Positions 1 through 64,000 of a DNA stretch of 64,000 bases are shown here, one piece after another. The number at the start of each line of letters is the position of its first letter. The stretch's first letter is position 1. The stretch comes from a virus (taxonomy: Duplodnaviria; Caudoviricetes): IMG/VR virus record IMGVR_UViG_3300025934_000015, positions 56,839-120,838 of that record; one strand, written 5' to 3'. A program made the translations under genes and the position numbers. Below the pieces are notes generated by a model. It did no database searches. It saw only the letters and a list, made by a program, of their open reading frames with translations, and was not told where the DNA came from.

Positions 1-1
1 C

Positions 2-841
2 GATTACGACCTCTGTCAGGTGACGGTCGCCGGGACCAACATGTTTTGTACCGAGTCCTTGCGTGAGGCTAAGGTCGGGACGAAGGAGTATAAGGAAGGC
101 GTCCCCCGGATCGAGATGCCACAGTTGGCCGGTCTGCCCGAACCCGGATCCGAAGCCGACAACCTGCCGAAAAATGCCAAGGGTGAAGTGGACGCCAGCG
201 CGCACTTTATCCACTTCCTCCAAGGCATCGGCATGAAGACGACCCACGAAGAAGTGCCTGCGGAAAAACTCCGCGCGTCACAGCGCGAGTTAGTGGGCCA
301 GAACGTGGGCGGCATGATGCGGAACAAGGACTTCGATCCCGCCAAGGATCCGATCTTCATCTCCAGTGATAACTACGTGGTGGACGGCCACCACCGCTGG
401 GCCGCAACCGTCGGGCGTGACGCGGAAGATGGCCACCTCGGGGACTCCACGATGAAGGTCCGCCGCATCAACGCGCCGATCTCTGAAGTGCTGCATCTGG
501 CGAATGAGTATTCGAAGCGCTTCGGCATTAAACAGAAGGGTGTTGGCGCAGGCGCGCGGCACGCGGGTGGTTCTGGCTCAGGGAACTTCGGTCATAGCGG
601 ACGCCCTGGAGAAGTGGGCGGATCGGCCAATAAGGACTTCGAGTCCTACATGACTGCCAATCCCCACAAGAGCACGTTCGAGATTGGCATCGAAATTCCG
701 CTCGAACGCAAGGGCAAGCCACAGATGGCGAAGTTAGTCCGCAAGGAACATCACGGCGAGGAGTGGCGCATTCATAACGAACGAGGCCAATACGTCTATT
801 CCGAAGGCTTCCGCTACGTGACTGAGCATCGCAAGAAATGA
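2..841 (+). CDS. Head-region polyprotein 1 (5'-truncated): ParB/Srx-like module, tag peptide, small unknown module
   Basis: Frame is open from base 2 (DYDLCQVTV...). ParB-like PIFISSDNYVVDGHHRWAA; tag peptide at 566-625; stop overlaps the next ATG (ATGA). Confidence 0.85.
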   Translation, partial: DYDLCQVTVAGTNMFCTESLREAKVGTKEYKEGVPRIEMPQLAGLPEPGSEADNLPKNAKGEVDASAHFIHFLQGIGMKTTHEEVPAEKLRASQRELVGQNVGGMMRNKDFDPAKDPIFISSDNYVVDGHHRWAATVGRDAEDGHLGDSTMKVRRINAPISEVLHLANEYSKRFGIKQKGVGAGARHAGGSGSGNFGHSGRPGEVGGSANKDFESYMTANPHKSTFEIGIEIPLERKGKPQMAKLVRKEHHGEEWRIHNERGQYVYSEGFRYVTEHRKK

Positions 842-3800
842 TTCAACTGCCACTGTCCCCAGACGTCGGCGCGCGGGTGCTTACCCAGGCACTCCTGCGG
901 CTTCGTCTGCTCGGCGGTCCCGGCAGTGGTAACTTCGGGCACAGTGGACGCCCGGGCGAAGTGGGCGGCTCCAGTGGTGAGCGACAACCCCAGGGCGATG
1001 AGGAAGACAACGATCTCAAGGCGCGTACCTTCTTCCATGGCACGCACTCGCTGAGTGTGCAGGACATTCTCCAACAGGGACTGTTAGTCGGCCATGCGGG
1101 GAAGATGTGGCCGAGTTTCTCCTCGCGCGAACATACATACATCACGACCGACCACGACAACGCGGAACACTGGGCCGAGTCGGCGGTGCAGAAAATGAAG
1201 ATTGATCACCGGGATGCGGAGATCTATCCGGTGATTTTGACTGTGCGCGTGCCGCCCGAGTACGCGCGACGTGTGGTGCAGGATTCCCACTTCCCTGAGC
1301 CCGGATCCCCGGCGCGGCAATTCAAAGGCAACATCCACCCCTCGTGGATCATCGGCGCGAAGATGGGTGCGTGGGACGATGATGCGGACGGCATTGTATG
1401 GAAGGACGTATCGCGGTCGTCCCCGATGCCACGCGCCGCGGCGGACGCCGACACGATTATCCACATTGTCCTGTTGCTGACGTCGAAGAAGTTGCGGACA
1501 GCCGGTGGTCCTGGCTCGGGCAACTTCGGCCACAGTGGACGCCCAGGACAGGTGGGCGGTTCTAGTAGCGCATTGACGGATAGCACAACGCATCCGGCCG
1601 ACATGTCCTTCGAGCAGTTCCAAAAGCCTGTGCCGTTGCCTCCCGTTCCGGAGGGCCATATTCGGCTGTCGCATGTGACGTCCGCCGAGAATGTGCCGAA
1701 CATTCTGCGCGAAGGGTTAAAGCAGTCCAAGTCGAAGGGGGCGTCCTACGGCGAGCCGAGTGTAGTCTGGGCCACGACGCATGGTGAGACGTGGGGCGGC
1801 GCACTGGACGCCAACGCCCGCGAAATCATTTTTGACATGCCGACGAAGGACGTCAGCAGTGCGGGCACACTGCATCGCATGGCGGATGTGCCGCCAGAGG
1901 CGATTGTCTCGGTGGAGCGCGCGGGATTTAGCGATGTGTCCACCGGCGCGTTGACCCTCCGGCAGGAACGGAAACACGAGGATCTGAACACGCGACGCCA
2001 GTACTGGGAAGCCTACCAGCGCGAGAAGCCCAAGTCGCCCCTGCCGTTCCGTCCGCCCGGCGTCTACGACGAGAAGGGGCGGTTGATTGCGCCGGTACAG
2101 TCGCAGCCGCACGCGCGGCCGTCCGGCCCGTGGGACATGAACCGTGCCGCCGGAGGTCCTGGCTCGGGAAACTTCGGCCACAGCGGACGTCCCGGACAAG
2201 TCGGCGGATCGACGTCTGGCGACGATGCGCGTATTGATAACCTCGAATCCTTCGACAAAATTCAGGTAGGCGACTACACGGTCCGTCGGGACATGTATGG
2301 CATGTGGGTCGTGTACAACGACCACAGTCACGCCGCGTTTGAGGATGCGCAGGGTGCCAAGCTGTACCTGCGGTCCAAACAGACGGCCGTGAACGCCGAC
2401 CCGCATACGCTCGACGTGCCCGTGTCCATCTACCACAATTCGCCAGACCAGTTTGCGGAAAATAAACCCACGTTTGGTGCGTACTTCGGGGATGAGCATT
2501 TCCTTAAGGCGTTTCCGAATGAATGGGGCGAGCACACGTATAAGGTCACACTGCCGAAGGGCAGTAAGGTGTTAGACCTGGGTAAGGATACGCCTGAGGC
2601 CCGGGAGTTTATGGCGACCGTGGCCGGGATTGCGTATCCGAAGGATCCTGGCATTGCGGACTGGCAAGCGCGACTTCGACAGGGCGATCCTGCGGCCAGT
2701 AGCTACGATGAATTCTACGAAGCGTGGACAGATAAGAAAAACATCCTCGGTGCGTTGAAACAGCACAAGGGCTACGATGCGGTCCGCTATCAGTCAGAGT
2801 ACGTGTTGCCACCAGAGACCCTGAAGAAACTCAAGGGCACGAAACTGAAGACGGCGGAAGTGTTCAGGACGCTCGGTGGATCGGGGTCCGGTAATTTCGG
2901 CCACGCGGGACGGCCGGGTGAAGTTGGGGGATCGGTAACAGAGGGTGGACCTAACGGGGAATCGGAGCCATTACACGCGGGCCCGCGTATTGGATTTGTA
3001 ACCCCGACAGGTCAAGAACGTGTCGCTAGTAAAACCAGTGGCGGTATTGGTGGTTACGGTGAAGACCATACGGATCTTGCACGACGGTTGATGGACGATG
3101 AGAACGGCGGCGTACAACCGGCATTGAAACAGGGGTACTTACGCTATTGGGTGCGTAATGGCGAGATTGCACTCAACTTTAAGTCTGGTCAACCAAATAC
3201 CGCATCTAACGCTCTTCGATTCATCAAGGAAAACGTTCAGGACGGCGATCGCATTTACCTCGACATTGAACATCCCCATGGCGATAACGTTACGCTTGGA
3301 GGATTCTTCGACAACCCTCGTGAAGCCAATCAGGCGATCCGTCGTGCAGGTGGACTGAAAACACTTGGGGGCCCTGGCTCCGGTAACTTCGGCCACACCG
3401 GACGGCCCGGCGAAGTCGGCGGCTCCTCGGGTGGTGAACTGGGTCCGCGTCCAACGCCCATCAAGGTGTCGAAGGTCAAGGACGCCATCCCGCTCATCCT
3501 CCAGGGCAAAGTCGTCGAGCTGCCGAACGTCCGCAAGGTCAATGTGCTGATGCAGCGATTGGCCAAGATCGCGAAGGACGCCAAGCGACAGGGTAAGGAC
3601 GCGCCCTCGTATGATGCGTGTCAGATCGTGGTGCCGGGGTCCAATATCTTCTGTGGTCAGCACCTTGTGACCAAGGAATACCCTAACGGCATGCCCCGCA
3701 TTGTCATGCCGCAGTTTGCTAGTGAACCGATTCCTGGAACGCCTGCCGATAAACTGCCGCGCGATGCGAAGGGAGTGGTCGATGCGGGTCCGGAATTTAT

Positions 3801-6800
3801 TGATCATCTGGCATCACGCGGTATCACGAGTACACGTGTGGACGTCCCCTCGGCGTCCCTGCGGCCCAGTCAGGCGCAACTCGACGGTCCCAAAATCGCC
3901 AAGCGCATGGTCCAGAAGGACTACCGGCCCAGTAGTCCGATCTTTATCTCACGTGACGGTTACATCGTGGATGGCCACCACCGTTGGGCAGCCGTGGTCG
4001 GCCGCGACGCCGAAGACGGACACTTAGGCGACTCCACGATCCGCGCCTACAAGATTGACGCGCCGATCAGCGAGATCCTGAACATTGCGAAGACCTGGAC
4101 TAAGACCTTTGGGCTCGAACAGAAGGGGATTGGGCGCGCGGCTGGTGGACCCGGGAGCGGGAATTTCGGCCATAGCGGACGGCCGGGTGAAGTCGGTGGA
4201 TCGTCCAGTGAGGGCGGATCAGCCGTCACGAAAAGTACGCCGTTCAAACGATGGTTCAAACAATCCAAAGTCGTCGACGCGGAAGGCAAACCGCTGGTCG
4301 TCTACCACGGTACGACGCATGACTTCGACACGTTTGAACCGGCGGGCTCGGATAAGTACAACATCGAATCCGACTTCGGCGCAGCCGCCTATTTCTCCAA
4401 CTCCGCGTCGGATGTATCCGAAAACTACGCAGGTGTAGGGCCGGATCTCACGAGCCGTCTGGAACAGCGTGCCGACCAACTGACGAGCGAGAACGACGAG
4501 CTGGATCATGAGGCCGCACTGAAGCAGGCGCGCGAGGAGTTAGTGGGCCGGAGCGGCGCGCTGGGCGTGCCCGTCTATCTGTCGATGCAAAACCCCTTTG
4601 TGCTGGGGGACGCGTACGACGAGGATCATCCGGTCAAGGAAACCTACCTCACGCACGAGTATGTCTACGACGATCCCAATGACCCCGATTCTGACATCGT
4701 GGGTGAGGAAGGCACGCTCGTCGACTTTATCACCGCGTTGAAGGATGAGGCTGGGCAGTTCCACGATACCGAAGGCGTTGATGACTTCCTGACGAAGTTA
4801 GCGGATAACAGCTTTGATGGCATGCACGCCAGTGAACTCGACAAACTGTGGCGCACCACGGAAACGACTGCCTATGTGACCGACGATCAGGGGCGGCTGG
4901 CAGGCAACGAACTCTATCGACGTGCGCTGGAGCGCGCAGGGTTCGATGGCGTGATTGACCGCTCGGTCGATACGAAGTTTGGCTCGGCACGGCGCATTGG
5001 TAAGCAGATGATCGGTGTGACTGCCGATACCGAACATTACATCGTCTTCAAACCCCAGCAGATTAAGTCCGCTATCGGGAATCGGAAGTTTAACCCGAAG
5101 AGTCCCGTGATCACGCTCGGTGGTCCGGGCTCCGGCAACTTCGGTCACGCCGGACGGCCCGGTGAAGTCGGGGGCTCTGGCGTAGGCGACAGTACCGCGC
5201 ACTTACCGGAATCGGTCGCGTATGTCCTGCGGGCGCGCGAACAGAAATTAAAGGAACTTGACTACGAAGCCGCCGCTATTCTCTCACCTACGGGCGAGGT
5301 GGTGAATTATATCTCCAGTTACGCGAAGGACTACATCACGATCGATGAAAAGTTGAAGCCAAGTTTGGCCGATACCATCTTTACCCACAATCATCCGGGC
5401 AGTAACGGTCTGAGTCTGGCGGACGGCGACGTGGCGGTTAACCTGAATATCCGCGAGATACGAGCGATTGGCGCGGATGGGCGTGTGCATAGTCTGCGAC
5501 GCGAGGGCGACCGTTGGCCGGACAATTTTATGGCCCTGGTGCGTGTGGCGGACTATGAAACGCAAAAGACCTTTTCTGAGGAGATCCGCGCCGGACACAT
5601 GACGATGCAGGAGGCCAATGCGAAGCACTACGATCATGTGTACGCAACGGCTGTAGCAAAAATCCCTGGTGTCGCGTTCGTGATGGCTCCCAGTCTGCCG
5701 GTGGTCTCGGAGGTCCATGTCTGAGATCATTTTGATTGACGATCGTGAGTTCCGGATCCCGGTCTACACCGAGGAGAGTGTCCGCACACTCGGCGGTCCC
5801 GGCTCGGGCAACTTCGGCCACAGCGGACGCCCTGGCGAGGTGGGGGGCTCCGCGCCCGAGGACGGACCGGCCATCGGTGGCAGCATCCGCGCGCAAAAAG
5901 AGGAAGGCGTGCGCCGCGTCGAAGCGCTCCTCGACAAGGCGGTCAAGTCGGCGGACTTTACGGTCGCGGGTGACGAGAGTTATACCGAAGACGATTTGAC
6001 CTGGAGTGATTTCTCCAGTACGCAGCAGGATCGCGCATTTGAAAATTTCCGTGACCAGTCCTATAACGAAGGCGTGGAGGTTGATGATAGCGAGATCATC
6101 AGTGACCTCTACAAGGACTTATACCGCGATAACGAGAAGGTCGTCGAGGAGGCTTCACAGAAGTTAATCGACGACATCAATAATCCGGAGTCCACGGTTC
6201 AGGCGTTTCAGCAGACGACCGAACTGCCGTTTACCACGGAGAGTGGCGAGCCCGCGCCGGTGGTGCAGCGGTTCTATCTCGATCCCGACACGATCGAAGC
6301 GGAAGAAGATACGGGCGATGGCGCGCCCCTCAATGAGGACGCCCTGCGTCTGACCAATGGTGAGGAGCTGACGCCCCAACAAAAAGAAGCCGTGGACATG
6401 CTCTGGTCCCATCACTACGAAGCGGAGATGGACAAGGCCAAGGAGCGGGTGACCGAGAGTGACGAATACTCCGAGCGCCGCAATGAGTTAGAGTCTGAGG
6501 AGATCGATAGTCAGTGGAATAACATGTCCGACTCGAAGAAGATCGACTATCTCGATCAAAACGACAAGGACGCTGCACTCGAAGAGAAGGCTGGTACCGG
6601 AACTGAAACCTTAGACAACTCCGAACCCGATAACTGGATTGTCGATACGGAAGTCGAGGAATCCACCGGCCGCGCCACGGATGAGAGCAAGCGGGAGGAC
6701 TACGACAAGACCCGCATTCTCGCGCGGAAGCTGGCCGAACTGCGCACATCGGAGATCCTAACTGAACGCGGGTTAAGTACGACGGGCGCGGCGGACATTC

Positions 6801-8746
6801 CCCGCAGTGTGTGGGAGGCGTGGAAAGGATCGTCGACGAGCGACTTAGGATTGGCATTGCAGTTAGCCGCCGCGGAAGAACTCGGTGGACACCATCGGCT
6901 GAATGAGCGGGAAGTGAGTCACGCACGACAAATCGCGGATCAGCAATTTGGTATTCAGGTGCCGTTTGCAGATTTACCCAAGGCAACACAAGATCAGGCG
7001 CATGAACGCTACGTACGTGAATTTGCGGACTACGAGGTGCAGAGTTTCAAAACGCAAAACGATAACGCAAAAGTGCCCTACACCGAAGCCGATGTCCAAG
7101 CCTACCGTCAGAAGGCGGAGGATCGGTGGGAAAAAGGGTGGGAGTCACTGTCTGGATATGGTAAGACGCAGTACGCGAAGGAAAAAGGTCTGGACCAGAA
7201 TCAGTCCGGCATGGAGCGCCTGAAAGCCTACACCCGCGCGCAGTGGGAGACTACGCAATTCCTGATGGAGAAGGCCGAAAAGCCCTACGCGGAAGTCTAT
7301 CGCGGTATCATTCTCCCCAAGGACGATCTCGACAAGACCACCAATCTGACGGTCCCGCATCCTGATCGACCGACATTCGCGACCGACGCCGATCGTGAGA
7401 AGTACGAAAAGTATTACAAGCAGAATCTGCCGGACTATGTGCAGCTCCCGGATATCGAGATCAAACGCAATGGTGCATCATCCACGTCATCGAATGCTGA
7501 CGTGTCGAATAATTGGGGCGGCGCGGGTGGGTGGAAGGAACAGCCTCGGGGATCACAGCGCGTGGTCCTGCGCTTCCAGGCTCCGGCCACCTCGCTGATT
7601 TCGATTCCGGTGTTTGGCCAGAACCTGCACAACGAATCCGAGTACGTGCTGATCGGCACGAAGGACAAATGGAACTGGGACGCGTGGCGCGGCAAGGCCC
7701 CCACGTTCGAGCAGCATCCGATTGGCGGACGAAAGGTGTCTGGCGTGAAAGCGGCGGAAGAAAAGAAAATGCTCGTCATCGACATGGCCGAGCACGACAA
7801 GGGCCCGCACTGGTTGACCGAGTACCGGGACCAGCGCGCGAAACCCCGCTATGCCAAACGTCGGCCCGAGACGGCTGTCCACGCCGCGGCCGATGCGCAT
7901 GTCGAAGTGATGCGGTCCGCGGCGGTCAAGGCCTTCAAGGCTGGACGCGCGGCGTTGAACGTGCCGCTCTTGCGGTCGGCACTGACCTCAGGCAATCGGA
8001 CCAGGGCAGTCAAGGCCGTGGCTGCTGTCCCTGGTGCGATCCGCGCGAGCCTCCTGAAATCGTTGCCGGGTCTGCTGTTGAAGATGGCCGCGAAGGGCGG
8101 ACAGGCGAGCCTCAACACCTTGCGCGTGCGTACGCGCACGATCCGGCATGCCGAACGACGCGCCGCGCGTGCGGCCGGTCTCGCAGAACCCCGCTACGCC
8201 GCCATCGAGTTTGACTGGGGCTTCGATGACAGTAATCCGCGCGCCCAGAAGTGGGCCCGTGAGCACGCCGCGGAGTTGGCTAAGGGCATTTCCGACACCA
8301 CGCGGGACGATATTGCGGATGCCCTGGTCGCCGCGTTCGACGAAGGCGGCGATACCAATACGTTGATTGAATCCATTAGTGAAGCTGTAGGCGACGAGGA
8401 TCGAGGCGAGTTGATTGCCGTGACGGAACCGATGATCGCTGTGCACGAAGGTCAACGCGAGGCATGGCGACAGGCAGTTGACGAAGGGGGACTGCCCCCG
8501 GACGCCCAGCGCGAATGGATCACGACCGGCGACATGAAGGTCTGTCCTGAGTGTGAGTCGTTAGAGGGCACGACCGCTGACGTGGACGGGCTCTATCCGG
8601 ATCCTGGCGGCGAAGGCCCACCACTTCACCCTCGGTGCCGCTGCACGGAAGGTATTGCGGCCCCGCGTGCGCGCGGGCGCGGACTCGGCGGTCCCGGCAG
8701 TGGCAACTTCGGTCACGGCGGACGCCCTGGACAGATTGGTGGGTCA
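566..8746 (+). repeat. Ten dispersed copies of a 60-nt coding repeat for GG[PS]GSGNFGHxGRPG[EQ][VI]GGS
   Basis: Copies start at 566, 913, 1504, 2152, 2875, 3367, 4144, 5119, 5792 and 8687. Peptide nearly invariant, third codon positions differ. Confidence 0.97.
838..5724 (+). CDS. Polyvalent polyprotein 2 (1628 aa): seven tagged modules, namely four ART-like, one unknown, one ParB-like and one JAB/MPN-like
   Basis: FFHGT..ILQQGL; SHVT..NILREGL; YHNS..GAYF..GYDAV..EYV; VDGHHRWAA; FKRWF..SKVVD..PLVVYHGT..GFDGVI..FKPQQIKSA; FTHNHPGS..S..D. Confidence 0.88.
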   Translation: MIQLPLSPDVGARVLTQALLRLRLLGGPGSGNFGHSGRPGEVGGSSGERQPQGDEEDNDLKARTFFHGTHSLSVQDILQQGLLVGHAGKMWPSFSSREHTYITTDHDNAEHWAESAVQKMKIDHRDAEIYPVILTVRVPPEYARRVVQDSHFPEPGSPARQFKGNIHPSWIIGAKMGAWDDDADGIVWKDVSRSSPMPRAAADADTIIHIVLLLTSKKLRTAGGPGSGNFGHSGRPGQVGGSSSALTDSTTHPADMSFEQFQKPVPLPPVPEGHIRLSHVTSAENVPNILREGLKQSKSKGASYGEPSVVWATTHGETWGGALDANAREIIFDMPTKDVSSAGTLHRMADVPPEAIVSVERAGFSDVSTGALTLRQERKHEDLNTRRQYWEAYQREKPKSPLPFRPPGVYDEKGRLIAPVQSQPHARPSGPWDMNRAAGGPGSGNFGHSGRPGQVGGSTSGDDARIDNLESFDKIQVGDYTVRRDMYGMWVVYNDHSHAAFEDAQGAKLYLRSKQTAVNADPHTLDVPVSIYHNSPDQFAENKPTFGAYFGDEHFLKAFPNEWGEHTYKVTLPKGSKVLDLGKDTPEAREFMATVAGIAYPKDPGIADWQARLRQGDPAASSYDEFYEAWTDKKNILGALKQHKGYDAVRYQSEYVLPPETLKKLKGTKLKTAEVFRTLGGSGSGNFGHAGRPGEVGGSVTEGGPNGESEPLHAGPRIGFVTPTGQERVASKTSGGIGGYGEDHTDLARRLMDDENGGVQPALKQGYLRYWVRNGEIALNFKSGQPNTASNALRFIKENVQDGDRIYLDIEHPHGDNVTLGGFFDNPREANQAIRRAGGLKTLGGPGSGNFGHTGRPGEVGGSSGGELGPRPTPIKVSKVKDAIPLILQGKVVELPNVRKVNVLMQRLAKIAKDAKRQGKDAPSYDACQIVVPGSNIFCGQHLVTKEYPNGMPRIVMPQFASEPIPGTPADKLPRDAKGVVDAGPEFIDHLASRGITSTRVDVPSASLRPSQAQLDGPKIAKRMVQKDYRPSSPIFISRDGYIVDGHHRWAAVVGRDAEDGHLGDSTIRAYKIDAPISEILNIAKTWTKTFGLEQKGIGRAAGGPGSGNFGHSGRPGEVGGSSSEGGSAVTKSTPFKRWFKQSKVVDAEGKPLVVYHGTTHDFDTFEPAGSDKYNIESDFGAAAYFSNSASDVSENYAGVGPDLTSRLEQRADQLTSENDELDHEAALKQAREELVGRSGALGVPVYLSMQNPFVLGDAYDEDHPVKETYLTHEYVYDDPNDPDSDIVGEEGTLVDFITALKDEAGQFHDTEGVDDFLTKLADNSFDGMHASELDKLWRTTETTAYVTDDQGRLAGNELYRRALERAGFDGVIDRSVDTKFGSARRIGKQMIGVTADTEHYIVFKPQQIKSAIGNRKFNPKSPVITLGGPGSGNFGHAGRPGEVGGSGVGDSTAHLPESVAYVLRAREQKLKELDYEAAAILSPTGEVVNYISSYAKDYITIDEKLKPSLADTIFTHNHPGSNGLSLADGDVAVNLNIREIRAIGADGRVHSLRREGDRWPDNFMALVRVADYETQKTFSEEIRAGHMTMQEANAKHYDHVYATAVAKIPGVAFVMAPSLPVVSEVHV

Positions 8747-9190
8747 TCTAGCGATGATGAAGGGGATGACGAAACGCCCGCCACGACCATTAGTGGGAAA
8801 GACCTTAAGGAAAACATGACCGGCGATCTGGCAGCCGTGGCCCAAAAGGTCTACGACGAGTGGCAGGTCGATCCGAATCAGCCGGAGAACGATGACCTCT
8901 GTGGTGGTGGGATTTGTCATCTGATTGCCGATGAAATGGTTGGCCATCTGTCAGACAAAGGCATCGAGGCAACCACCGTCAGCTCGCAGATTGGGGAACA
9001 GCATGTCTGGGTCGTCGCGAAGTTAGCAGATGGTGTGTACTCCATCGACATCCCGCCCGGCACGTACGAAACGGGCGGCGGTTATTCGTGGCAGAAAATT
9101 CCTGACGTGACGATCGATAAGCGGGACGTCGTGGTGGATCTCGTCTCTCCGAATCCCGAGAAGTTCACCGAGTTCACCGACGAGGGTTAA
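5717..9190 (+). CDS. MuF (SPP1 gp7/Mu F) minor head polyprotein with an R-S-E-type ART module and a C-terminal Cys-His-Asp module
   Basis: MuF motif REWITTGDMKVCPEC...PPLHPRCRC; VYRG..STSS..ESEYVL; GGICHLIA..HVW..IDI; tags at 5792 and 8687. Confidence 0.88.
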   Translation: MSEIILIDDREFRIPVYTEESVRTLGGPGSGNFGHSGRPGEVGGSAPEDGPAIGGSIRAQKEEGVRRVEALLDKAVKSADFTVAGDESYTEDDLTWSDFSSTQQDRAFENFRDQSYNEGVEVDDSEIISDLYKDLYRDNEKVVEEASQKLIDDINNPESTVQAFQQTTELPFTTESGEPAPVVQRFYLDPDTIEAEEDTGDGAPLNEDALRLTNGEELTPQQKEAVDMLWSHHYEAEMDKAKERVTESDEYSERRNELESEEIDSQWNNMSDSKKIDYLDQNDKDAALEEKAGTGTETLDNSEPDNWIVDTEVEESTGRATDESKREDYDKTRILARKLAELRTSEILTERGLSTTGAADIPRSVWEAWKGSSTSDLGLALQLAAAEELGGHHRLNEREVSHARQIADQQFGIQVPFADLPKATQDQAHERYVREFADYEVQSFKTQNDNAKVPYTEADVQAYRQKAEDRWEKGWESLSGYGKTQYAKEKGLDQNQSGMERLKAYTRAQWETTQFLMEKAEKPYAEVYRGIILPKDDLDKTTNLTVPHPDRPTFATDADREKYEKYYKQNLPDYVQLPDIEIKRNGASSTSSNADVSNNWGGAGGWKEQPRGSQRVVLRFQAPATSLISIPVFGQNLHNESEYVLIGTKDKWNWDAWRGKAPTFEQHPIGGRKVSGVKAAEEKKMLVIDMAEHDKGPHWLTEYRDQRAKPRYAKRRPETAVHAAADAHVEVMRSAAVKAFKAGRAALNVPLLRSALTSGNRTRAVKAVAAVPGAIRASLLKSLPGLLLKMAAKGGQASLNTLRVRTRTIRHAERRAARAAGLAEPRYAAIEFDWGFDDSNPRAQKWAREHAAELAKGISDTTRDDIADALVAAFDEGGDTNTLIESISEAVGDEDRGELIAVTEPMIAVHEGQREAWRQAVDEGGLPPDAQREWITTGDMKVCPECESLEGTTADVDGLYPDPGGEGPPLHPRCRCTEGIAAPRARGRGLGGPGSGNFGHGGRPGQIGGSSSDDEGDDETPATTISGKDLKENMTGDLAAVAQKVYDEWQVDPNQPENDDLCGGGICHLIADEMVGHLSDKGIEATTVSSQIGEQHVWVVAKLADGVYSIDIPPGTYETGGGYSWQKIPDVTIDKRDVVVDLVSPNPEKFTEFTDEG

Positions 9191-9343
9191 ATGGACATTA
9201 CCATCAACGGCCAACACGGTATCGTCACGTACTGGGATAGTAAGTGGCATCTGGCCGATCAGCCACAGGCGGTCATGGCCCAAGTACGGTTCGACGATGG
9301 CCGTGTGGTGTTGTATCACGTGAACGCGCTTCCACACAAGTGA
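9191..9343 (+). CDS. Small hypothetical protein (50 aa) directly after the MuF gene
   Basis: ATG abuts the MuF stop and its TGA overlaps the next ATG; MDITINGQHGIVTYWDSKW... Confidence 0.65.
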   Translation: MDITINGQHGIVTYWDSKWHLADQPQAVMAQVRFDDGRVVLYHVNALPHK

Positions 9344-9597
9344 TGCACGTGGAACAGTGGTTTGCGGACCCGACAAAAGTTGGAGTCACCGTCTTATTGT
9401 TGATGGCGGTCGTAGCCTATTCACGCGAGTGGGTCGTCTCCGGCGTGACCTACACGAAGCAGATCGCGGAGAAGGATAAACAAATTGCTGCCCTAACAGC
9501 CGAACGTGATGAATTCAAACAGATGGTCATCACAAGTCTTAATATAACTGAGCGGACGCAGCGAGTCCGGGGTGGCGCATTACTCCCGAAGCAATAA
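9343..9597 (+). CDS. Small membrane protein with coiled coil
   Basis: Hydrophobic VGVTVLLLMAVVAY followed by a heptad-rich region; TGATG coupling. Confidence 0.7.
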   Translation: MHVEQWFADPTKVGVTVLLLMAVVAYSREWVVSGVTYTKQIAEKDKQIAALTAERDEFKQMVITSLNITERTQRVRGGALLPKQ

Positions 9598-9598
9598 C

Positions 9599-9805
9599 AT
9601 GAACGAATGGATCCGGACCCTGCGAACCTGGCTCCACAAGGGACAGCCTATGCCAGATACTCCGACCCGATCGGACCCGGACAAGGAAGACTTGGCGCGA
9701 CGCATTCAAGATGCGCAGTCGCGTTTACACCGATTGGAATGGGAGGCGGATGTCATGCGCCGGCGACAGATACCGCCCGATCAGAAAGAAAACGAACAAT
9801 GTTAG
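9599..9805 (+). CDS. Hypothetical protein
   Basis: Tightly packed ORF MNEWIRTLR... Confidence 0.6.
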   Translation: MNEWIRTLRTWLHKGQPMPDTPTRSDPDKEDLARRIQDAQSRLHRLEWEADVMRRRQIPPDQKENEQC

Positions 9806-10371
9806 ATCGAATTTTCGCTCATGCGACACCAGTGGAAGGGATCTTTACGGTCGTGTCGATCGCATCGGCGGCGGTGTCGTGGTACGCACTTCGGAACGCG
9901 ATGATTGATGCAGCCGTGCAGACGGCCGCAAAGATCAATGGCCCTCGTCGATTGGTGGCAGAGAATAACATTCATCAGGAGCAACTGCGATTGGCGGTCT
10001 CGGTCGTCATGGTGTTGGCATCGATTTCGTTCTTATTTCTCGAGCCACCGCCGCCGCAGTATTGGCTCCTGCCGCAGTCCCTGGTGGGACTGATTGCGTG
10101 GATTCTGGTCGCGACCATTATCATGCTGTCCTCCTTAGTCGATAAGTCGATTCGCCATAAGCTGCAAAAGTACGCGCCTATTGAAGTGACCACGAAGTCA
10201 GTCACGGTTCCGCCTCCGCTCAATGAGTTTGGCGAGCCGGGATCCCCCAAGGATCTCATGGACGTGTCGATGGCCATCCGTGCGGATTCGGCGCGTGCCG
10301 TCGAGGGTCGCCGGTCCGATGATTCCGTCGGACGACGCGCCACGGATAAACCCGCTATCGAGGAGAAATAA
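9799..10371 (+). CDS. Multi-pass membrane protein
   Basis: Three hydrophobic segments; C-terminal GRRSDD/GRRATD. Confidence 0.7.
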   Translation: MLDRIFAHATPVEGIFTVVSIASAAVSWYALRNAMIDAAVQTAAKINGPRRLVAENNIHQEQLRLAVSVVMVLASISFLFLEPPPPQYWLLPQSLVGLIAWILVATIIMLSSLVDKSIRHKLQKYAPIEVTTKSVTVPPPLNEFGEPGSPKDLMDVSMAIRADSARAVEGRRSDDSVGRRATDKPAIEEK

Positions 10372-10372
10372 C

Positions 10373-10525
10373 ATGGGATTACTTGAAGTGTTGATCCTTG
10401 TGATCTTCCTGCTATGGCTGGCAGGCTTTGGATTCGGCGTGGCCGGATCCTTGATCCACGTCCTGCTGATCCTTCTAATCATTCTCGTCATTGTGCGATT
10501 ACTTCAAGGACGGAACGTACTATGA
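10373..10525 (+). CDS. lmo0937/DUF5670-like small membrane protein
   Basis: MGLLEVLILVIFLLWLAGFGFGVAGSLIHVLLILLIILVIVRLLQGR fits the LWL.G....G..IH.LL...QGR pattern; RBS GAGGAG. Confidence 0.75.
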   Translation: MGLLEVLILVIFLLWLAGFGFGVAGSLIHVLLILLIILVIVRLLQGRNVL

Positions 10526-12741
10526 TCAAAAAAGAGGGCGAGAAGTGGATCCTCTATACCAAAGACGGATCCAAGAAACTCGGCACGCACGATTCCGAAG
10601 GCGACGCGAAGAAACAAGAAGCCGCCATCGAAGCCAGTAAGCATCGTGCGGCAGCGGACGCTGAGCACTTTCGCGCGTTGGTGGCGAATCTCGATGTGAC
10701 CACCCTGGCGCGGAAGCCGAACAAGGACGAACACCCCTTCACGTACTGCATGCAGGTCGTGGTTCCGGCCATCGAAGAGAAACAGGGCGCGATGGACAAT
10801 CCGGAGGCGTTCTGTGGCTGGTGGAAGGGCGAGCACGCATACGAAGCCGCGCAGGCCAAGACCCTGGAGGGTAAGGAGTCTCGCACGGTCCATCTGATGG
10901 GCGCGACCGGTCAGATTCGCACGGCGACGTTTGAAAACAAGGATTACATGGTGGTCCCGGTCGTGGCCCTCATGGAGGGCGTGATTCACGCCATCAACGC
11001 CGAAACGCCGGAGTACGTGCCGCTGGCGTGTCTCGCGTGCGCGCCGCAGGGATGGGACGGTCGCCCGGTGGTCCTTGGCCATCCCGTGAGAGACGGTCAT
11101 CAGATTTCCGCCAATTCACCAGAAGTCCTCGAATCGCAGTCCTTTGGTCGAATCTTCGGTGCGCGCCTCGACGGCAAGAAGTTGATGCTGGAGGCGTGGA
11201 TCGATCCGGTCAAGGCGGAGCGCATCGGCGCGCAGGAGATTGTCACCAAGCTGCGCGAAAACAAGATGTGCGAAGTGTCCGTCGGAGCCTTCGTGGTGAC
11301 GGACAAAACCGCAGGCATGTATGGCGACAAGCCCTACAAAGCAGTCTGGCGGGACATCGTGCCGGACCACTTGGCCTTTCTCCCCAAGGGCATTGGTGCG
11401 TGCAGCAACGAAATGGGCTGCGGATCCCCGCGGACGGCCATGGCCCATCTGATTACCGCCGAGGGCTTCGAGACCTTGGCGTTTCCCTTCCAGAAAAAGG
11501 AGGACACCGCGGACACCGATTGGGCCGCGAAAGCCGATGCCGCTGAAGCGGCCGCGACGAAAGCGGAGAAGGCGGGAGATACCACCGAAGCGGCTAAGCA
11601 ACAGAAGTTGGCCAAGGAGTATCGAACGAAGGCCAAGGCCATGAAGGCTGCACAGTACGGCGATACGCCAAATGAAGCAGCCTCCGAGGAGAAGGCGGAG
11701 CTGATTGCCTACCAGACCATGCGCACGCTGTGCGACCAGATTGGCGAGTCGTACGATGCCATTTCCGAAATCGTCGACGAGCTGATTGCCGACGAAGCCG
11801 ACAACCCAACGCAGACTCCCGCCGAGGAGGCTGCGGAAACCGAAGTGGAGACCGCTCGGCTGGAGTCGCTACAAGTGCTGTGCATGTCCCAGTACAGCAC
11901 GCTCAACGCCCTCATGAGTCTCACCACGGATTGTCTGCGGCCGGAACCGGCACCAGACGTGGCTCCGCGGTACATGGCGGGAGCACGCCACTCCGCCACC
12001 GATCGACAAATCATCCAGCGCGTTCACGACCACGCGGTGTCGTTGGGCGCAGAGTGTAGCGGCATGGAGGCCCGAGCCGCTGAAACACCGCGTGCCGATT
12101 CATCCACGCAACAGCCGGTCCCCGTACCGGCGGAGGTACGAGACATGGCTTGCACATGCGGAAAAACCACAAAAGGAGAGGCGATGAACAAGGAGCAGCG
12201 TACGGAACTCATCAAGACGCTATGCGCCGACAAGCATAGTGGGTTCACCGAAGCCGATTCCAAGATGTTGGAAGCGGCTCCCGACGAACGACTCGAATCC
12301 TTCCGTGTCGCTGCTGCGGCGCGGGCCAAGGAGGTCGAGGAGAAGACCAAGCCCGCGACCGAACCGGCACCGAAAGTCGCGGAATCGAAGCCCCTCACCG
12401 AGGACGACTTCATGAAGGTCGCCCCGGATTCGCTCAAGTCGCTCATCGCCCGCGCGCAGGCGCAGGATGCCGCCCACAAGACCACGCTCGTCGCGGACCT
12501 CAAGACCGCGCAGAGCGAGTACTCGGAATCGGAACTCGCGGCTATGTCCATCGACGCCCTGGAGCGTCTGAGCCGCGCGATCGGCCGTCAGGTCGAGCAG
12601 CCGACGTCGTACGCCGGGCGTGGTGTGCCGCGCGCCGCTGCCGCGCCGGAGAAGGACGTGTACACGAATCCGCCGAACCCCTACGAAGAGGGGCTGAAGA
12701 AGCTGCGCGCCTCCAGCGGGTTCGCGGAACAGACCGCGTAA
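10522..12741 (+). CDS. Prohead maturation protease (DUF2213-like) fused to a scaffold
   Basis: GRPVVLGHP, EVSVG, IVPDHLAFLPKGIGACS..GCG; acidic, Ala-rich helical C-terminus; lies before the decoration and capsid genes. Confidence 0.8.
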   Translation: MIKKEGEKWILYTKDGSKKLGTHDSEGDAKKQEAAIEASKHRAAADAEHFRALVANLDVTTLARKPNKDEHPFTYCMQVVVPAIEEKQGAMDNPEAFCGWWKGEHAYEAAQAKTLEGKESRTVHLMGATGQIRTATFENKDYMVVPVVALMEGVIHAINAETPEYVPLACLACAPQGWDGRPVVLGHPVRDGHQISANSPEVLESQSFGRIFGARLDGKKLMLEAWIDPVKAERIGAQEIVTKLRENKMCEVSVGAFVVTDKTAGMYGDKPYKAVWRDIVPDHLAFLPKGIGACSNEMGCGSPRTAMAHLITAEGFETLAFPFQKKEDTADTDWAAKADAAEAAATKAEKAGDTTEAAKQQKLAKEYRTKAKAMKAAQYGDTPNEAASEEKAELIAYQTMRTLCDQIGESYDAISEIVDELIADEADNPTQTPAEEAAETEVETARLESLQVLCMSQYSTLNALMSLTTDCLRPEPAPDVAPRYMAGARHSATDRQIIQRVHDHAVSLGAECSGMEARAAETPRADSSTQQPVPVPAEVRDMACTCGKTTKGEAMNKEQRTELIKTLCADKHSGFTEADSKMLEAAPDERLESFRVAAAARAKEVEEKTKPATEPAPKVAESKPLTEDDFMKVAPDSLKSLIARAQAQDAAHKTTLVADLKTAQSEYSESELAAMSIDALERLSRAIGRQVEQPTSYAGRGVPRAAAAPEKDVYTNPPNPYEEGLKKLRASSGFAEQTA

Positions 12742-12784
12742 GTTCACACGAAGTCGTCAACATCTCACGAGAGGACACTGACAC

Positions 12785-13222
12785 ATGGCTATTGTGAAGT
12801 ATCCGCCCAACACCATCTGGCTCGGTGGCGGCATGACGGTCGTCAACGACGTCGCCGCGGGCGCGGCGTTCAATCCGGGCCATCTCATCGAGCGCTACAA
12901 CTCGTCGGGCACGCCGCTGTTCCGCAAGCACTCCACCGCAGGCGGCGCGGCAGCGGCGATCTTCGGCCTGAACCAGTCCATGCTGAACAAAGGCGTGGAT
13001 GACGCGTACGCAATCGGTGACCTCGTCGAAGCGGGCATCATGGCCAAGGGCGCGCTGGTCTGGGCGCTCATCGGCGTGCTGACGGTCGTGCAGGGCGACA
13101 AGCTGGAGTCAGCGGGCAATGGCACGCTGCGTCTGCTGGCCGCGGGTATTGCCATCGCCATCGCGGCGGAAGGCAAGGTTGGCGCCTCGGGTGAAACCCG
13201 CGTGCGCGTCGAGATCCTCTAA
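12785..13222 (+). CDS. Head decoration / capsid-stabilising protein
   Basis: 145 aa, Gly/Ala-rich, GDKLESAGNGTLR; sits between protease and capsid; RBS GAGGA. Confidence 0.7.
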   Translation: MAIVKYPPNTIWLGGGMTVVNDVAAGAAFNPGHLIERYNSSGTPLFRKHSTAGGAAAAIFGLNQSMLNKGVDDAYAIGDLVEAGIMAKGALVWALIGVLTVVQGDKLESAGNGTLRLLAAGIAIAIAAEGKVGASGETRVRVEIL

Positions 13223-13252
13223 CCTCTCACGCTGCGAAAGGACACATACGTT

Positions 13253-14239
13253 ATGAGGTTTCAAGTCAACGATCACGATCATCCGCTCCAGACCGCGCTC
13301 CTGCGGGCAGCGGAACAGACAGGCGAGCTGTCCATCGCATCGCTTCGGTCACTGTCACCGCTTTCCGATAAGGCCCAGGTACTCGTCGACCGTGCGGTCG
13401 TCAGCGTGGGCCTTCAGCGCCTCGTCGTCGCGGCCGACGTCATGGCGGCAGGCCTGACCTATCCGCTCACCGATCCGTTGTCGGTGACACAGCTCGAATG
13501 GGAATCCATCTCGAAGACCGGCGGGGCACAGCGCACCATGAACCCGTCGGCGCGTGGTGAATTCCAATTGCCCAACCGTTCGATCAATCGGCTGCCGATT
13601 TATCTGACGACCGACGACTTCAGCCTTGGCATTCGCACGCTGAAGATGTCGCAGCGCGTCGGTCAGCCGCTCGACACGACCCTGGTGGAACAGGCGACGC
13701 GCCGCGTCAACGAGGCCATCGAGGACGCGATGATCAACGGCTCGGGTCTTGTCGTGGGTGGCTACGGTGCGCCTGGCATCTTGAACGCGCCGAATGCGAA
13801 CACGTACGACATCACGGTGAACTGGAACGCGGGCGCGACCGGCGACCAGATCCGAGTGGATACTATGGCGATGATCAGCCTGTTGCAGGCCGATCTGAAG
13901 TTCGGCCCGTACAACTTGTACGTCGGCACGGCGTATGGCAACGCGCTTACGGCCGACTTCAAGGCCAATGGCGATAAGTCCATCATTGCCCGCCTGCAGG
14001 AAATTCAGGCCGGTGGTCGTGGTCTTCAGATCAAGGTGGCGGACCAGATGCCGACGACGACGGTCGCGCTGATCCAGATGACCAGCGACACGATCGAAAT
14101 GGTCGTGGGTCAGCCGCCCACGGTCATTCCATGGACCAGCCTTGACGGGTTCACCCTCTTCTGGTTGGTCATGGCCATCATGGTCCAGCGCGTGCGCTCG
14201 GATTACGACGGCAACTCCGGCATCGTTATCGCCACGTAA
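13253..14239 (+). CDS. Major capsid protein (HK97 fold, encapsulin/linocin-like type)
   Basis: 328 aa with strong codon bias; LPI..DFSL..R, PLDTT, G.LNAPN, FGPY.LY; position in the head module. Confidence 0.85.
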   Translation: MRFQVNDHDHPLQTALLRAAEQTGELSIASLRSLSPLSDKAQVLVDRAVVSVGLQRLVVAADVMAAGLTYPLTDPLSVTQLEWESISKTGGAQRTMNPSARGEFQLPNRSINRLPIYLTTDDFSLGIRTLKMSQRVGQPLDTTLVEQATRRVNEAIEDAMINGSGLVVGGYGAPGILNAPNANTYDITVNWNAGATGDQIRVDTMAMISLLQADLKFGPYNLYVGTAYGNALTADFKANGDKSIIARLQEIQAGGRGLQIKVADQMPTTTVALIQMTSDTIEMVVGQPPTVIPWTSLDGFTLFWLVMAIMVQRVRSDYDGNSGIVIAT

Positions 14240-14242
14240 TAG

Positions 14243-14288
14243 GGGACGACGGTCTGACGACCGTCGCCTTCCGTCACCGTTTCTTTTT
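14243..14288 (+). terminator. Stem-loop after the capsid gene (possible terminator or mRNA stabiliser)
   Basis: CGACGGTC-TGAC-GACCGTCG, then TTTCTTTTT about 13 nt downstream. Confidence 0.45.
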
Positions 14289-14305
14289 CAAAGGGAGTAG
14301 CACAC

Positions 14306-15070
14306 ATGGCCGATCAGAATCAGGGCCAGACTCAGGGCAAGCCCGGCGACAAGCCGAAGGCCACGTCACCGGAAGATCGTCAGAAGGCGCAGAAGGAAGT
14401 CCAGGATCTGCGTCAAAAACTCCAAGAGGCCGAGACGCGTCTGGCCGAAACCGGCGACACGCGACAGACGACGGCTGAGGAAGACCTGAAAATGTTGCAG
14501 GACCGCGCGCAGTCCCAGCAGGTACGCGTGGTCGGCAAGCCGGGCGGACCGTTCACGATCAACGGTCAGGGCTTTGGCAATTCGTCCGGGCAGGCTCCGT
14601 GGCCGGGTCAGGTGATCATCGCTGGTCGGGCCGTGCCGATCACGTCGTGGCGTGACGGCAGCATCAAGGGCACGTTGCCGCCGGATCTGCCCGAGAAGGG
14701 CGACGTCGAAGTCACCATCAACTCCGGCGCAGCCACCGGCAAGGAACAGAAGATCAAGGGGCAGTGGCCTGCGCCACGGCCGGTCCTGAACGCGCAGGGA
14801 CAGGTCCAGATCAAGCTGGCCAACGGCCAGATTGTGTCGGGCGAACTCGTGCGCGGCGATCTGTCGGCACAGCCGGGCGCGGCCCCGCCGTATCTGCCGG
14901 GCGCGCAGGGCGTCCAGGGCGGCGGACCCGACATGAATCCGCCGCCGGGATCCACGGGCACCATGGCCGGACAGACGGTCGGCAGCGCGCCGTCCACGGC
15001 CACGGGTGGACCGGCGACGGGCGGTGCCGCAGGCGCGTCGCAGCCTCAGCACAAGACCGAAAACAAGTAG
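14306..15070 (+). CDS. Virion-associated protein with an IPT/TIG-like domain and low-complexity ends
   Basis: FTINGQGFG..VII.G.AVPITSW.DGSI..TLP; RBS AGGGAG. Confidence 0.65.
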   Translation: MADQNQGQTQGKPGDKPKATSPEDRQKAQKEVQDLRQKLQEAETRLAETGDTRQTTAEEDLKMLQDRAQSQQVRVVGKPGGPFTINGQGFGNSSGQAPWPGQVIIAGRAVPITSWRDGSIKGTLPPDLPEKGDVEVTINSGAATGKEQKIKGQWPAPRPVLNAQGQVQIKLANGQIVSGELVRGDLSAQPGAAPPYLPGAQGVQGGGPDMNPPPGSTGTMAGQTVGSAPSTATGGPATGGAAGASQPQHKTENK

Positions 15071-15114
15071 ATCCCGCGCATGTACGCGCGTGATGACACG
15101 AAGGGAGACGAACC

Positions 15115-15291
15115 ATGAAAGCAGGAGACGATCCCCGGACTGATCAGTCCGGCTCGAAGAACGTGCCCGATCCGCCGCCGAACAGCGATCCGGTGAAGGC
15201 TCCGGGAGGCGTGACCGAAAGCAATCCGCAGGGCACGCCGCCCGGACCGGGATCGCATCCCGGCACGCATCCCGGCGGCGACAAGCGGTAG
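15115..15291 (+). CDS. Small Pro/Gly-rich protein (58 aa)
   Basis: RBS AGGGAG before ATG; MKAGDDPRTDQ...HPGGDKR. Confidence 0.55.
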   Translation: MKAGDDPRTDQSGSKNVPDPPPNSDPVKAPGGVTESNPQGTPPGPGSHPGTHPGGDKR

Positions 15292-15367
15292 GAGAACGAC
15301 AGCCCCGTGAGGCTACAGACGTTTGAGGGACCGGTCACGGCTCGGTCCCAACCATTTGAGGTGTGTC

Positions 15368-16102
15368 ATGAGGCGGATGATCGTAATTTTTCTGAGCGTC
15401 TGGCTGCTTGCGACAAGTGCACTGGCTCAGACGAGTCTATCGACGACCGCCTGTCCCGGTGCTGGATGCCTGCCGATTCTCCTCTCTGGAGATACCGGAA
15501 CCGTCGGCATTCAAATTACCGGCACGTTCGTCGGCACCCTGGAGTTTGAAAAAACCATCGACAACACCAACTGGGTGTCGTGGTGGGTGTTGGCCAACGG
15601 CACGACCACCCCAGTCGTTAACACGACGACCACCGGATTTTTTGCAGGACCGGCAGCGGACGCCAAGTCGGTGCGCCTGCGGTTCTCCGCATTCACGTCA
15701 GGCTCGGCGGTCATTTCGTTCGATTTGACCAGCGGGATTATCGATGCGCCCACAGGTCCACTGACCGCCGGGTCGGCCCTGGTGCCAGACTCCAAGGCGA
15801 CCTTGACGGCGTCGGTCAACGTGAAAGCGACGGCGGGAAATGTCTATGGCGTGTTCGCGCTCAATGGGGCTGCATCTACCTGTTGGGTGCAGTTTATCAA
15901 TAGCGCCACGGCAGGCACGTTGGGCACAGGCGTAATTTTCTCGGTGCCGCTTCCGGCCTCCACGACGACGCCGGTCTATCTGCCGCCGACCTCCTTTCCG
16001 CTGGCGCAGTTTACGACGGGCATTGCCGTCGGCATTGCCACGACGCCCACCGGCTCGGCGGCGTGCGGTACCGGCGGAAACGTGGTGACGTTTTACAAGT
16101 GA
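15368..16102 (+). CDS. Beta-rich protein with a Sec signal peptide
   Basis: MRRMIVIFLSVWLLATSALA|QTS; RBS GAGG. Confidence 0.7.
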   Translation: MRRMIVIFLSVWLLATSALAQTSLSTTACPGAGCLPILLSGDTGTVGIQITGTFVGTLEFEKTIDNTNWVSWWVLANGTTTPVVNTTTTGFFAGPAADAKSVRLRFSAFTSGSAVISFDLTSGIIDAPTGPLTAGSALVPDSKATLTASVNVKATAGNVYGVFALNGAASTCWVQFINSATAGTLGTGVIFSVPLPASTTTPVYLPPTSFPLAQFTTGIAVGIATTPTGSAACGTGGNVVTFYK

Positions 16103-16108
16103 GCCATC

Positions 16109-16684
16109 ATGCCGACACTTGATGCAACCGCGGGCGGCGCAAACGCCAATAGCTACGAGACCCTGGAGGAAGCGGCCGAGTACTTCGATAACCGCTTGCC
16201 CATTGTGCCGCCTTGGGCTCCTACGGGGGATGCGAGTGAACGTCTCCTAATCACTGCGACGCGGACACTCAATAACATGTTCCGGGGCGGTCGCACGTTA
16301 GTGAAGAAGGGTACGGACTCGTATTACATCATCAATCGTAAGTGGAAGGGTCAGCGGGCGACCACGACCCAACGGCTGGACTTCCCTCGGATCGGATTGG
16401 TAGATGCTGATGGGAACGCCGTACCATCGGACAGCGTGCCGCAGGAAATCAAGGATGCGACATCGGAGTTAGCCGGGCAACTCGGAGCGGGCGACCGCAC
16501 GCTGGATAGTGATGTAGTCGTGCAGGGCATCAAAAGCGTGTCGGCCGGAAGTGTCTCCGTGTCCTTCAAGGACGATGTGTCCGCGCAAGTGCTGCCGGAT
16601 GCGGTTGTGAATAACATTCCACCCTGGTGGTACGACGACGAACAGATTGAATTGACCAACACCTTCGAGTTTGAGGTGGTGTAA
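16109..16684 (+). CDS. Head-tail adaptor (DnaT_2-like/gp6-like)
   Basis: ANSY.TLEEA..YF, LITATR, QRLDFPR, VPQEIKDA..ELA. Confidence 0.8.
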   Translation: MPTLDATAGGANANSYETLEEAAEYFDNRLPIVPPWAPTGDASERLLITATRTLNNMFRGGRTLVKKGTDSYYIINRKWKGQRATTTQRLDFPRIGLVDADGNAVPSDSVPQEIKDATSELAGQLGAGDRTLDSDVVVQGIKSVSAGSVSVSFKDDVSAQVLPDAVVNNIPPWWYDDEQIELTNTFEFEVV

Positions 16685-17067
16685 TGGGACTTGCGAGTGT
16701 CATCCGGAACGCTGTTGCCGTGGCCGATAAGGTCACGCAGGACCTCCAGCCGCTGGTGAGATTACAGCATGTCCTCTCGTCGAATAGCTCCGGCGACATT
16801 ACGTGGGGCGACCCTGTGGACATTCATGCCATTGTCGATTGGAAACAGAAGCACCTGCGGACGCAGGGTGGCGAGTTGACGGTCAGCCGTGCCAGTGTGC
16901 TCTTTCTCGATGTGAACGAGTTGAAGGCCGCGACCAATAACGAAGGCATTGACGACAACGACATTATCACGTTGCCGGATGGGACTACAGGTCCCATCAT
17001 CGACATGGCCGGATTCATTGACGCCGGAACGGGACGGCCGTTCGCGACCGAGGTCTTCCTTGGCTGA
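16684..17067 (+). CDS. Head closure protein
   Basis: 127 aa, beta-rich, D.ITLPDG; position. Confidence 0.65.
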   Translation: MGLASVIRNAVAVADKVTQDLQPLVRLQHVLSSNSSGDITWGDPVDIHAIVDWKQKHLRTQGGELTVSRASVLFLDVNELKAATNNEGIDDNDIITLPDGTTGPIIDMAGFIDAGTGRPFATEVFLG

Positions 17068-17470
17068 TTTCGTGCGGCTGCTCGGTGTCCCGGAAATGAT
17101 CAAGAAAATTCGGGAGATCCAGAAGCAGTTTCCCGATCGTGTGATCAACGCATTGCGCTACGAAGCCGAGATTGAAGTGACAGAGGCCAAAAAACGCACG
17201 CCGGTCTACACCGGCCCTACGGGTCCCGGCAAACCCATCCCTGGTCTCCTGCGGGCATCCGTGCATCAGGACGGACCCTATCGGGAGGGTTCGCGCATCT
17301 ATACGCGCATCGTGGCGGGAGGCGCGGCCGGAGCCTACGCCATCCCGCAGCATGAGAATTTAGAGTACTTCCATGAGGTGGGGCAGGCGAAGTACATCGA
17401 GTCCGTCATCATGGAATCGCGGCCGTTCATGGCCGCGCGCTTAGTGGCGCGCCTGCGCGCGATGGGGTAA
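17060..17470 (+). CDS. HK97 gp10-like neck protein
   Basis: AKKRTPV..G.LRAS, YAI.QHE, GQAKYIE; probable TTG start. Confidence 0.75.
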   Translation: MADFVRLLGVPEMIKKIREIQKQFPDRVINALRYEAEIEVTEAKKRTPVYTGPTGPGKPIPGLLRASVHQDGPYREGSRIYTRIVAGGAAGAYAIPQHENLEYFHEVGQAKYIESVIMESRPFMAARLVARLRAMG

Positions 17471-17473
17471 CGC

Positions 17474-17878
17474 ATGCCTGGACTGTTGGTCAATCAAGGC
17501 GAACGCATTATGCTAGAGGCGCTGGTCAATAAGACCGCGCCGCAAACGCTGGTGCTCCGGCTGTTCAAAAACAATTGGACGCCGGTGGAAACCGATACCG
17601 AAGCCGCCGCAACGGAAGCCACGTTTACCGGTTATGGATCGATTGTCCTGACGGGTGGAACATGGGTCACGACCGAAGGCGCACCATCCTCCATCGACTA
17701 TCCTCAGCAAGCGTTTGCCAGTAGCGCCGCGCAGGCGCCACAGGACGTGTACGGATACTACATCACACAGCAGACCAGCGGCAAACTGGTGGCGGCGGAA
17801 CGGTTCACCGACGGGCCGTACACCATTTCGAATAATGGCGACACCATCAAGGTGACGCCGAAAATTACACAAGACTAA
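17474..17878 (+). CDS. Tail-associated structural protein
   Basis: LRLFKNN.TP, EATFTGY, VYGYY, NGDTIKVTPKI. Confidence 0.6.
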   Translation: MPGLLVNQGERIMLEALVNKTAPQTLVLRLFKNNWTPVETDTEAAATEATFTGYGSIVLTGGTWVTTEGAPSSIDYPQQAFASSAAQAPQDVYGYYITQQTSGKLVAAERFTDGPYTISNNGDTIKVTPKITQD

Positions 17879-18384
17879 TGGCTGACTTCGTGTATCAAGG
17901 CCGTATTGACGCGCACGTCATACTCGTGGGCTACCCGTACGTTCTGGCGGGTGATACCGACCTGCTGGATAACGTCGTCGCAATTCTCGAGCGCGCGGGC
18001 GTCGGCATTGATAATCAAACGATCTTTCGAACCTCGAAGGCCCAGATTCCCACCGGTGCGGGTCCGTACTTGACGGTCACTGAAACTGGCGGCTCCGGAC
18101 CAGAAGGGACCCACAATGCGGTGGGACTACCAGCGTACCAGCGGCCGAATGTGTCGATGATTGTGCGTGGTACTTCGACATCCGCGACACGGAACATGAT
18201 CAAAAAGGCCTATGCGGCACTCGTCGCGTTTGGACAAAAGTCGCAGGCTATCCAGGGCGTGTGGTATCGGTCTGTGATACCGCTTCAAGAGCCGTTTGAT
18301 ACCGGCGTCGATGGCAATGGACGATTCACGATGACCGTCAATTTTGCGTTTGTCAAACGGCCAAACGCAGCGATGAGTCGGTAA
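17878..18384 (+). CDS. Tail terminator / tail completion protein
   Basis: ETGGSGP, RPNV..IVRG, QEPF..G.D.NGR....NF; precedes the tail tube gene. Confidence 0.7.
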   Translation: MADFVYQGRIDAHVILVGYPYVLAGDTDLLDNVVAILERAGVGIDNQTIFRTSKAQIPTGAGPYLTVTETGGSGPEGTHNAVGLPAYQRPNVSMIVRGTSTSATRNMIKKAYAALVAFGQKSQAIQGVWYRSVIPLQEPFDTGVDGNGRFTMTVNFAFVKRPNAAMSR

Positions 18385-18396
18385 AAGGAGAGACAC

Positions 18397-19032
18397 ATGA
18401 GTCAAGCACAGACCTCAACAGGAATCCTCGTCCGGCGTGCGTCGCTGGTTGCGCCGCCAACGGTCGCGATCACCAGCAACTCCGTCGCCAACCCGACGCA
18501 TGTGACTACCACTGCGCCACATCTGCTGGCTACAGGGGATCTGGTGACGATTGCAGGCGTCACAGGATCAACCCCGACCATCAATGGTCAGCACAAAGTG
18601 ACCGTCCTCGATGCGACGCATTTCACGATTCCGGTAGCCGTGACGGTCGGCGGCACCGGCGGCACCGTCCTACAGGACTTCGCGACGATTGCGGAGCTGA
18701 CTGAGGTCACGCCCGGCGGCAAAACCCGGAACAAGATCGAAACATCCACACACAACGAAGGCACCGAGTCGCACGTCCTGGGCATTCTGCGGCAGGCCGA
18801 TCCAGGGTTCAAGGCGAACCTTGTCGGCACCGATCAGAGTCATCAGGACGTGAACGATGACATCGATCTGAACCGGAAGGCGGTCTGGCAGGTTGCGTTT
18901 CCGTCAGGGATCACGCGTACAGGTGAGGGCTACGTGCAGACCTTTACCTTTGACGGCGCGCCCGTGGACGGCAAGCAGGGCGTGACCGTGGCGTGGACCT
19001 GGGCCGGTCCGGTCGACGAAGTCTTCGAGTAA
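18397..19032 (+). CDS. Major tail tube protein with an inserted FCCH-like beta domain
   Basis: IAELTEVTP..TRNKIETSTH..GILR, WQVAFPSG..GEGYV; insert ANPTHVTT.APH.L.TGD.VTIAGV.G...NG. Confidence 0.75.
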   Translation: MSQAQTSTGILVRRASLVAPPTVAITSNSVANPTHVTTTAPHLLATGDLVTIAGVTGSTPTINGQHKVTVLDATHFTIPVAVTVGGTGGTVLQDFATIAELTEVTPGGKTRNKIETSTHNEGTESHVLGILRQADPGFKANLVGTDQSHQDVNDDIDLNRKAVWQVAFPSGITRTGEGYVQTFTFDGAPVDGKQGVTVAWTWAGPVDEVFE

Positions 19033-19041
19033 GGAGGAACC

Positions 19042-19458
19042 GTGGACGAATTCCTGTCACTCGACGCCATTGCAGATGCGAAGGACGTCGATTATGTCGT
19101 GGTGGATCTCCCTGAATGGGGTGGATCCCTGCGGTTAGGATCCGTGAGTGGCGAGTCTGTCACGCTATTCAGGGAAATGCTGGAGCGCGACCCCAACGCC
19201 TCGAACGATGCGGTGTGGAACATGGTTGCGCAATGTCTGGTGGACGGCCAGGGCAATCGACTGGTGCGCACGGATGAGGATCGTCGTCGTACGATTACCG
19301 TCCTCAAGCGCAAGGACGTGCGCGTCACGGACCGGATCATCGATGCCATGTACGAACTCCTCGGCATCCGGCTCAAAGGAGCGGCACCAAAAAACGTCTC
19401 CGGCGAGGAGGCATCCGCTTCCTCGCCCACTCCGTCGCCCGAAACCGTGGGCGTGTAG
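19042..19458 (+). CDS. Tail assembly chaperone gpG
   Basis: VDLPEWGG..RL, CLVD.QGNRL; RBS AAGGAGG; slippery site near the 3' end. Confidence 0.8.
   Translation: MDEFLSLDAIADAKDVDYVVVDLPEWGGSLRLGSVSGESVTLFREMLERDPNASNDAVWNMVAQCLVDGQGNRLVRTDEDRRRTITVLKRKDVRVTDRIIDAMYELLGIRLKGAAPKNVSGEEASASSPTPSPETVGV
19389..19395 (+). other. Programmed -1 frameshift heptamer A AAA AAC
   Basis: In-frame X XXY YYZ; the -1 frame is open and continuous with ORF 19470-19874. Confidence 0.85.
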
Positions 19459-19874
19459 ATGTAGATCCCATGCTTCGCAGTCTGACTGCGAAGCAGTTTC
19501 ATGAACTGGTCGATTTCGATCAGATGGAGTCGCCGGAATTACGCATGGACCTGCGCTTTGCCATCCTCGCGTCATTGGTCGCCATTGCCGGTCATGTGCA
19601 ATCCGTGGACGGCACCGCGTACTCACCCGCTCACTTCCTGCAACAGCTCCACAATTCCCTGGAACGTCATGATGAGTTTGTCCGCGGTGAACGAGAGCCA
19701 CAGCCGGTCGCGACTGGACCCGATATGAAAACGATGACAATGCATCTGCGCAACTGGTTCAGCGGGGTGAACTCACGCGCACGTGAAGGACAGGGAAAGA
19801 TCGCTATTTCCAATCTCACGCCCGGGGCCTCCCGGTCTTGGCTCGCCCGGCTACGGGCAAGGAGTTCGGCATGA
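19389..19874 (+). CDS. gpT part of the gpGT frameshift product
   Basis: ...VDPMLRSLTAKQFHELVDFDQME..R.DLRFAILAS; no obvious RBS of its own. Confidence 0.75.
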   Translation, partial: KKRLRRGGIRFLAHSVARNRGRVDVDPMLRSLTAKQFHELVDFDQMESPELRMDLRFAILASLVAIAGHVQSVDGTAYSPAHFLQQLHNSLERHDEFVRGEREPQPVATGPDMKTMTMHLRNWFSGVNSRAREGQGKIAISNLTPGASRSWLARLRARSSA

Positions 19875-20275
19875 TCGACACAGAGATCAACGGCAATACC
19901 GTGGTGGAGGCGACGACGTCAGGAAATGTCCTCACGTTGGACCAGATCGAACAGTCCCGCGATGCAGAATATGCGGTCGTAGACGTACCGGAGTGGGGTG
20001 GAAAGCTACGGATGGCTTCTGCGACGACCGATATGGTCGTCGAGTTGGCCAAACGATCGGAAACCGGCAACGTCGTCGATGGCATCATGGAACTGCTCGT
20101 CAAGAGTTTCGTAGATGAACAGGGCAATCGGTCGGTAACTGATCCCACGCAGGTCATCCGTACGGTTGCGGCCCTGAAACAAAAAGAGGCCAAGGTCATC
20201 GAACGGCTGATCAATACGCTACTCAAGCTGAACAACATTCGAATCAAAGCCCCCGGTTTCACCAGCGAGGTGTAA
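19871..20275 (+). CDS. Second gpG-like tail assembly chaperone
   Basis: LTLDQIE..D.EY.VVDVPEWGGKLR, FVDEQGNR; clearly similar to 19042-19458. Confidence 0.75.
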   Translation: MIDTEINGNTVVEATTSGNVLTLDQIEQSRDAEYAVVDVPEWGGKLRMASATTDMVVELAKRSETGNVVDGIMELLVKSFVDEQGNRSVTDPTQVIRTVAALKQKEAKVIERLINTLLKLNNIRIKAPGFTSEV

Positions 20276-20278
20276 GGC

Positions 20279-23200
20279 GTGGCTGAAGGTGGATTCCTCG
20301 ACATCGGCACCCTAACCGGCACCATTGAACTGGATGACCGTCTCACCGGCACGTTTGAGACGGTCATCCATAGTATCGAGAAGTTCGGAGAGGACTTTCT
20401 CGGATCGTTCAAGGGGATCGCGTTAGGACTCGGCCTTGTGACCACGGCCTTGACAGGCATGGCCGCAACGATTAGCACGTTGGCGGTCAAGGGGTCCGAG
20501 ATCAACGATGTCAAGGAAGGCTTCGACCGGTTGTCTGGTGGCGTAGAGCAGGCGGATGCCTTGATGCAGGCCATGCGTCAGGGCGTGGTCGGAACGATTA
20601 ACGATCTCAATCTCATGCGAGACGCCAATCGTCTGCTCTCCGCGGGCGTGAAGGCGAACGCCTCGGATTTTCAAACGTTGACGACAGCCGCGCATGTGCT
20701 GGCCAATGAAGGCTATGGCAGCATTGAAAACGTGCTCGGATCCCTGAACCGGGCTATGATTACCGGATCCACCTTCCGGATCAAACAGCTTGGCGTCTCC
20801 ATCGACGCGACAAAGGTGGAACGGGAATACGCCGCCTCCTTGGGACTTTCGGCGCAGCAACTGACACGCGAGCAGACCCTGGAGGCCATGCGTGGAGCGA
20901 TCCTCGAAGAATTGAACAAAAAAGTACAGGCCGCGGGAGAACTGCACCTGTCCTTTGCGGAAAAGTTAGATGCGGCCCTGACGTCCCTCACCAATTGGTC
21001 GCATGAGTTAGAGTCCTTGATTGCCGCCTCGCCCAACGTCAATGCGGCGTTCGATGCGATTGCTGAGGCGATCAAGGATGCGTTTGGCACCGAAGGTCAA
21101 ACGCTCATGCAGACCATTGTGGGCTGGGTCAACACGTTTGCCGACGTTGTGCGGACGTGGGCCCCACCAATCATTCGCTTCTTCGGAGAAATCAAGGATA
21201 CGATCAAAACGCTGTGGAACACTATCGACGCCGCCTGGGACTCGCTGCCGGACTGGTTGAAAACGGTGGTCAAGGACGCCACGGTTGCGGCGGGTGCGCT
21301 GTGGCTCACCGAGAAGGCGCTGGATAGTCTACTCGGTAAGGTCGCCAGTGCAAAAAATCTGGGCATGGGCGGGGAAGGCGGCGGAGGTGGTGATGCACTC
21401 GGTAAAGTCTCCAACATTGGCACCATTACATCTGCCCTGATTGATAGTGGCAATGTACTCCAACGCATTGGTACCCGGTTAGGCGGGCTGACCGGAGCCG
21501 TAGCGACGATGGGCGAGTCGTTCTCCAAGGCGCGCACGTGGGTCAACAGTCTCGATGAACCTCTGTCGATGGTTGCGGCACGTGCGAAAGGCGCAGAAGG
21601 TACCCTGAGTTTATTCCGGAACTCCACGGTATTGACGGGCGTAGCGACTGGGAGTCTCGCTGTGCCACTGGCACTGGTCGCGACGACGATTGCGTCCTCC
21701 ATTGCGGTCTATAAGGCGGCATCGGAAGCGATTGGATTGTATCATGATAAACAGGCGCGGTTAGCGGCCGACGAACGGCAGGCGCAGACCGACCGCGATA
21801 ACATCAATAAGATCACCGCTCTGACGGGCAAGACCTACACCAATCTTGCGGACGCGGTGAAGGACGCCAACAAATACATCGAGGAGCATAAGGGTAAGTG
21901 GACGGCTGCCCAAAAGGCGGAAGAGGCTGCGAAGGCCATTGCGGAAGCGCATACCAAGTCGGTGGATCAGATTGTCATGTCCCTGGCCGCGCAGGCCACG
22001 CACATAGACGAAACGGTGGACGTCTTCAACAAACTGACGACGACCCAGAAGTTGAATCGTGATGTGCAAGACGATTTGCTCAAGCGCATGGAAGCGCAGA
22101 TGGAACACGGTCAGCGGTTGACCGTGGAGCAACAGCAGTACTACGAAATGATCACGCGCAGTCGCGCCGCCGACGTGGCGTATGCTGCCGGGAAGTTAGT
22201 CCTGGATGACGTCACGAAACAGTCAATTGTTAACCTCCGCGAGCTGAATAAGTCAGAGGCCGAGATCGCACAGGCCCTGGGCCTGACCACCGAACAGGTT
22301 CGCAACGCGCAAAAGCCTTTGTTGGAGCGCATTGCCGCCCTGGAACGGGAAGGTCTCAGCGAAGCGGCCATCAACGAACGGCTGGGCGTGAATGCGGCCA
22401 CGCGCGCGAAGGTGACTGAGGAGATCAAACGTCAGCAGGACGCACAGGACATGCTGACGACCTCGACGGATAACTACAATCTCGCCTTGAGCCACGGTAG
22501 TTTTACCGCGTGGAAAAAAGATCAAGACGACAAGATGGCAATTGAAATCCGCAACCTTCGGCAGTCCAAGGAGTGGACGCAGGAAAAAGAGGACGCCATC
22601 CAACAGAAGTACCGCCAGACCACCGATGTCAAGAAGATGCAGGACCGCGAGGCCATTGAGGGGTCGAAAGACGCGGCAGTAAAGGAACGCGACTTCGCCA
22701 AAAACAAACTCGACACGATGTTAGACGATATTACCAATTTCCACGCGGAGGACGTACAGGCCGCGCAACAGGATTACAACGAGAAAGCACGGGCGGTCGA
22801 GCACTGGTCGGCCTCGGCCTCGGAGGCCGAAAAGAAAGCGGCGGAAGCGGCCAAGCAGGCGTCCGACGAACGGATTGCCGCCCTCAAGAAGGAAATGGAC
22901 GCGCAGCAGGAATGGGCGGATCATTGGCATAGTCTGACCGTCACGATGACACGCGAACAGGCGGAAGCGATTGCCAATACCAGCGGCGGTGATATGTGGG
23001 CCGAGTTCTTCCGAGCCGTAGCTCGTGCCTCGATCAAGGCGCTGGACGAAGCGGAATTGAAGGCCAGCATGGCGCAGTTCCGGACCCGTCAGGAACTCCA
23101 GAAGACTGCCGAGTTAGCGAAGAAAACCTACGATGCAATGTTGGCCGCTGGTAAGTACACCGCGGAAACCCTGCAAGAGGCGTGGAAGCGGTACACCGAT

Positions 23201-23695
23201 GCCCAGCAGGCCGCACTGGGACAGGCCAAAAAGACCGCCGAAGAAACGATGGCGGAGTTAGCGGAGTCCGCCGGATTCAAAACGCGCGACGAGCTAGCGA
23301 AGTTAGCCGACCAAGCTAAACGGACATACGACTTTATGCTGGCCTCCGGGAAGTACACCGCCAAGGAACTGGAGGATGCGTGGAAGCGCTACACCGATGC
23401 GCAGAATGAAGCACTCGGGGCCACAGCGGAGACAGTTGCGCAACTGACGGGCGGCACGCCGTCTGCGCCTCGTCGACCGGGCAGTGGCGGCACACGCGGC
23501 GAGTTTCTTCCAGGGATTCTCGGCACGTCCCCGATTGCGCGCTCGGGTAAAGTGGTAAACGTGGGACCGGAGCCCACAGTGCAACAGATCAATAACTTTA
23601 ACGTCAACGGCACCGACGAGCAGAGCGTACGGAAGATGAGCGAGATGGTTATGAAGAACCTACGCGTGGCTCGTTTCCTGCCGAGTCACGGCTAA
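20279..23695 (+). CDS. Tape measure protein
   Basis: 1138 aa, Ala-rich helical; N-terminal IGTLTGTIELDD; follows the chaperones. Confidence 0.9.
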   Translation: MAEGGFLDIGTLTGTIELDDRLTGTFETVIHSIEKFGEDFLGSFKGIALGLGLVTTALTGMAATISTLAVKGSEINDVKEGFDRLSGGVEQADALMQAMRQGVVGTINDLNLMRDANRLLSAGVKANASDFQTLTTAAHVLANEGYGSIENVLGSLNRAMITGSTFRIKQLGVSIDATKVEREYAASLGLSAQQLTREQTLEAMRGAILEELNKKVQAAGELHLSFAEKLDAALTSLTNWSHELESLIAASPNVNAAFDAIAEAIKDAFGTEGQTLMQTIVGWVNTFADVVRTWAPPIIRFFGEIKDTIKTLWNTIDAAWDSLPDWLKTVVKDATVAAGALWLTEKALDSLLGKVASAKNLGMGGEGGGGGDALGKVSNIGTITSALIDSGNVLQRIGTRLGGLTGAVATMGESFSKARTWVNSLDEPLSMVAARAKGAEGTLSLFRNSTVLTGVATGSLAVPLALVATTIASSIAVYKAASEAIGLYHDKQARLAADERQAQTDRDNINKITALTGKTYTNLADAVKDANKYIEEHKGKWTAAQKAEEAAKAIAEAHTKSVDQIVMSLAAQATHIDETVDVFNKLTTTQKLNRDVQDDLLKRMEAQMEHGQRLTVEQQQYYEMITRSRAADVAYAAGKLVLDDVTKQSIVNLRELNKSEAEIAQALGLTTEQVRNAQKPLLERIAALEREGLSEAAINERLGVNAATRAKVTEEIKRQQDAQDMLTTSTDNYNLALSHGSFTAWKKDQDDKMAIEIRNLRQSKEWTQEKEDAIQQKYRQTTDVKKMQDREAIEGSKDAAVKERDFAKNKLDTMLDDITNFHAEDVQAAQQDYNEKARAVEHWSASASEAEKKAAEAAKQASDERIAALKKEMDAQQEWADHWHSLTVTMTREQAEAIANTSGGDMWAEFFRAVARASIKALDEAELKASMAQFRTRQELQKTAELAKKTYDAMLAAGKYTAETLQEAWKRYTDAQQAALGQAKKTAEETMAELAESAGFKTRDELAKLADQAKRTYDFMLASGKYTAKELEDAWKRYTDAQNEALGATAETVAQLTGGTPSAPRRPGSGGTRGEFLPGILGTSPIARSGKVVNVGPEPTVQQINNFNVNGTDEQSVRKMSEMVMKNLRVARFLPSHG

Positions 23696-26600
23696 TGCCC
23701 ATTACGTCTGTTTCTCCTAACATTGGAGGACCGGCCGGAGGTACGTCTGTCATCATTTCCGGCTCTGGGTTTACCGGGGCAACTGGGGTCACGTTCGGGG
23801 GTGTCGCCGGGACCGGATTCTTTTTCATCAGTGACACGCTGGTTGCAGTCGGTACGCCTGCGCATGCCGTGGGAGCTGTCGATGTCACGGTCGATGTCGG
23901 CGGTACCCTGGTGGGTGGCTTCACCTATACGCTGTCCGTCGATAGTGTGGATCCGTCTGGCGCGGGTAATTTAGGCGGTCAACCCGTCACAATTTTTGGG
24001 AATGGCTTTACCGGCGCGACACAGGTGAATATCGGCGGTGTGGCCGCGACATCGGTAGTCGTGGTGGACGATAATACAATCACCTGTACGACCCCCGCGC
24101 ACGCGTCTGGAGCCGTCAGTGTTGAGGTTGTGGGTGTCGCTACACTGGCGGCAGCCCTGACCTATAGCCGTTTTAATTTCCAATTTCGATCGCTGCCGTC
24201 TCCCGCCGGAGGCATTCTCTCCGATGTCATTCAAACGGAGGCGAATGGATTTTGCGCGGTCGGCAGTTCAGGGCTGGTCTATACCTCGTCGGATGGTCTG
24301 ACGTGGACGAAGCGCACGGCGTCCGCTTCCAACGGCTGGCGCGGATTAGCGTTCTCCCCCACGCTCGGCAGTGGTAATGGACGGATCGTCGCCGTGGCGT
24401 CCAGCGGCACGGACCGTGTAATGACGTCCGACGATGGCGGTGTCACCTGGACCGCGCGCACGGCCGCAACGGCGGTCGGGTGGCAGAGCGTGGTCTGGTC
24501 CTCGGCGTTGACCCTGTTTGTCGCCGTGGCGTCCACTGGGACCGCTGGCGTGTCGCGCGTCATGACGTCGCCAGACGGCATCACGTGGACCTCCCGTACC
24601 GCGTCCTCAGAAACGACGTGGACGGGTCTGGCATGGTCGGCGGATCTGACGCTCTTCGCGGCCGTGTCTGCCGGTGGGGCCATTATGACGTCGCCCGACG
24701 GTATCACGTGGACCGCGCGCACGTCGGCGGCGGGCTGTGTGCCGGGCGGCAGCGCGGCCGGATCTAGCGTGATTGTCTGGTCGCCTGTGGCTGTGGTGTT
24801 TGCGTGGGGATCACGCAACGGCTCCACACGCGGCATCGTTACATCCCCAGACGGCATTACCTGGACCGAGCGGACGATTCCTGACAATTCGCAGGCGATT
24901 GGTGGAACGGTGGCGTGGCGGAATGGTTTGCTCCTTGCGCGGCAAGGCGGAACCCTCCGCATCAATCGATCCGTAGACGGCACGACCTGGGTGGCGGAAC
25001 ACGCCCAAGTTAGTGGTGGTACCTTGTCGTGGGATGCGTGGTCCGAATCGCTTTCCACGTTTGTGGCGTGGCACGATGCAGGTACACCACAAGTCCTCTA
25101 CGGACTGTATGCCGATGATCCGGTCGTCGGACTGACGCTGACCGATGTCGATCCGCCCACAGGCTTGACCATCGGCGGCACGGCCGTGACGTTGACCGGC
25201 ACCGGGTTTGTGGACGGCATCCTTGTGAACTTTGACAATATCTCGGCTACGGATATTGTCGTCGTGTCGCCCACTGAAATTACCTGCGTGACGCCCGCGC
25301 ATGCGCTCGGGCTCGTCGACGTGACCGTCACGCTCCCGGATACGGGGGAGTTTGCCACACTGGCAGACGGCTTTGAGTATGTGAACGCCGGGATCTCCAG
25401 TCTCGATCCCAACCACGGACCGATGGAAGGCGGTACGGCTGTCACCATTCACGGCGCAGGGTTTGTGCCAGGCTCGACGATTACGTTTGACGGCACGACG
25501 GCAACGGATATTACCTTTGTCAATTCGAGTACATACACGTGCACCTCACCGCCGCATCCAGCCGGTCCGGTGGAGGTGCTTCTTGACGACTTCTCAGGCA
25601 CCTTCACCTATGATCCGATCACGGTCGCGCCCTGGGAGCCTCCGGGCGGCACTGGTGGGACCGGCGATGATAATACGGGTATCCGTCGAAGTCCGGAGGT
25701 CACGATCTCCCGGACCAAGAATCAACCAGGGACATCTACGTTTGAAGTGGGGAAGGCCGGTACACCACCACTAGCAGGTCAGATCATCACCGTCGATTTA
25801 ACGGAAGGTCCGATCTTCGAAGGTCCGGCCTTGATGGTGGCGACAACATACGAGGAGGAAACGACGCACCTGAAACGTCACATTGATGTGGCGGATGATA
25901 CGTGGATCTTGAATGCGAAGCGGCCTTTTGGGAGTTGGAAGGACGTCTCGGCTACTGTCATCATATTGGAAATCATGGCGAATTTCGCACCGCCAGGGTT
26001 TACCGTGACTCATGTTGCAGCCGGAATGCCGGCGATTACTGGCGAGTTGGTATTTGACGGCTCGCAGAATTTCAGTGAGTGCTTTGACGCCATTGCGGCG
26101 TTGGCTGAGGATCCCATTCACTGGTACTTAGACGGGTTTGATCTGCATTATTTCGCCACAGAACCGTCTACCGATCCAGATTTGATCGAGGATGATACCC
26201 CGACGTTATTGAAGGATCCTCCGGTCACGATCACCGAGGACGTCTCGCAGATTCGGAATCGGATCTTTGGCAAAGGTGCGGGTTCGACAGTTGCGGTGGG
26301 AGCGGCCCCTGGTAACACGGTTCTTGAAGTCAATGATCTGAAACCGTTTGAACCGGGACCGGGGCTGGCAATTGCGTACGGACAGATTTTTTATTACACC
26401 GGCGTCCGTCGTCAGGTCCAGCCCGTCAATCGTCAAAACTCCCCCGGCTTGGCCGTCGGAACGACCGCCAATATCATCGAACCCAATGCCATTGTCGATG
26501 GACCTATCCGTGACAAAGTGCAGTATAAAATTTCGTATGTCGATGGCACAGGTCAGGAGTCAGAACTCAGTGAGCCCTTTGGAGCGGCTGGGGCGAACGA

Positions 26601-28521
26601 CTTTACGGCTTCTCCACAGGCTTCCAATGATAGTGGGGGATCCGAAGCGGTCACGACCGGATTTGCGGCCACGGTTGATGATGTTGTCGCCGGAGCGGGC
26701 GCGGTGGCCATTGGTGATTATATCTATAGCATTACGTTCAAGACCGATGGTGGAGGCGAGACCGCGGGATTGCGCATAGGTGTGGCGGTCGGCAATCCGA
26801 ATTCCAAAGTCGTCTGGAAAGTGCAGATGCCCAACCAGGGTGGCAGCGGCTGGACGGAGTGGCCGAACCCGAATCAACGGATCACCTCGATCAATTTTCA
26901 TCGAACAAAGATTGGTGATGGTACTGGAAGTCGATTCTTTCAAGTGGGCAGTATCAATGTCTCGGCTACACCGGATCCTTTTACTACCGAAGGCGGACCG
27001 GGCGGGCCGGTCACGTGGCTGTTTGAGGACGTGCTCAATGATGCGTCGCTCTCTAATGAAAATGAACATATCAGCGAGCGGACGGGTTTGAATCCACAGG
27101 ACGGGACGAGTTATCGCATTCCGCCGACGAATACCACGGGCGCGTCCGTTCGACTCACGAACATCCCGACTATTCCGAACATCGTATCGTCCTCGTTACC
27201 TGCGGGAGCTATGCAGATTTCCGCCGGTGGTGCCGCGTTTGGCGAGACCGTCATTTCCGTTGAGAAAACCGGGGCAGATGCGACCATTGGCGCGAACACG
27301 TTGATTGAGATTGAAGGTGTTGGCACGTATACGGTCGTAAATACCGCAACGGTGACGTCAGGCGGAAATAGTGTGGTCATTCGTCCAGGGTTACGTGCGG
27401 ATCTCATCGGTGCCGAAGCCGTGACCGTTCACCCGCCCGCGCGGAAAATTTACCGCACGCAGTATCACACGCCCAATGTGTGGTCGTTGATTACCACCCT
27501 GGAAGACAACACTACCACGACGTATGTGGATAGTACCGCCACGCAGCCGCCTGGGTGGTATGACGAACCTGCGTACGAGGACACCCTCAATCCGACCACT
27601 GGCACGCCTCCGCCGGGTGCGCTGCCGCCAATCATCCACTTACTGCTGGTTGGCATTCCTGCCAGTGGCGTGCACTCGATCAAGAAGGCCATTCCTGCGG
27701 ATGTGGACGTCAACATCTGGGAGCAGTACGACGATCTGGATGCGCAAATATTCTTAGCCGGTCGTCAGGGTGGTGACGGGGTTCGAGAGATTACCATCAG
27801 TGACTCGCAACTGAAGCGACCTGCCTTGCGTGACCGCATCCGTGCGGAAGCGGCGTTATTCTCGATGCCGATCAAAACGGTGAATTACGGCACGCGCGAT
27901 CCCAAGACGCGTGAAGGACGCACCGCGACATTTAATCTGATCAATCCACCCGTGGTGGGTGCATTTATCATTCAAAGTGTGACGGAATCGGAGATCCACG
28001 CCGAGCCGGGCACGGGACCACGGCTGACGCCCAAGTTAGCTGTGACCGCCTCTAGTGTGCGATTTACCCTCGAGGATTTGTTAAATCGTGCACTGTTACG
28101 GGAGGATGATCGTCTGGGCGGCAGTGGTGGAGGCAGTGCAGTATCCGTCGATCGTACGAATGTGAGCCCCCATCCTCTCACAGTATCGGTGGACGATAAC
28201 ATCACCCTGACCTTAACCGGTGCGCCACAAGTGGCACTCTTAGCCGATACGCAAATTGCCGTGCGGTGGACAGGTCAACTTGCGCCCGCGCGTGGCGGTA
28301 CAGGGACGGATACGTCAGGTGTCGTTGACGGTGACGTCTTGATTGGGCGGACCAGCGACCATACATGGCAGCGCGGGAAAATTACCCGTGCCCACCTCGA
28401 CCCGGCAGTCGATTTTGCGTTTGGCTACGATGCGCCGCTGACCAACGGGAATCCGGACGCGCCAGAAATCGTGTTCGACAGCTTTGGTGACGTGGTGATG
28501 GTGATAGGAATTCCCCTATGA
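23695..28521 (+). CDS. Tail tip/hub protein with four IPT/TIG domains and an Asp-box beta-propeller
   Basis: Repeated P..G...GGT.VTI.G.GF....V.F.G; repeated TSPDGITWT.RT; hub-like D.SQIRNRI.GKG. Confidence 0.8.
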   Translation: MPITSVSPNIGGPAGGTSVIISGSGFTGATGVTFGGVAGTGFFFISDTLVAVGTPAHAVGAVDVTVDVGGTLVGGFTYTLSVDSVDPSGAGNLGGQPVTIFGNGFTGATQVNIGGVAATSVVVVDDNTITCTTPAHASGAVSVEVVGVATLAAALTYSRFNFQFRSLPSPAGGILSDVIQTEANGFCAVGSSGLVYTSSDGLTWTKRTASASNGWRGLAFSPTLGSGNGRIVAVASSGTDRVMTSDDGGVTWTARTAATAVGWQSVVWSSALTLFVAVASTGTAGVSRVMTSPDGITWTSRTASSETTWTGLAWSADLTLFAAVSAGGAIMTSPDGITWTARTSAAGCVPGGSAAGSSVIVWSPVAVVFAWGSRNGSTRGIVTSPDGITWTERTIPDNSQAIGGTVAWRNGLLLARQGGTLRINRSVDGTTWVAEHAQVSGGTLSWDAWSESLSTFVAWHDAGTPQVLYGLYADDPVVGLTLTDVDPPTGLTIGGTAVTLTGTGFVDGILVNFDNISATDIVVVSPTEITCVTPAHALGLVDVTVTLPDTGEFATLADGFEYVNAGISSLDPNHGPMEGGTAVTIHGAGFVPGSTITFDGTTATDITFVNSSTYTCTSPPHPAGPVEVLLDDFSGTFTYDPITVAPWEPPGGTGGTGDDNTGIRRSPEVTISRTKNQPGTSTFEVGKAGTPPLAGQIITVDLTEGPIFEGPALMVATTYEEETTHLKRHIDVADDTWILNAKRPFGSWKDVSATVIILEIMANFAPPGFTVTHVAAGMPAITGELVFDGSQNFSECFDAIAALAEDPIHWYLDGFDLHYFATEPSTDPDLIEDDTPTLLKDPPVTITEDVSQIRNRIFGKGAGSTVAVGAAPGNTVLEVNDLKPFEPGPGLAIAYGQIFYYTGVRRQVQPVNRQNSPGLAVGTTANIIEPNAIVDGPIRDKVQYKISYVDGTGQESELSEPFGAAGANDFTASPQASNDSGGSEAVTTGFAATVDDVVAGAGAVAIGDYIYSITFKTDGGGETAGLRIGVAVGNPNSKVVWKVQMPNQGGSGWTEWPNPNQRITSINFHRTKIGDGTGSRFFQVGSINVSATPDPFTTEGGPGGPVTWLFEDVLNDASLSNENEHISERTGLNPQDGTSYRIPPTNTTGASVRLTNIPTIPNIVSSSLPAGAMQISAGGAAFGETVISVEKTGADATIGANTLIEIEGVGTYTVVNTATVTSGGNSVVIRPGLRADLIGAEAVTVHPPARKIYRTQYHTPNVWSLITTLEDNTTTTYVDSTATQPPGWYDEPAYEDTLNPTTGTPPPGALPPIIHLLLVGIPASGVHSIKKAIPADVDVNIWEQYDDLDAQIFLAGRQGGDGVREITISDSQLKRPALRDRIRAEAALFSMPIKTVNYGTRDPKTREGRTATFNLINPPVVGAFIIQSVTESEIHAEPGTGPRLTPKLAVTASSVRFTLEDLLNRALLREDDRLGGSGGGSAVSVDRTNVSPHPLTVSVDDNITLTLTGAPQVALLADTQIAVRWTGQLAPARGGTGTDTSGVVDGDVLIGRTSDHTWQRGKITRAHLDPAVDFAFGYDAPLTNGNPDAPEIVFDSFGDVVMVIGIPL

Positions 28522-29771
28522 GTGCATTCAAGGATTTGATTACGCGTGGGCTACGTTCAGCCCAGCCTGCCGCGACGACCGTGCCGGAAGGTACGTTGTA
28601 CTTTGTAACGGATGAAGGGGTCACCGAGCGATCGAACGGCACGGTGTGGCAGTCCTATTCTGCGAGTTCGGCCGGATTTGTCAACACCTCAGGTACGCCC
28701 GCGACTGGCAACCTCGCCAAGTTCACCGATGCGGACACGATTACCAATGCCGATTTGACTGGTGATGTGACGACGTCTGGCGGTGTGGCGGCGACGATTC
28801 CGAATAATACGGTCAATTACGCCAAGATGCAGGATGTGTCGGCAGCATCCAAACTCCTGGGCCGTGGGTCTGCCGCGGGTGCGGGCGATCCGCAGGAAAT
28901 CACGGTCGGCACGGGACTGGCCATGACCGGAACCACGCTGTCGGCCTCTGGCGGGACCGGCACAGTGGACACGTCCGGCACGCCTGCGGCGGGCAACCTT
29001 ACCAAGTTCACTGATGCCGATACGATTACCAATGCCAATTTAACAGGCGATGTGACCACCTCCGGCGGCGTCGCCACGACCATCGCGAATGATGCGGTCA
29101 CGTATGCCAAAATGCAAAACGTGTCTGCGGCCTCGAAGTTACTCGGCCGTGGATCCGCGGGTGGCGCAGGGGATCCCGAAGAAATCACCGTAGGGACTGG
29201 CCTGTCCATGACCGGAACCACGCTAGCTGCGACGGGCGGTGGTGGCAGTGGAGCCCTGGTGCTTCTTGAACAACATACCGCTTCTGGGTCCGCCTCCCTC
29301 GACTTTACGACCGGCATCAGTGGCACGTATGACGAATACATGGTGGAGTTCGTGGATATCGTTCCGGCCACGAACAACGTAGACCTGTTAATGCTCATGT
29401 CCACGAACGGGGGATCCTCGTACGATTCGGGCGCGAACTACGCACGCCAGACACGGCTGGATCAGTCCACCTTCAACACCGTGGCGGGCGGCAATAGCGG
29501 TCTGACATCCCTGATTGCCATCACGAACGTCGTGAATACTTCGACGTATAGTGTGAATTTGTCTGGTAAGTTGTGGACGCCCGGATCCACGGCACACTAC
29601 AAGACCTTCACCTTCCAGGGGGTCTATCGTAACAATGACGGATCGTTCTACTCATTCGTGGGCGCGGGCACATACATCAGTACGACGGCGGTCAATGCGT
29701 TCCAAGTAAAGTTCTCCTCGGGCAATATCGCCAGCGGCACGGTGCGTCTCTACGGAATTGCGAAGACGTAA
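28518..29771 (+). CDS. Tail fibre protein with an internal duplication
   Basis: Two ~95-aa repeats; C-terminal NAFQVKFSSGNIASGTVRLYG. Confidence 0.8.
   Translation: MSAFKDLITRGLRSAQPAATTVPEGTLYFVTDEGVTERSNGTVWQSYSASSAGFVNTSGTPATGNLAKFTDADTITNADLTGDVTTSGGVAATIPNNTVNYAKMQDVSAASKLLGRGSAAGAGDPQEITVGTGLAMTGTTLSASGGTGTVDTSGTPAAGNLTKFTDADTITNANLTGDVTTSGGVATTIANDAVTYAKMQNVSAASKLLGRGSAGGAGDPEEITVGTGLSMTGTTLAATGGGGSGALVLLEQHTASGSASLDFTTGISGTYDEYMVEFVDIVPATNNVDLLMLMSTNGGSSYDSGANYARQTRLDQSTFNTVAGGNSGLTSLIAITNVVNTSTYSVNLSGKLWTPGSTAHYKTFTFQGVYRNNDGSFYSFVGAGTYISTTAVNAFQVKFSSGNIASGTVRLYGIAKT
28680..29240 (+). repeat. Tandem ~285-bp coding duplication in the fibre gene
   Basis: TSGTPA.GNL.KFTDADTITNA.LTGDVTTSGGVA.TI...YAKMQ.VSAASKLLGRGSA.GAGDP.EITVGTGL.MTGTTL occurs twice. 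Confidence 0.9.
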
Positions 29772-29774
29772 CGC

Positions 29775-31871
29775 ATGAAAACCTATAACTATCAAACCGC
29801 AGGCGATTTCTCAGTCACGGCGACTGGGAATATCGACAACCTTGACTTTAAGGCCTGTAGTTTGATCCTGATGAATAACGCCTCTGCGGCTACCCTGCGT
29901 GGTCTGAAGGCGGGATTTCCGGGACAGCGTGTTGTCATCGTTTCAATGGGCGCAGGGTCGGTCAGTCTGGCGCACGAGGATACTGGATCCGTGGCCGCAA
30001 ACCGGTTGACCAACATTGTCACGACGGTCGCAACTGCCTTGATCACCGGCGGGGGCGCGACGTATCAGTACGATTCCACCACGGCCCGCTGGCGGCTCCT
30101 CGGCACGAGCGGTGTGGAAGTCCTCGGCAATGGTACGAAGACCGCCCCGGCGTTTGCGTTTGCCGGAGCACCGGATACAGGTTGGTACTGGCGCAGTGGA
30201 TCCCTGGAGGCCTCCATTGCCAGCTCACCTCTACTTCAGATCAATAGCACGGGTCTGGTGAATGGTGGCAGTAACGGGTACGCATTTGCAGCGGGCGATG
30301 TCCAAGTCAACACGCCGGATCTCTATCTGCGACGTGAAGCTGCGAATACCCTTGCGCTACGAAACCTGACGAACAATCAGGTGTTCCGGATCTATAACAC
30401 CTTTACGGATGCCAGTAACTACGAACGCGGGTTCGTGCGCTGGAACCTCAACGTCTTCGATCTTGGCACGGAGTTCGCGGGAACTGGCACGGCACGCTCG
30501 ATTGGGCTCTACACAGGTGGCACACGTCGATGGATCATTGATGGAAACGGTCACTTCATTGCGTCGCTCGATAACAGCGTAGACATTGGACAGAGCGGAG
30601 CGAACCGTCCACGTCACTACTACGGCGCAGGAAATATCACGGTGGCCGGGGCCATTACGTCCTCCAATGTGATTTCTGCGACACGTGGTTTACAAGGGGG
30701 CTTTGCACCATCAATCACGGATCCGATGACGTCGTACAGCTCTGGTATGTGGTTTCCACGTACCAGCGATCTGAACGGCGGCTATATGATCGATTATCAA
30801 GACGAGTACGCGCTCGTCGATAAGCGGACCGGCACGGTTGTGACATTGACGGCTGGAGCAGGTTTGAGTTCCGGCGTTGTCAGCTCCTTGTTTGTGGATG
30901 ACTCCTCAAACATCGTGTGGAATACCGGTACCTCTCCGTTTCCCGTAGTTCTCGAAATCGATACGACCACGACGCCCATTCTGGCCGCTGGCAACGGGTT
31001 CTATAACCTAGGCATTACGTATCGCTACACCGGCACCGGTGCGAAACCAACCAACATCAAGATCGAAGTGTGGGACTCGGGAGCCTACGTGACGCGCTAC
31101 GACGCGCCGATGTCTATCGATCCTATTGGTGGGGCATGGCTCTCGCCACGATTTCTTGGGGATCCGACGTCCGGTCTGTTCAACATGAACAAACTCAAGG
31201 TCACGTTGAGTGGAACAAATCCACTCGCGGGCTCGGACGTCTTCCGTCTCCAGCGGTTGATGCTCTATCATCCGACGGCCGTCTGGGATCCTTGGCATTT
31301 GCCAAAAATGGGAGGCACGCTCTATGGTGCCCTGACGGTTCAAAGTACGATTGCTGCAACAGGGGCTATCAGTGGAACAGCCGGAGCGACCGTCTCACTT
31401 GCGGATGCAGGCGTGGGCACAAAGGCCCTGGTTACGACGCTAGGACGCACCGGCGGTAGTAATGCAACGACAACCGAGCGGATGTTAGGGCTAGCATTTT
31501 CTGACGGTCTCAACACCACACTGACCTCCGGCATTACCGGTATCCGTGAAAATCCGAATGCCTCGTACTTGGGCGGTATCGGTTTCTTCGTCCATGCGAC
31601 CAGCGGTACTCCGGCAACGACGTTTGCGGATCTCGTTGAGGCCGCACGATTCAATTCGACCGGCGATCTGGTTATCAATACCACGACAGACGCATCCTCC
31701 TCGGTGACGGGATCACTGCGGACCGCGGGCGGTTTGGGTGTGGCGAAAAAAGCCTTCATCGGTACGGACTTGACTGTTGGGGGCAACGTCAATTTTACGG
31801 CGCTGCCGACCAGTAACCCGGGCGTGGCGGGCCGTCTCTGGAACAATGGCGGTGTGGTGCAAATCTCGTAG
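29775..31871 (+). CDS. Tail fibre / receptor-binding protein
   Basis: G/T/S-rich; AP.FAFAG.PDTG.Y; TGSL.TAGGLGVAK; LPTSNPGVAG.LWNNGG. Confidence 0.75.
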   Translation: MKTYNYQTAGDFSVTATGNIDNLDFKACSLILMNNASAATLRGLKAGFPGQRVVIVSMGAGSVSLAHEDTGSVAANRLTNIVTTVATALITGGGATYQYDSTTARWRLLGTSGVEVLGNGTKTAPAFAFAGAPDTGWYWRSGSLEASIASSPLLQINSTGLVNGGSNGYAFAAGDVQVNTPDLYLRREAANTLALRNLTNNQVFRIYNTFTDASNYERGFVRWNLNVFDLGTEFAGTGTARSIGLYTGGTRRWIIDGNGHFIASLDNSVDIGQSGANRPRHYYGAGNITVAGAITSSNVISATRGLQGGFAPSITDPMTSYSSGMWFPRTSDLNGGYMIDYQDEYALVDKRTGTVVTLTAGAGLSSGVVSSLFVDDSSNIVWNTGTSPFPVVLEIDTTTTPILAAGNGFYNLGITYRYTGTGAKPTNIKIEVWDSGAYVTRYDAPMSIDPIGGAWLSPRFLGDPTSGLFNMNKLKVTLSGTNPLAGSDVFRLQRLMLYHPTAVWDPWHLPKMGGTLYGALTVQSTIAATGAISGTAGATVSLADAGVGTKALVTTLGRTGGSNATTTERMLGLAFSDGLNTTLTSGITGIRENPNASYLGGIGFFVHATSGTPATTFADLVEAARFNSTGDLVINTTTDASSSVTGSLRTAGGLGVAKKAFIGTDLTVGGNVNFTALPTSNPGVAGRLWNNGGVVQIS

Positions 31872-31880
31872 GAGTGCGAT

Positions 31881-32216
31881 ATGGCGAATAGTTCATATAC
31901 CCAACAGGCACTCGCGGCCGACGAATCGTTTCGTCTGCGCATCAAGAACGCGCTCGCGAGCGTTGCGTGGCAGGTGCTCACCGAACAAACCAGCGTTGAG
32001 CACCATCAGGCCCGCGCCGACTTCGCGCGCAGTGTGACGGCGAACCTCGACGGACACGCGGCGACAATTGCGCCATGGTTGGTGACTCGTCCGAACCTAA
32101 TCGGGTTCGCAACCTCGTACGACTTCGAGCGCCGTGCCATTGTCACAGCCTCCGGCGACCCCGACATCGAATCACAGATTGCCACGGACTGGAACATCAT
32201 TGCAGGGTTGGCATGA
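31881..32216 (+). CDS. Hypothetical tail-associated protein
   Basis: RBS GGAG; tightly packed after the fibre gene. Confidence 0.65.
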   Translation: MANSSYTQQALAADESFRLRIKNALASVAWQVLTEQTSVEHHQARADFARSVTANLDGHAATIAPWLVTRPNLIGFATSYDFERRAIVTASGDPDIESQIATDWNIIAGLA

Positions 32217-32599
32217 TTCAAACAACCCTCGGACGAATCTTTGAAGCGGAACCGGCATTGACGCGGTTACTCGCGATCAAGTTTGACAAGCCGAATGGTG
32301 CAAAGCTGCGGTACCATGTGGTCAAACTCGCGCAGCTTGCCCAGGTGGAACTAGCGCATTTTTACGAGGAGCGCAATGCTCTGGTGGAGAAATTTGGCGA
32401 GGGCGACCCAAAGATTGTGACTCCGACGTGCGCCCACTGGTCCGAATACCTTGTAGCAGTGAATCAGTTAGGGGCCGTGCCGGTGAGCCTTTTTGTGGAC
32501 CCCATTACAAATTGTATGGTTGAACCGTACCCCGAGATAATGGGCACGGATCTCATCGCCTTAGGTCCGTTATTTCTTCTGGAGGAACCTGCCGTATGA
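32213..32599 (+). CDS. Putative fibre chaperone
   Basis: Helical; YEERNALVEKFGE; ATGA overlap. Confidence 0.55.
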   Translation: MIQTTLGRIFEAEPALTRLLAIKFDKPNGAKLRYHVVKLAQLAQVELAHFYEERNALVEKFGEGDPKIVTPTCAHWSEYLVAVNQLGAVPVSLFVDPITNCMVEPYPEIMGTDLIALGPLFLLEEPAV

Positions 32600-32913
32600 A
32601 CGCGCATGAGCAGCGAACCCATCGATCAGTCACGCAGGCGCTGGATAAGCGCGTGGGTGATGCAGAAACGCTCATCACGGCCCTTGACGCCCGGCTCATG
32701 GACCTTACTGCGGCTGTGGAAAAAGACCTGTTGGTGTTAAAGAGCGCCAACGAAAATAGTTACTTCGAGGAGCGCAATGAACGTCAAAGCGCGGTGTTGA
32801 TGCTCAGTGCCCAAATTGCCGACATACAGGCATGGCGGGCGCGCACGTATCGTCAACGGGTGCGGGACTTTTTCAAAACCCTCACGACATGGCGTGTCAA
32901 TGACGTTCAATGA
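32596..32913 (+). CDS. Coiled-coil hypothetical protein
   Basis: ATGA overlap; RBS GGAGG. Confidence 0.6.
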   Translation: MNAHEQRTHRSVTQALDKRVGDAETLITALDARLMDLTAAVEKDLLVLKSANENSYFEERNERQSAVLMLSAQIADIQAWRARTYRQRVRDFFKTLTTWRVNDVQ

Positions 32914-33379
32914 CGCCTTTGATCGTCTGCTTGGCAACGAGGGTGGATACGTCAATAACCCTGCGGACCCTGGTGGTGAGACGAACTGGGGGATATCGAA
33001 GCGTGCGTATCCGAATGTCGATATTCTGCATCTGACAAAGGATCAGGCCAAAGGGATTTATCTGCGAGACTTCTGGACGCGCATTCATGCCGATGAGTTA
33101 TGGGACGGCGTGGCATTTCAGACATTCGACTTTGCAGTCAACTCTAGTATCGAGACCGCTATCCGTTATCTCCAGCGCGCTATAGGGGTGGCGGATGATG
33201 GTCATTGGGGGCCGGTCAGTCGAAAGGCGGCGGCGACGTGGAGTGAATCCGACATCATCCTGCGACTCAATGCGGAACGTCTGGAGTTTATGACGAAACT
33301 GAGTAACTGGCCCAATGCCGGTCGTGGGTGGGCGCGTCGGATCGCGGCCAACTTACGATGGGGCGCTGAGGACTCGTAA
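32900..33379 (+). CDS. Endolysin, glycoside hydrolase family 108 with PG-binding C-terminus
   Basis: EGGYVNNPADPGGETNWGIS; FDFAVNS; LQRAIGV.DDG.WGP; GWARR. Confidence 0.92.
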   Translation: MTFNDAFDRLLGNEGGYVNNPADPGGETNWGISKRAYPNVDILHLTKDQAKGIYLRDFWTRIHADELWDGVAFQTFDFAVNSSIETAIRYLQRAIGVADDGHWGPVSRKAAATWSESDIILRLNAERLEFMTKLSNWPNAGRGWARRIAANLRWGAEDS

Positions 33380-33565
33380 ATGATCACTGAGGAATGCCCG
33401 ACACCATTAGAGGATCGATTACTGCAATACGTCGAATCCCGCATAGAGTTTTTAGAGAGAAGCAATACACTATGTAAAACCTGTAGGGAATGTCAAATTA
33501 TGGAGTTACGGCGAATCATCGACGTGCTTCCAAAACGGTCCATTGCAAAGGACAACGATGCCTAA
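33380..33565 (+). CDS. Small hypothetical protein
   Basis: ATG follows the endolysin stop; CxxCxxC. Confidence 0.45.
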   Translation: MITEECPTPLEDRLLQYVESRIEFLERSNTLCKTCRECQIMELRRIIDVLPKRSIAKDNDA

Positions 33566-36500
33566 GTTGAACTACGTCGAAGACGTGCTTGGGGCTATCG
33601 CTGGCGTTCCAGGGTGGTTGAACCAACGCATGTTTCCATTTCCCTCATATGGCGGAGGCGCGTGGAAGAATGATACGACGGCGATTGAAGCCGTGGCGTC
33701 CGAAGGGGGTCATGTCAAGTTCTGGAAGCCCTTCGAGGATCCAGCCGGGACAGCCCTGGTCAATGCGTGGGACCCGCCGACGGGCGTGTTCGAAATTTCT
33801 GGCGGCGGCGACCGCTGGATTGCCATCACGGAAGGCGAGCAACGTGAATCGCTGTTGATCGGATCGTTAGGTGCGATCCCACGTGCCGGTTTTGGTCACG
33901 TCGCCGCCGATGGCACCATCGCCTTCAAGACGATTTATCAATCTGATCGCGGCGTGACCATTGTGCCGCCCTGGGCTGTTGGCCGTTGGCCTCCGAAGCC
34001 TAACGCGGTCTGGCCGACGGACGTCCCGGACGGCTGGATCATGGTGCCGGATGCATTTCCCGTCGATATCCAAGCCCTTCCGGGAGGACGCGCTATTTGG
34101 CGCGGGGGCGCGTACGGACGTGCGGCCGTGCACCCCTATTACAGTGACGCGATGGGCGTGCAGCTCGTGCGCGTGGGGTCTGAGGATTTCCTGCTCTACT
34201 GGTCTAACGCTCGCGCGGCGCTGGTCTTTCAACCAGACGGGGCGATGGAGGGCTACATCCTAGAAACCGATGGACAAGGGTTCAATTCCCACGTCATCGG
34301 CGGTACGCAGTACGCCACAATTGTGTGGTCCAAAACGCAGGGCGAGGCTCCGCAGGATCTGGTTAAACTCCACGTCAATCGCCAGGGCGTGCAGTTTTTG
34401 ATCGACTGGCATCCGGCACGACCGGTGCCGACCTGGGGACCGTTGACTATACCACTGCCGGTCCTCACGCGTGCGACCTGGATCACGTGGTTCGAGTTTG
34501 CGCAAGGCCCGACCGCACCCGGCAACGGCCATCTACTCGTACGCGGCTTCAGCGGCCCGATCGCCAAACCGTTTATCCTCGCGCCGGAATTGGAAGGGAA
34601 GGTCAGCGGCCAAGTGCTTGGCGCGTTCTGTGGTGGATCGACGGTCGAGGAGATTGAAACGCACGCGCGGGAGGTCGCCGCTGCCGGATACCGGCCGGTC
34701 GCCTACTGGGATAGCCGGGTGTGGCCCCGCTGGCCGTCCTTGCCGCCCGGGTCATGGCTGTGCCTCCAAGCCTACTGTCGGAACGGCGAACCGCCTGCGG
34801 CCTTTGAGGCCAGTCTGCGTGGCATTCTCCGTGACGCACCCGACCTGCCGATTGTGCTGGTGTGTCAACAGTACACTTCGAATGCGTCCTTGACGTCCGA
34901 TATCAAGCCTTTGATTCCGGTCTTTCTCACACTAGCGAACGAATTCGCCCGCATTGTCGCGTTGGCCCCCTTCTCCGGGTACGGCCGTGCCACAGGATAC
35001 AACGATCATCCAGAAATTTACGGCGATTGGGAGACGATCCGCACGACGACCAGAACGCCGCCATTCATTCCCTATACGGGAGGTTCTGTGGTTCCACCGA
35101 AGATTACCATCACGTCGTACGATCCGACGACCGGCACTGCCCCACTTGTCGTGACGGCTGTATATGCGAAGGAAGCGGGCAGCGGTCCGATTGATCAGGT
35201 CAAGTGGTGGACTCGACAGCTTGGCACGTCCACGTGGACGCTTGTCGCCACCAATCCGCCTGACGATCCGGATCATCATTATCACTTCGATACGGCTGGA
35301 ACCTACGAGATCAAGCTGACCGCTATTGGCCCTGGTGGCGAAGGATCCACCGGCGTGCAGCGCCTCGTGACCGTCTACGCGGACACCCCACAGCCACAGC
35401 CTCCGCCATCTGGCAAGATCCCGCCGATCAGCGACGACCAGATTGTCGAGCTGACCACCATCTACGACGGCACCGCCCCGGCGCAGCGGAAGAACGATCA
35501 CGACTATCTGCGCGATGGCTGTTACTATGGGCTCGGCTATGCGCGCAATCGGACGATCGCGGATCACCCACGTGCGACCAGTTGGTACAAAACCTCGGCG
35601 GAAGCAGACGCATACTACAGTGCGACACCTCCTGGCATGTTTACGGACGGTGAAGTGCAGGACGTCTCGAGCCGCTTCACATCACGTTATCAAGCCCTCG
35701 GCCGCTATCAACAGCAGTCGCGGAGGGATAACAATCGGGACCAGACGTACTGGGCTATCGTCTACGCGCGACAGCGGGAACAGGGCCAACCGCACGAAGC
35801 CGCCCTCCAGGAGATGGAGCGGCAGATGGCGGCGGAAGCGGGACAGCCGGATCCGTATCCACCACCGCCTGCTGGTCCCGTGTCCGACATCCGGATCGAG
35901 AATCGTCGCTTCAAAAGCGATAACCAGTGGTGGGCGTGGCGGGGCGTGTCGGACTTCAATACCACCGCATATGTGCTCCAGAGTAACTATGCGGCCATGG
36001 ATGCCCGCTTCGACGTCTACCAGCGCGCTAAGCGAACGATCGTCCGAACCATGGCCATGCTCAATTGGAATGGTTACGCCTTCAGTCCGCGATCGGTGGG
36101 TTACTGGTCGGCACTCGATACCGTCTATCATGCCGCGATTGACCGTGGCATGAACCTGGAGCTGTGCCTGTTTGCGGACGCCCAGCAGATTGTGCCGGAC
36201 GTGGAGTTGCGGAAAGCGTGGCTCCAGCAATTCGCGGACTTTATCATCGGCCGACCCGGCATCGTGCCACAACTCGCCAATGAGCCATTCAAGAATGGCT
36301 GGACCGGCGCGACCGATCCTGCGCTGTTGGAACTGGCCGACCTATTGGCAGAGCGACTGGGCCATCGGCATTTTTCCATTGGCGACCCGCAAGACGGCGA
36401 TGACCCGGATGCCTCCGCCGAGACCACTGCGGCACTGGTGGAACTCTCACACCACTCGCTGTGTACAGTCATGCACCCCTCGCGCGCGGAAGGCGACAGT

Positions 36501-36998
36501 AGCCGCTGGCGGCGATGGGTGGACCACCTCGAAGGCTTCACCGATGTGATCCACCAACAGGCTCCAGGGACGGCATTATCACTCGACGAACCGATGGGCG
36601 CGGCGCTGACATATCAGTCTGGTCGTCGCGACAACGATCCGGATGCACATATTGCCGCCGAGATGGTCGCCAAGTGCTGCGGCTTCGGCTACACCTATCA
36701 CTATCTCTGCGAGGAAGTGCCAGACGCCGCGCAGCTTCCGGGCTTACTGGCCATGGCTCCGTTCATCGACCAAGTCCCCGTGGACCCTGGCTGGTCGTAC
36801 CGCAACGATAGCTGGGACGGCAGTCCCACGCACGGGTACCGCGTGACCGGCAAGGACGGGAAGGTCCGGAGTATGGTCAACGGATCGTCGTTCTGGACCG
36901 TCGCGTATGGCGAGCTGGACTTCGGATCGATCAACTGGGTGCGTCCACCACAGGAAACGGTCTACGATGGTGCACGCTGCAAAATCTATAGGGGGTAG
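33558..36998 (+). CDS. Large modular protein with a PKD-like domain and a C-terminal clan GH-A-like glycoside hydrolase domain
   Basis: HYHFDTAGTYEIKLTA.GPGG (PKD); W.WRGVSDF, IVR, LELCLFAD, LANEP, LDEPMG; Pro-rich linkers. Confidence 0.65.
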   Translation: MPKLNYVEDVLGAIAGVPGWLNQRMFPFPSYGGGAWKNDTTAIEAVASEGGHVKFWKPFEDPAGTALVNAWDPPTGVFEISGGGDRWIAITEGEQRESLLIGSLGAIPRAGFGHVAADGTIAFKTIYQSDRGVTIVPPWAVGRWPPKPNAVWPTDVPDGWIMVPDAFPVDIQALPGGRAIWRGGAYGRAAVHPYYSDAMGVQLVRVGSEDFLLYWSNARAALVFQPDGAMEGYILETDGQGFNSHVIGGTQYATIVWSKTQGEAPQDLVKLHVNRQGVQFLIDWHPARPVPTWGPLTIPLPVLTRATWITWFEFAQGPTAPGNGHLLVRGFSGPIAKPFILAPELEGKVSGQVLGAFCGGSTVEEIETHAREVAAAGYRPVAYWDSRVWPRWPSLPPGSWLCLQAYCRNGEPPAAFEASLRGILRDAPDLPIVLVCQQYTSNASLTSDIKPLIPVFLTLANEFARIVALAPFSGYGRATGYNDHPEIYGDWETIRTTTRTPPFIPYTGGSVVPPKITITSYDPTTGTAPLVVTAVYAKEAGSGPIDQVKWWTRQLGTSTWTLVATNPPDDPDHHYHFDTAGTYEIKLTAIGPGGEGSTGVQRLVTVYADTPQPQPPPSGKIPPISDDQIVELTTIYDGTAPAQRKNDHDYLRDGCYYGLGYARNRTIADHPRATSWYKTSAEADAYYSATPPGMFTDGEVQDVSSRFTSRYQALGRYQQQSRRDNNRDQTYWAIVYARQREQGQPHEAALQEMERQMAAEAGQPDPYPPPPAGPVSDIRIENRRFKSDNQWWAWRGVSDFNTTAYVLQSNYAAMDARFDVYQRAKRTIVRTMAMLNWNGYAFSPRSVGYWSALDTVYHAAIDRGMNLELCLFADAQQIVPDVELRKAWLQQFADFIIGRPGIVPQLANEPFKNGWTGATDPALLELADLLAERLGHRHFSIGDPQDGDDPDASAETTAALVELSHHSLCTVMHPSRAEGDSSRWRRWVDHLEGFTDVIHQQAPGTALSLDEPMGAALTYQSGRRDNDPDAHIAAEMVAKCCGFGYTYHYLCEEVPDAAQLPGLLAMAPFIDQVPVDPGWSYRNDSWDGSPTHGYRVTGKDGKVRSMVNGSSFWTVAYGELDFGSINWVRPPQETVYDGARCKIYRG

Positions 36999-37000
36999 TG

Positions 37001-37264
37001 ATGGGAGAGACACCAACACCGAGTGTCACGTACTTCGCGCAGTCGATCCTTGTCAGTAAAACGTTCTGGATCAACGTCGGGATTACCATCCTTGCGATCG
37101 CAGAGGCCAAGGATGTGATCAACGTGCTCCCGCCGGGGGTGATGAAGTACGTGCCGTCCGTCGTGGCGGTGATCAATATCCTGCTTCGTCGTACGACCTC
37201 CCGTCCAGTACGGTTCATGTTGAAGCCGGGCAATTCGCAACCCGTCCTCGTGAAAAAACTCTAA
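37001..37264 (+). CDS. Putative holin
   Basis: S.L.SKTFW.N, two hydrophobic segments, NILLR.T..PV, basic C-terminus. Confidence 0.7.
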   Translation: MGETPTPSVTYFAQSILVSKTFWINVGITILAIAEAKDVINVLPPGVMKYVPSVVAVINILLRRTTSRPVRFMLKPGNSQPVLVKKL

Positions 37265-37288
37265 CTCGCACCCTGCTAAGGAGTGTCC

Positions 37289-37747
37289 ATGTCTCGACAG
37301 AAGCGATTTATTCCCATTGTGCTTGTGGCCGTGCTCCTGGGATGTGCACGGAACAATCCACCCGAGGTCACTGTGCTTCAGACCGGCAGCACGGTCTTGG
37401 ATGCGGCGACCCGCCTGCAAAAAGGCATCACGCAACTGACGGATAACAAGACCATTCCGGTCGCCACGGCTCAGAAGCTGACCGGCTACGTGCAGCAGGT
37501 CTACGACAAAAGCGGACCGCTGGGCGACGCCGTGCAGGCGTACAAGGCCATGACCGATCTGAATCTGCGGAAGCAAAAGGCATCGGAGATCGTGCAGATG
37601 ATTGCCGATATCAACTCGCCGCTGTCGCAGATCCTCAAGGAGGCTGTCCCTGAGGGCGCGCTCAAGGAGTTGTCCACCCTGGCTGGAAACGTGGTGGCGA
37701 CCGTGGCACAAGTGCAGGCCTCGATCGCGCAGGCACTGGCCAAGTAG
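37289..37747 (+). CDS. Lipoprotein (possible spanin component)
   Basis: Lipobox VLLG-C after a hydrophobic signal; helical body. Confidence 0.7.
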   Translation: MSRQKRFIPIVLVAVLLGCARNNPPEVTVLQTGSTVLDAATRLQKGITQLTDNKTIPVATAQKLTGYVQQVYDKSGPLGDAVQAYKAMTDLNLRKQKASEIVQMIADINSPLSQILKEAVPEGALKELSTLAGNVVATVAQVQASIAQALAK

Positions 37748-37758
37748 AGGAGATCATC

Positions 37759-38010
37759 ATGCCCGACATCAATAAGATCGAACAGGAACTGGCTGCGGCC
37801 AATCGCATCATTGTCTCGCTGAACCCGCTGGTGATTGCGTTCGAGGGGCTGGCGGCGCTGGTGATTCAGATTGCGCACCGGACCGGTACGCCGGTGCAGA
37901 CCTTCGAACAAGCGTATGCGGATTTCTCTGCGAAGCGTGACGGACTCAAGGCGGCGCTCGACGAGTTCCACACCAAGTATCCCACGGAGCCGCAGCCGCC
38001 GACGATGTAG
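37759..38010 (+). CDS. Hypothetical protein
   Basis: RBS GAGGAG. Confidence 0.65.
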   Translation: MPDINKIEQELAAANRIIVSLNPLVIAFEGLAALVIQIAHRTGTPVQTFEQAYADFSAKRDGLKAALDEFHTKYPTEPQPPTM

Positions 38011-38016
38011 TGGGTT

Positions 38017-38150
38017 TGCGGGAGGGTCAGGCCGTGTCCCAGAAGCCGGAAATTTATCGCCCGAAGGATGAGGGAACTAGGTATTTGGCCAAGTAGGGAT
38101 CCTTGGATTGGCGTTGCTGCCCCTAGATTGCTCATCCCCCGCATTTTCTT
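38017..38150 (+). ncRNA. Candidate structured RNA
   Basis: Nested stems TGCGGG/CCCGCA, GGATGAG/CTCATCC, CTAGG/CCTAG, CCAAG/CTTGG, then a U-tract. Confidence 0.4.
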
Positions 38151-38162
38151 CGTGAGGACGTC

Positions 38163-38999
38163 ATGGAAAACTTCGAGGTCTCTGCGTTCAAACAGGTTCG
38201 GCTCGGACGGAAACCGCTCAAGTCTACGATGCGCGCACTGTCCTTCGTCGATTTTTTCAAGTTCGTGCAGATACCGATCGCACAGACATATTGGAAGCAC
38301 AAGCAACCGCTGCCACATCGATCGTTCGGCAATCTCATGTACGGCGATTGCACGCGCGCTAAGCAGGCCGTCGCGATCGAACGCATGGAGCGGCTCGAGC
38401 AACGCCGTCTCGTCACCATCACTGATGAGGAAGTCATCCGCGTCTACAAGAGCATGTCAGACCGGCTCTATGGTGGGGGTGATAATGGCGCGTACGAGGA
38501 TGATGCGCTCAATGAGTGGCGCAATCCCGATTTGACCATTCGCGACACCAGCGGTCATCCCTACACCATTGACGCGTATCTTCGCATCGACGCGAAGAAT
38601 CCGGATCAGATCCGTGCCGGTCTAGCCTTGGCTGGCGCGAAGGGGATTGCCATTTGCATCAATCTGCCGATGGCGTTCTCCACCATCAATCCGCCTGCGG
38701 TGTGGGATGTGCCGGAGGGCCAGCCCCTGACGGGTCCGTGGGAGCCCGGGTCGTGGGGTGGACATTCGATGTGGGCGCAGGGGTACGACAGTGATGTGCT
38801 CTACGTGGACAGCACTTGGGAGATGGATACGCATCTGATTTCGTGGCGAGCCGTGGCCGCGTATGTGGATGAAGCCCACCTCGTGATTGACTCGGTGGAT
38901 GCGTGGCGGAAGCGCTCACCCAAGGCAGCCGATCGCCAGGGACTCGGCAATGTCATCGATGCGGTCAACGCCGTCAGCTCGATTAAGATTGCCGCCTGA
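38163..38999 (+). CDS. Papain-like cysteine peptidase
   Basis: GN..YGDCT.A (Cys), WGGHSM (His), STW. Confidence 0.75.
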   Translation: MENFEVSAFKQVRLGRKPLKSTMRALSFVDFFKFVQIPIAQTYWKHKQPLPHRSFGNLMYGDCTRAKQAVAIERMERLEQRRLVTITDEEVIRVYKSMSDRLYGGGDNGAYEDDALNEWRNPDLTIRDTSGHPYTIDAYLRIDAKNPDQIRAGLALAGAKGIAICINLPMAFSTINPPAVWDVPEGQPLTGPWEPGSWGGHSMWAQGYDSDVLYVDSTWEMDTHLISWRAVAAYVDEAHLVIDSVDAWRKRSPKAADRQGLGNVIDAVNAVSSIKIAA

Positions 39000-39395
39000 T
39001 CATTCGCAGCCGACACCAGACGGGAGTGCGGTCTTGGGTACCGCGGCCAATGCTGGATTTCCCTTGTCGGTGATACTCCAGTAGAGGCACACGCCGGTGG
39101 TCTCAATCACGTAGATCGTATTGGTGTTGGTCAGCTTCCAGACCCGGGTGGTGGGGCCCGGGTCTGGCCGTTCAGCCGGGGGACAATCTGTCCAATAGCG
39201 GCCGTTGTAGCAGCGGTCGCCGCGCCGGGTGCCAGCCGTTGGCGGGCCGGTCCCGGGCGCGTCCTGGGCCAGCCCAGACGGTCCAGCGGCCAAGACCGGA
39301 CGGTCCGCCCGGGACACGGACACCCGCATGGCCACGGCCATGATCGTGATCATGCTGAGCAGCACCACGGCATCGAGCCAGTCTAGTCGCCGCAT
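39000..39395 (-). CDS. Membrane-anchored hypothetical protein
   Basis: MRRLDWLDAVVLLSMITIMAVAM; RBS GAGG. Confidence 0.55.
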   Translation of the reverse strand: MRRLDWLDAVVLLSMITIMAVAMRVSVSRADRPVLAAGPSGLAQDAPGTGPPTAGTRRGDRCYNGRYWTDCPPAERPDPGPTTRVWKLTNTNTIYVIETTGVCLYWSITDKGNPALAAVPKTALPSGVGCE

Positions 39396-39508
39396 TATCA
39401 CCGCCTCAGAATTCGCCAGACTAACCACCACGATACGAGGGCGAGCACGAGACCTAGTCCTAATGGCCACCCCGTATATTCATTTGTCGGCCAGTGCATG
39501 ACCAACAT

Positions 39509-39796
39509 TTAGTCGGCGCATATCTGCCGCCGATTGATCGCTTCGTTCATGCCAGCGAAGGTGGCGATGACCTTCTGGCGTTTCTGCCGTGCCGCTGAGA
39601 TCGCCAGGGACAGCTCGGCAATCTCCGCATCGACCGCATTGAGTTCACACTGTACGACGTTGCGCTTGCGGATGATGTCCGCCGTCGCGAGGTGTGTCAC
39701 GTCTTGCGTGACGGCGAGCGCCAGCATGTCCAGCTTCGACGGACGGCGCGGCGTATGCCCATTGGACTCTCGGGATCCACGGTGACGTTTCGACAT
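39509..39796 (-). CDS. Coiled-coil hypothetical protein
   Basis: RBS AAGGAG. Confidence 0.6.
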   Translation of the reverse strand: MSKRHRGSRESNGHTPRRPSKLDMLALAVTQDVTHLATADIIRKRNVVQCELNAVDAEIAELSLAISAARQKRQKVIATFAGMNEAINRRQICAD

Positions 39797-40178
39797 GACG
39801 CTCCTTGAACAGTAAATGGTGAAGGTAGATGCAGAGGAGAATGATAATCAGATAGACGGCAATGTCCGTCACTTCGATCTCGGTGTGCTCTACACCGTCC
39901 CGTCGAAGGTGGAGCACCAGGGACCAGCCGCTGATGATGCGTTTCAACATACAAATGGTTTCTGGTCCTGAGTGCGAGACTCCATTGCGACTGAAGCGCG
40001 TTAGCTGCCGGGTTATTTCTTCGACGTTGGACGTCTTAGGGCATCAGAGATCGCATGTCAGCCCGGTCATGATGAATGACCGTTCTCGGCTCTCCCAATG
40101 CTTCGCATCCTCACCGGCTCTCACGTCACAGCCCTCCGGCTAGTAGGAGTCATCACGTCTTCGCCCAGGACCAGAAAA

Positions 40179-40258
40179 TGGCAGGACAGGCCGGATTCGA
40201 ACCGACGAATCGGAGATTTGCAGCCTCCGCTGGATTTACCCATTACCAGAACTGTCCT
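40179..40258 (-). tRNA. tRNA with GCA (Cys) anticodon and a non-canonical acceptor (A1-U72, G73)
   Basis: Cloverleaf AGGACAG/CTGTCCT, CTGG/CCAG, GGAGG-CTGCAAA-TCTCC, GTCGG-TTCGAAT-CCGGC; encoded CCA. Confidence 0.9.
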
Positions 40259-40266
40259 ATTGAAAA

Positions 40267-40343
40267 TGGCGGCGGTGACAGGATTCGAACCTGCGAATCT
40301 ACGCTGCACAGGCGTAGCTGTTAGGCCACTTCAGCACACCGCA
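40267..40343 (-). tRNA. tRNA with GUG (His) anticodon, U1:C72 mismatch, G73 and C37
   Basis: TGCGGTG/CACCGCC, TACGC-CTGTGCA-GCGTA, GCAGG-TTCGAAT-CCTGT; encoded CCA. Confidence 0.85.
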
Positions 40344-40431
40344 TCATCTACGCTGCCACACCGGGCAACGGCCCAAGGACGCAGTCCCGTACACGTCCTC
40401 CCGCTGCGATCCCGGTGTGGCATTATCATGG

Positions 40432-40605
40432 TTACTTCGCGCGCACGGGCGCGGTATAGACGACCACCGCGATCATGCTCAACAGAATCAGCACGGTCAC
40501 GAGAGGCCCGGCCGATCCGTGCAGATCCACGACGGCACCGCGGATGAACAGCGCGAGGATCACGCCGAGGATCACGTTCGTGACGGCGGCGACGAGCGCT
40601 CTCAT
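40432..40605 (-). CDS. Small two-TM membrane protein
   Basis: MRALVAAVTNVILGVILALFI...PLVTVLILLSMIAVVVY. Confidence 0.6.
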   Translation of the reverse strand: MRALVAAVTNVILGVILALFIRGAVVDLHGSAGPLVTVLILLSMIAVVVYTAPVRAK

Positions 40606-41327
40606 TTGCCTGCCATCCCACCGAGTCCACTCAGCGATATACAGTCGAGATACTCGAACCACGCCGTTTCACTGCGGCCCAACCAGACCCCATTGCACGC
40701 CAGCCGACGGGCGGCGCGTTCCACGATCCCACGCTCGTCTTGATTGGCCTCGTTCATACACGCCTGCAGGTCATCCCACGCCGCGCTGACTTCGGTGGAA
40801 TAGCTACTGCCGCACCCAGCGCGCGTCCGCTGCCGGACCTTCACCAGTCCGAACGTTTTTGACATGTAGCGATCGGCCAGTCGGCGTGGCGCGTCCACGT
40901 CGCCACCGACCGCCACAGTAAACGCCACGGCGGTCAGCAGGGCCATGTCCGGTACGTCCAGGGTGCTCACGTCGATTTGCTCTGCGAGGAGCTGACGCGC
41001 CGCCATGACCGCTTCGGAGTCCGCGAGCAGCGCCTGCGCCTCCAGGAGTGTTTTGGCAGACGTTAGGTCCACGGTTTTGCCATTCCGCGTGACGCGCGTG
41101 CGATCGGGCCGTGCCTCGATGGTGAGACTATCGGTGCCGTACACCAGCGCGATGTCGATCCGGCCGGTTTTGTGGTTGCCTACCTTGCTGATTTGGAGTC
41201 CGTCGTAGTTGGCGACGAGCTGTGACAGATCGCCATTCCGTCCGCCGCGGATCTTGGGAACGTGGTCGCCTCCATAGCTTGCAGTTGCCGTGAGTGCCAG
41301 GATCAATGTACCCAGTAGTACTCGCAT
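40602..41327 (-). CDS. Secreted protein with C-terminal cysteines
   Basis: Signal peptide MRVLLGTLILALTATASYG; four Cys; RBS AAGGAG. Confidence 0.75.
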   Translation of the reverse strand: MRVLLGTLILALTATASYGGDHVPKIRGGRNGDLSQLVANYDGLQISKVGNHKTGRIDIALVYGTDSLTIEARPDRTRVTRNGKTVDLTSAKTLLEAQALLADSEAVMAARQLLAEQIDVSTLDVPDMALLTAVAFTVAVGGDVDAPRRLADRYMSKTFGLVKVRQRTRAGCGSSYSTEVSAAWDDLQACMNEANQDERGIVERAARRLACNGVWLGRSETAWFEYLDCISLSGLGGMAGK

Positions 41328-41387
41328 GTCCGACTCCTTGGTGAATGTTGCTCAACATTGCCCCAAGACATTCGTGCGCGACTCGGA

Positions 41388-41936
41388 TTATGCCTCCTTA
41401 CGTTCCGTGATCGTCAGCGATCGCAGGCGCTTTTCGCATTGCGTGATGGTTTCTGGGTTCATATGCATGGCCCCGCACATGCGGATGTAGAAGAGCAACC
41501 AAAACTGCGTCACCCGTCCACCATCGACATGAAAAAACCCGATGATCTCTGCACCGTGGATGAGATGCAGTAACCAATGATGGGGATACTGATCATGATC
41601 CCTACGAAACGCCATAATCGTGGCTTCGCCATTGGGCGGCAAACCGGAATAGTCGCCCATGAAATCGTCGCCGGGCGTGCCCTTCTCGTGCGCGTTGACG
41701 AGAATGGCGGCACGGTACGCGCGTGTCAGATCCTTGGCGAGCCCTTCTTTCGGCGCGTTGTCTGGCCCTCGCAGGGCCAGCAGGAGCGTGCCCTGCATGG
41801 CCAGTGGCAGCTCCGTAACCCAGGGCTGGAGGACGGACACGGGTCGTGGTGGACCGTGCAGGCAGTCTCTAATCAACGCGCACCGCGGACAATCGGCCCG
41901 GTCATGCACCCAATCAGGATGGTAGGGACAGCTCAC
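41388..41936 (-). CDS. Phage hypothetical protein (His-rich)
   Basis: SVLQPWV..LP..MQ..LL.A.RGPD; PHHW..HL.H.AEI.G; HMNPE. Confidence 0.7.
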   Translation of the reverse strand: MSCPYHPDWVHDRADCPRCALIRDCLHGPPRPVSVLQPWVTELPLAMQGTLLLALRGPDNAPKEGLAKDLTRAYRAAILVNAHEKGTPGDDFMGDYSGLPPNGEATIMAFRRDHDQYPHHWLLHLIHGAEIIGFFHVDGGRVTQFWLLFYIRMCGAMHMNPETITQCEKRLRSLTITERKEA

Positions 41937-41937
41937 G

Positions 41938-42717
41938 CTATTCCTCTAGCGATTTGAAGGACTCGAACATCTTGCGATATTTCTCGATGGTCGCCTGGAG
42001 TTTCTGATTGTCACTCTCGACCGATTCGACGTACTCGCGCACCAGCGCCAGTCCCGCAATCGAATCGTCAAGCACCTTCAGCGCCGAGAGGCGTTTGTTG
42101 ATCTCCGGAGCCACGGCGGATCCGGGGCGGTCCGTCATGCCGCGCTTGCGCTTGAACTTGGCAATCGACTGCGTGACGGACCCTAACGTCGTTTGGATGC
42201 CCTGCTCTTGCGCCAGTTTGAATAGCCGCCGTGCTTCCTCCGCGGTGGACTTCGTCGGGTCACACTGCGACGCGAGGTTAGCCACAGCGTTTTTGGGCGC
42301 AATGGTTTTCTTGGCGACCTCGGTGATCTTGGCGGCTTCCCCAACCGTGGCCGTGCCGGGTGCATGGCCATTACCATTCGACGAGGCCACGTGCTCTGTG
42401 ACCATCCGCGACGTCGCCACGATTTTCCGCAACTCGTTTTCTAGCGAGCCGGTCGTGGGCCGGTACATGGTAATGGTCTTGCGCCGCCGAACCTCGGTCA
42501 TGAGGCGGTCATAGAACCGTTTCGGCAGACCTTGCGTGGTCAGGAAGGCTTTGTTATTCGAGATAAAACACTTCTCGACATCCTGCGTGTCGAATTTGGC
42601 GGTCTCTAGCACGCGCACGCAGGGATGGTGCAGGTAGTCCACCGGACAATCAACACCTTTGCCGAGGAGCACGGTGACAACGCCGCCTTCGGCTAATGAG
42701 ACAACTTGATCTGGCAT
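41938..42717 (-). CDS. Hypothetical protein, basic with a C-terminal coiled coil
   Basis: RBS AAGGAG before MPDQ. Confidence 0.7.
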   Translation of the reverse strand: MPDQVVSLAEGGVVTVLLGKGVDCPVDYLHHPCVRVLETAKFDTQDVEKCFISNNKAFLTTQGLPKRFYDRLMTEVRRRKTITMYRPTTGSLENELRKIVATSRMVTEHVASSNGNGHAPGTATVGEAAKITEVAKKTIAPKNAVANLASQCDPTKSTAEEARRLFKLAQEQGIQTTLGSVTQSIAKFKRKRGMTDRPGSAVAPEINKRLSALKVLDDSIAGLALVREYVESVESDNQKLQATIEKYRKMFESFKSLEE

Positions 42718-43087
42718 AGCTCCTTCATTCGTTCGTGTGCGAGGTTTCACCCAGCGCGGTCCACGCTCGCCCAACACTCCACAGCAAAACGGCCACGCAT
42801 GCCCATGTCCGCACAGAATCATGGACAGCCACCGCCGCTGTCAACGCGCAGGACGCCGCCAGGGCCACGACGCTCCACAGCACTACGGCGCGCACGGCGA
42901 CGTCCCCGTCAGACGGAAGTACTCCGCCTTGTACATGGCTATCCGTTCGTGGAAGAACGCGCGGTCCGAGTCGCTGTTGAGTGGGTCAGCCACCGCCTGT
43001 GTATCGCGGACAATCTGATCCGCCAACGCCTGCGTCCACGGCACGGGCGTCGCCACGGCCGGAGCCGGATAGAGATCAGCAAACAGA

Positions 43088-43393
43088 TCACTTTGTGGCA
43101 CGATGCCCCCAATCCCGCAAGCGCTGATCAATGTAGTCGGTGACGGTCATCTGTCTGAGGTACTTCACCACGTGCACGTGCGTGACCTCGGTGCGTTCCC
43201 ACTCGTAGAGCAGATTCGATTGCCCACAGTGGCACACGACTTTATCATCGTGTGGCAGGCATTCGAGGATCCGGCCGGTGGTGGGGCACTGGTAGAATCC
43301 GCCCCACAGCCGCTGGTGAATAGCGATGAGCGCGGCGCGGTCAATGCGCGTGAGGTCAATGTGGGACGCGGGACGGTCTACGTAGTGGGGCAT
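43088..43393 (-). CDS. Hypothetical Cys/His protein
   Basis: Coupled ORF; CPTTG..LECL..DDKV.C.C. Confidence 0.5.
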   Translation of the reverse strand: MPHYVDRPASHIDLTRIDRAALIAIHQRLWGGFYQCPTTGRILECLPHDDKVVCHCGQSNLLYEWERTEVTHVHVVKYLRQMTVTDYIDQRLRDWGHRATK

Positions 43394-43587
43394 GACCCGA
43401 TCCAGATAAGCAGCGTGCCGTCTCGTCGTACCAGATCCGCGCGCACCAGCGCACGAATGCAGGAATCAAATTCCTCGGCGGTCAGCTCGGGCTGCATGAC
43501 GTCAAACAGCCGCGCGGCGTCCACCTCGGTGGCGGCGCGGATGGCCTCGGCCAGACCGACGACCGCGGGCACGGGCGTGGAAGTCAT
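43378..43587 (-). CDS. Small winged-helix-like protein
   Basis: F..CI.AL.RADLVRRDG.LL.W.G. Confidence 0.5.
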   Translation of the reverse strand: MTSTPVPAVVGLAEAIRAATEVDAARLFDVMQPELTAEEFDSCIRALVRADLVRRDGTLLIWIGSCPTT

Positions 43588-43608
43588 AGGGTTCCCATAG
43601 GTTGGCGG

Positions 43609-43638
43609 ACTCTACTATAGTTTAAAACCGGCTGTCAA
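43609..43638 (-). promoter_or_regulatory. Sigma70-type promoter
   Basis: TTGACA-18-TAGAGT. Confidence 0.6.
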
Positions 43639-43904
43639 GACCGGATTCCGTCAGGGACGCTTCTTGACGGTGACGATGTTGAAGCGCGCATAGTGAAAGA
43701 CGTCCCAACTGATCCGACACCGCGTACATCCGACACGTCGTCGTACATAGCGTTTGCCGGGTGTCCATCCACACAGATGATTAAACAATCGATAGGCAAT
43801 GCGATGACGCTTACTTGTCCGACACCTCGGACATTGAATAAGCGCGTTCACCATTGCTAAGACCATTCTGTGGTGAACAAACGCATCGGGCGTGAGGTGC
43901 GCCA

Positions 43905-44342
43905 TTACACCCGCTTTCGAAAGAACCCGTAGACGCAGCGACGTCCGTCGCGCGTGGGATCGTGTGTGTCGAAGATAACGCCGTCGATGACGGCCACGAC
44001 GTGTTTCGACACCTGCACAATCAACCGGCCGGGTGGTAGCTCCTCGGCGCACAGATGGACCGTGCAGCCGCTGCCAATGCGCATGGTGGGCACCCACTCC
44101 CAGCCGAGGTCCACCAGCAGACGCTTCCAGGTCTCCTTGTAAACGCCACTGCGCGCGTGACTGCGACTGCGGCCCTGCCGAGGGCGTTCACACTGTGCCA
44201 GTGCGTTGATCTGATCATAGACCCAGCGGTAGTCCCGCCCCGTGGCAATGGCAATCGCGCGGGTCACGCAGTCGCCCGGAGCCTTGGCGGCAAAGCCCGC
44301 GGCTGTGCGACCCCCATCGTCGTAGACGTAGCGTGCGGCCAT
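43905..44342 (-). CDS. Phage protein with a GDCV.RAI motif (possible Cys-His-Asp fold)
   Basis: GDCVTRAIAIATG; HVVAVIDG..DTHD. Confidence 0.7.
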   Translation of the reverse strand: MAARYVYDDGGRTAAGFAAKAPGDCVTRAIAIATGRDYRWVYDQINALAQCERPRQGRSRSHARSGVYKETWKRLLVDLGWEWVPTMRIGSGCTVHLCAEELPPGRLIVQVSKHVVAVIDGVIFDTHDPTRDGRRCVYGFFRKRV

Positions 44343-44344
44343 GA

Positions 44345-44659
44345 TCAGCGCTCCTCGACCAGCCGATACCGACCAATCCGTTGCACGGGATTGGCCAGCG
44401 CCCACTGTGGCAGATGCCGGTCCAGATGGTCTGCCTTCTCGCGCGTGATGCCTGCGTCGCCGCTGACTGTGCTGACGTCGGCCCACTGGTGCCCGTCGTC
44501 CTCGGCCCGCCGAATGGCGACGTAGATAATCGGGTTCCGGAGTTCCATGGCTTGCTCCGTGGCCTTCCGGCCTTCTTCCGCCAGGACCTTGTGATGCGCA
44601 TCCATGGCGGTAATTTCTTCAGGTGACAGACGTGTGAAAATCGACTGACGGCGTGCCAT
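44345..44659 (-). CDS. Hypothetical protein
   Basis: RBS GGAG before MARRQ. Confidence 0.6.
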   Translation of the reverse strand: MARRQSIFTRLSPEEITAMDAHHKVLAEEGRKATEQAMELRNPIIYVAIRRAEDDGHQWADVSTVSGDAGITREKADHLDRHLPQWALANPVQRIGRYRLVEER

Positions 44660-44756
44660 GGCTACTCCAGTCCCTCCCGCCACATCGGGCGGGAGGCCAG
44701 TTTGTTGGTCATCAATCGCTGCCAGAACGCAAGTATGACGGTCAGCATGATCATCC

Positions 44757-45452
44757 TTAGAAGGGCATGTCGAGAAATTCTTCCGTCGTGGCCGTCGCCG
44801 TGTCGTCGTCGACGTCCTCGGCCACCACGGGCACCACGGTCTTGAGCGCGGGCGTGCCCTTCGGCGTATGCGGCAGGCCGTAGTTGTCAGCGCAGATAGG
44901 ACCGTAGCCGACTTCCACCGACCCGGCGTCCTCCAGCTTGAGGTTACAGAAGGAGCAGTGGCAGTAGAGCGCGCCATACGCCTTGGCGGCGACCGCGGGC
45001 GCGGCGGCAATTGTGGTCAGCAGGGTCAGGACGTCCACGCGGCGCGTCAGGTCGCCGCGCACGGTGCCGTCCACGGCAATGGACCCCAGGTACTCGTCGC
45101 GGAGATAGACGAAGACCGCGCCTGGGTTCTTGCTGGACGCCTTCGCCAGCGTTAGGCGGAGTTCCGCATTCTGCGGCCCGAGGAAACGCACGTTGGGCTG
45201 CTTGACGGTCACGGCGCGTTTGCCGGTCTTGGCGGCACGCTCGGCGGCACGCTCCTGGGCGCGGGTGTAGGCGGCGCGCAGAAACGCGGCAATCGGTGCG
45301 GCGTCCGCCTTGACCGGCGCAGCCTTCGCCACACAGTCGGCCGCGTTGACGTGCGTGGAACCTTCGCTGCGCTCCCAATTGATGGTCTGGCCGACCGCGA
45401 TACGGCCGTTGCACTTCTTACAGAACCCCGCAAACCGTGAATTGATGATCAT
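44757..45452 (-). CDS. DUF6011-like zinc-finger protein
   Basis: C-terminal CSFCNLKLED..SVE.GYGPICA; N-terminal CKKC. Confidence 0.8.
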   Translation of the reverse strand: MIINSRFAGFCKKCNGRIAVGQTINWERSEGSTHVNAADCVAKAAPVKADAAPIAAFLRAAYTRAQERAAERAAKTGKRAVTVKQPNVRFLGPQNAELRLTLAKASSKNPGAVFVYLRDEYLGSIAVDGTVRGDLTRRVDVLTLLTTIAAAPAVAAKAYGALYCHCSFCNLKLEDAGSVEVGYGPICADNYGLPHTPKGTPALKTVVPVVAEDVDDDTATATTEEFLDMPF

Positions 45453-45458
45453 GGATAC

Positions 45459-45487
45459 AGCATATCGGGTCGTTCGACGTACGTCAA
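45459..45487 (-). promoter_or_regulatory. Sigma70 promoter, apparently leaderless
   Basis: TTGACG-17-TATGCT-6 nt-ATG. Confidence 0.75.
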
Positions 45488-45530
45488 GCCACCAAATGCG
45501 TGATCCCATAAGTCCAATATTATCAATAGG

Positions 45531-45992
45531 TTAGCGGACCGGCCATGACGGACCCTCGGGTACCAGCGGCCCGAGGAGAAATTCCTCGTGGTAGCGCGCG
45601 TGCCACCAGCCGCCGCCCTGAAAATACCGCAGCGGTTTGCGATCGCCCAACCGGAGCGCGTCATACGTGCCGGAGGACACGCTGGTGGTAAACCGTTCGG
45701 TCGCGTCCTCGTACCGAATGGCCCACGACGGCGGAATCCAGTCGGTCGTGCACGACACGTGGCCTTTGCCGTCCGTGTTGCACGTGGTGTCGTAGTGACC
45801 CGGGTGGTAGGCTTTATCGATGATCGTGACCTCGGTGACCTGCGGCGTAGACGTCCACCAGTCCTGGGCGCACGATCCGCAGAGCACGAGGATCACGACG
45901 ATGGCCAGCGCGCCGAACAGCCACGACCAGTGATAATCGTCGTACACGATCACTCCGTCAAACGCGGAAACTTCTGAAGCCGCTTGAGACAT
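45531..45992 (-). CDS. Membrane-anchored hypothetical protein
   Basis: TM segment WLFGALAIVVILVLC; start uncertain. Confidence 0.6.
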   Translation of the reverse strand: MSQAASEVSAFDGVIVYDDYHWSWLFGALAIVVILVLCGSCAQDWWTSTPQVTEVTIIDKAYHPGHYDTTCNTDGKGHVSCTTDWIPPSWAIRYEDATERFTTSVSSGTYDALRLGDRKPLRYFQGGGWWHARYHEEFLLGPLVPEGPSWPVR

Positions 45993-46179
45993 GCGGCGCA
46001 CTGCTGTTCAATGAACAGATCCACGTCCCACCCGTACCGGGGCAGCGTGCCGCAGACCGCGCGCCGACGGCCGATCGACATTCGTGTCTCGGTCGTCTGG
46101 CACGACACGGCGTGCGTACGCCAGCCCTTGTGTGTGCCGTTCGGACGTCCGGCCGTGGTCAGCCACTGGATGGGCATGG

Positions 46180-46302
46180 CTACTTGGCGTTTTTCAGGTA
46201 CGTGCTGTCGCAGTGCGGACACGTCCACGCCGGTTCGGCCAGCGTGGGATGCTGCTTCAGGATCGCCTCCACATTGCGCTTGCACATCATGCACCATTTC
46301 AT
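46180..46302 (-). CDS. Small zinc-ribbon protein (40 aa)
   Basis: CMMC...CPHC; RBS GAGG. Confidence 0.55.
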   Translation of the reverse strand: MKWCMMCKRNVEAILKQHPTLAEPAWTCPHCDSTYLKNAK

Positions 46303-46305
46303 GGG

Positions 46306-46470
46306 TCACCTCACCAGATCGCGCAGCGCATTGGCGGCAGTCCACGCTTCCTTGAGCCCGCAGCCGGTCTGTTCGCGTAGGTACTTGATCGACTCGATGA
46401 AGTAACCATTGCGAATGAGCGTCATGGCCACATCAGCAATGCGCCGCCACTCCTGTTTGGTCAGCGTCAT
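46306..46470 (-). CDS. Ribosomal protein bL12 (L7/L12) C-terminal-domain-like mini-protein (54 aa)
   Basis: IESIKYLREQTGCGLKEA resembles I..IK.VR..TGLGLKEAK; RBS GGGAG; below the ORF-track size cutoff. Confidence 0.65.
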   Translation of the reverse strand: MTLTKQEWRRIADVAMTLIRNGYFIESIKYLREQTGCGLKEAWTAANALRDLVR

Positions 46471-46850
46471 GCGGGCACTCCCTGCCAGTACTTACGATAG
46501 TCGGGGTGGTCGGTGCCCTCGCGACGGCGCTGAGTGACGCCAGACCGCAGCAGACGGCCGGGGTCGGTTTCGCGGTTGATCACCTCGGTGACGCGGGACT
46601 CGGCAATGATCGTGACCTGTGTGGTCGGCCAGATCGTGTACTCCTCGAACCCGAGGTAGCGCATGAGTCCGCCGGTATACGTGTAGTCCGACGTATGCAC
46701 GTAGGGCCGGAACAGGGTAATCACCTCGTCGGTGATGTTGACGACTGTGGACTGGGTGTACTCGACGCCACGGAGTACTTGAACCTCGATGACGTCGCCC
46801 ATTCGCAGATCGCGCGCGAGGCACGTATATGGCACAGTGGTAATGTTCAT
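46467..46850 (-). CDS. Hypothetical protein
   Basis: ATGA-coupled ORF. Confidence 0.6.
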   Translation of the reverse strand: MNITTVPYTCLARDLRMGDVIEVQVLRGVEYTQSTVVNITDEVITLFRPYVHTSDYTYTGGLMRYLGFEEYTIWPTTQVTIIAESRVTEVINRETDPGRLLRSGVTQRRREGTDHPDYRKYWQGVPA

Positions 46851-47083
46851 GATGTAGCCTTAGCGGTGTCGAAGCGCGCCAGCACGCGCTCCAGGGTGGT
46901 CTTGCGGGCTTCGAGCTGAATAATCATGCTGTAGAGATTGACGCAGGGTCCGGCGAAATCGTAACCGCGACGACGGTTGTTCGCGGCCTCCCGCTCGATG
47001 ACCTCCAGCTTCGACGCCCATTCACGGGTGACCTCGGTGAGTTCGTGCCGCAGGTCCGTGAGAATCTCGGTGACGGTATCCAT
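46847..47083 (-). CDS. Hypothetical coiled-coil protein
   Basis: ATG 7 nt after a -10 box. Confidence 0.6.
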   Translation of the reverse strand: MDTVTEILTDLRHELTEVTREWASKLEVIEREAANNRRRGYDFAGPCVNLYSMIIQLEARKTTLERVLARFDTAKATS

Positions 47084-47090
47084 GTCTACG

Positions 47091-47119
47091 ATCCTAGCAG
47101 GCGTGCGCGAGCCTGTCAA
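47091..47119 (-). promoter_or_regulatory. Sigma70 promoter, apparently leaderless
   Basis: TTGACA-17-TAGGAT-7 nt-ATG. Confidence 0.75.
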
Positions 47120-47121
47120 CA

Positions 47122-47514
47122 TCAAAATCCGCGGTAGGGTTCGTACCGCAATTCGGCGCGCTGGATGGTTGCGAGGACGTGAATGGCGTACTGCACGTGG
47201 CGCGCATCGGGGTCTGGTGCGTGTTGCACCATCTTTTCCAAGGCGTCGTACAGCTCCGGTGCGTGTTCCAGCAGCGAGTAGAGCGCGCGGATTTTGTTGC
47301 CATCGAAGCCATCCCGGGTGCCATCGCCTACCACCATGCCGCCTTCGAGGAGAGAATATCCGCCATCGACTGGTCGGCCCTCGTCATCGTTGTCCGGATC
47401 CCACGAGCGGATATCTACGTAGGGCGCAAAGTCGCCGGGCGTGTCGGTGTGGCCCTGTTTATCACCCGCGTGAATGCGGATGGCCAAGGCTTCCGGCCAG
47501 AGCGTCGTTCTCAT
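47122..47514 (-). CDS. Hypothetical protein
   Basis: RBS AAGGAG; HAPELYDALE tail. Confidence 0.6.
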   Translation of the reverse strand: MRTTLWPEALAIRIHAGDKQGHTDTPGDFAPYVDIRSWDPDNDDEGRPVDGGYSLLEGGMVVGDGTRDGFDGNKIRALYSLLEHAPELYDALEKMVQHAPDPDARHVQYAIHVLATIQRAELRYEPYRGF

Positions 47515-47726
47515 GAAAAATACTCCTTGGCCGCTTGCTCAGACGTGAAGCGGATCGTTTCTTCGACGTAGACCGCTTTGTCGGTGATGGTGACGCGCTC
47601 GCACGTGACCGTGGGACCGTCCTTACCGACCTCGATTCGGTCATCGGTGTGCGGACACGCCACCAGTTGTACCGTTTTGTGCGCCTTCCAGAATCCCACG
47701 CCGACGGTTACATGGACGGTAATCAT
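47511..47726 (-). CDS. Hypothetical protein
   Basis: ATG 8 nt after a -10 box. Confidence 0.55.
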   Translation of the reverse strand: MITVHVTVGVGFWKAHKTVQLVACPHTDDRIEVGKDGPTVTCERVTITDKAVYVEETIRFTSEQAAKEYFS

Positions 47727-47734
47727 GATGGTTC

Positions 47735-47763
47735 ACTCTAGCGGTATACGAAACGTCTGTCAA
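47735..47763 (-). promoter_or_regulatory. Sigma70 promoter, apparently leaderless
   Basis: TTGACA-17-TAGAGT-8 nt-ATG. Confidence 0.7.
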
Positions 47764-47925
47764 TCGCAAAATCACCGCAGGACCGAAAGGTGCAGCGAAT
47801 GTCCAGATTCCGGAAGAATTATCATCAAACCGTCTAGGATGGCGTCTGGGCGTGGTTAATGGCCACTGGCCAAACCTCCGTGACGAATTGTAGACGCGCC
47901 CATATGGAGCCGTCCCCAGCCGGTC

Positions 47926-48678
47926 CTAGCCGCCAGCCGTGGCCGGGTCCGGCTGGTTGGGTTGGTCCGCCCAGGCCCGAGGAATCCGGCTCGACAGATA
48001 CGCACGGTCCGCGGTGAACACGGGAATATCGGGATCCAACAGCCACCCACTGATCTCGTCGCGCAGCAGACACCGCCCGCGCTTCCAATACGGCAGCTCC
48101 GCGTTCCAGTTGATCCCGCGGTCCGTAAACAGCAGATCCTGGAGCTGACTGGTATTCAGTCCGTGGATCTGCTTGTGACTGAAATGCGCCTGCGCCAGGG
48201 ATTGGATATTGTTGCGCGTGGCGTCCTGCTGTCGCCAAATGAAGTAGTTCTCGACTTCGACGGCATCCGGAATGGTAAACACGCGCGCATCAAAGTGCGC
48301 CATGTTCGGATTGGGCGCGCCCGCATAGTACGCGGCAAATGCGGCGGTGACGACGGACGCCGAGACGGAGACGATCTTCTGGAGGTTGCCGTCAAACCAT
48401 GCGTCGGTCGTGGGCAGCATGAAGTCGGTCAGTAGGACCGAGATCTCATCACTCTGGAGGTAGGCGAGTTGCGCACCTTGGGCTTCCTCGCACAACCGCC
48501 GCGCCGCGCCGTCCAGGGCATGTGCGAGCGCTTTATCGTTCGGTTTCTCGCAGTGCCGCGTGAACGTGTGGAAGGCTTTGCCGTCTACACGAATGATCGT
48601 GTAGGTCCGCCTCGGCAGCATCACGCGCGTGCGGTCCTCGTACTGCCGCTTCATCCGATCGCCCAGACTGTTATTCAT
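47926..48678 (-). CDS. thg1: tRNA(His) guanylyltransferase / Thg1-like protein (3'-5' polymerase)
   Basis: RVDGKAFHTFT, QSDEIS, WFDG..QK, FDARVF, YFIWRQ.DA.RN, WKRG. Confidence 0.95.
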   Translation of the reverse strand: MNNSLGDRMKRQYEDRTRVMLPRRTYTIIRVDGKAFHTFTRHCEKPNDKALAHALDGAARRLCEEAQGAQLAYLQSDEISVLLTDFMLPTTDAWFDGNLQKIVSVSASVVTAAFAAYYAGAPNPNMAHFDARVFTIPDAVEVENYFIWRQQDATRNNIQSLAQAHFSHKQIHGLNTSQLQDLLFTDRGINWNAELPYWKRGRCLLRDEISGWLLDPDIPVFTADRAYLSSRIPRAWADQPNQPDPATAGG

Positions 48679-49465
48679 GGTGTTCGTCCTGTATGCTCGT
48701 CACATACCTTATACGGCGGAGATTGTTGCGAATGTCGAATCTGCTGGGTGGCGACCTGCGAACATCCGGGAACCGCGCAGGCTTCGGCCCGCCAGAGAAT
48801 GGTGATGTACTCGCCGCCCCGTTCGACAGCGACAATATCCAACGGCGATACCAAACAGCGATCGCTATTGAGCCACTCCGCTACATCGTGGAGATTGCCA
48901 CGAATCGTATCAGTGCGGTACGCCCAACGCATTATACTTCCTCGAAGATGTCGATGACTACATTATCCAGCTCACGGCTGAAGATCCCTCGATAGATCGT
49001 GGTCCGCCAGACGAACGAGATCTTAACGAACTCCGTTGTATGCTGCCAGTCGGGGAGTGCCGCTGACGAGAGACTATCGTCCCGTCCTAAACGGCACGCT
49101 AGATCGATGGTCTCGCCCCGTTTGCCATCCGGCACATGTTCGATAAACGGTAATCCGATCTTCGGGACCATGAGGGCAATCATAGGTTTCCTGTACAGAA
49201 GTCGCAGCCCATGAACGTGTCGCCCATGGCGGTCGTACCCATGGCCGGAGCAAACCCCTTCGCACCACACGCGCAGATATGGCGGATCTTTTTCCACTCC
49301 AGGGCCGCTGCTAAGGCGACGACGGCGATGGGATACGACTCCGTGTCGTTTTCTACAATGACACAATACCGCGTTTGCTGCGTCACGCGAAAGGCGCGCG
49401 GAAAGAGCGTGTTGTCCACGAGGACTTCAAATGAGCGGCCGACGTAGTTGATGACCGGCTCCACG

Positions 49466-49804
49466 TTAGCCCCCCGCACTCCGCGCGATGCCGGTCGCGT
49501 GTGCCTTCTCCACGGGAATGGCGGACTTTGGCGGACGGCCGCGCCGGGACTTGGCCGGGAGCGGTTCAGCCGCCTCGTGGGTGGCATCCTCGGGCATCTG
49601 TACGATGTAGCGTCCGCGCGTGGTGTCAATATCGACGGCGCGCACGTAGCTGCCATCGTCTAATCGGACGATGATGGCGTATCCGCGACTGCGCATGTCC
49701 AGCAACATTTTCAACGCCCGTTCCCGCTCGCCGCTGTCATGCTGGTTGAAGACAATTTCGATGTCGCCCATGCCGACGTTGAGACATGAAAGGGAACCCG
49801 TCAT
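49466..49804 (-). CDS. 112-aa protein ending in a di-glycine (candidate ubiquitin-like modifier)
   Basis: LNVG.GD..I.F, DM..RGYAI.V; C-terminus GIARSAGG*. Confidence 0.65.
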   Translation of the reverse strand: MTGSLSCLNVGMGDIEIVFNQHDSGERERALKMLLDMRSRGYAIIVRLDDGSYVRAVDIDTTRGRYIVQMPEDATHEAAEPLPAKSRRGRPPKSAIPVEKAHATGIARSAGG

Positions 49805-50012
49805 GATACATGAATCTCCAGAATGCGTGCGCCTACGGTGGTGGACCGATGCGTCTGGACGGCCTCACGAAAAGAGGCGAGTCCCGCACGTCTCCGCATT
49901 GCTATCGCGTGACCGTCGGTGTCTACGGTCGTGGCGTGTTCACCCCATTCCGAACGTTCGTCATTCCACCACTGTCGAATACCTTTCACGTCCCGGAACA
50001 CGCGATAGACAA

Positions 50013-50753
50013 TCATAAGCCCGCCTCCGCCATGTAGGGAGGATGTTGATTGGCGCGTCGCCAGTAGAGATGTTCGTCACCCCGCATCAGGAGCAGATGG
50101 GCGATGACATCATCCGTCGGTGTCAGGGACCCGGCAAACGACTCCCGATAGTAGCCGATAGGGTGTAAGCACAGCGCGGTGAGAATGGACAGGAAGCCGT
50201 CGGCGTTACGCGAAAACACCAGCGTGGGACGGCCCCGACGGAACACGTAGATCAACCGAGATCGCGCCGAGGTTTCCAGAAACGCCCCCGTGAGCTGATA
50301 TGCGGCAAACAGGTGCGGCTTGATCAGTTTTTCCAGGGACCGTTGCGCGGTCTGTTCGGCCTCCACATGCCACGCGGTGGTCGCCATCAATTGGTGCATC
50401 ATGAAGTCCGATCGTCGCCCCAGATCGTAGTTGTGACGGACCACGCCGCGCTTGCCATTGATGTCGACGACGGAGATCGTGCACTGCTGGGACCGTGAGT
50501 ACCACGAATTGATGATCGTGGTGTCCATCGTCTCCTGACTACAGGCGAACGACGCCGGTTCATTGACAATCCGTCCGAGTTCATGAATCTTCTCGGCCCA
50601 GGGATTTTTGTCCTCTACCTCGATGGACAGACCTTCGACGGGCATCGGGATCCCGCACCACTCCCCGTCTCCGGCGAGCATGATACTGACCGCGCGGCTG
50701 AGGCTCGCCCACGTGGCGCGCTTAAACACCTCGGGGATTGGCGCGTCCATCAT
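50013..50753 (-). CDS. Hypothetical protein
   Basis: YVFRRGRPTL; LCLHPIGYY..SFAG..PTDDVIAHLL.MRGDE..W..ANQH. Confidence 0.7.
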   Translation of the reverse strand: MMDAPIPEVFKRATWASLSRAVSIMLAGDGEWCGIPMPVEGLSIEVEDKNPWAEKIHELGRIVNEPASFACSQETMDTTIINSWYSRSQQCTISVVDINGKRGVVRHNYDLGRRSDFMMHQLMATTAWHVEAEQTAQRSLEKLIKPHLFAAYQLTGAFLETSARSRLIYVFRRGRPTLVFSRNADGFLSILTALCLHPIGYYRESFAGSLTPTDDVIAHLLLMRGDEHLYWRRANQHPPYMAEAGL

Positions 50754-51754
50754 CGTGTCACCATATAGATCTTGTGCTTCGGGACGCGCAATGGTAATCC
50801 TTCCGGCCCTTTCAGGAACGGATGGATCCAGATGAGGCGGCGATCGCTGAACTGCGGTCCGCAGGCCTGATTGCGCCAGTGCCCATCAACCTCCCAACGG
50901 CAGGTCCAGGACCGGGTCGTGGCGGGGTTGTCCGTGATCTCATGTACCCGCTCGGCGCGTCGTAGCTCCACGATTTTGACCAGGGACTCGTGGCGGACCG
51001 TGCGGTGATAATCCTTCCGCCGTTGGCGGGGCAGTGCGCCATCGCGCGTCTGCACCACCTTCTGGTTCATCCACACGAATCCGGCGAGGACCAGCTTCGA
51101 GACAACATCCGCCGCGCGCATGAAGATGTCCACGCCCACGACGGGCGTTCCGGCCATGCGTCCACCTGGACCGTACATTTTCTCGTGCGCTTCTCGTAAG
51201 CGGATCTGTAATTCGTCCAGGGTCTCGCCATCGAACCATGTCCAGACTTGCGATGGGATGAGACCGCCATAGCGAGCCTTCCACGCGCTATCGTGCTTCG
51301 CCAGGGGATCCGGAATCCAGCACGTCACGATAAACGCCGGGACCGGTGGACCGTTCTTGATGACGTACTTTTTGACCCAGCCGAAACTCAGAGCGTGCAC
51401 GTGTGCGGAGGGATCGTCCACGGTCTGGAGTGGTAGGGGCGTGTCGAAGTACCACCACGCCGCGCCGGTTTCCAGGTTCCAGTGGTTGATGCGCGTCTCG
51501 CCCGGCAGCGACTGCGCCGCCGCGATCACGGCGGCGAGCGGTTCGTCTCCCCATGCAAACGCCGTCGCATGCTCCATGATAATCTTATCAACGCGCCACT
51601 GCACTTCGAGTGAACGCACAAACGCGCCTTGGTCCTTCATGCCAGAGAGCAGGTACTCTAGCAGACGAATGCCATGAATCTGTGCCTCCATGGCGTCGAG
51701 CCATAGCGTGGTCGCCGCGCCAGGACCGTGCAGGATCGTGGGATTGTCACTCAT
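50750..51754 (-). CDS. Hypothetical protein with a C-terminal V.GHWR motif
   Basis: WEVDGHWRNQACGP..RRLIWI.PF.KGP. Confidence 0.7.
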   Translation of the reverse strand: MSDNPTILHGPGAATTLWLDAMEAQIHGIRLLEYLLSGMKDQGAFVRSLEVQWRVDKIIMEHATAFAWGDEPLAAVIAAAQSLPGETRINHWNLETGAAWWYFDTPLPLQTVDDPSAHVHALSFGWVKKYVIKNGPPVPAFIVTCWIPDPLAKHDSAWKARYGGLIPSQVWTWFDGETLDELQIRLREAHEKMYGPGGRMAGTPVVGVDIFMRAADVVSKLVLAGFVWMNQKVVQTRDGALPRQRRKDYHRTVRHESLVKIVELRRAERVHEITDNPATTRSWTCRWEVDGHWRNQACGPQFSDRRLIWIHPFLKGPEGLPLRVPKHKIYMVTR

Positions 51755-52109
51755 GGGTGGATTCTACCACCGCGAGGGCTTCGGCCGCAAGGGAAAACGC
51801 CTCGGCCATCGGACTATCGCCCTGGGCCTTCGCGTGCAGGTCTGCGATAGCCTGCTGGAGTTGCGCAGTCGTCAGGCCCGGCACCGCAGACCGCTCCAGC
51901 GGCCCCTCAAACGTGCCCGTGGCCTCGCAATCGGCCAGACTGATCGGATCCTCGTGCGTGAACAGCCGGACCACGCGGCGCTCGGATGATAATCCGGCCA
52001 GGGCGGCAAGGGGGTCCTCGATGGTCTCGACGAACACAATGGTCCAGTCGTCGGCTATGACACCGGCACGATACGATTTGTACCAATAGAATCCGTCAGA
52101 TCGGTCCAT
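51747..52109 (-). CDS. Hypothetical protein
   Basis: Coupled ORF MDRSDG... Confidence 0.5.
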   Translation of the reverse strand: MDRSDGFYWYKSYRAGVIADDWTIVFVETIEDPLAALAGLSSERRVVRLFTHEDPISLADCEATGTFEGPLERSAVPGLTTAQLQQAIADLHAKAQGDSPMAEAFSLAAEALAVVESTHE

Positions 52110-52431
52110 TGGGTACTTCCATGATTGTGACGTACCATTGTCCAGTTGCGCCCACAGCTTCAATCACCGCGATGGATTGTTGCAGCGCCCCAAACTCCTG
52201 CACGAACAGGTTTTTGGCAAGGTCAATTGCGTCTTCGAGCGTGGTGGCATGCGCCTCCGCGAAGCGCATGCCGTTGGGTCGATAGACCTTCGTGTACTCG
52301 TAGCGCGTGGTTCTCAGTGGCATGGTGTGTGGAGCAGGAGCCACGCCACGAAGCACATGGCGGCAAGAATTGCGACCACACGGACTGTCTGATCACAGTT
52401 TGCCGGGTCCAATAGGGATATGCCCAGGAAC

Positions 52432-53292
52432 CTACATGCTTGGTGCGCGGCCACCCGCGGCAGCGGATTCGCGTTCCAGCTTCTCGGCGTCGAACTCGTC
52501 GGCGGTGGCGTCCGCCGTGCTGGTGTCACGCTCGACCTTGATGGTCTTGCCCTCGAGCGACTTGGCGAATTGCGCGGCGTAGTCGTACAGCGCCTTGCCA
52601 GGAGCCGTGTCCACCGGAATGAATCCGGCATTCTTGACGACGAAGGTGCCGAAGGTGCCCTTGTCGTTCTTCTCCGGCTTGCTGGACACGCTGTAGAGTC
52701 CGGCGTAGATCGCGGCGTTGCGCAGCTTGATGTACGTCGTCAGGTCCTTGGCTGCGCGCCGGTTGAACTTGTTCGTTTCCTTCATCGAGATGACGATGGG
52801 TTCCGGCTTCTTGCCGGGACGCAGGATCAGCGAGATGAACTCGGTGAATGTCGTAGCCTTGGGCGGCACCTTCTCACCGCTGGCGTCCTTGGTCCACTTG
52901 AGCCGCGGGTCGTGCGGCGGGACGTCCATGTCCACGATGCCGCCGCCTTCTTCACGCGGGGTGAACTCGATGCGGACGGTGCTCCGGCGGACCGGCACGA
53001 AGGTGATCGGGCCAGGACCGTACACGTCCTTGGTGAGGTCGTTGAAGAAGTCGAATAGTTTGAGCCCGTCGATGTACCGGGCGTCGCCAGGGATCATTTC
53101 CTGTGACAGCCCCTGCGCGATGGCCAGTCGGGGCAGGCGGATTTCGTCTGCGCCGATGTCCTCGGTACCGGTCAGGTCCGTGCGCGACAGAGACTTGGGC
53201 CGTTCCAGGGAGCCGGTAAACTCCGTCGGGATCGTCATCAGGTCTTCGCCACTGACGTCGGTCAGATGATTGTCATTCTCTGGATCTGCCAT
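52432..53292 (-). CDS. Putative ssDNA-binding / recombination protein
   Basis: DI..PRL.IAQGLS, G.FFN.LT, acidic C-terminal tail, strong codon bias. Confidence 0.6.
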   Translation of the reverse strand: MADPENDNHLTDVSGEDLMTIPTEFTGSLERPKSLSRTDLTGTEDIGADEIRLPRLAIAQGLSQEMIPGDARYIDGLKLFDFFNDLTKDVYGPGPITFVPVRRSTVRIEFTPREEGGGIVDMDVPPHDPRLKWTKDASGEKVPPKATTFTEFISLILRPGKKPEPIVISMKETNKFNRRAAKDLTTYIKLRNAAIYAGLYSVSSKPEKNDKGTFGTFVVKNAGFIPVDTAPGKALYDYAAQFAKSLEGKTIKVERDTSTADATADEFDAEKLERESAAAGGRAPSM

Positions 53293-53725
53293 GATGGAGT
53301 CCTCGTTCTTCGGTGATAGGTTTTTCGTTGGGCTCGGGGCATACGTTGATGGCCGTGCGCTCCCCGTCAGCGGCGGCACATGCGCGTTTCAGCTCCAGAT
53401 CTTCAATCTGATCACGCAGCACAAAGTAACGTCTGGTCCAGCCCGGATCTCCCGCTTTGAAGCCATGGCTGTTGATGGCGCAGGTATGGAGCGTACACAG
53501 CACCCGTAGATATGGTGGCACCGTGCAGCCGATGCCGTCAATCATGTACGGCAGCGTTGGATGGTCGCCACGGGTCAAGGTAACGTTGAACTCCGCGGCG
53601 CGTGCGGTGGCGAGATCGCAGTACTCCGGACTACAGCACGAGAACGGCGCTCGGCACTGTGCGCACTCGCCAACGGTTAAGTCGGCCATGCGTTGATAGA
53701 GATTAATCAGTGTCGTGTTCATCAC
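53273..53725 (-). CDS. Cys-rich protein (YkgJ/Fe-S-cluster-like)
   Basis: CAQC..SCC...C; GC.V...R.LC..H.C. Confidence 0.55.
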   Translation of the reverse strand: MMNTTLINLYQRMADLTVGECAQCRAPFSCCSPEYCDLATARAAEFNVTLTRGDHPTLPYMIDGIGCTVPPYLRVLCTLHTCAINSHGFKAGDPGWTRRYFVLRDQIEDLELKRACAAADGERTAINVCPEPNEKPITEERGLHHGRSRE

Positions 53726-53872
53726 GAATTGAGTACCAACACGGTTTTTCCACCACGCTCTCGTGCCGCTGGATCGGGAGACCGTGCGTATGACAATGAA
53801 TCGATCACGTCTATATCGCCGTGCATGATTTTGCGTGCGGCGAGGATCTCTATCAGTTCGCTAATCTTCATG

Positions 53873-54493
53873 TCATTCACCCCCGGGTCCCATCCGAATC
53901 TTGGTCTTCGAAAACACGGACACCCCAGGCGGCTCAGCCTCGCCGGCGATGAGCATGCGTTTGACCAGGGCATTCGTGGTCTGCCAGGGCAGTTGCAGTT
54001 GCCGCTGAAGTCCCTGCTCCATACACCAGTCGAGAAACTGATCGCGATCGTAGACAGTCGCATACGGCTCGGGATACGTCGAGATCGGTTGTCCGTCCTC
54101 CAGCTTGATGGCGCTGGTGCCCTCGGCCTCCATCTGTTCGACCATCAGGACCGTATAGGCTTCCTGCGTCACGCTGAGGATGGTATCCAGCTCCCCGATC
54201 TTGTCGCGGATGCGGCGCGTCTGCACGTACATGCGGGCAAACTCACTGGCCCACCGACGGCCCTGGGTGCCAACCACCAGCACATTGTTGATACTGTGAA
54301 TGGTTTGCTCCAGGGTTTTCAGTAACGCGGGCAGACTCTCGGTGGACATCGTGGAGGCCAATAGATCGTCCTCCGGCTTCGCAAGGATCTTCTCCTTGAC
54401 GACTTCAACGATGTCTCGACGTTCAGGTTCGACGAGTGGGTACTGTGGGAGGGTGTCGACGATTCCGGCGTACTTGCCGCGACGTTTGGCCAT
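53873..54493 (-). CDS. Phage replication-module hypothetical protein
   Basis: W.T.NA.VK..L..GE..PPGV..F; adjacent to the SSB-like gene. Confidence 0.65.
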   Translation of the reverse strand: MAKRRGKYAGIVDTLPQYPLVEPERRDIVEVVKEKILAKPEDDLLASTMSTESLPALLKTLEQTIHSINNVLVVGTQGRRWASEFARMYVQTRRIRDKIGELDTILSVTQEAYTVLMVEQMEAEGTSAIKLEDGQPISTYPEPYATVYDRDQFLDWCMEQGLQRQLQLPWQTTNALVKRMLIAGEAEPPGVSVFSKTKIRMGPGGE

Positions 54494-54920
54494 GCCGTCT
54501 CCGATCTAGGGCGATCCAGAATTCCTCGACGAAGGATTCCTGGAGATACGTAAAGGCTTCCTCGCTGTAGCGGACCGTGATGTGCAGTCCTACATGGCGG
54601 AGCACTTGATGCGTCAAGTGGCCGGTCTCATGGACCAACGCCAGCACATCGGCCTGACTACCTTTCCAGTTATCGAACCAGATGATCCACTGTGAAATCC
54701 GTGTATCTACATCGGTGATCTCGATGGTCTTGGCGACCGCCAAATTGAGCGGTCCCGGGAACTCCTGCGGAAAGTGCTTCTGGAGCCACCCGTGCAGCGC
54801 GTCCTGCGAGCACACAAGGAGGGTGGTATGAACGCGGTAGACATCACAGTAATAGCGATGGACCCATATCCACTCATGCGCCATGGGGCGGAGCCAGTTT
54901 GGTAAAGGCGACCAGTCCAT
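54423..54920 (-). CDS. HExxH zinc-metallopeptidase-like protein
   Basis: LVHETGHL...EEAFTY; start uncertain. Confidence 0.6.
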   Translation of the reverse strand: MDWSPLPNWLRPMAHEWIWVHRYYCDVYRVHTTLLVCSQDALHGWLQKHFPQEFPGPLNLAVAKTIEITDVDTRISQWIIWFDNWKGSQADVLALVHETGHLTHQVLRHVGLHITVRYSEEAFTYLQESFVEEFWIALDRRRHGQTSRQVRRNRRHPPTVPTRRT

Positions 54921-55263
54921 GTTGACGGAGGGTCTGAAGATGGATGTTCATGAGCCCTGCGAACAGGACGTCATCCGTCCAGACGTCACAGACCACGCGC
55001 TCGAAGGATCGTCCGGCAGCGCGCACGGTGATGCGTCTGGCGTGTTGCAGCAGATCGGCAAACCGATCGCGCATGAGCGGACCTTCATCCTCGTGGAGTT
55101 CGGCAGCATTCCAGCCGTGCACACGGATGTGGCGCTCGGCTAGCTCAGTTTCTGCGACCACACGCCACGTCTCCACGCGGCCGACGAACGTGTCGCCGTC
55201 GATGATTCGGAGAAATGCGACACGACGGACGTTATTATCGTCGGTTGATAGGGTCGTCGTCAT
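54874..55263 (-). CDS. Thermonuclease (SNase)-like protein
   Basis: RIIDGDTF, IRV.G.NA.EL, SFER.V.DV. Confidence 0.8.
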   Translation of the reverse strand: MTTTLSTDDNNVRRVAFLRIIDGDTFVGRVETWRVVAETELAERHIRVHGWNAAELHEDEGPLMRDRFADLLQHARRITVRAAGRSFERVVCDVWTDDVLFAGLMNIHLQTLRQHGLVAFTKLAPPHGA

Positions 55264-55437
55264 CTTCGTACATGATATTCACGATGGCGACCCACGCCGC
55301 CGCAATGATAATCGCGGTGATGACGACAGCCTGCGGGAGCGTGAGATCATGCCACATAATGTTAATCTGGCGTCCGGTCGTATCACTCTGACAGCAACGC
55401 GTCCGTTACCCGAGTCTCCTTTACGGACGCCAGAATT

Positions 55438-55785
55438 TGGTGGAGGTGCCGGTATTGCAACCGGGTCCGGTTGTACGTCCACTACCACCTCGACATGCTT
55501 AGCCGAAAGGTTTAACGTGTTAGGCAGAATCGGTCGTGCAGTCTACCATCCCACGGAACGCAACTAACTACTCTCACCGCGGCTGCGTTCTACAACGGTG
55601 CTCTACCCGCTGATGACATCCTGACCCTCGTAGCGGAGTCGGAGGCAGGACGGCCGCAGGTTTTACGCTGCGGCGAGCAACGGCTGTTCAGCAGTTACTA
55701 GAATGATCCATCGGTTTTACGACTCGGCGGATCTCGGTCGGCATGCAGTGATAATGTCTGTACCCCGTCGAAACTTTTCACCCCC
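55438..55785 (-). ncRNA. ssrA: tmRNA; tag peptide (A)AEQPLLAAA
   Basis: 5' GGGGGTGAAAAGTTTCGACGGGG...GCATGCCGA...TCGTAAAA; resume context TAGTAACT-GCT; tag ORF 55692-55663; 3' CACCTCC-A-CCA with G3:U70 and A73. Confidence 0.92.
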
Positions 55786-55786
55786 G

Positions 55787-56122
55787 TTAATCGTCCATGT
55801 CCAGATCGATCAAAGCCACGGCAATCTGCTCAATCCGCTGGCGCGTAAGCGCCTCGCCCGCGTACGGACACGGACCAGACTCCCTGGTCAGCAGCGGCCC
55901 TTGGCCCGGACACCTATACCGTACCGGGCCACGCCCGTCAACGATTTTCATCCACGCGTCACAGAACGGACACCGTAACCGCGCAGACCGGATTGGCGCG
56001 GCCAGAATCTCCTGTCGGCGCTGGTCATAGATTCGGTATTGGGCGTCATTCGTGACCTCCCGCATTAATCCAGCTAGAAGGTTGAGGGCGCGTTGCTTCT
56101 CGCGTTGTGATGCAAACGTCAT
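55787..56122 (-). CDS. Zinc-finger hypothetical protein
   Basis: CPFC...C...C. Confidence 0.55.
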   Translation of the reverse strand: MTFASQREKQRALNLLAGLMREVTNDAQYRIYDQRRQEILAAPIRSARLRCPFCDAWMKIVDGRGPVRYRCPGQGPLLTRESGPCPYAGEALTRQRIEQIAVALIDLDMDD

Positions 56123-56496
56123 CGTTGCTGCACCCAGGCCCACCAGCGCTCCGCCAGGAGCTGCTTGGCGTCCACGGATCCGAGTTGGTTCAGACACGCG
56201 CCGGTCAACGTGCCCTCGGCAAACACTTGTTCCTCGATGCGCTCCCACATCATGGTAAACGTGTAGCCGTCACAGAAGAAGTTGCAGCGGATGTCATGAC
56301 ACGCGAGGCACGTCGCATACGCGCGAAAGTCCCCATCCCACTTCCCACGCGCATAGTGATACCGTTGACCGGCGGCAATGATGCCTTCGCACTCACAACA
56401 GGTATGCGGCCGTCGTGCTGCGCGGACGCCATCCTGATAAAATGAGGGTTCGTCCCCATCGCCGTCGTACACACAGACGCAGAATTCGGTAGTCAT
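56119..56496 (-). CDS. Cys-rich phage protein
   Basis: ARRPH.CCEC...I..G..Y; TC..C. Confidence 0.7.
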   Translation of the reverse strand: MTTEFCVCVYDGDGDEPSFYQDGVRAARRPHTCCECEGIIAAGQRYHYARGKWDGDFRAYATCLACHDIRCNFFCDGYTFTMMWERIEEQVFAEGTLTGACLNQLGSVDAKQLLAERWWAWVQQR

Positions 56497-56520
56497 GATG
56501 GCAGATGGCCGGTTCTGACC

Positions 56521-56663
56521 CGGCTTGATCCAGTGGCGCAGGGATCGAACCTGCACACCCATTGCCGCGCTAACGGCGCTCGTTGATGGATTGCAAGAGG
56601 CATTGTCTCTACCATCGCGTCCCGCTAAATCCTCCCTGATCACTCAGGGCTGGACGCCAGCCG
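56521..56663 (-). ncRNA. Candidate tRNA-like structured RNA
   Basis: T-arm GCAGG-TTCGATC-CCTGC; CCCTGA-GTGA-TCAGGG hairpin; closing stems CGGCT/AGCCG and TCCAG/CTGGA. Confidence 0.55.
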
Positions 56664-56720
56664 TATCGGACCACGTAGCGCTTATCGTGCGTGTACACCA
56701 CGCTTCATCTGCCATAACCC

Positions 56721-57164
56721 TTACTTGTGAAACTCCCGCCAGTTGGCCGTGACGATCACGAGCACGCCCATGCCCCAGGGTTCCACGGTCCGGACCAGAA
56801 ACGCATCGTCTCGGACTGAGCCGTCAATGTCAGGCGAGGGTGGTTTGTTGCACGTGTCGAGGAAGCTGTCCACGAAGCCTACGAAATTGGAGACCGGCAT
56901 CGTGGGCGTTGATGCGATATGACCGTTGACGTAACCTTTTTCCAGCACCGTGCAACGATTGTCAAACTCGATAATCAGTTTGGCGTCCGTCGCAAGGAGC
57001 AGCCGGTCGCCAAACATTGTATTGAAGTCAATCCGATACGCGGTCATCTTCAATGGCCCGAACGCCAGTTGGAGCGTGGCGGTCAGCTCTTCAAGTCCTG
57101 CGCCTTCGACGTGGACGCTCCGGTTGGGCATCCAATACTTCGATTGTGAGTACGCGCTAGACAT
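56721..57164 (-). CDS. Hypothetical protein
   Basis: PDIDGS motif; coupled ORF. Confidence 0.55.
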   Translation of the reverse strand: MSSAYSQSKYWMPNRSVHVEGAGLEELTATLQLAFGPLKMTAYRIDFNTMFGDRLLLATDAKLIIEFDNRCTVLEKGYVNGHIASTPTMPVSNFVGFVDSFLDTCNKPPSPDIDGSVRDDAFLVRTVEPWGMGVLVIVTANWREFHK

Positions 57165-57391
57165 TACGCGCCCACCTGTTCGCGCGTCTTGTGGTGCCCG
57201 AGGTGAAACTGGTGGCAGTAGCCACAATGGTAGGGCGCAAGCGTGCCGTGATGTTCGCGGTGTGCGCCTTTGCGGATCAGATTGCCAATCTCGGTTTCCG
57301 CCTCGCCGTACGACGCGAACCCCTGCTTGCCCGTGCAACCGTCCGCGACGTAGCGGCGACCAAAGTTGGTGTAGTTGCCAATGGTAATCAT
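57164..57391 (-). CDS. Small zinc-binding protein
   Basis: CTGK..F; YHCGYC..FHLGH; RBS GAGGAG. Confidence 0.65.
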   Translation of the reverse strand: MITIGNYTNFGRRYVADGCTGKQGFASYGEAETEIGNLIRKGAHREHHGTLAPYHCGYCHQFHLGHHKTREQVGA

Positions 57392-57719
57392 TCGTGCGTA
57401 TCTCCTCATCACTTCTCTGCGACCCATGCGTTATACATGGTGATGTACTCGGCGTAACAATCGGAACAGAGGTCGTGATCGTGATCGGCGTCTCCCTCGA
57501 AGCTGTGATTGTCATCCACGTCCCACGCCGCAGTCACGGAGCCGGACGTGATGCCGGTAATATCTGCGCCACAGCGGTCGCAGACCATTTTTGTGGCCAC
57601 GGCTATCCTTTCCTGACCAGCCGGATCATGCGCCCGATACGGATCAGATTCCATCGCCAGAGGCGGAGGATCCACACTTTCCCCGCCACGGCGAGCGGAC
57701 CGCGGGCCCAGGCCATGGC

Positions 57720-57878
57720 TCAGCGGAGGCCCAGCAAGGCCAGTAGCAGCCGCCCCAGTTTGCGCTGACGGCCGCTGGCGGTCGTGGGGATGCCCGTGGC
57801 CTGGGCAACCCGCCGGCGCGCCCTGGTGACGCCCAGCGCGCGTTTCCAGCTAAACGTGAGTCCCGGTCCCAGTTTCAT
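57720..57878 (-). CDS. Small basic protein (FSWKRALG..TGIPTT type)
   Basis: MKLGPGLTFSWKRALGVTRARRRVAQATGIPTTASGRQRKLGR. Confidence 0.6.
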   Translation of the reverse strand: MKLGPGLTFSWKRALGVTRARRRVAQATGIPTTASGRQRKLGRLLLALLGLR

Positions 57879-58072
57879 CCTGCACCTTCTTTTCAATCAG
57901 CAGCCACAGACACGCGTCGGCATGTGTGCCGCTACCGTCAATCGGCTCGTCGCAGAAAATGCAACAGGCCCGACCGTCACGTGTACGTGAACCCTCGTGG
58001 ATCCGATACGTCGGACAACCGATATCCACAAGTCGACGCAGGAGCTGCAACGCTTCTACTTCGTTCCGTGGT

Positions 58073-58264
58073 TCAGCCATGACCGTGTTCCCGTTCCTGC
58101 CGACGGCGGACGATGTCGGCATATTCTGTCCAGTAGTCAGGAAAGGCCGTTTGGATCCGCATGCGGTTCTGAATGTCGGCCGCGTACCAGGCCTGCGCCA
58201 GGGCGCGGATAAAGCTGCCGCCGAAGCGGTGCATTTCCTGCGCCACGTCTTCGTCGCTGATCAC
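58073..58264 (-). CDS. Small phage protein
   Basis: M..FGGSF..ALA.AW..AD..N..RI..AFP.YW..Y. Confidence 0.7.
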   Translation of the reverse strand: MISDEDVAQEMHRFGGSFIRALAQAWYAADIQNRMRIQTAFPDYWTEYADIVRRRQEREHGHG

Positions 58265-58396
58265 TTACTGAGGTCCTTGTCACTGCCGACGACATGTCCA
58301 CAGTGCAGGACAGCCATCGCCGGACGTAGCGTAGACGACACGACCATGACCTTCGTCTTGCAGATCGGGCACGTGATGTAGTGAAACAGGGCCATA

Positions 58397-60004
58397 CTAT
58401 TGCCACTCCTCGTACCGCTGTTCGTGGCGGTCATCCATCGACTTGTGCACTAGCACCAGCGTGGACTTGGCGCGCGTGTAGGCGACGTACTGAATATTCA
58501 GCTCTTCCTGATTCGTGCTGCGCAGGGTGTCGGCAAGGACAAACACGCGGTCCGCCTCCAGTCCCTTCGCGCGGTGCACCGAGGAGCACGTGATAACGCC
58601 CTTCTCGCCCAGCCCGTCGTCGGTGAACAGGTAGTCGATGCGCTCGTTGAGATTGTCCATGGACGTCGCGCCCTCGGACAGTTCCACCAACATCGCGGCC
58701 TGATCGTTGATGGTTTCGATCTTGGACTGGAACGCGGCCTTGCGGCCGTTGGTCGCGGCCTCCATTTGCACCTTGACCCGCGCTTCCTCGCGCGTGCGCC
58801 ACGCCTCGATCTTGACCAGAAAGTCCTCCACGCTGACCGCGCGGAGTTTGCGGACCAGCGCCTTCAGGCCACGGCCAATGTCCTGCCCCGCCACGCGGGC
58901 GCGCTTTTTCTCGCGCAGGAGCTGAATGGCAATCGGCACCAGCGGCGCGTTCGTGCGGCTGAGGATGAAGTCGCCAAGCTGCGCCGTGGCCACCAGTCGG
59001 TCCCGGTGCAGATCCTCGACGGAGCCGTCGGGGTTGGTGTCCGCCGCCTCGAAGTCCGGCACCAGGGTGGACGCCAGCGCCACAATCTGCCGTCCGCAGC
59101 GGCGCGTCTGGGTCAAGCCCAGTTCCCCCGCGCCCAGTTCTCCCTTGAGGCGATCGAGACTGTCGGAGTCTGCGCCGCGGAAGGCAAAAATGGCCTGCCG
59201 GTTGTCGCCCACCACGGCCATCCGTCCGTCTGGTCGCAGCACCCCGCGCGCAATTTCCAACTGCGCCACGGTCATGTCCTGGGCTTCGTCGACGACAACT
59301 TCGTCGTACATCGGGACCATGAGGCCATTGCGGACCGGCAGAAAGATCATGTCGCTACCGTCAATGAGTTCGCCGTCCTTGACGTTTGCCGCCAGGACCA
59401 TGGCCTCCAGCGCCTTCGTCTCCACGTACTCCAGCCCGAAGCCGGACCGCGCCCACGTCTGTTCCGGCTCGCACTCGTGCGTGATGGCAATGGCGGTCAA
59501 GTCGCCTACGCGTTTCGCATGCGGCGCAATCTCCCGGCCCTTGGTGTGCAGCTTGGACACCAGCCGCTTGATCTGGTCTGGTGCCACCTCGCCGCAGACC
59601 TGATCGGTCAACCAGTCGGCGCGTTCGTTGGTGAACTTCCATCGGATCTTCGGCATGATCTGACGCACGCAGGCCAGTCCGACGGAGTGCAGCGTTTGCG
59701 CGGTGATGTGCGGAAAGTTGCTACCAATGCGCGCCTGCAGTTCTTCCTGAATGATCTTGGAAAACGCGCAGATGAGAATACGGCGGGAGGGGGAGCGCTT
59801 GACGCCTTCAATGATGACCGTGGTTTTGCCGGTGCCCGCGCGGGCGCGGACCACCAGATGGCCCTCGGCATCAATGTGAATGTCGTACTGACCGGCCTCG
59901 ACGGCCTGATCAAAAAAGTTCTGGTCCTTGGAGAACCATGCGAAGATGGCGGTCTGCTGTTCGGACCATGTAAACGCGGCGGTGTCGAGTGTCGTCTCGG
60001 TCAT
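58397..60004 (-). CDS. UvrD/Rep-family SF1 helicase
   Basis: ARAGTGKT, VDEAQD, VGD.RQAIF.FRGA, TRRC, HRAKGLE, YVA.TRAK. Confidence 0.95.
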   Translation of the reverse strand: MTETTLDTAAFTWSEQQTAIFAWFSKDQNFFDQAVEAGQYDIHIDAEGHLVVRARAGTGKTTVIIEGVKRSPSRRILICAFSKIIQEELQARIGSNFPHITAQTLHSVGLACVRQIMPKIRWKFTNERADWLTDQVCGEVAPDQIKRLVSKLHTKGREIAPHAKRVGDLTAIAITHECEPEQTWARSGFGLEYVETKALEAMVLAANVKDGELIDGSDMIFLPVRNGLMVPMYDEVVVDEAQDMTVAQLEIARGVLRPDGRMAVVGDNRQAIFAFRGADSDSLDRLKGELGAGELGLTQTRRCGRQIVALASTLVPDFEAADTNPDGSVEDLHRDRLVATAQLGDFILSRTNAPLVPIAIQLLREKKRARVAGQDIGRGLKALVRKLRAVSVEDFLVKIEAWRTREEARVKVQMEAATNGRKAAFQSKIETINDQAAMLVELSEGATSMDNLNERIDYLFTDDGLGEKGVITCSSVHRAKGLEADRVFVLADTLRSTNQEELNIQYVAYTRAKSTLVLVHKSMDDRHEQRYEEWQ

Positions 60005-60061
60005 CTGTTGGACCCCTGAGTTTGCGCCGTCGTCTCGTTGCAACGGCTGGAACTGGTGACT

Positions 60062-60090
60062 ACTGTATCGCCGGTTTAAAACTCCGTCAA
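60062..60090 (-). promoter_or_regulatory. Sigma70 promoter upstream of the helicase
   Basis: TTGACG-17-TACAGT. Confidence 0.65.
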
Positions 60091-60131
60091 GCAGAATCTT
60101 GTGGCTGTAACCCGTGTATTATCAATAGGTT

Positions 60132-60479
60132 CTAGCCGACAATGTAGCGCGTGCCGTTGATCACGCGCGTCCGCGGGCGGCGTGAGTACGTCGTGGCCGG
60201 ATCGAACCGTTCCATGCGATCCTGCGCCGCGAGGACGACTTCGAACGCGCTCCGGATGGCTCCACGACACCAGTCCCGGCCCAGGCACTGCTCAACTTCG
60301 TCCAGCACGCCCACGGTCAACCGACGGGCGGTGATGTCATCCGCCAGGGCGCGGTACAGCGGTTCATCCGCATAGTCCTCGTCGGTCCAGTTGTCCACCG
60401 TGACCGCGTCCAGCTCCAACCAGACCACGGCGAGCGCCTTTTCGACGTCCAGGGTGATCGGCTTCGTATCGATCTTCAT
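60132..60479 (-). CDS. Hypothetical protein
   Basis: ATG 7 nt after a -10 box. Confidence 0.65.
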   Translation of the reverse strand: MKIDTKPITLDVEKALAVVWLELDAVTVDNWTDEDYADEPLYRALADDITARRLTVGVLDEVEQCLGRDWCRGAIRSAFEVVLAAQDRMERFDPATTYSRRPRTRVINGTRYIVG

Positions 60480-60486
60480 GCCGATC

Positions 60487-60516
60487 AGTCTAGCACAGAT
60501 CGCCGGACGATGTCAA
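60487..60516 (-). promoter_or_regulatory. Sigma70 promoter with extended -10, apparently leaderless
   Basis: TTGACA-18-TAGACT (TGn extension)-7 nt-ATG. Confidence 0.75.
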
Positions 60517-60980
60517 CCACGACCCTCGGCTTTGGCAATCGCGGCCCGCGCCTGCGCACCGATGACGTCGTACTGATGATGGTTCAGTGGTGTGCCGGGC
60601 GCTTCTTTTTGGAGGATGGCCACGACCGCCTTGAGGGCTGCCAATAGATCCGGTGTCGGATCATCCTGCGTGAATGTACCGCAGGCGGCTGACCGCCACA
60701 GATACCGCTCGACCTTTTGTACTTTTTGCCGTTCGTAAGCGCGGGCTGTATCTGAGTTATCCCACGCGTCAATCCCAATCATGCCGAGGACCGCGCGCAG
60801 ATCGTAGTACTCCAGGACAATGCGTCGCCGGTTCGTCAGCCGTTCCGGATTCTCCTCGGGATGGTCGTCGGCATCCTCCTGAATCTGGTCCATGCCGAAC
60901 CGTTTGGCCTTGGAGATCCGCTGCGCCACTTCGTTGCATTCCTCCATGGCAATGGTCATCAGGTGTTCGTCGCGGGTCAT
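60513..60980 (-). CDS. MazG-like NTP pyrophosphohydrolase
   Basis: EECNEVAQ.ISK..RFG...E..DL. Confidence 0.7.
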   Translation of the reverse strand: MTRDEHLMTIAMEECNEVAQRISKAKRFGMDQIQEDADDHPEENPERLTNRRRIVLEYYDLRAVLGMIGIDAWDNSDTARAYERQKVQKVERYLWRSAACGTFTQDDPTPDLLAALKAVVAILQKEAPGTPLNHHQYDVIGAQARAAIAKAEGRG

Positions 60981-61300
60981 GATATCCGCTCCTTATCGAG
61001 AATCGCCTTCCACTGTGGATCAATATACTCGGGACCGATAGGGGTGACGTGGCTGACTGATGTGATGGTCCGGCCAGTCGCTTCGACGAAAAGATGGATT
61101 GGTGATTCTGCGACCGTGATGATAACAGCTTCACGATGGGAGAATGCACGGAGGATAAACAGTTTGGCGAGGATGACGTCTGGAGCGACGACAGTCACGA
61201 TGGACTGCACGCGTTGCTTGCCGACGCACTTGACGTCATCCTGATCGAAGAAGTGCTGAATCGGTTGATCCCATTCCAAGGTGATGTGAAAAAGCGTCAT
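60977..61300 (-). CDS. Hypothetical protein
   Basis: Coupled ORF; RBS GGAGG. Confidence 0.6.
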   Translation of the reverse strand: MTLFHITLEWDQPIQHFFDQDDVKCVGKQRVQSIVTVVAPDVILAKLFILRAFSHREAVIITVAESPIHLFVEATGRTITSVSHVTPIGPEYIDPQWKAILDKERIS

Positions 61301-61304
61301 GACG

Positions 61305-62987
61305 CTATTCCTCCGTCAGCTTCTGGACCCACATTGAGGTGGTCCACTCCGCGATGTTTTCATTATTCTGCCTCGCTGCGACGATATGATGATCAATAGT
61401 TTTTTGCCCGCGGGGGCCAGTGGCGACGATGTCGAAGTAGGCCACGGGTTTCGTTTGACCAGGGCCATAGACGCGATCCTTGGCCTGCAGAAACTTGCCT
61501 AGCGAGAAATCGAAGCTGACATTGATGGACAGATGCGCGGCCGTGAAGTTGACGCCGAAGCTGCCGGTGCCGTACGTACCGCCGACGAACACAGGCCCTG
61601 GTGGCGAGGTCTCCGGGTGTAGCAATCGCATGGCCGCTTCCCGTTCCGCCTTCTTCTGTCCGCCCATCAACCGACCCGTCGTGAACTGCGGATAGGTCTT
61701 TGTGATGTCTTCCATCATCCGGATCATTTCGGGTCGGAAGCGACACCACGTCACAACGTGCAGATGATCATCCGCCTCCAGTTGCTGGCCGATGAACCAC
61801 AGCAGGACGTCCAGCTTTTCCCGGCCGACGGCCTTCGTGGGATCAATCACGCGCGGAGGCGTCTGGCGGATCTGTTTATACGTTTCGGTCTGCATGACGG
61901 CGGCGAGCGCGGTCCGCTCGACACTGTCCCCGCCGCGGTCCATAAACTCATCGAGATCGAGGCTCTCGAAGAAGCCGGGTAACACCTCGTCGGCCTCATC
62001 GGTGTCCATGGCATCCTCGATCCCGCCGAGAAAGCCACTTGTAATCTGGGCTAGCCGTAAGGTTTTAATCGCCGCCTGTCCGGCCGTGGCCACCGTATTA
62101 TCACTTAGCCACACGACCAGCTCGTCACGCATCTGTTTATAGATCTTCCACGTGGCAGGCGTCAATTCAGCGGTCAAGACCACCGGATCCAGCTTTGGCG
62201 GCAGGTCGAGACAGTCTTTTTGCAGTCGACGAATGACGTAGGGCGCAAATCGCCGCTGGATATCTTCGAGGTTGGTCCATCCGACGACCCGCTGAAGGGC
62301 AAAGCCACGGTCCGACTTGAGTGCTTCGCCCTTGGTATTGAGAATAGGCTCCTGCTTGGCGTAGCGGGCCTTATAGTGTGTGATGTACTTGCACTGGAGA
62401 ATGTTTGGGTGCAGGAAATTGCCCTGCGAAAAGAGATCGAGGACGGTATGACTGATCGGTGTGCCGTTCAACAGGACCACGCGCCCGCAGCGTAGACGCA
62501 AGCGGTACGCGGCCTTCGTTTGCTGCGCGTCCCAGTTTTTCAAGTACGACGATTCGTCACATACCAGTAGTGTGCGAGTTGTACAGTAGGGCGCGAGATC
62601 GTCGGCGTGGCCTTTGACGCGAAGAAATTCGTAGTTGGTGACAATCCACTGGAGGCGTTTGCTGGGTTCGGGCGGTCCCCAGTTCCACCCGCGCGTCCGG
62701 CTGTGAAACTCGACGACCGTGGCAGGCGTGTCTGGCCAGAGGTGTTTGCGTAGCTCCCCGAGGTCACGGCCGAACCAGACATCGCGCACCGGCGCGGGCG
62801 CAATGACGACGACGTAATCGATCTTACCTTCGGCCCAGAGAAACTGTGCGGCGTCAATGACAATCTTGGTCTTGCCCGTCCGCATTTCGCTGGTGATGAA
62901 CAGATACGGCGACGCCATAAGCGTCGCCGTATCCTCCCGTTGATGCTGAAACGGCGGAAGCCGACAGCGTGAGAAATCCAGGGTCAT
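61305..62987 (-). CDS. SNF2-family SF2 helicase
   Basis: EMRTGKT, TNYE, CDES, NGTP, RR.QKDCLDLPPK, Q..DR...GQ. Confidence 0.92.
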   Translation of the reverse strand: MTLDFSRCRLPPFQHQREDTATLMASPYLFITSEMRTGKTKIVIDAAQFLWAEGKIDYVVVIAPAPVRDVWFGRDLGELRKHLWPDTPATVVEFHSRTRGWNWGPPEPSKRLQWIVTNYEFLRVKGHADDLAPYCTTRTLLVCDESSYLKNWDAQQTKAAYRLRLRCGRVVLLNGTPISHTVLDLFSQGNFLHPNILQCKYITHYKARYAKQEPILNTKGEALKSDRGFALQRVVGWTNLEDIQRRFAPYVIRRLQKDCLDLPPKLDPVVLTAELTPATWKIYKQMRDELVVWLSDNTVATAGQAAIKTLRLAQITSGFLGGIEDAMDTDEADEVLPGFFESLDLDEFMDRGGDSVERTALAAVMQTETYKQIRQTPPRVIDPTKAVGREKLDVLLWFIGQQLEADDHLHVVTWCRFRPEMIRMMEDITKTYPQFTTGRLMGGQKKAEREAAMRLLHPETSPPGPVFVGGTYGTGSFGVNFTAAHLSINVSFDFSLGKFLQAKDRVYGPGQTKPVAYFDIVATGPRGQKTIDHHIVAARQNNENIAEWTTSMWVQKLTEE

Positions 62988-63181
62988 GCCTCGGCGTAAA
63001 TGTCCTCGGCGCGCGGTCCCTTGGCCGACGTCGTGTCCTGGAACGTCACGCTCTGGCCTTCTCGGAGTTCGTCGAACCGGCGATTCTTGACCGCCGATCG
63101 GTGAAAGAAGTACTCCGTGTTTCCGGCCATGATAAAGCCGAATCCCTTGTCCGCCTGCAACGACTTGATGGTCCCGTCCAT
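62984..63181 (-). CDS. csp: Cold-shock domain protein
   Basis: RNP1 KGFGFI, RNP2 YFFHRS, LREGQ.V.F, KGPRA. Confidence 0.93.
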   Translation of the reverse strand: MDGTIKSLQADKGFGFIMAGNTEYFFHRSAVKNRRFDELREGQSVTFQDTTSAKGPRAEDIYAEA

Positions 63182-63183
63182 GG

Positions 63184-63561
63184 CTATCTCCTGACGCCGC
63201 CGATGCGAGTAGTAGAGGGTCTTGGGGCCACAATCGGCAGTGTAGACCGAAGACCGACGAATGGAGGATGGTAGTGAATCACGGGGGTTAGATCCCAGCG
63301 ATTCTCATACCAGCGATTGGGAATCGTTTGTTTCGGCAGTGGCCATGACGGACCGGGATCGTACACCGTCACGGTCGGCCCTGCCAGCCATTCCGGCGGC
63401 AGGGCCACGTACTGGTGCGCCAACAGGCCCGCCAATTCCGCCTCCGGCACGTGCGGCCGTGGCGGAGCCTTGACCTCCACCACGGCAATCGTACCCTGAG
63501 GCGTGACGTTGGTGTAAACCGTTTGCCGGGCCTGCGCGAGAATTACCAGGAGCATCAGCAT
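63184..63561 (-). CDS. Pro-rich, possibly exported hypothetical protein
   Basis: MLMLLVILAQA N-terminus. Confidence 0.5.
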   Translation of the reverse strand: MLMLLVILAQARQTVYTNVTPQGTIAVVEVKAPPRPHVPEAELAGLLAHQYVALPPEWLAGPTVTVYDPGPSWPLPKQTIPNRWYENRWDLTPVIHYHPPFVGLRSTLPIVAPRPSTTRIGGVRR

Positions 63562-64000
63562 TAGTAGCCTGCCGTTCCGTAGGGTGTGCCGGGAAGCAGT
63601 TTGAACGTCGTCGGATCGAGAATCTTTGCGAGTCCGCCGACCTCCAGCAGGAAGTTGGTCTCGGGATTGGGAAACGCGATCCAGGGTCGCTGTGCGGACT
63701 TCTCGATGACATTGCCGCGCCACTCCACGGTCGTCGTGTAGTAGTCCAGCGCCGGTTTGCCCACGGTCTGGTTCGTGCCGCTGATGCCGTACTCGCCTGC
63801 CTTGACAATGTTTTCAGTGAAGGTGATGGGCGACTTGGTCGGCGGATTCGGCGTGCCGTCGGCGCGGGAGTCGTTGAACTGGAGAAACGAGTTCTTGATC
63901 GCGGGCAGCGTATTGTTGCGGATGATCAGCGCGAGAGTCACACCGTTGCCGATCAGGAACCCATACGGACAGTCGACGAACAGGTTATGTTCGAAGGTCA
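63561..64000 (-). CDS. C-terminus of a right-handed beta-helix-like protein (start outside the window)
   Basis: Repeating xxxRNN/TEN/RGN rungs; frame open to the window edge. Confidence 0.6.
   Translation of the reverse strand, partial: TFEHNLFVDCPYGFLIGNGVTLALIIRNNTLPAIKNSFLQFNDSRADGTPNPPTKSPITFTENIVKAGEYGISGTNQTVGKPALDYYTTTVEWRGNVIEKSAQRPWIAFPNPETNFLLEVGGLAKILDPTTFKLLPGTPYGTAGY

Follow-up and report, generated by a model that had tools for sequence, protein, structure and literature searches.

A conserved 20-residue peptide in the head-region polyproteins of an uncultured tailed phage and its possible role in a protease junction signal

Cargo genes and their tagged modules

We analyzed a window of 64,000 nt, corresponding to bases 56839-120838 of the 120,838-bp record IMGVR_UViG_3300025934_000015, which represents an uncultured Caudoviricetes phage (~121 kb). 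Based on Pfam and PHROG matches, the head module has the gene order portal, cargo genes with a MuF domain, protease-scaffold, and major capsid protein; i.e., a portal gene (Phage_portal_3) lies upstream of the cargo genes, and the protease-scaffold and capsid genes lie downstream. The HK97-type major capsid protein (13253..14239; this and all other features given here are on the + strand) matches Pfam DUF6260 and Linocin_M18 and the PHROG major head protein. The three overlapping cargo genes A, B, and C encode proteins of 720, 1628, and 1157 aa, and all copies of a 20-residue peptide, referred to here as the tag, are confined to them. The initial annotation listed ten copies of this peptide (GG[PS]GSGNFGHxGRPG[EQ][VI]GGS), and a degenerate DNA pattern matched exactly those ten starts, all on the + strand, with no matches in dinucleotide shuffles. 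Based on the translations, each of the ten is in-frame within three consecutive ORFs. Two extra copies are located just upstream of the window, giving 12 in total; in a six-frame profile scan of the whole genome, these 12 scored 36-52 bits and the next best candidate 5 bits, so there is no other copy. The claim that codons differ between copies while the peptide is held was also borne out: the fraction of identical codons is 0.455 compared with 0.338 expected from the genome codon usage, and Ser5 is encoded by both TCN and AGY codons. Judged from their sequences, the 12 copies are under selection at the level of the peptide.

The 3' part of gene A occupies 2..841, and its GTG start is 1,321 nt upstream of the window. 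Two of its three tags lie just upstream, where the window edge truncates the gene, and the third (copy 3; 566..625) is preceded by RHA. The module order in gene A is 2H phosphoesterase (Pfam 2_5_RNA_ligase2, E 9.6e-15), an unassigned module of 119 aa, a ParB-like module, and a 71-aa tail. Gene B (838..5724), the start of which overlaps the gene A stop codon by 4 nt, encodes a 25-aa leader and then seven tags, each heading a module of 144-305 aa. Copy 4 (913..972) follows the leader and is preceded by RLL, copy 5 (1504..1563) by LRTA, copy 6 (2152..2211) by RAA, and copy 7 (2875..2934) by FRTL. Copy 8 (3367..3426; preceded by LKTL) heads a ParB-fold module, copy 9 (4144..4203; preceded by RAA) an ART-PolyVal module, and copy 10 (5119..5178; preceded by ITL) the last module. 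Gene C (5717..9190), as defined by ORF translation and Pfam, encodes a 25-aa leader, copy 11 (5792..5851; preceded by VRTL), an acidic region, an unassigned middle, a MuF domain, copy 12 (8687..8746; preceded by RGL), which begins 13 residues past the end of the MuF domain, and a C-terminal module of 147 aa.

Based on hhalign, the modules are mostly unrelated to one another, and with the 2H phosphoesterase, ParB fold, ART-PolyVal, and MuF domains identified by Pfam or fold searches, two or more unrelated effector domains occur in one polypeptide. The claim that each copy sits at a module boundary held up: homologues of the modules in other proteins never run across a tag, and the AlphaFold pLDDT of the tags and the lengths of the stretches past the last tag in multi-tag proteins (both given below) agree with it. 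The module labels of the initial annotation fared unevenly. ART-PolyVal and MuF are confirmed by Pfam: module B6 (4276..5085), an ADP-ribosyltransferase of the polyvalent-protein type, matches PF18760 at 69.3 bits (cut-off 31.2; E 7.5e-19), and aa 865-977 of gene C (8309..8647) match the MuF/SPP1 gp7 minor head protein domain PF04233 at 37 bits (cut-off 29.6) together with several PHROG head-morphogenesis families, while the match to TIGR01641 scores below the cut-off of that model. The ParB/sulfiredoxin fold of module B5 (3427..4143) is supported by its nearest atlas cluster, which carries ParBc_2 in 57% of its members (score 0.96), by Foldseek matches to Srx and ParB-N (probability 0.85-0.97), by VIA (Z 6.0-7.3), and by an AlphaFold model with a pLDDT of 85-97; the ParB-like module in gene A is a paralogue of B5 (hhalign probability 100). 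Among three modules labeled ART-like, two have remote profile similarity to ART-PolyVal, while the third was backed by no tool, and the same holds for the labels JAB-like, R-S-E ART, and Cys-His-Asp, which came from motif reading. Searches against Pfam, PHROGs, and NCBIfam found no peptidase family in genes A, B, and C, and no recognized capsid anchor is present in genes A and B.

The neighboring protease and the residues before the tag

The gene for the 775-aa protease-scaffold protein (10414..12741) sits between the portal/MuF genes and the capsid gene. Its product matches Pfam DUF2213 at 25.1 bits (cut-off 22) and represents a divergent DUF2213. In the AlphaFold model, the DUF2213-like core at ~aa 165-335 has a pLDDT of at least 90, and its best Foldseek match is T4 gp21 (5JBL chains A-C; E 3.5e-6 to 9e-6; probability 1.00; TM 0.61-0.67 on target), while the next match has an E of 0.028. 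As modeled, the product has a prohead protease core with the T4 gp21 fold. His94, Ser160, and His190 (alignment A2 numbering), the candidate catalytic residues, are invariant in 18 sequences. The C-terminal half of the protein is rich in Ala, Lys, and Glu, helical in composition, and contains eight copies of a hydrophobic-[RK]-[ATVH]-[LA] motif.

Directly before the tags in this phage, we found a related motif of three or four residues, hydrophobic-[RK]-[AT]-[LA]; just 5 of the 12 tag sites match the strict four-residue pattern, and the others are near matches. This motif occurs 11 times in the phage's own protease-scaffold protein compared with 1.6 expected (~7-fold), a count reached in none of 5,000 shuffles, and elsewhere in the genome it occurs once per 551 aa. 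The enrichment was seen again in the scaffolds of seven other phages with L or A before the tag (L/A-type) and was absent from N/Q/H-type homologues and from other ORFs. It depends on the order of residues, with 74 forward matches, 5 in reverse, and 8-16 for permuted orders. Moreover, the N-terminal region of the phage's own capsid protein contains two conserved copies (LLRAA and SLRSL), and in the N-terminal regions of capsid and portal proteins the motif is conserved in L/A-type phages only. In the K, D, and N clades, a position-matrix test gave no enrichment (ratios 0.5-1.1), the motifs there being weakly defined and the power low.

The residue preceding the tag is uniform within proteins (purity 0.91 compared with 0.24 expected). 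It is K in 13/13 S78-like loci, which encode an HK97-type protease, D in 21/21 canonical DUF2213 loci, and L or A in 9/13 divergent DUF2213 loci, the type found in this phage. Among whole records classified by Pfam, S78 is present in 15, each of them K-type, and in none of the ~59 non-K records. In HK97, the type system for S78, cutting takes place at K103/S104 (PMC10275583). As read from these sequences, the preceding residue tracks the protease family, an association confounded by shared ancestry. The initial annotation had proposed that the polyproteins are cut into tagged effectors; because a protease of the gp21 fold is encoded next door, the preceding residue is specific to the protease family, and the motif is enriched in the scaffold and in the N-terminal parts of capsid and portal, cutting at each tag is likely, and this part of the proposal is probable.

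A protease acting in trans is not the only conceivable means of cutting. The Asn-Phe-Gly-His core of the tag resembles autoproteolytic motifs, and Asn cyclization underlies cutting at the NPTH site of FlhB/YscU and at the Asn-Phe site of tetravirus capsids. Nevertheless, we give hardly any credence to the tag being a self-cleaving element of this kind: entire lineages with otherwise intact tags have His, Phe, Tyr, or Asp in place of the Asn, and the preceding residue tracks the family of a trans-acting protease.

Distribution and possible roles of the tag

A profile search with the 20-mer, a check proposed earlier, returned 5,606 protein clusters at E ≤ 1e-3, nearly all metagenomic; 897 of these had E ≤ 1e-10, a score requiring more than one tag copy, and as many as 10 tags are present in the best-scoring proteins. 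In line with the initial annotation, which knew of no described function for the peptide, it has no match in Pfam, NCBIfam, and PDB sequences, and no description was found in the full-text articles searched. Among cultured phages, the tag is absent from the records inspected, i.e., those of a protease relative and of two ART-PolyVal carriers (Mx1 and a PB1-like phage). A tblastn search of 50,697 phage records with the tag as query gave no match, an outcome probably due to low-complexity filtering. Over 181 copies, 16 of the 20 positions show little or no variation, among them Asn, Phe, His, Arg, and Pro. A length of 20 residues with this degree of conservation far exceeds the needs of a protease site, which counts against the junction signal proposed below. 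In other proteins too, the tag stands at the front of a module in nearly all cases and hardly ever behind one, and in 117 multi-tag proteins the stretch past the last tag has a median length of 295 aa (5th percentile 138 aa). Genes A-C lie in the head module, as was claimed, and tagged genes elsewhere usually adjoin MuF, portal, terminase, and protease genes: of the flanks retrieved for 114 viral loci, 56 contain MuF, 51 a portal gene, 34 TerL, and 12 DUF2213, and in whole records MuF is present in 33/40 and DUF2213 in 22/40. Tags also follow MuF, portal, or protease domains within the same chain.

Different phages carry the modules in shuffled, mosaic combinations, and the tag is Gly-rich, followed by Gly/Ser-rich sequence, and predicted to be disordered (AlphaFold pLDDT ~25-32 compared with 85-97 in the adjoining ParB-fold domain). 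These features would suit a passive flexible linker that serves as an in-frame joint for recombinational shuffling of effector cassettes and has no signal role. However, such a linker does not call for near-invariant Asn, Phe, His, Arg, and Pro; DNA homology between tag copies is poor because synonymous sites are close to randomized; and a linker explains neither why tags only head modules nor why the residue before them goes with the protease. We consider a mere linker very unlikely.

The initial annotation viewed the peptide as a putative capsid-packaging or ejection address. Two further observations bear on the possibility that the tag serves solely as an address for capsid targeting or ejection, like an encapsulin cargo-loading peptide, with the chains packaged uncut and the preceding residues being lineage-specific parts of the address. 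Stand-alone tagged proteins have leaders of just 6-35 aa and share nothing besides the tag, and the tag is common to phages with differing portal, capsid, and protease families, as would be expected for an address. On the other hand, a tag at each junction would be needless in a chain left whole, the scaffold and the N-terminal parts of capsid and portal contain the upstream motif but no tag beside it, and the spacing between motif and tag is zero in every clade. These points make a pure address decidedly unlikely.

Tag-bearing contigs fall into bins of Firmicutes, Proteobacteria, Bacteroidota, Chloroflexi, and archaea. The invariance of the tag across these phages would fit a very conserved target, and the tag would stay on the released module; it could work after injection, either as a handle for a universal host factor or as a stabilizing or activating N-terminal cap, in which case the position next to the cut merely exposes it. 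Yet each protein carries a uniform tag variant, with differences seen from lineage to lineage (identity in variable columns of 0.58 within and 0.38 between proteins), which points to a phage-encoded reader of the tag, and tags also occur inside protease-scaffold genes, the products of which are not expected to act in the host. We therefore regard a function in the host as unlikely.

A more general idea, which we put forward only tentatively, is that tailed phages of bacteria, and perhaps of archaea, universally use the 20-mer as a portable cargo signal, read by a structural feature that HK97-type procapsids or their assemblin-fold proteases have in common. If this were true, any protein placed behind a protease site and a tag would be loaded, released, and injected; the tag would flag the injected proteome in metagenomes and would provide a general handle to load proteins into capsids.

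Proposed junctions and related systems

On balance, we lean modestly toward the tag being the constant half of a two-part junction signal, in which the prohead protease cuts before each copy and releases tagged enzymes that are presumably injected. The anatomy, distribution, and gene context of the tag, the protease fold, and the co-variation and enrichment statistics are observations, from which we infer how the proteins are packaged, cut, and ejected and what the tag does. In this model, the procapsid most likely incorporates the three polyproteins; gene C would be recruited by its MuF domain, and genes A and B via another element, possibly the tag. The residues before each tag would fit the cutting preference of the phage's own gp21-fold protease, which would cut at the N-terminal edge of every tag. 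The predicted products are 12 pieces that start with a tag (91-965 aa), a 2H phosphoesterase of 199 aa that lacks one, and two leaders of 25 aa. The freed enzymes, including ADP-ribosyltransferases, ParB-like domains, and unassigned modules, would retain the tag as their new N-terminus and presumably be ejected together with the DNA. Because the identical cutting motif recurs many times without a tag, the tag appears to be dispensable for cutting, and the tagless motifs in the scaffold and in the N-terminal parts of capsid and portal set it apart as an element of its own. It probably serves in docking or sorting, keeping the cargo or its junctions at a conserved site on the procapsid or protease.

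These junctions share features with several known systems. The MuF polymorphic toxins of temperate phages, associated with the work of Jamet et al. in 2017, reportedly pair a MuF anchor with an exchangeable toxin domain downstream of it. Similarly, gene C has a MuF domain and then a C-terminal module; unlike those toxins, the polyproteins comprise many modules, include two extra genes without MuF, and have a conserved tag where MuF joins the cargo. Encapsulin cargo-loading peptides are short, Gly-rich peptides on a flexible linker that dock cargo inside an HK97-fold shell. The tag is likewise short and Gly-rich, and the match of the capsid protein to the Linocin_M18 encapsulin family may extend the analogy; however, cargo-loading peptides are terminal, single, and of different sequence.

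The tagged proteins resemble the phage-type polyvalent proteins (Iyer, Burroughs, Anand, de Souza, Aravind 2017, PMC5512222), which are giant multi-effector chains with MuF or portal fusions, their genes lying among those for late/virion functions, as here, and with which they share a domain repertoire (ART-PolyVal, 2H phosphoesterase, ParB-like, Zeta, NUDIX, and GNAT). Polyvalent proteins were proposed to be packaged, processed, and injected, with self-processing by embedded zincin peptidases, which are frequent but not obligatory; a conserved peptide between the domains is not mentioned in the main text of that paper. By contrast, no zincin peptidase was detected in genes A-C, one 20-mer is present per junction, and the prohead protease would be the cutter.

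In T4, internal proteins are packed into the head and injected, and their capsid targeting sequence is removed by the prohead protease gp21 (Mullaney and Black 1996, as cited in PMC10052503). In both cases, a short, portable peptide lies beside a site, here a probable one, for proteases of the same fold. The T4 sequence is found at the N-terminus, ahead of the cut, and is lost, whereas the tag is downstream of the proposed cut, would be retained, is mostly internal, and occurs up to 10 times per protein; moreover, the T4 sequence is confined to one lineage, whereas the tag is conserved over thousands of unrelated phages. In the giant phages SPN3US and phiKZ, a gp21-type protease (SPN3US gp245) cuts ejection proteins, the portal, the capsid protein, and itself at a short motif repeated in propeptides (PMC10052503). 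Those substrates differ in that they lose N-terminal propeptides, have no constant peptide after the cut, and are not chains of unrelated enzymes; the recurrence of the cutting motif in their propeptides parallels the motif enrichment in the scaffold and in the N-terminal parts of capsid and portal of L/A-type phages.

Tag copies and their placement at module boundaries

Phages carry enzymes in their heads and inject them, which disarms the host; to our knowledge, the choice, loading, and release of such head cargo are understood only for a few model systems, e.g., the T4 internal proteins. Here, the 20-residue tag GG[PS]GSGNFGHxGRPG[EQ][VI]GGS is translated in three consecutive, overlapping ORFs, i.e., cargo genes A (..841), B (838..5724), and C (5717..9190). 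The back-translated pattern matches exactly the ten positions listed in the initial annotation, throughout on the + strand, and has 0 matches in shuffled sequence. The window edge truncates the first ORF. The window spans bases 56839-120838 of a 120,838-bp IMG/VR virus record, rated complete by CheckV, and in this whole genome the first ORF encodes 720 aa with two further tag copies, which brings the total to 12 copies in three genes (720, 1628, and 1157 aa). A six-frame profile scan of the whole genome found no weaker copy, with these 12 scoring 36-52 bits and the next best match 5 bits.

Selection acts on the peptide, as proposed earlier, and not on the DNA: nucleotide identity among the copies is 63-85%, Ser5 codons include TCN as well as AGY, and the same codon is used in 45.5% of comparisons vs 33.8% expected from codon usage. 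The Gly12 codon of the tag (window 566-8746) is GGA in 12 of 12 copies, with GGA making up 17% of the Gly codons of the genome. A DNA- or RNA-level role for this codon was dropped because the pattern was not seen in other phages, in which GGA encodes Gly12 in 30% of 212 tag copies, like the background.

The tags had also been placed at module boundaries, and this is borne out by homologues of the modules in other proteins, which never cross a tag. Several near-full-length homologues were found for each of the modules A2 (the third stretch of gene A) and B1, B3, B5, and B6 of gene B, and a tag usually lies ≤40 aa upstream of them; for B7, this was the case for 5 of 14 homologues and, for homologues of the MuF core, never. 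In an AlphaFold model of gene B aa 844-1628, the three tags have pLDDT values of ~25-32 and the adjoining ParB-fold domain of 85-97; the model was too shallow for modules B6 and B7 to fold. Among 117 multi-tag proteins, the first tag often begins at residues 6-35, the median inter-tag gap is 207 aa, and the median length of the sequence following the last tag is 295 aa (5th percentile, 138 aa). Therefore, the tag is a header of modules and almost never a trailer.

The tag DNA pattern is present in more than 114 IMG/VR contigs, at least, among the matches listed. The consensus over 181 distinct copies reads [KDNL]-GG-x-GSGN[FWY]GH-x-GRPG-x-[VIR]-GGS, followed by Gly/Ser/Pro-rich sequence, and positions left free in the search pattern are still 98-99% conserved among these copies. 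At E ≤ 1e-3, a profile search of 1.84 billion representative proteins returned 5,606 clusters, of which 897 also pass E ≤ 1e-10; nearly all clusters are metagenomic and unnamed, and there are up to 10 tag copies per protein. In 185,579 reference genomes, only 41 tag loci were found, from many different bacterial phyla as well as some archaeal bins, and head genes lie ≤8 kb from the tag in 24 of these 41. Prophage-like loci that could lead to a cultivable tag-bearing phage lie in Oscillibacter sp. PC13 and Desulfosporosinus nitrosoreducens. The genes adjoining tag genes encode MuF, large terminase, two portal families, DUF2213 proteins, and HK97-type capsid proteins; on whole records, MuF was found in 33/40 and DUF2213 in 22/40, compared with 0/14 control genomes for DUF2213. 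Tags are also fused behind MuF, usually 3-32 residues past its end, as well as behind portal domains and protease cores. The tag had no match in Pfam models, NCBIfam models, or PDB sequences, and a full-text literature search ('GNFGH'; 'GRPG' + 'phage') returned no paper describing the peptide. A tblastn search with the tag gave no match in 50,697 phage records, for which low-complexity filtering is the probable reason. The ART-PolyVal proteins of the cultured Myxococcus phage Mx1 and Pseudomonas phage USP_18 are without the tag.

Prohead proteases and the residues in front of the tag

Pfam lists DUF2213 without an assigned function. The 775-aa protease-scaffold gene downstream of the cargo genes (window 10414-12741, +) scores above the DUF2213 cut-off, and alignment of its protease core with 17 relatives revealed invariant His, Ser, and His residues. 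AlphaFold gives the core a confident fold, the sole significant structural match of which is the T4 prohead protease gp21 (5JBL; E 3.5e-6, probability 1.00; next match, E 0.028). This match argues that DUF2213 is, by its modeled fold, a prohead protease family, of which one member is encoded here beside the cargo genes. In several relatives, the tag follows directly after the protease core. The cultured archaeal virus Halorubrum phage Hardycor1 (MT152698.1) has a 30%-identical match to the divergent DUF2213-type core (E 3e-15), and the cultured Brevundimonas phage StAshley encodes the same protease type without the tag and without enrichment of the upstream motif described below.

The residue directly in front of the tag is near-uniform within a protein (purity 0.91 vs 0.24 expected; 148 proteins, 637 tags) and varies between proteins (K 52, L 41, R 16, A 15, N 13), and we group the phages by this residue as K-, D-, L/A-, N-, Q-, H-, and R-type. 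Among loci with the protease gene inside the fetched flank, S78-like proteases go with K (13/13) and canonical DUF2213 proteases with D (21/21), and divergent DUF2213 proteases, the type of this phage, go with L (6), A (3), N (2), Q (1), and H (1). On whole records, 15/15 positives for Pfam S78 are K-type, and 0 of ~59 non-K records is positive. The S78-K association has a hypergeometric probability of ~2e-9 with shared ancestry ignored, and all associations reported here are confounded by common descent. In HK97, the type S78 system, the capsid protein is cut at K103/S104 (PMC10275583), and gp21-type enzymes are known to cut after acidic residues (PMC10052503).

The tag is preceded in the L/A clade by four residues of the pattern [LVFIP]-[RK]-[ATV]-[LA]. 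Prohead proteases classically act on scaffold proteins. The 775-aa protease-scaffold protein contains 11 copies of [LVFIPM][RK][ATVH][LA] vs 1.6 expected, a count reached in 0 of 5,000 shuffles; 8 copies lie in its C-terminal half, where 0.9 is expected. The capsid protein has 3 copies vs 0.5 expected, the rest of the genome has one per 551 aa, and there is no enrichment inside the cargo modules. Seven other L/A-type phages have the same enrichment in their protease-scaffold ORFs (6-14 copies vs ~1-1.6 expected), with 0, 0, 0, and 1 copies in four homologous ORFs from phages of the N, Q, and H types and 27 copies vs 31 expected in the other ORFs of the same loci. The excess depends on the order of the residues (74 copies in the forward order, 5 in the reverse, and 8-16 in other orders), which excludes composition and helical periodicity as its source. 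The strict four-residue pattern matches at only 5 of the 12 own tag sites.

Two motif copies in the N-terminal region of the capsid protein (aa 16-34; window 13253-14239, +) are conserved in L/A-type phages, and most L/A-type portals have 1-3 copies near the N-terminus (aa 21-43 here; L009:3739-5562, in sequence of the same virus record upstream of the window). The corresponding capsid and portal regions of non-L/A relatives have no copies. Because these copies are conserved in L/A-type relatives only, they suggest that short N-terminal propeptides may be removed from the capsid and portal proteins. In the K, D, and N clades, the motifs of which are poorly defined, a position-matrix test gave no enrichment. 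For the R-type clade, a search for related loci returned nothing; a DNA pattern fetched 15 loci, in which only one ORF, of 273 aa and unclear identity, has an excess, with 2 motif copies vs 0.1 expected.

A proposed two-part junction

The simplest account of these sequence patterns is a two-part junction, in which a lineage-specific protease site would be followed immediately by the constant 20-mer. According to this model, the polyproteins would be cut inside the procapsid at the N-terminal edge of every tag, here yielding 12 tagged pieces, an untagged 2H phosphoesterase, and two 25-aa leaders, and we infer that the phage's own prohead protease, rather than embedded peptidases, would be the cutter. 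The protease site recurs often without the tag, which argues that the tag is dispensable for cutting and must serve otherwise. The site abuts the tag at a constant spacing of zero, each lineage is uniform in its tag variants (0.58 identity at variable columns within proteins vs 0.38 between proteins), and a short leader, the site, and the tag are all that some stand-alone proteins share. These three features point to the tag as a putative docking or sorting signal recognized by some component of the phage, for which the protease itself and the shell interior are candidates. Asn-driven self-cleavage was rejected, as whole lineages have His, Phe, Tyr, or Asp in place of the Asn, and none of the other motifs considered (AT-hook, collagen-like triplets, and degenerate P-loop) accounts for the invariant His, Asn, and Phe.

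In content and context, the cargo genes encode phage-type polyvalent proteins with a MuF anchor; in mechanism, with the cutting here read from sequence, these resemble T4 internal proteins and giant-phage ejection proteins, both of them substrates of gp21-type proteases. Different from all three, one conserved header peptide, predicted to be retained, lies at every junction here, and this tag recurs in thousands of protein clusters from uncultured phages whose portal, capsid, and protease families differ. Moreover, the probable cutter is a prohead protease instead of the embedded peptidases of polyvalent proteins; the main text of the paper on these proteins mentions no linker peptide and proposes self-processing by zincin peptidases (PMC5512222).

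A junction signal that is conserved and sequence-searchable across thousands of protein clusters from uncultured phages would make it possible to read the repertoire of injected effectors directly from metagenomes, many unknown enzymes and likely anti-defense factors among them. Similarly, the residue before the tag would reveal the cutting specificity of uncharacterized prohead proteases, and its link to the protease family makes what was a descriptive observation open to a specific and cheap biochemical test. The junction could also serve as a simple design by which foreign proteins are loaded into capsids.

Cargo modules and neighboring genes

Split at the tags, the proteins of genes A, B, and C give 15 stretches. 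The first module of gene A is a 2H phosphoesterase (Pfam E 9.6e-15) with weak similarity to Acb1 (E 1.6e-4, below cut-off), module B6 is ART-PolyVal (Pfam E 7.5e-19), and gene C aa 865-977 is MuF (Pfam). Modules A2 and B5 are paralogues with a ParB/sulfiredoxin fold; B1 and B2 have remote mutual similarity, and B1 is also remotely ART-PolyVal-like (hhalign probabilities 88 and 79), while the remaining modules have no relation to one another. The ART-PolyVal and ParB-like labels of the initial annotation hold, and no family library supports the third 'ART-like' label or the 'JAB-like', 'R-S-E ART', and 'Cys-His-Asp' labels. The 'JAB-like' module and the 'R-S-E ART' region had no Pfam match at E ≤ 5, and a PDB sequence search with the former was also negative; for the 'Cys-His-Asp' module, Pfam gave nothing, and Atlas gave a 0.87 lead to an SseI-like family and nothing else.

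A DHH/DHHA1 phosphoesterase gene (L009:2620-3549, upstream of the window; Pfam DHHA1, E 3.6e-7) directly precedes the portal gene. The presence of both this gene and the 2H phosphoesterase with weak Acb1 similarity hints at nucleotide-signal degradation. The portal gene (Phage_portal_3) is followed by three partly overlapping ORFs with no assigned function (383, 927, and 285 aa), cargo genes A-B-C, two small genes, the 775-aa DUF2213-like gene, a 145-aa gene, and the genes for the HK97-type capsid protein and an Ig-like (TIG) protein. The 927-aa protein between the portal and the cargo genes (G000:C1:51464-54247; L009:7465-10248, both handles for sequence of this record upstream of the window) has ~10 copies of the 11-residue repeat TFWQATQPVSG set in Thr/Ala/Ser/Gly-rich sequence, and may be an unusually placed fiber or decoration protein. 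Several very large + strand ORFs (1138, 1608, 698, and 1151 aa) at window 20279-36998 have almost no family matches and are presumably tail or tape-measure and fiber genes. Finally, genes for tRNA-Cys (GCA) and tRNA-His (GTG) lie side by side on the - strand at window 40179-40343.

Follow-up and report, generated by a model that had tools for sequence, protein, structure and literature searches.

Tagged cargo genes and the head gene region

The DNA analysed here, called the window below, is a 64,000 nt stretch (positions 56839-120838) of IMGVR_UViG_3300025934_000015, the genome of an uncultured 121 kb phage; all features described lie on the plus strand and are numbered from the first base of the window. 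Its left part encodes cargo proteins in which a 20-residue tag with the consensus GGxGSGNFGHxGRPGxxGGS recurs, and a six-frame scan found exactly ten such tags in the window. The initial annotation had read the three residues before each of the ten tags as a shared [RK]-x-[AL] motif, and every triplet was found as claimed (extents of triplet plus tag in parentheses). RHA at 557-565, with its tag at 566-625 (557-625), lies in a cargo open reading frame that runs off the window start. In polyprotein 1 (838-5724) RLL at 904-912 (904-972) ends a 25-amino acid leader and is followed by RTA at 1495-1503 (1495-1563), RAA at 2143-2151 (2143-2211), RTL at 2866-2874 (2866-2934), KTL at 3358-3366 (3358-3426), RAA at 4135-4143 (4135-4203), which stands ahead of the ART-PolyVal module, and ITL at 5110-5118 (5110-5178). 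In polyprotein 2 (5717-9190) RTL at 5783-5791 (5783-5851) again ends a 25-amino acid leader, and RGL at 8678-8686 (8678-8746) is directly behind the MuF core, a position at which the MuF protein ends in several relatives. The peptides ahead of each protein's first tag are unlike one another.

The scan thus reproduced A/L at -1 in ten of ten and R/K at -3 in nine of ten window junctions, ITL being the sole exception at -3. The whole genome has two further tags upstream of the window, preceded by RTA and ETL, which brings the counts to 12/12 and 10/12. Because [RK]x[AL] has a background of only ~2.4 per 100 positions in these proteins, the match at the junctions is far beyond chance (~1e-14 for 10 of 12, a rough binomial estimate). 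The codons of triplets and tags vary freely between copies; therefore conservation acts on the protein, and recent DNA duplication is not its cause. In relatives R/K occupies -3 in only ~55-75% of junctions, and A/L at -1 is the strict position and R/K at -3 only a preference.

Both polyproteins have the make-up of polyvalent proteins, in that several unrelated effector domains share one phage protein with an ART-PolyVal or MuF domain: Pfam places ART-PolyVal (PF18760, 2.3e-18) in polyprotein 1 and Phage_Mu_F (PF04233, 6.2e-9) in polyprotein 2. No peptidase family, zincin included, was detected in either by Pfam at E 0.01, a threshold that a divergent domain could escape. The last module of polyprotein 1 contains an H-N-H-P-G-S...S-L-A-D-G-D motif (5386-5433) that we take to resemble RadC/JAB domains, and it had no Pfam match at E 0.01. 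The L-R-L-R-L-L-G-G at the first junction of this protein presumably resembles the tail of ubiquitin.

Downstream lies a gene for a protease-scaffold fusion (10414-12741; likely true start M37 at 10522), in which a protease (amino acids 152-342, 10867-11439) is followed by a helical Ala/Glu/Lys-rich region that extends to amino acid 775. It ends 512 bases upstream of the gene for the major capsid protein (13253-14239; DUF6260/encapsulin-like HK97 fold), with one small open reading frame between them, so that, as in herpesviruses, an N-terminal protease and a C-terminal scaffold are joined in a single chain whose gene shortly precedes that of the capsid protein. The protease matches DUF2213 (PF09979) with an E value of 1.9e-5 and 25.1 bits against a gathering cut-off of 22, over profile positions 60-156 of 167 only; relatives score 28-38 bits, canonical members in phages with Asp before the tag 108-182 bits. 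The window protease thus belongs to a divergent DUF2213 branch, and its family is large and uncharacterised (6357 cluster representatives).

The AlphaFold model of the protease domain (pLDDT 90.2) is ordered up to A191 of the domain, which is A342 of the fusion. Its top 24 Foldseek matches are all gp21 or herpes proteases, the best with an E value of 1.9e-3 and none under 0.001, and VIA gave Z 11.8 to T4 gp21 (5jbl_B; 139 aligned residues, rmsd 3.3) and Z 7-8.6 to herpesvirus proteases. By this model the domain has the T4 gp21/herpes assemblin fold; similarity to herpesvirus protease is not detectable at the sequence level. H223 (11080-11082), S289 (11278-11280) and D318-H319 (11365-11370) are invariant in 74 sequences, and the spacing of these candidate catalytic residues, 66 and 29-30, resembles that of gp245 (H77, S153 and D178; PMC5694885).

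The residue before the tag and the resident protease

The tag is widespread (204 tags on 108 IMG/VR contigs), and we speak below of D, K, A/L and E classes according to the residue at -1 directly before it. Two tags on the same contig belong to the same class in 211 of 217 pairs (97%), as against 20% of pairs between contigs. Does this residue follow the phage's prohead protease, as it should if the triplet is that enzyme's site? Among 44 viral records at least 30 kb long it does. Strong canonical DUF2213 proteases occur in 16 of the 17 D class records, and window-type divergent DUF2213 proteases in all six A/L class records, in which the A/L is itself mostly preceded by R/K. Peptidase_S78 or S78_2 is present in six of ten K class records, and those families are absent from the other classes. 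The single E class record has six tags, all preceded by [L/I/F]-x-E, and is the only one with Peptidase_S77; this fits the known rule that T4-type proteases cleave behind Glu, as they do at ITE and LTE in T4 Alt (PMC5694885). Several records with K, L, N or H before the tag had none of the five families searched for (PF14550 and PF00574 in a 20-record subset).

Since protease family and P1 class alike pass down by descent, part of this association is shared ancestry. Cargo homologs that occur in different classes weaken that objection, without removing it. Modules that are 50-62% identical over ~250 amino acids stand behind EEK plus tag in a phage whose protease is of S78 type, but behind ETL, KTL or RFL plus tag in the window phage and its relatives, and 46 such cross-class pairs were found; the module behind the KTL at 3358-3366 is 50% identical to one behind EEK plus tag. 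The pre-tag residue thus stays with the resident protease when homologous cargo sits in different phages.

Sites without a tag in the head proteins

The initial annotation had extended the motif to places without a tag, and all of these occurrences are present: VKAA, PRYA (twice) and IRHA at the MuF core, HRAA, FRAL, AKTL, PRTA, MKAA, ARAA, LKTA and PRAA in the protease-scaffold, and LRAA and RSL in the capsid protein. The bare motif, however, is not enriched relative to shuffled sequences in the protease-scaffold (25 observed, 20.8 expected, z 1.1) or in the capsid protein (5 observed, 5.1 expected), and most of the listed tag-less sites are therefore at chance level; about half of those in the scaffold are chance occurrences. 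FRAL, AKTL, MKAA and ARAA are not kept in aligned relatives. Those that are kept are the capsid RSL, the protease-end RTA, the scaffold C-terminal RAA, the N-domain RAA and two MuF-flank sites. In three alignments other three-residue control patterns gave about as many conserved sites as [RK]x[AL], and the case for function at tag-less sites is thus argued only from their position at domain borders.

The release-like site RTA (amino acids 340-342, 11431-11439) coincides with the point at which the protease model stops being confident. Of 145 family representatives, 141 have R-x-[A/L] there, all with R at P3, 139 with A and two with L at P1, and with P2 and P1' variable; in one relative (L116) R-A-A at this boundary has a tag directly behind it. 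Canonical DUF2213 proteins of D class phages have a conserved Asp at the corresponding boundary in 14 of 14, so the protease's own boundary residue co-varies with P1 class. The cultured relative Brevundimonas phage StAshley has R-I-Q there and no tags in the 23 kb examined. The near-invariant R-x-A could belong to the fold instead of a cut site. Near the other end of the fusion, the maturation-like RAA (amino acids 740-742, 12631-12639) stands 33 residues from the C-terminus, ahead of a conserved NPPxPY box; of 79 relatives, 71 have R-x-[A/L] in the 28 amino acids ahead of the C-terminal PPxPY box, compared with 34% in shuffles. A site with small P1 is thus conserved at the protease-scaffold border and again near the C-terminus, as in herpesvirus-type fusions. 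A third RAA (amino acids 78-80, 10645-10653) ends a small N-terminal domain (10522-10644); two relatives share that domain, and the site is kept in them as RSA and REL.

In the capsid protein the candidate propeptide cut is at RSL↓SPL (RSL, amino acids 32-34, 13346-13354). In 14 of 15 relatives this is R-[S/A/T]-[L/A] followed by [S/A]-P, and it forms a border, with variable sequence upstream (an 18-20-amino acid indel) and conserved sequence downstream. RAA at amino acids 18-20 (13304-13312), a secondary candidate, is kept in 8 of 15 relatives, and FR[LI]L, shifted by two residues, occurs in one subgroup. In the MuF pro-region of polyprotein 2 the candidate RYA (amino acids 711-713, 7847-7855) precedes a conserved 'VHAAAD' segment, which in all seven relatives has [RK]-x-[AL] within 0-8 residues (a visual reading of the alignment). 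Just before the MuF core are four overlapping candidates, RHA, RAA, RAA and RYA (amino acids 810-828, 8144-8200); IRHA falls inside this cluster, and the conserved aligned triplet is R815-A-A817, matched by R-x-[AL] in eight of nine relatives by count (RTA, RTL, RAA, RAL; RWL in L115).

Could the tag-less triplets in scaffold, capsid and MuF flanks simply reflect Ala/Arg-rich composition, so that the pre-tag sites alone have meaning? Motif counts at shuffle expectation, equally conserved control motifs and the four sites lost in relatives all speak for this, but as an account of all of them it is highly improbable: the protease-end R-x-A persists in 141 of 145 proteins among variable neighbours, the scaffold C-terminal site is at 71/79 rather than 34%, the capsid RSL is kept in 14/15 with A/L and S/A/T exchanges, and the MuF-core border site is kept in 8/9. 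These same borders bear on the idea that the pre-tag residues are merely the start of a ~23-residue tag, a linker or a packaging or binding signal, which stays uncut, the link to the protease being common descent of head modules. In its favour, triplet and tag are never separated and may be taken for a single repeat unit, and P1 class, like protease family, is a trait of the lineage. We nevertheless consider this unlikely, since the motif is conserved at tag-less borders of protease, scaffold, capsid and MuF, even tags that open a protein stand behind a short leader with the motif at its end, cargo homologs and identical tag cores carry different P1 residues that are always those of the resident protease, and the E class obeys the [L/I]-x-E rule that experiments have established for T4-type proteases (PMC5694885).

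The junctions might also be cut by another enzyme or at another bond, namely by a host protease, by an enzyme embedded in the polyproteins or after Gly-Gly in the manner of ubiquitin-like proteases. Cleavage after Gly-Gly is distinctly improbable, as is a host or embedded enzyme, given that the GG never differs between classes whereas the preceding residue does so with prohead protease family, a variation that a Gly-Gly-specific or host enzyme would not require, and that conserved tag-less sites occur without GG. The presumed ubiquitin-like L-R-L-R-L-L-G-G and JAB-like motif at 5386-5433 favour such an enzyme, but the JAB-like module is just one among many cargo modules. Embedded peptidases have been proposed for polyvalent proteins by Iyer et al. 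(PMC5512222), but a zincin-type peptidase was not detected in the cargo proteins by Pfam.

Proposed processing and comparison with known systems

The protease that matures the phage's own capsid thus most likely cuts at the pre-tag triplets, and we think it quite probable that [R/K]-x-[A/L] is the P3-P1 motif of the scaffold-fused prohead protease of this lineage, which would process head and cargo proteins alike. The original proposal that the motif is the site of a DUF2213-like prohead protease is supported by the co-variation, the cargo homologs, the conserved tag-less sites and the fold. That the cut follows A/L, is made by the window protease and occurs inside the prohead we infer. P1 would be strictly Ala or Leu, with Arg or Lys preferred at P3 and the cut following P1. 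Within the prohead the protease would free itself from the scaffold at R340-T-A342, shorten the scaffold C-terminus by ~33 residues at R740-A-A742, remove ~34 residues of the capsid N-terminus at R32-S-L34, trim the MuF pro-region and cut three cargo proteins before each of the 12 tags. Head maturation would then yield about a dozen separate enzyme modules, each beginning GGPGSGNFGH....

Cargo that is trimmed during head maturation is known from T4, whose IPI-III and Alt bear a capsid targeting sequence that is processed by the prohead protease gp21 (PMC5694885, PMC3012670). As there, enzymes including an ADP-ribosyltransferase would be loaded in the prohead and trimmed at a short consensus that also serves capsid and scaffold proteins, and the predicted cargo sites follow the rule of the resident protease. 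In T4, however, the targeting peptide stands before the cut and is removed, whereas the conserved 20-amino acid peptide here stands after the predicted cut and would remain on the product; T4 has one cargo protein per gene, whereas up to eight modules are chained per protein here; and the T4 site has P1 Glu and P3 Leu/Ile, whereas this phage has P1 Ala/Leu, a basic P3 and a protease of another family.

In the giant phages phiKZ and SPN3US the proteases gp175 and gp245 recognise [S/A/G]-x-E or A-x-E in proteins of the head and of ejection (PMC10052503, PMC5694885). They likewise process many packaged proteins at a three-residue motif, with several sites per propeptide, and cut off their own C-terminal part; those cuts were measured by mass spectrometry, whereas the ones proposed here are predictions, and they mostly remove N-terminal propeptides rather than separating chained modules and are not followed by a common tag. 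Herpesvirus pUL26 is cut at YLQA↓T for release and at VQA↓S for maturation, the latter cut removing 37 C-terminal residues (PMC4498786). The window protein resembles it in fold class (Z 7-8.6), in the N-terminal protease fused to scaffold, in the small P1 (Ala) with which the protease domain ends and in a second site ~25-37 residues from the C-terminus that would detach scaffold from capsid protein. The herpesvirus P3, however, is hydrophobic or variable rather than basic, and herpesviruses are not known to have cargo polyproteins. HK97 gp4 (Peptidase_S78) cuts gp5 after Lys103, and the K class records with S78-type proteases fit this Lys P1; the HK97 enzyme is of a different protease branch from that of the window phage and has a different P1, and HK97 has no known cargo polyprotein or tag.

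Iyer et al. 2017 (PMC5512222) describe polyvalent proteins as chains of several domains, ART-PolyVal and MuF among them, that are encoded beside head genes and predicted to be co-delivered with the DNA. They propose processing by embedded zincin-like metallopeptidases, whereas no zincin was detected by Pfam in the window cargo, and term searches of the paper found neither a tag repeated between modules nor a junction residue that matches the prohead protease.

Somewhat tentatively, the junction may be a portable cassette used in many unrelated lineages, in which a near-universal 20-residue tag is joined to one to three front residues (D, K, [L/I]-x-E, [R/K]-x-[A/L], N and so on) tuned to the resident protease. 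If so, cargo modules could move between phages with different maturation proteases, and both the set of injected proteins and the specificity of the head protease could be read from sequence, including in the large window-type family with its 6357 cluster representatives. The cut would expose the tag as a free N-terminus on each module, where it might have a role in retention, DNA association or ejection into the host; the G-R-P core of the tag recalls an AT-hook, which, as speculation, would hint at DNA association.

Tag junctions in the head module

A six-frame scan finds ten copies of the 20-residue tag GG[P/S]GSGNFGHxGRPG[E/Q][V/I]GGS in the window, and two further copies lie just upstream in the genome. 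The residues directly preceding the twelve copies are RTA, ETL, RHA, RLL, RTA, RAA, RTL, KTL, RAA, ITL, RTL and RGL, so that position −1 (P1) is Ala or Leu in all 12 and position −3 (P3) is Arg or Lys in 10 of 12. Since these proteins contain about 2.4 [RK]x[AL] matches per 100 residues, the pre-tag match is far beyond chance, and the pattern described in the initial annotation is real, with Ala or Leu at −1 before each of the ten window tags. The codons of triplet and tag vary freely between copies, which indicates selection on the peptide and means that the repeat did not arise by recent duplication of DNA. The comparisons below support the reading of [RK]-x-[AL] as the probable site of the phage's prohead protease, with P1 Ala/Leu strict and Arg/Lys at −3 a preference only.

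The source contig is 120,838 bp of an uncultured phage, of which the window is the right-hand 64 kb, and the head module fills the first 14 kb of the window on the + strand in the following order: the 3' part of a cargo ORF (ending at 841), polyprotein 1 of 1628 aa (838-5724), which contains ART-PolyVal, polyprotein 2 of 1157 aa (5717-9190), which contains a MuF core, two small ORFs, the protease-scaffold fusion (10414-12741, DUF2213 match), a 145-aa ORF and the major capsid protein (13253-14239, DUF6260/encapsulin-like). Tags that stand first in a protein still have 7-25 residues ahead of them, a short leader whose end is the cut motif (MSTMKTL↓GG is one example, the arrow marking the inferred cut), as at 838-912 and 5717-5791 in the window and in P0089, P0012 and other protease relatives. 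Such leaders at the very start of a protein suggest that it matters for Gly-Gly to be freed as an N-terminus by cleavage, rather than created by translation.

The residue before the tag and the resident protease

IMG/VR and bacterial and archaeal genome bins were surveyed with a degenerate DNA pattern of the tag core, which matched at least 114 stretches of the former and 29 of the latter. The residue before GG among the matches listed (204 tags on 108 viral contigs) is Lys in 67, Asp in 44, Ala or Leu in 37, Asn in 29 and Glu in 11, with a few others. Among these matches P1 class is the same in 211 of 217 tag pairs from one contig and in 20% of pairs from different contigs; P3 is Arg or Lys in 27 of the 37 Ala/Leu tags, and Ile, Leu, Ala, Val or Phe in all 11 Glu tags. 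The residue before the tag is thus lineage-specific, and the tag itself is widespread.

Does this residue correspond to the protease that each phage carries? Three protease families were scanned for in 44 records that carry the tag and are 30 kb or longer, and two further families in 20 of those; descent passes on protease family as well as P1 class, and the tallies count records, not independent switches. Among the matches listed, canonical DUF2213 (E 1e-32 to 1e-55) is present in 16 of 17 Asp records, a weak partial DUF2213 match like that of the window protein in six of six Ala/Leu records from kin of the window phage (RAA, RTA, KTL, RVL, RTL, EIL), and Peptidase_S78 or S78_2 in 6 of 10 Lys records, none of which has DUF2213 or S77; the single Glu record has Peptidase_S77 (the T4 gp21 family), the sole S77 match. 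HK97 gp4, an S78 protease, cleaves after Lys103. The six tags of the Glu record are preceded by LFFE, EILE, AILE, GLFE, SLFE and SLFE, and T4-type proteases cleave after Glu (T4 Alt is cleaved at ITE and LTE; PMC5694885), so this class reproduces an experimentally known rule. P1 class therefore tracks the resident protease family in the 44 records (among the matches listed), and this cross-lineage co-variation is the most interesting aspect of the system.

None of the families searched was found, among the matches listed, in five Asn records, three Leu records without a basic P3 and some Lys records; ClpP (PF00574) matched in one record, which otherwise has none of the prohead protease families. 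The Asn records (loci L011/L105, L027, L058, L088 and L100 in G008, G019, G031, G038 and G040) have Asn before every tag and are without a match to any of the five families; CheckV estimates them as 63-100% complete (99-100% for four). Self-cleavage of the succinimide type occurs most readily at Asn-Gly bonds, with the autoproteolysis of nodavirus and reovirus capsids as examples, and the Asn junctions might be self-cleaving or might depend on an unknown protease. In the three Leu records (YLL, IDL, FLL, VNL and VHL at L031/L079, L068 and L087/L091 in G021, G033 and G037, the last 122 kb and 100% complete) DUF2213, S78, S77, S78_2 and ClpP are likewise without match.

When the modules located behind tags were compared all against all, 46 homologous pairs with differing P1 class were found among the matches listed. 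The clearest is a module with ...WKxPGGxxHxGxTWKQxTxPxTGRPIPIKV..., which stands behind EEK↓tag in an S78 record (L123/L097). It shares 62% identity over 253 aa with the module behind ETL in the window phage, 50% with that phage's module behind KTL (3367 onward) and 59-60% with modules of the window phage's kin behind KTL and RFL. Identical tag cores can also occur across P1 classes. The junction residue follows the protease, not the cargo. Two paralogous ParB-like cargo modules are present in this phage, one from genome position 56531 onward, 298 bases ahead of the window, the other at 3367-4134 of the window. Both are homologous to a module of the S78-protease phage (L123) and, at 27-29% identity, to pieces of virion proteins from cultured Pseudomonas, Salmonella and Klebsiella phages; tblastn of the KTL module against cultured phages gave matches at this level only, in ParB-like stretches of such proteins.

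Two other readings of the junction were weighed. The triplet might simply be an extension of the tag that is never cut, but homologous cargo and identical tag cores with differing P1 would be hard to explain for a triplet inherited simply as part of the tag, and this reading fails to account for the change, along with the prohead protease, of the residue ahead of an invariant GG. Alternatively, the junction might be cut by a different enzyme or at a different bond, for example after the Gly-Gly. The last module of polyprotein 1 (5386-5433) contains H-N-H-P-G-S-x5-S-L-A-D-G-D, which is similar to the RadC/JAB metal-binding motif and has no Pfam match at E 0.01. This reading also leaves P1 changing with the prohead protease before an invariant GG, and cleavage of the Gly-Gly by a JAB/ubiquitin-like protease was rejected on the same ground. 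The prohead-protease reading of the initial annotation, in contrast, is supported by P1 compared with protease family, by homologous modules with differing P1, and by the protease's own boundary (below).

Candidate sites without a tag

The protease domain (aa 152-350) retrieves 6357 cluster representatives at E ≤0.001 from a library of 1.8 billion. Its AlphaFold model (pLDDT 90.2, 74 aligned sequences) gives T4 gp21 or herpesvirus proteases as all of the top 24 Foldseek matches (best E 1.9e-3, none below 0.001), and its VIA-align Z scores are 11.8 against gp21 (139 residues, rmsd 3.3) and 7-8.6 against herpes assemblins. A sequence profile search of solved structures returned spurious helical matches, with gp21 and assemblin absent, so the kinship is at the fold level only. 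H223, S289 and D318-H319 are invariant in the alignment, and the confident part of the model stops at A342. G-A-C-S-x-x-M-G-C-G (11398-11424, aa 329-337), with two invariant cysteines, is present in nearly all 150 relatives and stands between the candidate catalytic Asp-His and a release-like site; a disulfide or a bound metal here could keep the C-terminal strand close to the active site. R-x-[A/L] follows it within six residues in 141 of 145 representatives (Arg in 141/141; P1 Ala in 139 and Leu in 2; P2 and P1' variable). The canonical DUF2213 of Asp-class phages has instead a conserved Asp at the domain end (14/14; IKD↓S, LNID↓G), so the protease boundary co-varies with the cargo junction. 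Tags occur in 13 of the 150 protease-family proteins, with Ala or Leu at −1 in 16 of 17; the tag is directly behind the boundary R-A-A at locus L116 and 17 residues after the boundary at L120.

The N-terminus of the protease-scaffold protein carries a 41-aa Lys-rich mini-domain (10522-10644, beginning MIKKEGEKWILYTKDGSKKLG) that shares 50% identity with a stretch of a hypothetical protein from Escherichia phage C1/S192; it was found in 2 of 12 relatives, and a conserved R-x-[A/L] comes after it. The nearest cultured relative, Brevundimonas phage StAshley (capsid 36% and protease 39.5% identical), carries no tag in the 23 kb surrounding its head genes, reads R-I-Q at the protease boundary, and was ruled out as a model for the tag system.

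The initial annotation also listed tag-less sites in the head proteins, every one of which is present, but the bare motif is at shuffle expectation in protease/scaffold and capsid. A comparison of head with other proteins gave no enrichment (25 against 20.8 expected in protease/scaffold, 5 against 5.1 in capsid), which makes the enrichment test unusable as evidence. Conserved [RK]x[AL] counts in alignments with relatives also do not differ globally from those of control motifs such as [DE]x[AL] and [AL]x[RK], so tag-less sites can be judged only by position and breadth of conservation.

Judged in this way, R-x-[A/L] lies at most 28 residues before a conserved PPxPY box near the scaffold C-terminus in 71 of 79 relatives (34% in shuffles), and the window site is R740-A-A742, 33 residues from the end. 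Capsid R-[S/A/T]-[L/A] followed by [S/A]-P is present in 14 of 15 relatives (31-91% identical), here at R32-S-L34↓S-P-L, with variable sequence upstream (an 18-20-aa insertion in three relatives) and well conserved sequence downstream, and it looks like a propeptide border; capsid L-L-R-A-A (aa 16-20) is retained in a subgroup of relatives. In polyprotein 2, R-x-[A/L] immediately precedes the MuF core in 8 of 9 relatives counted (RWL at locus L115), and inspection of the alignment by eye places another one ahead of the VHAAAD segment in 7 of 7. The scaffold FRAL, AKTL, MKAA and ARAA are not conserved in relatives. Pure chance thus holds for about half of the scaffold sites originally proposed but not for four border sites, which stand by position and conservation breadth.

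Herpesvirus pUL26 consists of an N-terminal protease, a release site (YLQA↓T), a scaffold and a maturation site (VQA↓S), and the maturation cut removes 37 residues that bind capsid protein (PMC4498786). The phage protein shares this layout, with release-like and maturation-like sites that are candidate cuts from sequence.

Implications and occurrence of the tag

Head proteases that trim packaged proteins are already known in T4 and phiKZ-like giants (PMC5694885). What is new here is a predicted specificity (basic P3, Ala/Leu P1) for a very large and unstudied assemblin-fold branch, whose release and maturation sites would be arranged as in herpesviruses, the comparative evidence that one shared tag is paired with a cut residue matching at least four protease types, and the exchange of cargo modules across protease types. 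Taken together, these findings could serve for sequence-only listing of virion-delivered effectors in uncultured phages (ADP-ribosyltransferases, nucleases, MuF) and for guessing protease specificity from sequence, and they point to a straightforward rule by which foreign proteins could be loaded into phage heads.

No tag-bearing cultured phage was identified, and a tblastn search of cultured phages with a 35-aa tag peptide gave no match, probably because of low-complexity masking. In the full text of open-access papers no mention of the tag was found and DUF2213 yielded nothing relevant; the polyvalent-protein paper (PMC5512222) gave no match for 'glycine', and its passages retrieved by term searches contain no tag. 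The 29 genome-bin stretches (L150-L178) are bacterial plus one archaeal. Prophage-like contigs of Clostridia/Lachnospiraceae have Asp before the tag, as do prophage regions of 'Candidatus Desulfosporosinus nitrosoreducens' strain PR and of a Lachnospiraceae isolate (L154 and L170). The R/K-x-A/L form like that of the window is found on a Terriglobus contig (L165: VRAA) and a Sulfuricaulis contig (L177: VRAL, FKAL, LRAA), both from metagenome bins, a hint that the window phage lineage infects Acidobacteria or Proteobacteria.

What the first reader, a model, noticed from the sequence alone, without database searches (positions are those of the whole stretch)
40267..48678. Defective-looking tRNA-His plus a Thg1-like enzyme: possible phage tRNA 5'-editing
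Seen: the GUG tRNA lacks G-1:C73 and has a U1:C72 mismatch, G73 and a pyrimidine at 37; an intact Thg1-like gene lies at 47926-48678. Known: Thg1 adds G-1 to tRNA-His, and Thg1-like proteins repair mismatched acceptor 5' ends by templated 3'-5' synthesis in protist mitochondria. Inference: the enzyme may edit U1 to G and/or add a -1 base. Alternatively the U1/G73 body is Gln-like with G34, paralleling the neighbouring Trp-like/GCA tRNA.
Basis: partly seen in the sequence, partly recalled or inferred. Interest (0 to 1): 0.7.

Follow-up and report, generated by a model that had tools for sequence, protein, structure and literature searches.

The report
Mis-wired phage tRNA pair, unrelated repair enzyme
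The odd histidine-anticodon tRNA of this soil phage is not a damaged gene awaiting repair by the nearby Thg1-like enzyme. It belongs to a conserved pair of phage tRNAs whose amino-acid-accepting ends do not match their anticodons, which makes them candidates for natural mistranslating tRNAs.

Summary
Observation confirmed. The tRNA(GUG) at 40267-40343(-) has U1xC72, G73, an encoded CCA, A at -1 and C37. An intact bacterial-type Thg1-like gene (TLP) lies at 47926-48678(-).

The editing idea is not supported:
- A syntenic relative (L430) carries the orthologous GUG tRNA with 8 of 20 pairs changed on both sides, and there 1:72 is a normal U1:A72.
- An unpaired U1 plus G73 is common in phage tRNA-Gln and Gln-type suppressors, including in a complete phage without a TLP.
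- 5' mismatches are no more frequent in TLP-carrying phages (9/472 vs 4/362).
- 3 of 15 complete TLP phages have no tRNA genes.

Both window tRNAs and both L430 tRNAs share one scaffold. Their His and Cys anticodons sit on acceptor ends that His and Cys tRNAs elsewhere almost never have (G73 in 0/30 His genes of the unselected sample; Cys has U73 in 41/42, the exception being L430). Pyrimidine-37 is conserved in the GUG genes.

Best reading: the TLP is a general 5'-end repair enzyme, and the tRNA pair is a separate, conserved, identity-mismatched cassette. Which amino acid the tRNAs carry is unknown.

Earlier notes of this scan had flagged phage TLPs beside odd tRNAs on other DNA, and the Trp-like GCA tRNA on this window.

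The parts
40267..40343 (-). tRNA with anticodon GUG on a non-His acceptor end: U1xC72, G2:C71, G73, encoded CCA, C37, A38, D-loop AAGUGGCCUAA, variable loop GAUUC
   Evidence: Ortholog L430:5834-5910 with 8 compensatory pairs.
40179..40258 (-). tRNA with anticodon GCA on a Trp-type acceptor end (A1:U72, G73, encoded CCA), 8 nt downstream of the GUG gene. It shares the GUG gene's scaffold.
   Evidence: (Rfam 28 bits). Family model R1 scores 62.3 bits, E=5e-15. Cys tRNAs elsewhere have U73 in 41/42.
40354..40422 (-). Strong two-tier hairpin directly upstream of the tRNA pair (outer arms of 11 bp). Role unknown; it could be a processing or promoter-associated element.
   Evidence: Fold; sequence.
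47926..48678 (-). Intact bacterial-type Thg1-like protein (TLP, 3'-5' RNA polymerase), 250 aa. It is an accessory gene with no demonstrated tie to the tRNA pair.
   Evidence: The closest relatives (69% identity or less) lie in unrelated phages that share only this gene. It is absent from capsid relatives.
41938..42822 (-). Conserved neighbour ORF of unknown function. It serves as the synteny anchor linking this locus to L430 and to further uncollected relatives.
   Evidence: tblastx at 49-55% to L430:5059-5565; homologues P0002-P0012.

Best explanation
Two separate things are present.

(1) The Thg1-like gene encodes a bacterial-type TLP, a template-dependent 3'-5' polymerase that fills in missing 5' nucleotides of tRNAs. 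Here, as in many other phages, it is a mobile accessory gene. It most likely keeps the tRNA pool of the infected cell intact and is not a dedicated maturation factor for the phage's own tRNA.

(2) The GUG tRNA and its GCA neighbour form a conserved, co-transcribed cassette built on one phage tRNA scaffold. The His and Cys anticodons sit on acceptor ends of other identities. The GUG gene has U1, a weak or absent 1:72 pair, G2:C71 and G73, which is the Gln (or Asn) type. The GCA gene has A1:U72 and G73, which is the Trp type. The U1xC72 non-pair is only a variant of the weak U1:A72 pair of this class and needs no editing.

By established identity rules (G-1:C73 for HisRS, U73 for CysRS), both tRNAs should be poor substrates for HisRS and CysRS. 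I infer that they are attenuated decoders (pyrimidine at 37) that either bring a non-cognate amino acid to CAY and UGY codons at a low level or occupy those codons uncharged.

Shown here: the anatomy, the conservation with covariation, the class statistics, and the lack of a TLP association. Inferred: the charging and the effect on translation.
For: TLP:
- Pfam, PHROG and PDB matches with the motifs kept.
- TLP homologues occur in 162 phage records. Iyer et al. 2021 (PMC7824862) list the enzyme among phage RNA-repair enzymes.
- BtTLP prefers 5'-truncated tRNAs of any isotype (PMC3061083).
- 3 of 15 TLP phages that are at least 90% complete have no tRNA gene.
- The closest TLPs lie in phages that share nothing else with this one. 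Capsid relatives lack both the TLP and the tRNAs.

No link to mismatches:
- 1:72 mismatches occur in 19/60 Met, 10/55 Gln/suppressor and 13/834 other tRNAs.
- For the other isotypes, TLP+ versus TLP- is 9/472 versus 4/362 (p=0.41). For positions 1-3 it is 15/472 versus 12/362 (p=1.0).
- Suppressor L168:889 has exactly U1xC72+G73 in a 100%-complete phage without a TLP.

Conserved family:
- L430 is syntenic and holds tandem GCA and GUG tRNAs.
- Between the two GUG genes, 8/20 pairs are changed on both sides and 39/40 cells are paired. U1, G73-CCA, Y37, the D-loop and the variable loop are conserved, and 1:72 is U:A in L430.
- Model R1 finds both GCA genes at 62-70 bits.

Identity statistics:
- His: G73 in 0/30 and U1+G73 in 0/30.
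- Gln: U1+G73 in 17/43. Asn: 22/34.
- Cys: 22/22 have G1:C72+U73. Trp: 12/22 have A1:U72+G73.
- Enlarged set: Cys has U73 in 41/42.
- The best matches of the GUG gene in 301 alpha-proteobacterial genomes are tRNA-Gln.
- Pyrimidine-37 occurs in only 18/944 phage tRNAs.
- Natural mistranslating tRNAs with weakened anticodon loops are documented (PMC10404621, PMC11415595).
Against: - Only one orthologous locus was found, so conservation rests on two phages.
- There are no RNA, 5'-end or aminoacylation data.
- The D-loop and variable loop of the scaffold are those of ordinary bacterial tRNA-Cys, and the window's GCA gene best matches genuine tRNA-Cys in its anticodon and T arms. 'Gln-type' and 'Trp-type' therefore describe the acceptor ends only.
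- GlnRS and TrpRS also read base 34, so efficient mischarging is not assured.
- The phage's own proteins are not poor in His (2.8%) or Cys (1.3%), so strong mistranslation would hurt the phage too.
- All three phage tRNAs have G34 and read NNY codons, which fits ordinary codon supplementation.
- The host and its identity rules are unknown.
- The TLP status of the L430 phage is unknown, because that contig is only 40% complete.
Confidence: 0.55

Rival explanations
1. RNase P or another nuclease removes U1, the phage TLP adds G1 opposite C72, and it may add C-1 opposite G73. This turns a defective transcript into a working, perhaps His-accepting, tRNA.
For: The TLP and a 1:72 mismatch lie in one genome. 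A tRNA lacking nucleotide 1, with C72 unpaired, is the preferred BtTLP substrate, and BtTLP adds C-1 opposite G73 at kcat/KM 1400 per M per s (PMC3061083). The 5' UG resembles the usual U(-1)/G(+1) RNase P context (sequence). Capsid relatives lack both the TLP and the tRNAs.
Against: The ortholog has U1:A72. The same end occurs without a TLP. There is no enrichment of 5' mismatches in TLP phages. TLPs occur in phages without tRNA genes. The genes lie 7.6 kb apart, and no nuclease or repair partner was recognised. Editing cannot explain G73 on the GCA neighbour. Most tRNA-His genes beside phage TLPs already encode G-1.
Confidence: 0.1
2. The two tRNAs are ordinary His and Cys donors. The (unknown) host's HisRS and CysRS rely mainly on the anticodon, and the unusual ends serve another purpose, such as escape from host nucleases that recognise tRNA ends.
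For: All three phage tRNAs (Gly GCC, His GUG, Cys GCA) decode NNY codons, and the phage uses many CAT, TGT and GGT codons, as in codon supplementation. Phage tRNAs are known to carry changes that evade tRNA-targeting defences (PMC10264068). A clade of alpha-proteobacteria has G-1-less tRNA-His recognised through A73, U72 and the anticodon (PMC9976931). The nearest cultured capsid relatives infect Brevundimonas.
Against: U73 is the strongest Cys determinant together with the anticodon, and G-1:C73 is the strongest for His (PMC9976931). Phage tRNAs obey these rules: 41/42 Cys have U73, and 28/30 His have C73 in the unselected sample (46/51 in the enlarged set). The two GCA orthologs differ at position 73 (G versus C) and neither has U. 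Of the sampled alpha-proteobacterial tRNA-His genes, 22/24 have G-1/C73 and 2/24 have A73; none has G73.
Confidence: 0.15
3. The cassette does not deliver amino acids. The RNAs act as decoys for anticodon nucleases or synthetases, or as uncharged A-site ligands at His and Cys codons.
For: Their features make them poor substrates for all four candidate synthetases (PMC9976931). The anticodon loops are weakened: Y37 in both GUG genes and C33 in the L430 GCA gene. The same genome carries other tRNA-like RNAs with Ro60.
Against: G73-CCA, or at least the full acceptor helix, is kept with compensatory changes, which suggests that the 3' end is used. There is no direct evidence for any decoy target.
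Confidence: 0.15
4. The two tRNA genes are decaying pseudogenes without function.
For: Rfam scores are low to moderate (41.5 and 28 bits). There is one mismatch, and the odd positions 37 and 73.
Against: Eight fully compensated pair changes, and loops unchanged apart from single pyrimidine switches in the D-loop and at position 37, between two phages whose neighbouring proteins are only about 50% identical. All tertiary-interaction nucleotides are kept.
Confidence: 0.05

Closest known systems
Bacterial Thg1-like proteins, e.g. Bacillus thuringiensis TLP (PDB 4KGK/4KGM; Rao et al. 2011, PMC3061083; Hyde et al. 2013, PMC3701042)
   Same: About 50% identity over nearly the whole length, the same two domains and the same acidic motifs. 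The expected activity is templated 3'-5' repair of 5'-truncated tRNAs of any isotype.
   Different: It is encoded by a phage. Neither the bacterial nor the phage enzymes have a known in vivo substrate, and no activity was tested here.
Mitochondrial tRNA 5'-editing of Acanthamoeba, Dictyostelium and chytrids (mismatched 5' ends removed and refilled by TLPs; summarised in PMC3061083)
   Same: A tRNA gene with a mismatch at the first acceptor pair, and a TLP gene in the same genome.
   Different: Only position 1 is affected. The mismatch is absent from the ortholog, is typical of the Gln-type end, and occurs without a TLP. There is no statistical association across phages and no nuclease candidate.
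Dual-identity mistranslating tRNAs of Streptomyces/Kitasatospora (tRNAProA/ProN/ProT; PMC10404621; review PMC11415595)
   Same: Natural tRNAs in which the anticodon of one amino acid sits on the body or acceptor identity of another. Unusual anticodon-loop nucleotides may damp decoding.
   Different: Those tRNAs lie beside a dedicated ProRS isoform, and their mistranslation was shown experimentally. Here no synthetase gene is present, the carrier is a phage, and nothing is shown about charging.
Phage tRNA-Gln and Gln-derived amber suppressor tRNAs
   Same: U1 with an unpaired or weak 1:72, G2, G73 and an encoded CCA. The T-arm and 3' end best match alpha-proteobacterial tRNA-Gln.
   Different: The anticodon is GUG, not YUG or CUA. 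The D-loop and variable loop are of the type seen in bacterial tRNA-Cys. Position 37 is a pyrimidine.
Phage tRNAs with anticodon-loop changes that evade host anticodon nucleases (van den Berg et al. 2023, PMC10264068)
   Same: Phage tRNAs that depart from host consensus in the anticodon loop (here C37/U37, and C33 in L430).
   Different: Those tRNAs keep their cognate acceptor identity. Here the acceptor identity itself is non-cognate.

Membership tests
Thg1/TLP superfamily (bacterial-type TLP) | Thg1 catalytic (palm) domain above Pfam's threshold | tested here: met
   PF04446: 97.3 bits against a cut-off of 29.2. PHROG 4717: E=1e-78.
Thg1/TLP superfamily (bacterial-type TLP) | C-terminal Thg1C domain and full-length similarity to a characterised TLP | tested here: met
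   PF14413 scores 26.0 bits, just under its 26.3 cut-off, but residues 3-229 align to BtTLP 4KGK at E=1e-61.
Thg1/TLP superfamily (bacterial-type TLP) | Metal-binding acidic residues (the D of the ..VDG.. motif and the DE of ..SDE..) | tested here: met
   Both motifs are identical to BtTLP in the printed alignment.
Thg1/TLP superfamily (bacterial-type TLP) | Templated 3'-5' nucleotide addition | not testable with these tools
   Needs an enzyme assay.
tRNA 5'-editing system (mitochondrial type) | Genomically encoded mismatch within the first three acceptor pairs | tested here: met
   U1xC72 only.
tRNA 5'-editing system (mitochondrial type) | The mismatch is maintained in relatives, or TLP presence goes with mismatched tRNA genes | tested here: not met
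   The ortholog has U1:A72. TLP+ versus TLP- is 9/472 versus 4/362, p=0.41. The same end occurs in a complete TLP-less phage.
tRNA 5'-editing system (mitochondrial type) | The mature RNA differs from the gene at the 5' end | not testable with these tools
   No RNA run is listed for this DNA.
Bacterial tRNA-His | Anticodon GUG | tested here: met
Bacterial tRNA-His | Encoded G-1 paired with C73 (or A73 with G1:U72 in one alpha-proteobacterial clade) | tested here: not met
   A at -1, G73, U1xC72. Phage His genes have C73 in 28/30 and G73 in 0/30. Alpha-proteobacterial His genes have G-1/C73 in 22/24.
tRNA-Gln-type acceptor identity | U1 with a weak or open 1:72 pair, G2:C71, G73 | tested here: met
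   These features are listed as Gln determinants in PMC9976931.
tRNA-Gln-type acceptor identity | G3:C70, G10, and a YUG anticodon with A37 | tested here: not met
   C3:G70, C10:G25, anticodon GUG, C37.
tRNA-Cys (neighbouring gene) | GCA anticodon together with U73 and G1:C72 | tested here: not met
   GCA is present, but with G73 and A1:U72. U73 occurs in 41/42 phage Cys genes and in 37/37 metagenome and 15/15 alpha-proteobacterial Cys genes.
tRNA-Trp-type acceptor identity (neighbouring gene) | A1:U72 and G73 with a CCA anticodon | tested here: inconclusive
   The acceptor features are met (12/22 phage Trp genes and all six printed alpha-proteobacterial Trp genes of 20 share them). The anticodon is GCA, not CCA.
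Natural dual-identity (mistranslating) tRNAs | The anticodon of one amino acid on the acceptor identity of another, conserved in relatives | tested here: met
   Conservation rests on one ortholog only.
Natural dual-identity (mistranslating) tRNAs | Demonstrated mischarging or mistranslation, or a dedicated synthetase next to the gene | tested here: not met
   There is no class I Gln/Glu or Trp/Tyr synthetase domain in the phage, and the neighbours have no recognised family. Charging cannot be tested with these tools.

The most novel reading that the evidence does not exclude
A phage lineage carries a dedicated two-tRNA cassette that deliberately misreads His (CAY) and Cys (UGY) codons. In this reading, Gln/Asn-type and Trp- or His-type acceptor ends are charged by the host's non-cognate synthetases, and decoding is throttled by pyrimidine-37 or C33. 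This would be a virus-encoded, sense-codon mistranslation device aimed at the two main metal-binding and catalytic residues.
Probability: 0.22. Interest if true: 0.85.

Novelty: new variant of a known kind. Interest (0 to 1): 0.55.

Why it matters
Bacterial and phage TLPs still have no known natural substrate, so a phage tRNA that needs 5' editing would have been the first. The evidence here says this locus is not that case.

What remains is still unusual. His- and Cys-anticodon tRNAs on foreign acceptor ends are kept by compensatory evolution in two phages, which breaks two of the most uniform identity rules known (U73 for Cys, G-1:C73 for His). If the tRNAs are charged, they would be the first viral sense-codon mistranslators. 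If they are not charged, they are a new kind of tRNA-shaped effector. Either way, the locus offers a simple set of aminoacylation and reporter experiments.

The survey also gives a practical rule for annotators: an unpaired U1 with G73 in a phage tRNA marks the Gln or suppressor class, not a defect.

Tried and rejected
- RNA evidence: no RNA holder was listed for this DNA. The four DNA runs laid were contigs and showed only identical sequence over the tRNAs.
- An exact-match search for the tRNA's 3' half in IMG/VR found nothing.
- The neighbour ORF 40602-41327 has no relatives in IMG/VR.
- Capsid relatives (L083-L093) have no tRNA, TLP or family member.
- Nearest-neighbour classification of the tRNA bodies against 944 phage tRNAs was uninformative, because phage tRNAs are too diverged.
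- A pattern for GCA tRNAs with G73-CCA gave 15 chance hits and no tRNA.
- A pattern on the D-loop, variable loop and T-loop added only an initiator-like tRNA-Met in unrelated phages.
- The metagenome pattern returned only ordinary tRNA-Cys genes.
- Host identification failed. Bacterial TLP relatives (56% identity or less) are spread over Armatimonadota, Bacteroidota and Acidobacteriota. The nearest cultured capsid relatives infect Brevundimonas at only 36% identity.
- No RtcB, CCA-adding enzyme or RNA-ligase domain was found in the phage, and no Gln/Glu- or Trp/Tyr-type synthetase.
- ARAGORN's register had to be corrected in 21 of the first 190 tRNAs, where U(-1) pairs with A73, before mismatches could be counted.

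Full report
WHAT IS THERE. The window is the right-hand 64 kb of a 120,838-bp IMG/VR phage record with 59.9% G+C, judged complete. The whole genome has three tRNA genes:
- a canonical tRNA-Gly(GCC), with G1:C72, U73 and CCA;
- a tandem pair in the window: GUG at 40267-40343(-) and, 8 nt downstream, GCA at 40179-40258(-).

Rfam's tRNA model scores them 41.5 and 28 bits. The register of the GUG gene is fixed by U8, A14, G18G19, U33, the T-loop and an encoded CCA at exactly the right distance. In that register the gene has A at -1, U1 opposite C72, G73 and the anticodon loop CUGUGCA, so position 37 is C. Contigs from two other rhizosphere metagenomes carry the same letters. The ORF 47926-48678(-) is an intact Thg1-like protein:
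- Pfam Thg1 at 8e-28;
- PHROG 4717 at 1e-78;
- the B. thuringiensis TLP (4KGK) at 1e-61 over residues 3-229, with both acidic motifs kept.

IS THE TLP TIED TO THIS tRNA? Five lines of evidence say no.

(a) TLP genes are widespread in phages: 162 INPHARED records and at least 100 IMG/VR contigs. They are already read as RNA-repair genes (PMC7824862). The closest homologues (69%, 63% and 57% identity) lie in phages that share no other gene with this one. Capsid relatives of this phage have neither a TLP nor tRNAs.

(b) Of 15 TLP-carrying records that are at least 90% complete, 3 have no tRNA gene at all and several have a single one.

(c) tRNA-His genes next to phage TLPs nearly all encode G-1 opposite C73, so G-1 addition is not the general role of the enzyme.

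(d) I compared acceptor stems, after correcting ARAGORN's register, in two sets. One set was 532 unique tRNAs from TLP-carrying records. The other was 417 tRNAs from records picked by a generic T-arm motif in which no TLP was found; in that motif-picked sample as a whole a TLP was present in only 6 of 79 records.
- First-pair mismatches are a class feature: Met(CAU) 19/60, Gln and suppressor tRNAs 10/55, all other isotypes 13/834.
- Among the other isotypes the rate is 9/472 with a TLP against 4/362 without (Fisher p=0.41).
- For positions 1-3 it is 15/472 against 12/362 (p=1.0).

(e) The exact end seen here, an unpaired U1 followed by G2 with G73, is found in phage tRNA-Gln genes and Gln-type amber suppressors. 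One of these (L168:889) has U1xC72+G73 in a 178-kb, 100%-complete phage without a TLP.

A SECOND PHAGE WITH THE SAME PAIR. A pattern search for GUG-anticodon tRNAs ending in G73-CCA returned, among Ser and Asn genes that matched by chance, one real relative: L430, a 16.6-kb contig. It is syntenic with the window, with neighbouring proteins about 50% identical. It holds a tandem GCA gene (5752-5826) and GUG gene (5834-5910), which score 47 and 51 bits with Rfam.

The two GUG genes align without gaps:
- 8 of 20 base pairs are changed on both sides;
- 39 of 40 cells are paired;
- the single unpaired cell is the window's 1:72, and in L430 this pair is U1:A72.

Conserved between them are U1, G2:C71, G73-CCA, the D-loop AAGUGGYCUAA, the variable loop GAUUC, A38 and a pyrimidine at 37 (C or U). 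This is the signature of an RNA under purifying selection, not of a pseudogene. It also shows that the U1xC72 non-pair is a lineage-specific variant of a weak pair, not a feature that calls for repair. A covariance model built from the two GUG genes also finds both GCA genes (62 and 70 bits), so all four genes share one scaffold.

WHAT KIND OF tRNAs ARE THEY? In about 950 phage tRNAs:
- Cys(GCA) genes are 22/22 G1:C72 with U73;
- Trp genes are 21/22 G73, and 12/22 have A1:U72 with G73;
- His genes are 28/30 C73, and none has G73 or U1;
- U1 with G73 occurs in Gln (17/43), Asn (22/34) and suppressors, and in no His gene.

In the enlarged set of 1,533 tRNAs, Cys genes have U73 in 41/42, and the single exception is L430's own gene.

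In 301 alpha-proteobacterial genomes the recurrent best match of the window's GUG gene is tRNA-Gln(UUG), which shares its 5' strand, T-arm and G73-CCA. The GCA gene best matches genuine tRNA-Cys in its anticodon and T arms, but its acceptor end is Trp-like. The scaffold's D-loop and variable loop are those of ordinary bacterial tRNA-Cys: all 37 metagenome hits are Cys genes with U73.

The L430 GCA gene has G at -1, G1:C72 and C73, which is a His-type end, and also C33. In both phages, then, the His anticodon sits on a U1/G73 end and the Cys anticodon sits on an end without U73. Under established rules the strongest determinants are G-1:C73 for HisRS and U73 plus the anticodon for CysRS. U1:A72 and G73 are part of Gln identity and of GatCAB/GluRS2 discrimination (PMC9976931). 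The tRNAs should therefore be poor substrates for their 'anticodon' synthetases.

MECHANISM: WHAT IS SHOWN AND WHAT IS INFERRED.

Shown:
- the anatomy;
- the conservation with covariation;
- the class statistics;
- the absence of any TLP association.

Inferred:
- The TLP acts as a general 5'-end repair polymerase. BtTLP prefers 5'-truncated tRNAs of any isotype (PMC3061083).
- The cassette yields tRNAs of non-cognate or no charging, with damped decoding through Y37/C33. The parallel is Streptomyces dual-identity tRNAs and their odd anticodon loops (PMC10404621, PMC11415595).

Against efficient mistranslation:
- GlnRS and TrpRS also read base 34.
- The phage's own proteome has normal His (2.8%) and Cys (1.3%) contents.
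- No synthetase gene is present in the phage.
- All three phage tRNAs read NNY codons, which fits plain codon supplementation.

A tRNA cut after U1 would be an ideal TLP substrate, and BtTLP can add C-1 opposite G73. But nothing found here favours it, and I put it at about 0.1.

CONTEXT. The genome also encodes Ro60 (TROVE domain at genome 18368-19195) with Y RNAs according to earlier notes. It has no RtcB, CCA-adding enzyme or RNA ligase. The host is unknown. The nearest cultured capsid relatives infect Brevundimonas, and the tRNA-Gln similarity points weakly to alpha-proteobacteria.

LIMITS.
- Conservation rests on one ortholog.
- The L430 contig is only 40% complete, so its TLP status is open.
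- No RNA data exist for this DNA.

VERDICT. The TLP-editing interpretation is not supported.

Noticed in passing
L012:12703-12777 (TLP at L012:10001-10738; record G018, 110.9 kb, 100% complete, 3 tRNAs): A tRNA-His with G1:C72, C73 and CCA but C at -1, so no G-1 is encoded. It lies 2 kb downstream of that phage's TLP gene. This is a cleaner candidate for TLP-dependent, C73-templated G-1 addition than the window's tRNA.
   Followed up: partly
L064:3921-3993 versus L066:4190-4262: In two related TLP-carrying phages the tRNA-Thr(GGU) genes are otherwise near-identical. The L064 copy starts UG instead of GC, which looks like a 1-nt deletion that pulls U(-1) into position 1 and leaves positions 1 and 2 mismatched against an unchanged 3' strand. 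L062:5330 (a UCA suppressor) shows the same pattern.
   Followed up: partly
L053:1-10885 and L062:1622-10939: In two jumbo-phage contigs the TLP gene sits inside the tRNA array, with tRNA genes within 100 nt on both sides.
   Followed up: no
L430:5752-5826: The GCA tRNA of the relative has C33 in place of the near-universal U33, G at -1 with C73 (a His-type end), and no encoded CCA. Its tandem partner does encode CCA. The D-arms of the two L430 genes are identical, which suggests recent duplication or gene conversion.
   Followed up: partly
window 40354-40422 (-): A strong two-tier hairpin with 11-bp outer arms lies directly upstream of the tRNA pair. It may belong to the hairpin/promoter units that earlier notes describe elsewhere in this genome.
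   Followed up: no
sets A and B (L002-L193): In phage tRNAs, first-pair mismatches are concentrated in Met(CAU) genes (19/60, often U1xU72 or A1xC72 rather than the bacterial C1xA72) and in Gln/suppressor genes (10/55).
   Followed up: partly
one search list (e.g. L099:5058, L101:8082, L125:1577, L148:543): Eight of 32 phage tRNA-Asp(GUC) genes have a pyrimidine at position 37 in ARAGORN's frame. They account for nearly half of all pyrimidine-37 cases (18/944).
   Followed up: no
L485:4656-4729 and L486:912-985: Unrelated large phages carry an initiator-like tRNA-Met (U1xU72, A73) with the same D-loop (AAGUGGACUAA) and variable loop (GAUUC) as the scaffold described here.
   Followed up: no
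window 43523: A 3-base deletion polymorphism is present in contigs of all four metagenomes laid on the region. A diverged allele of 47691-47747, just downstream of the TLP gene, occurs in one run.
   Followed up: no
genome C1:19695-20012 (outside the window): At a lowered threshold ARAGORN calls two tRNA-like folds, one with GUG in the anticodon position, next to the Ro60 gene. These are probably the tRNA-like modules of the Y RNAs noted earlier.
   Followed up: no
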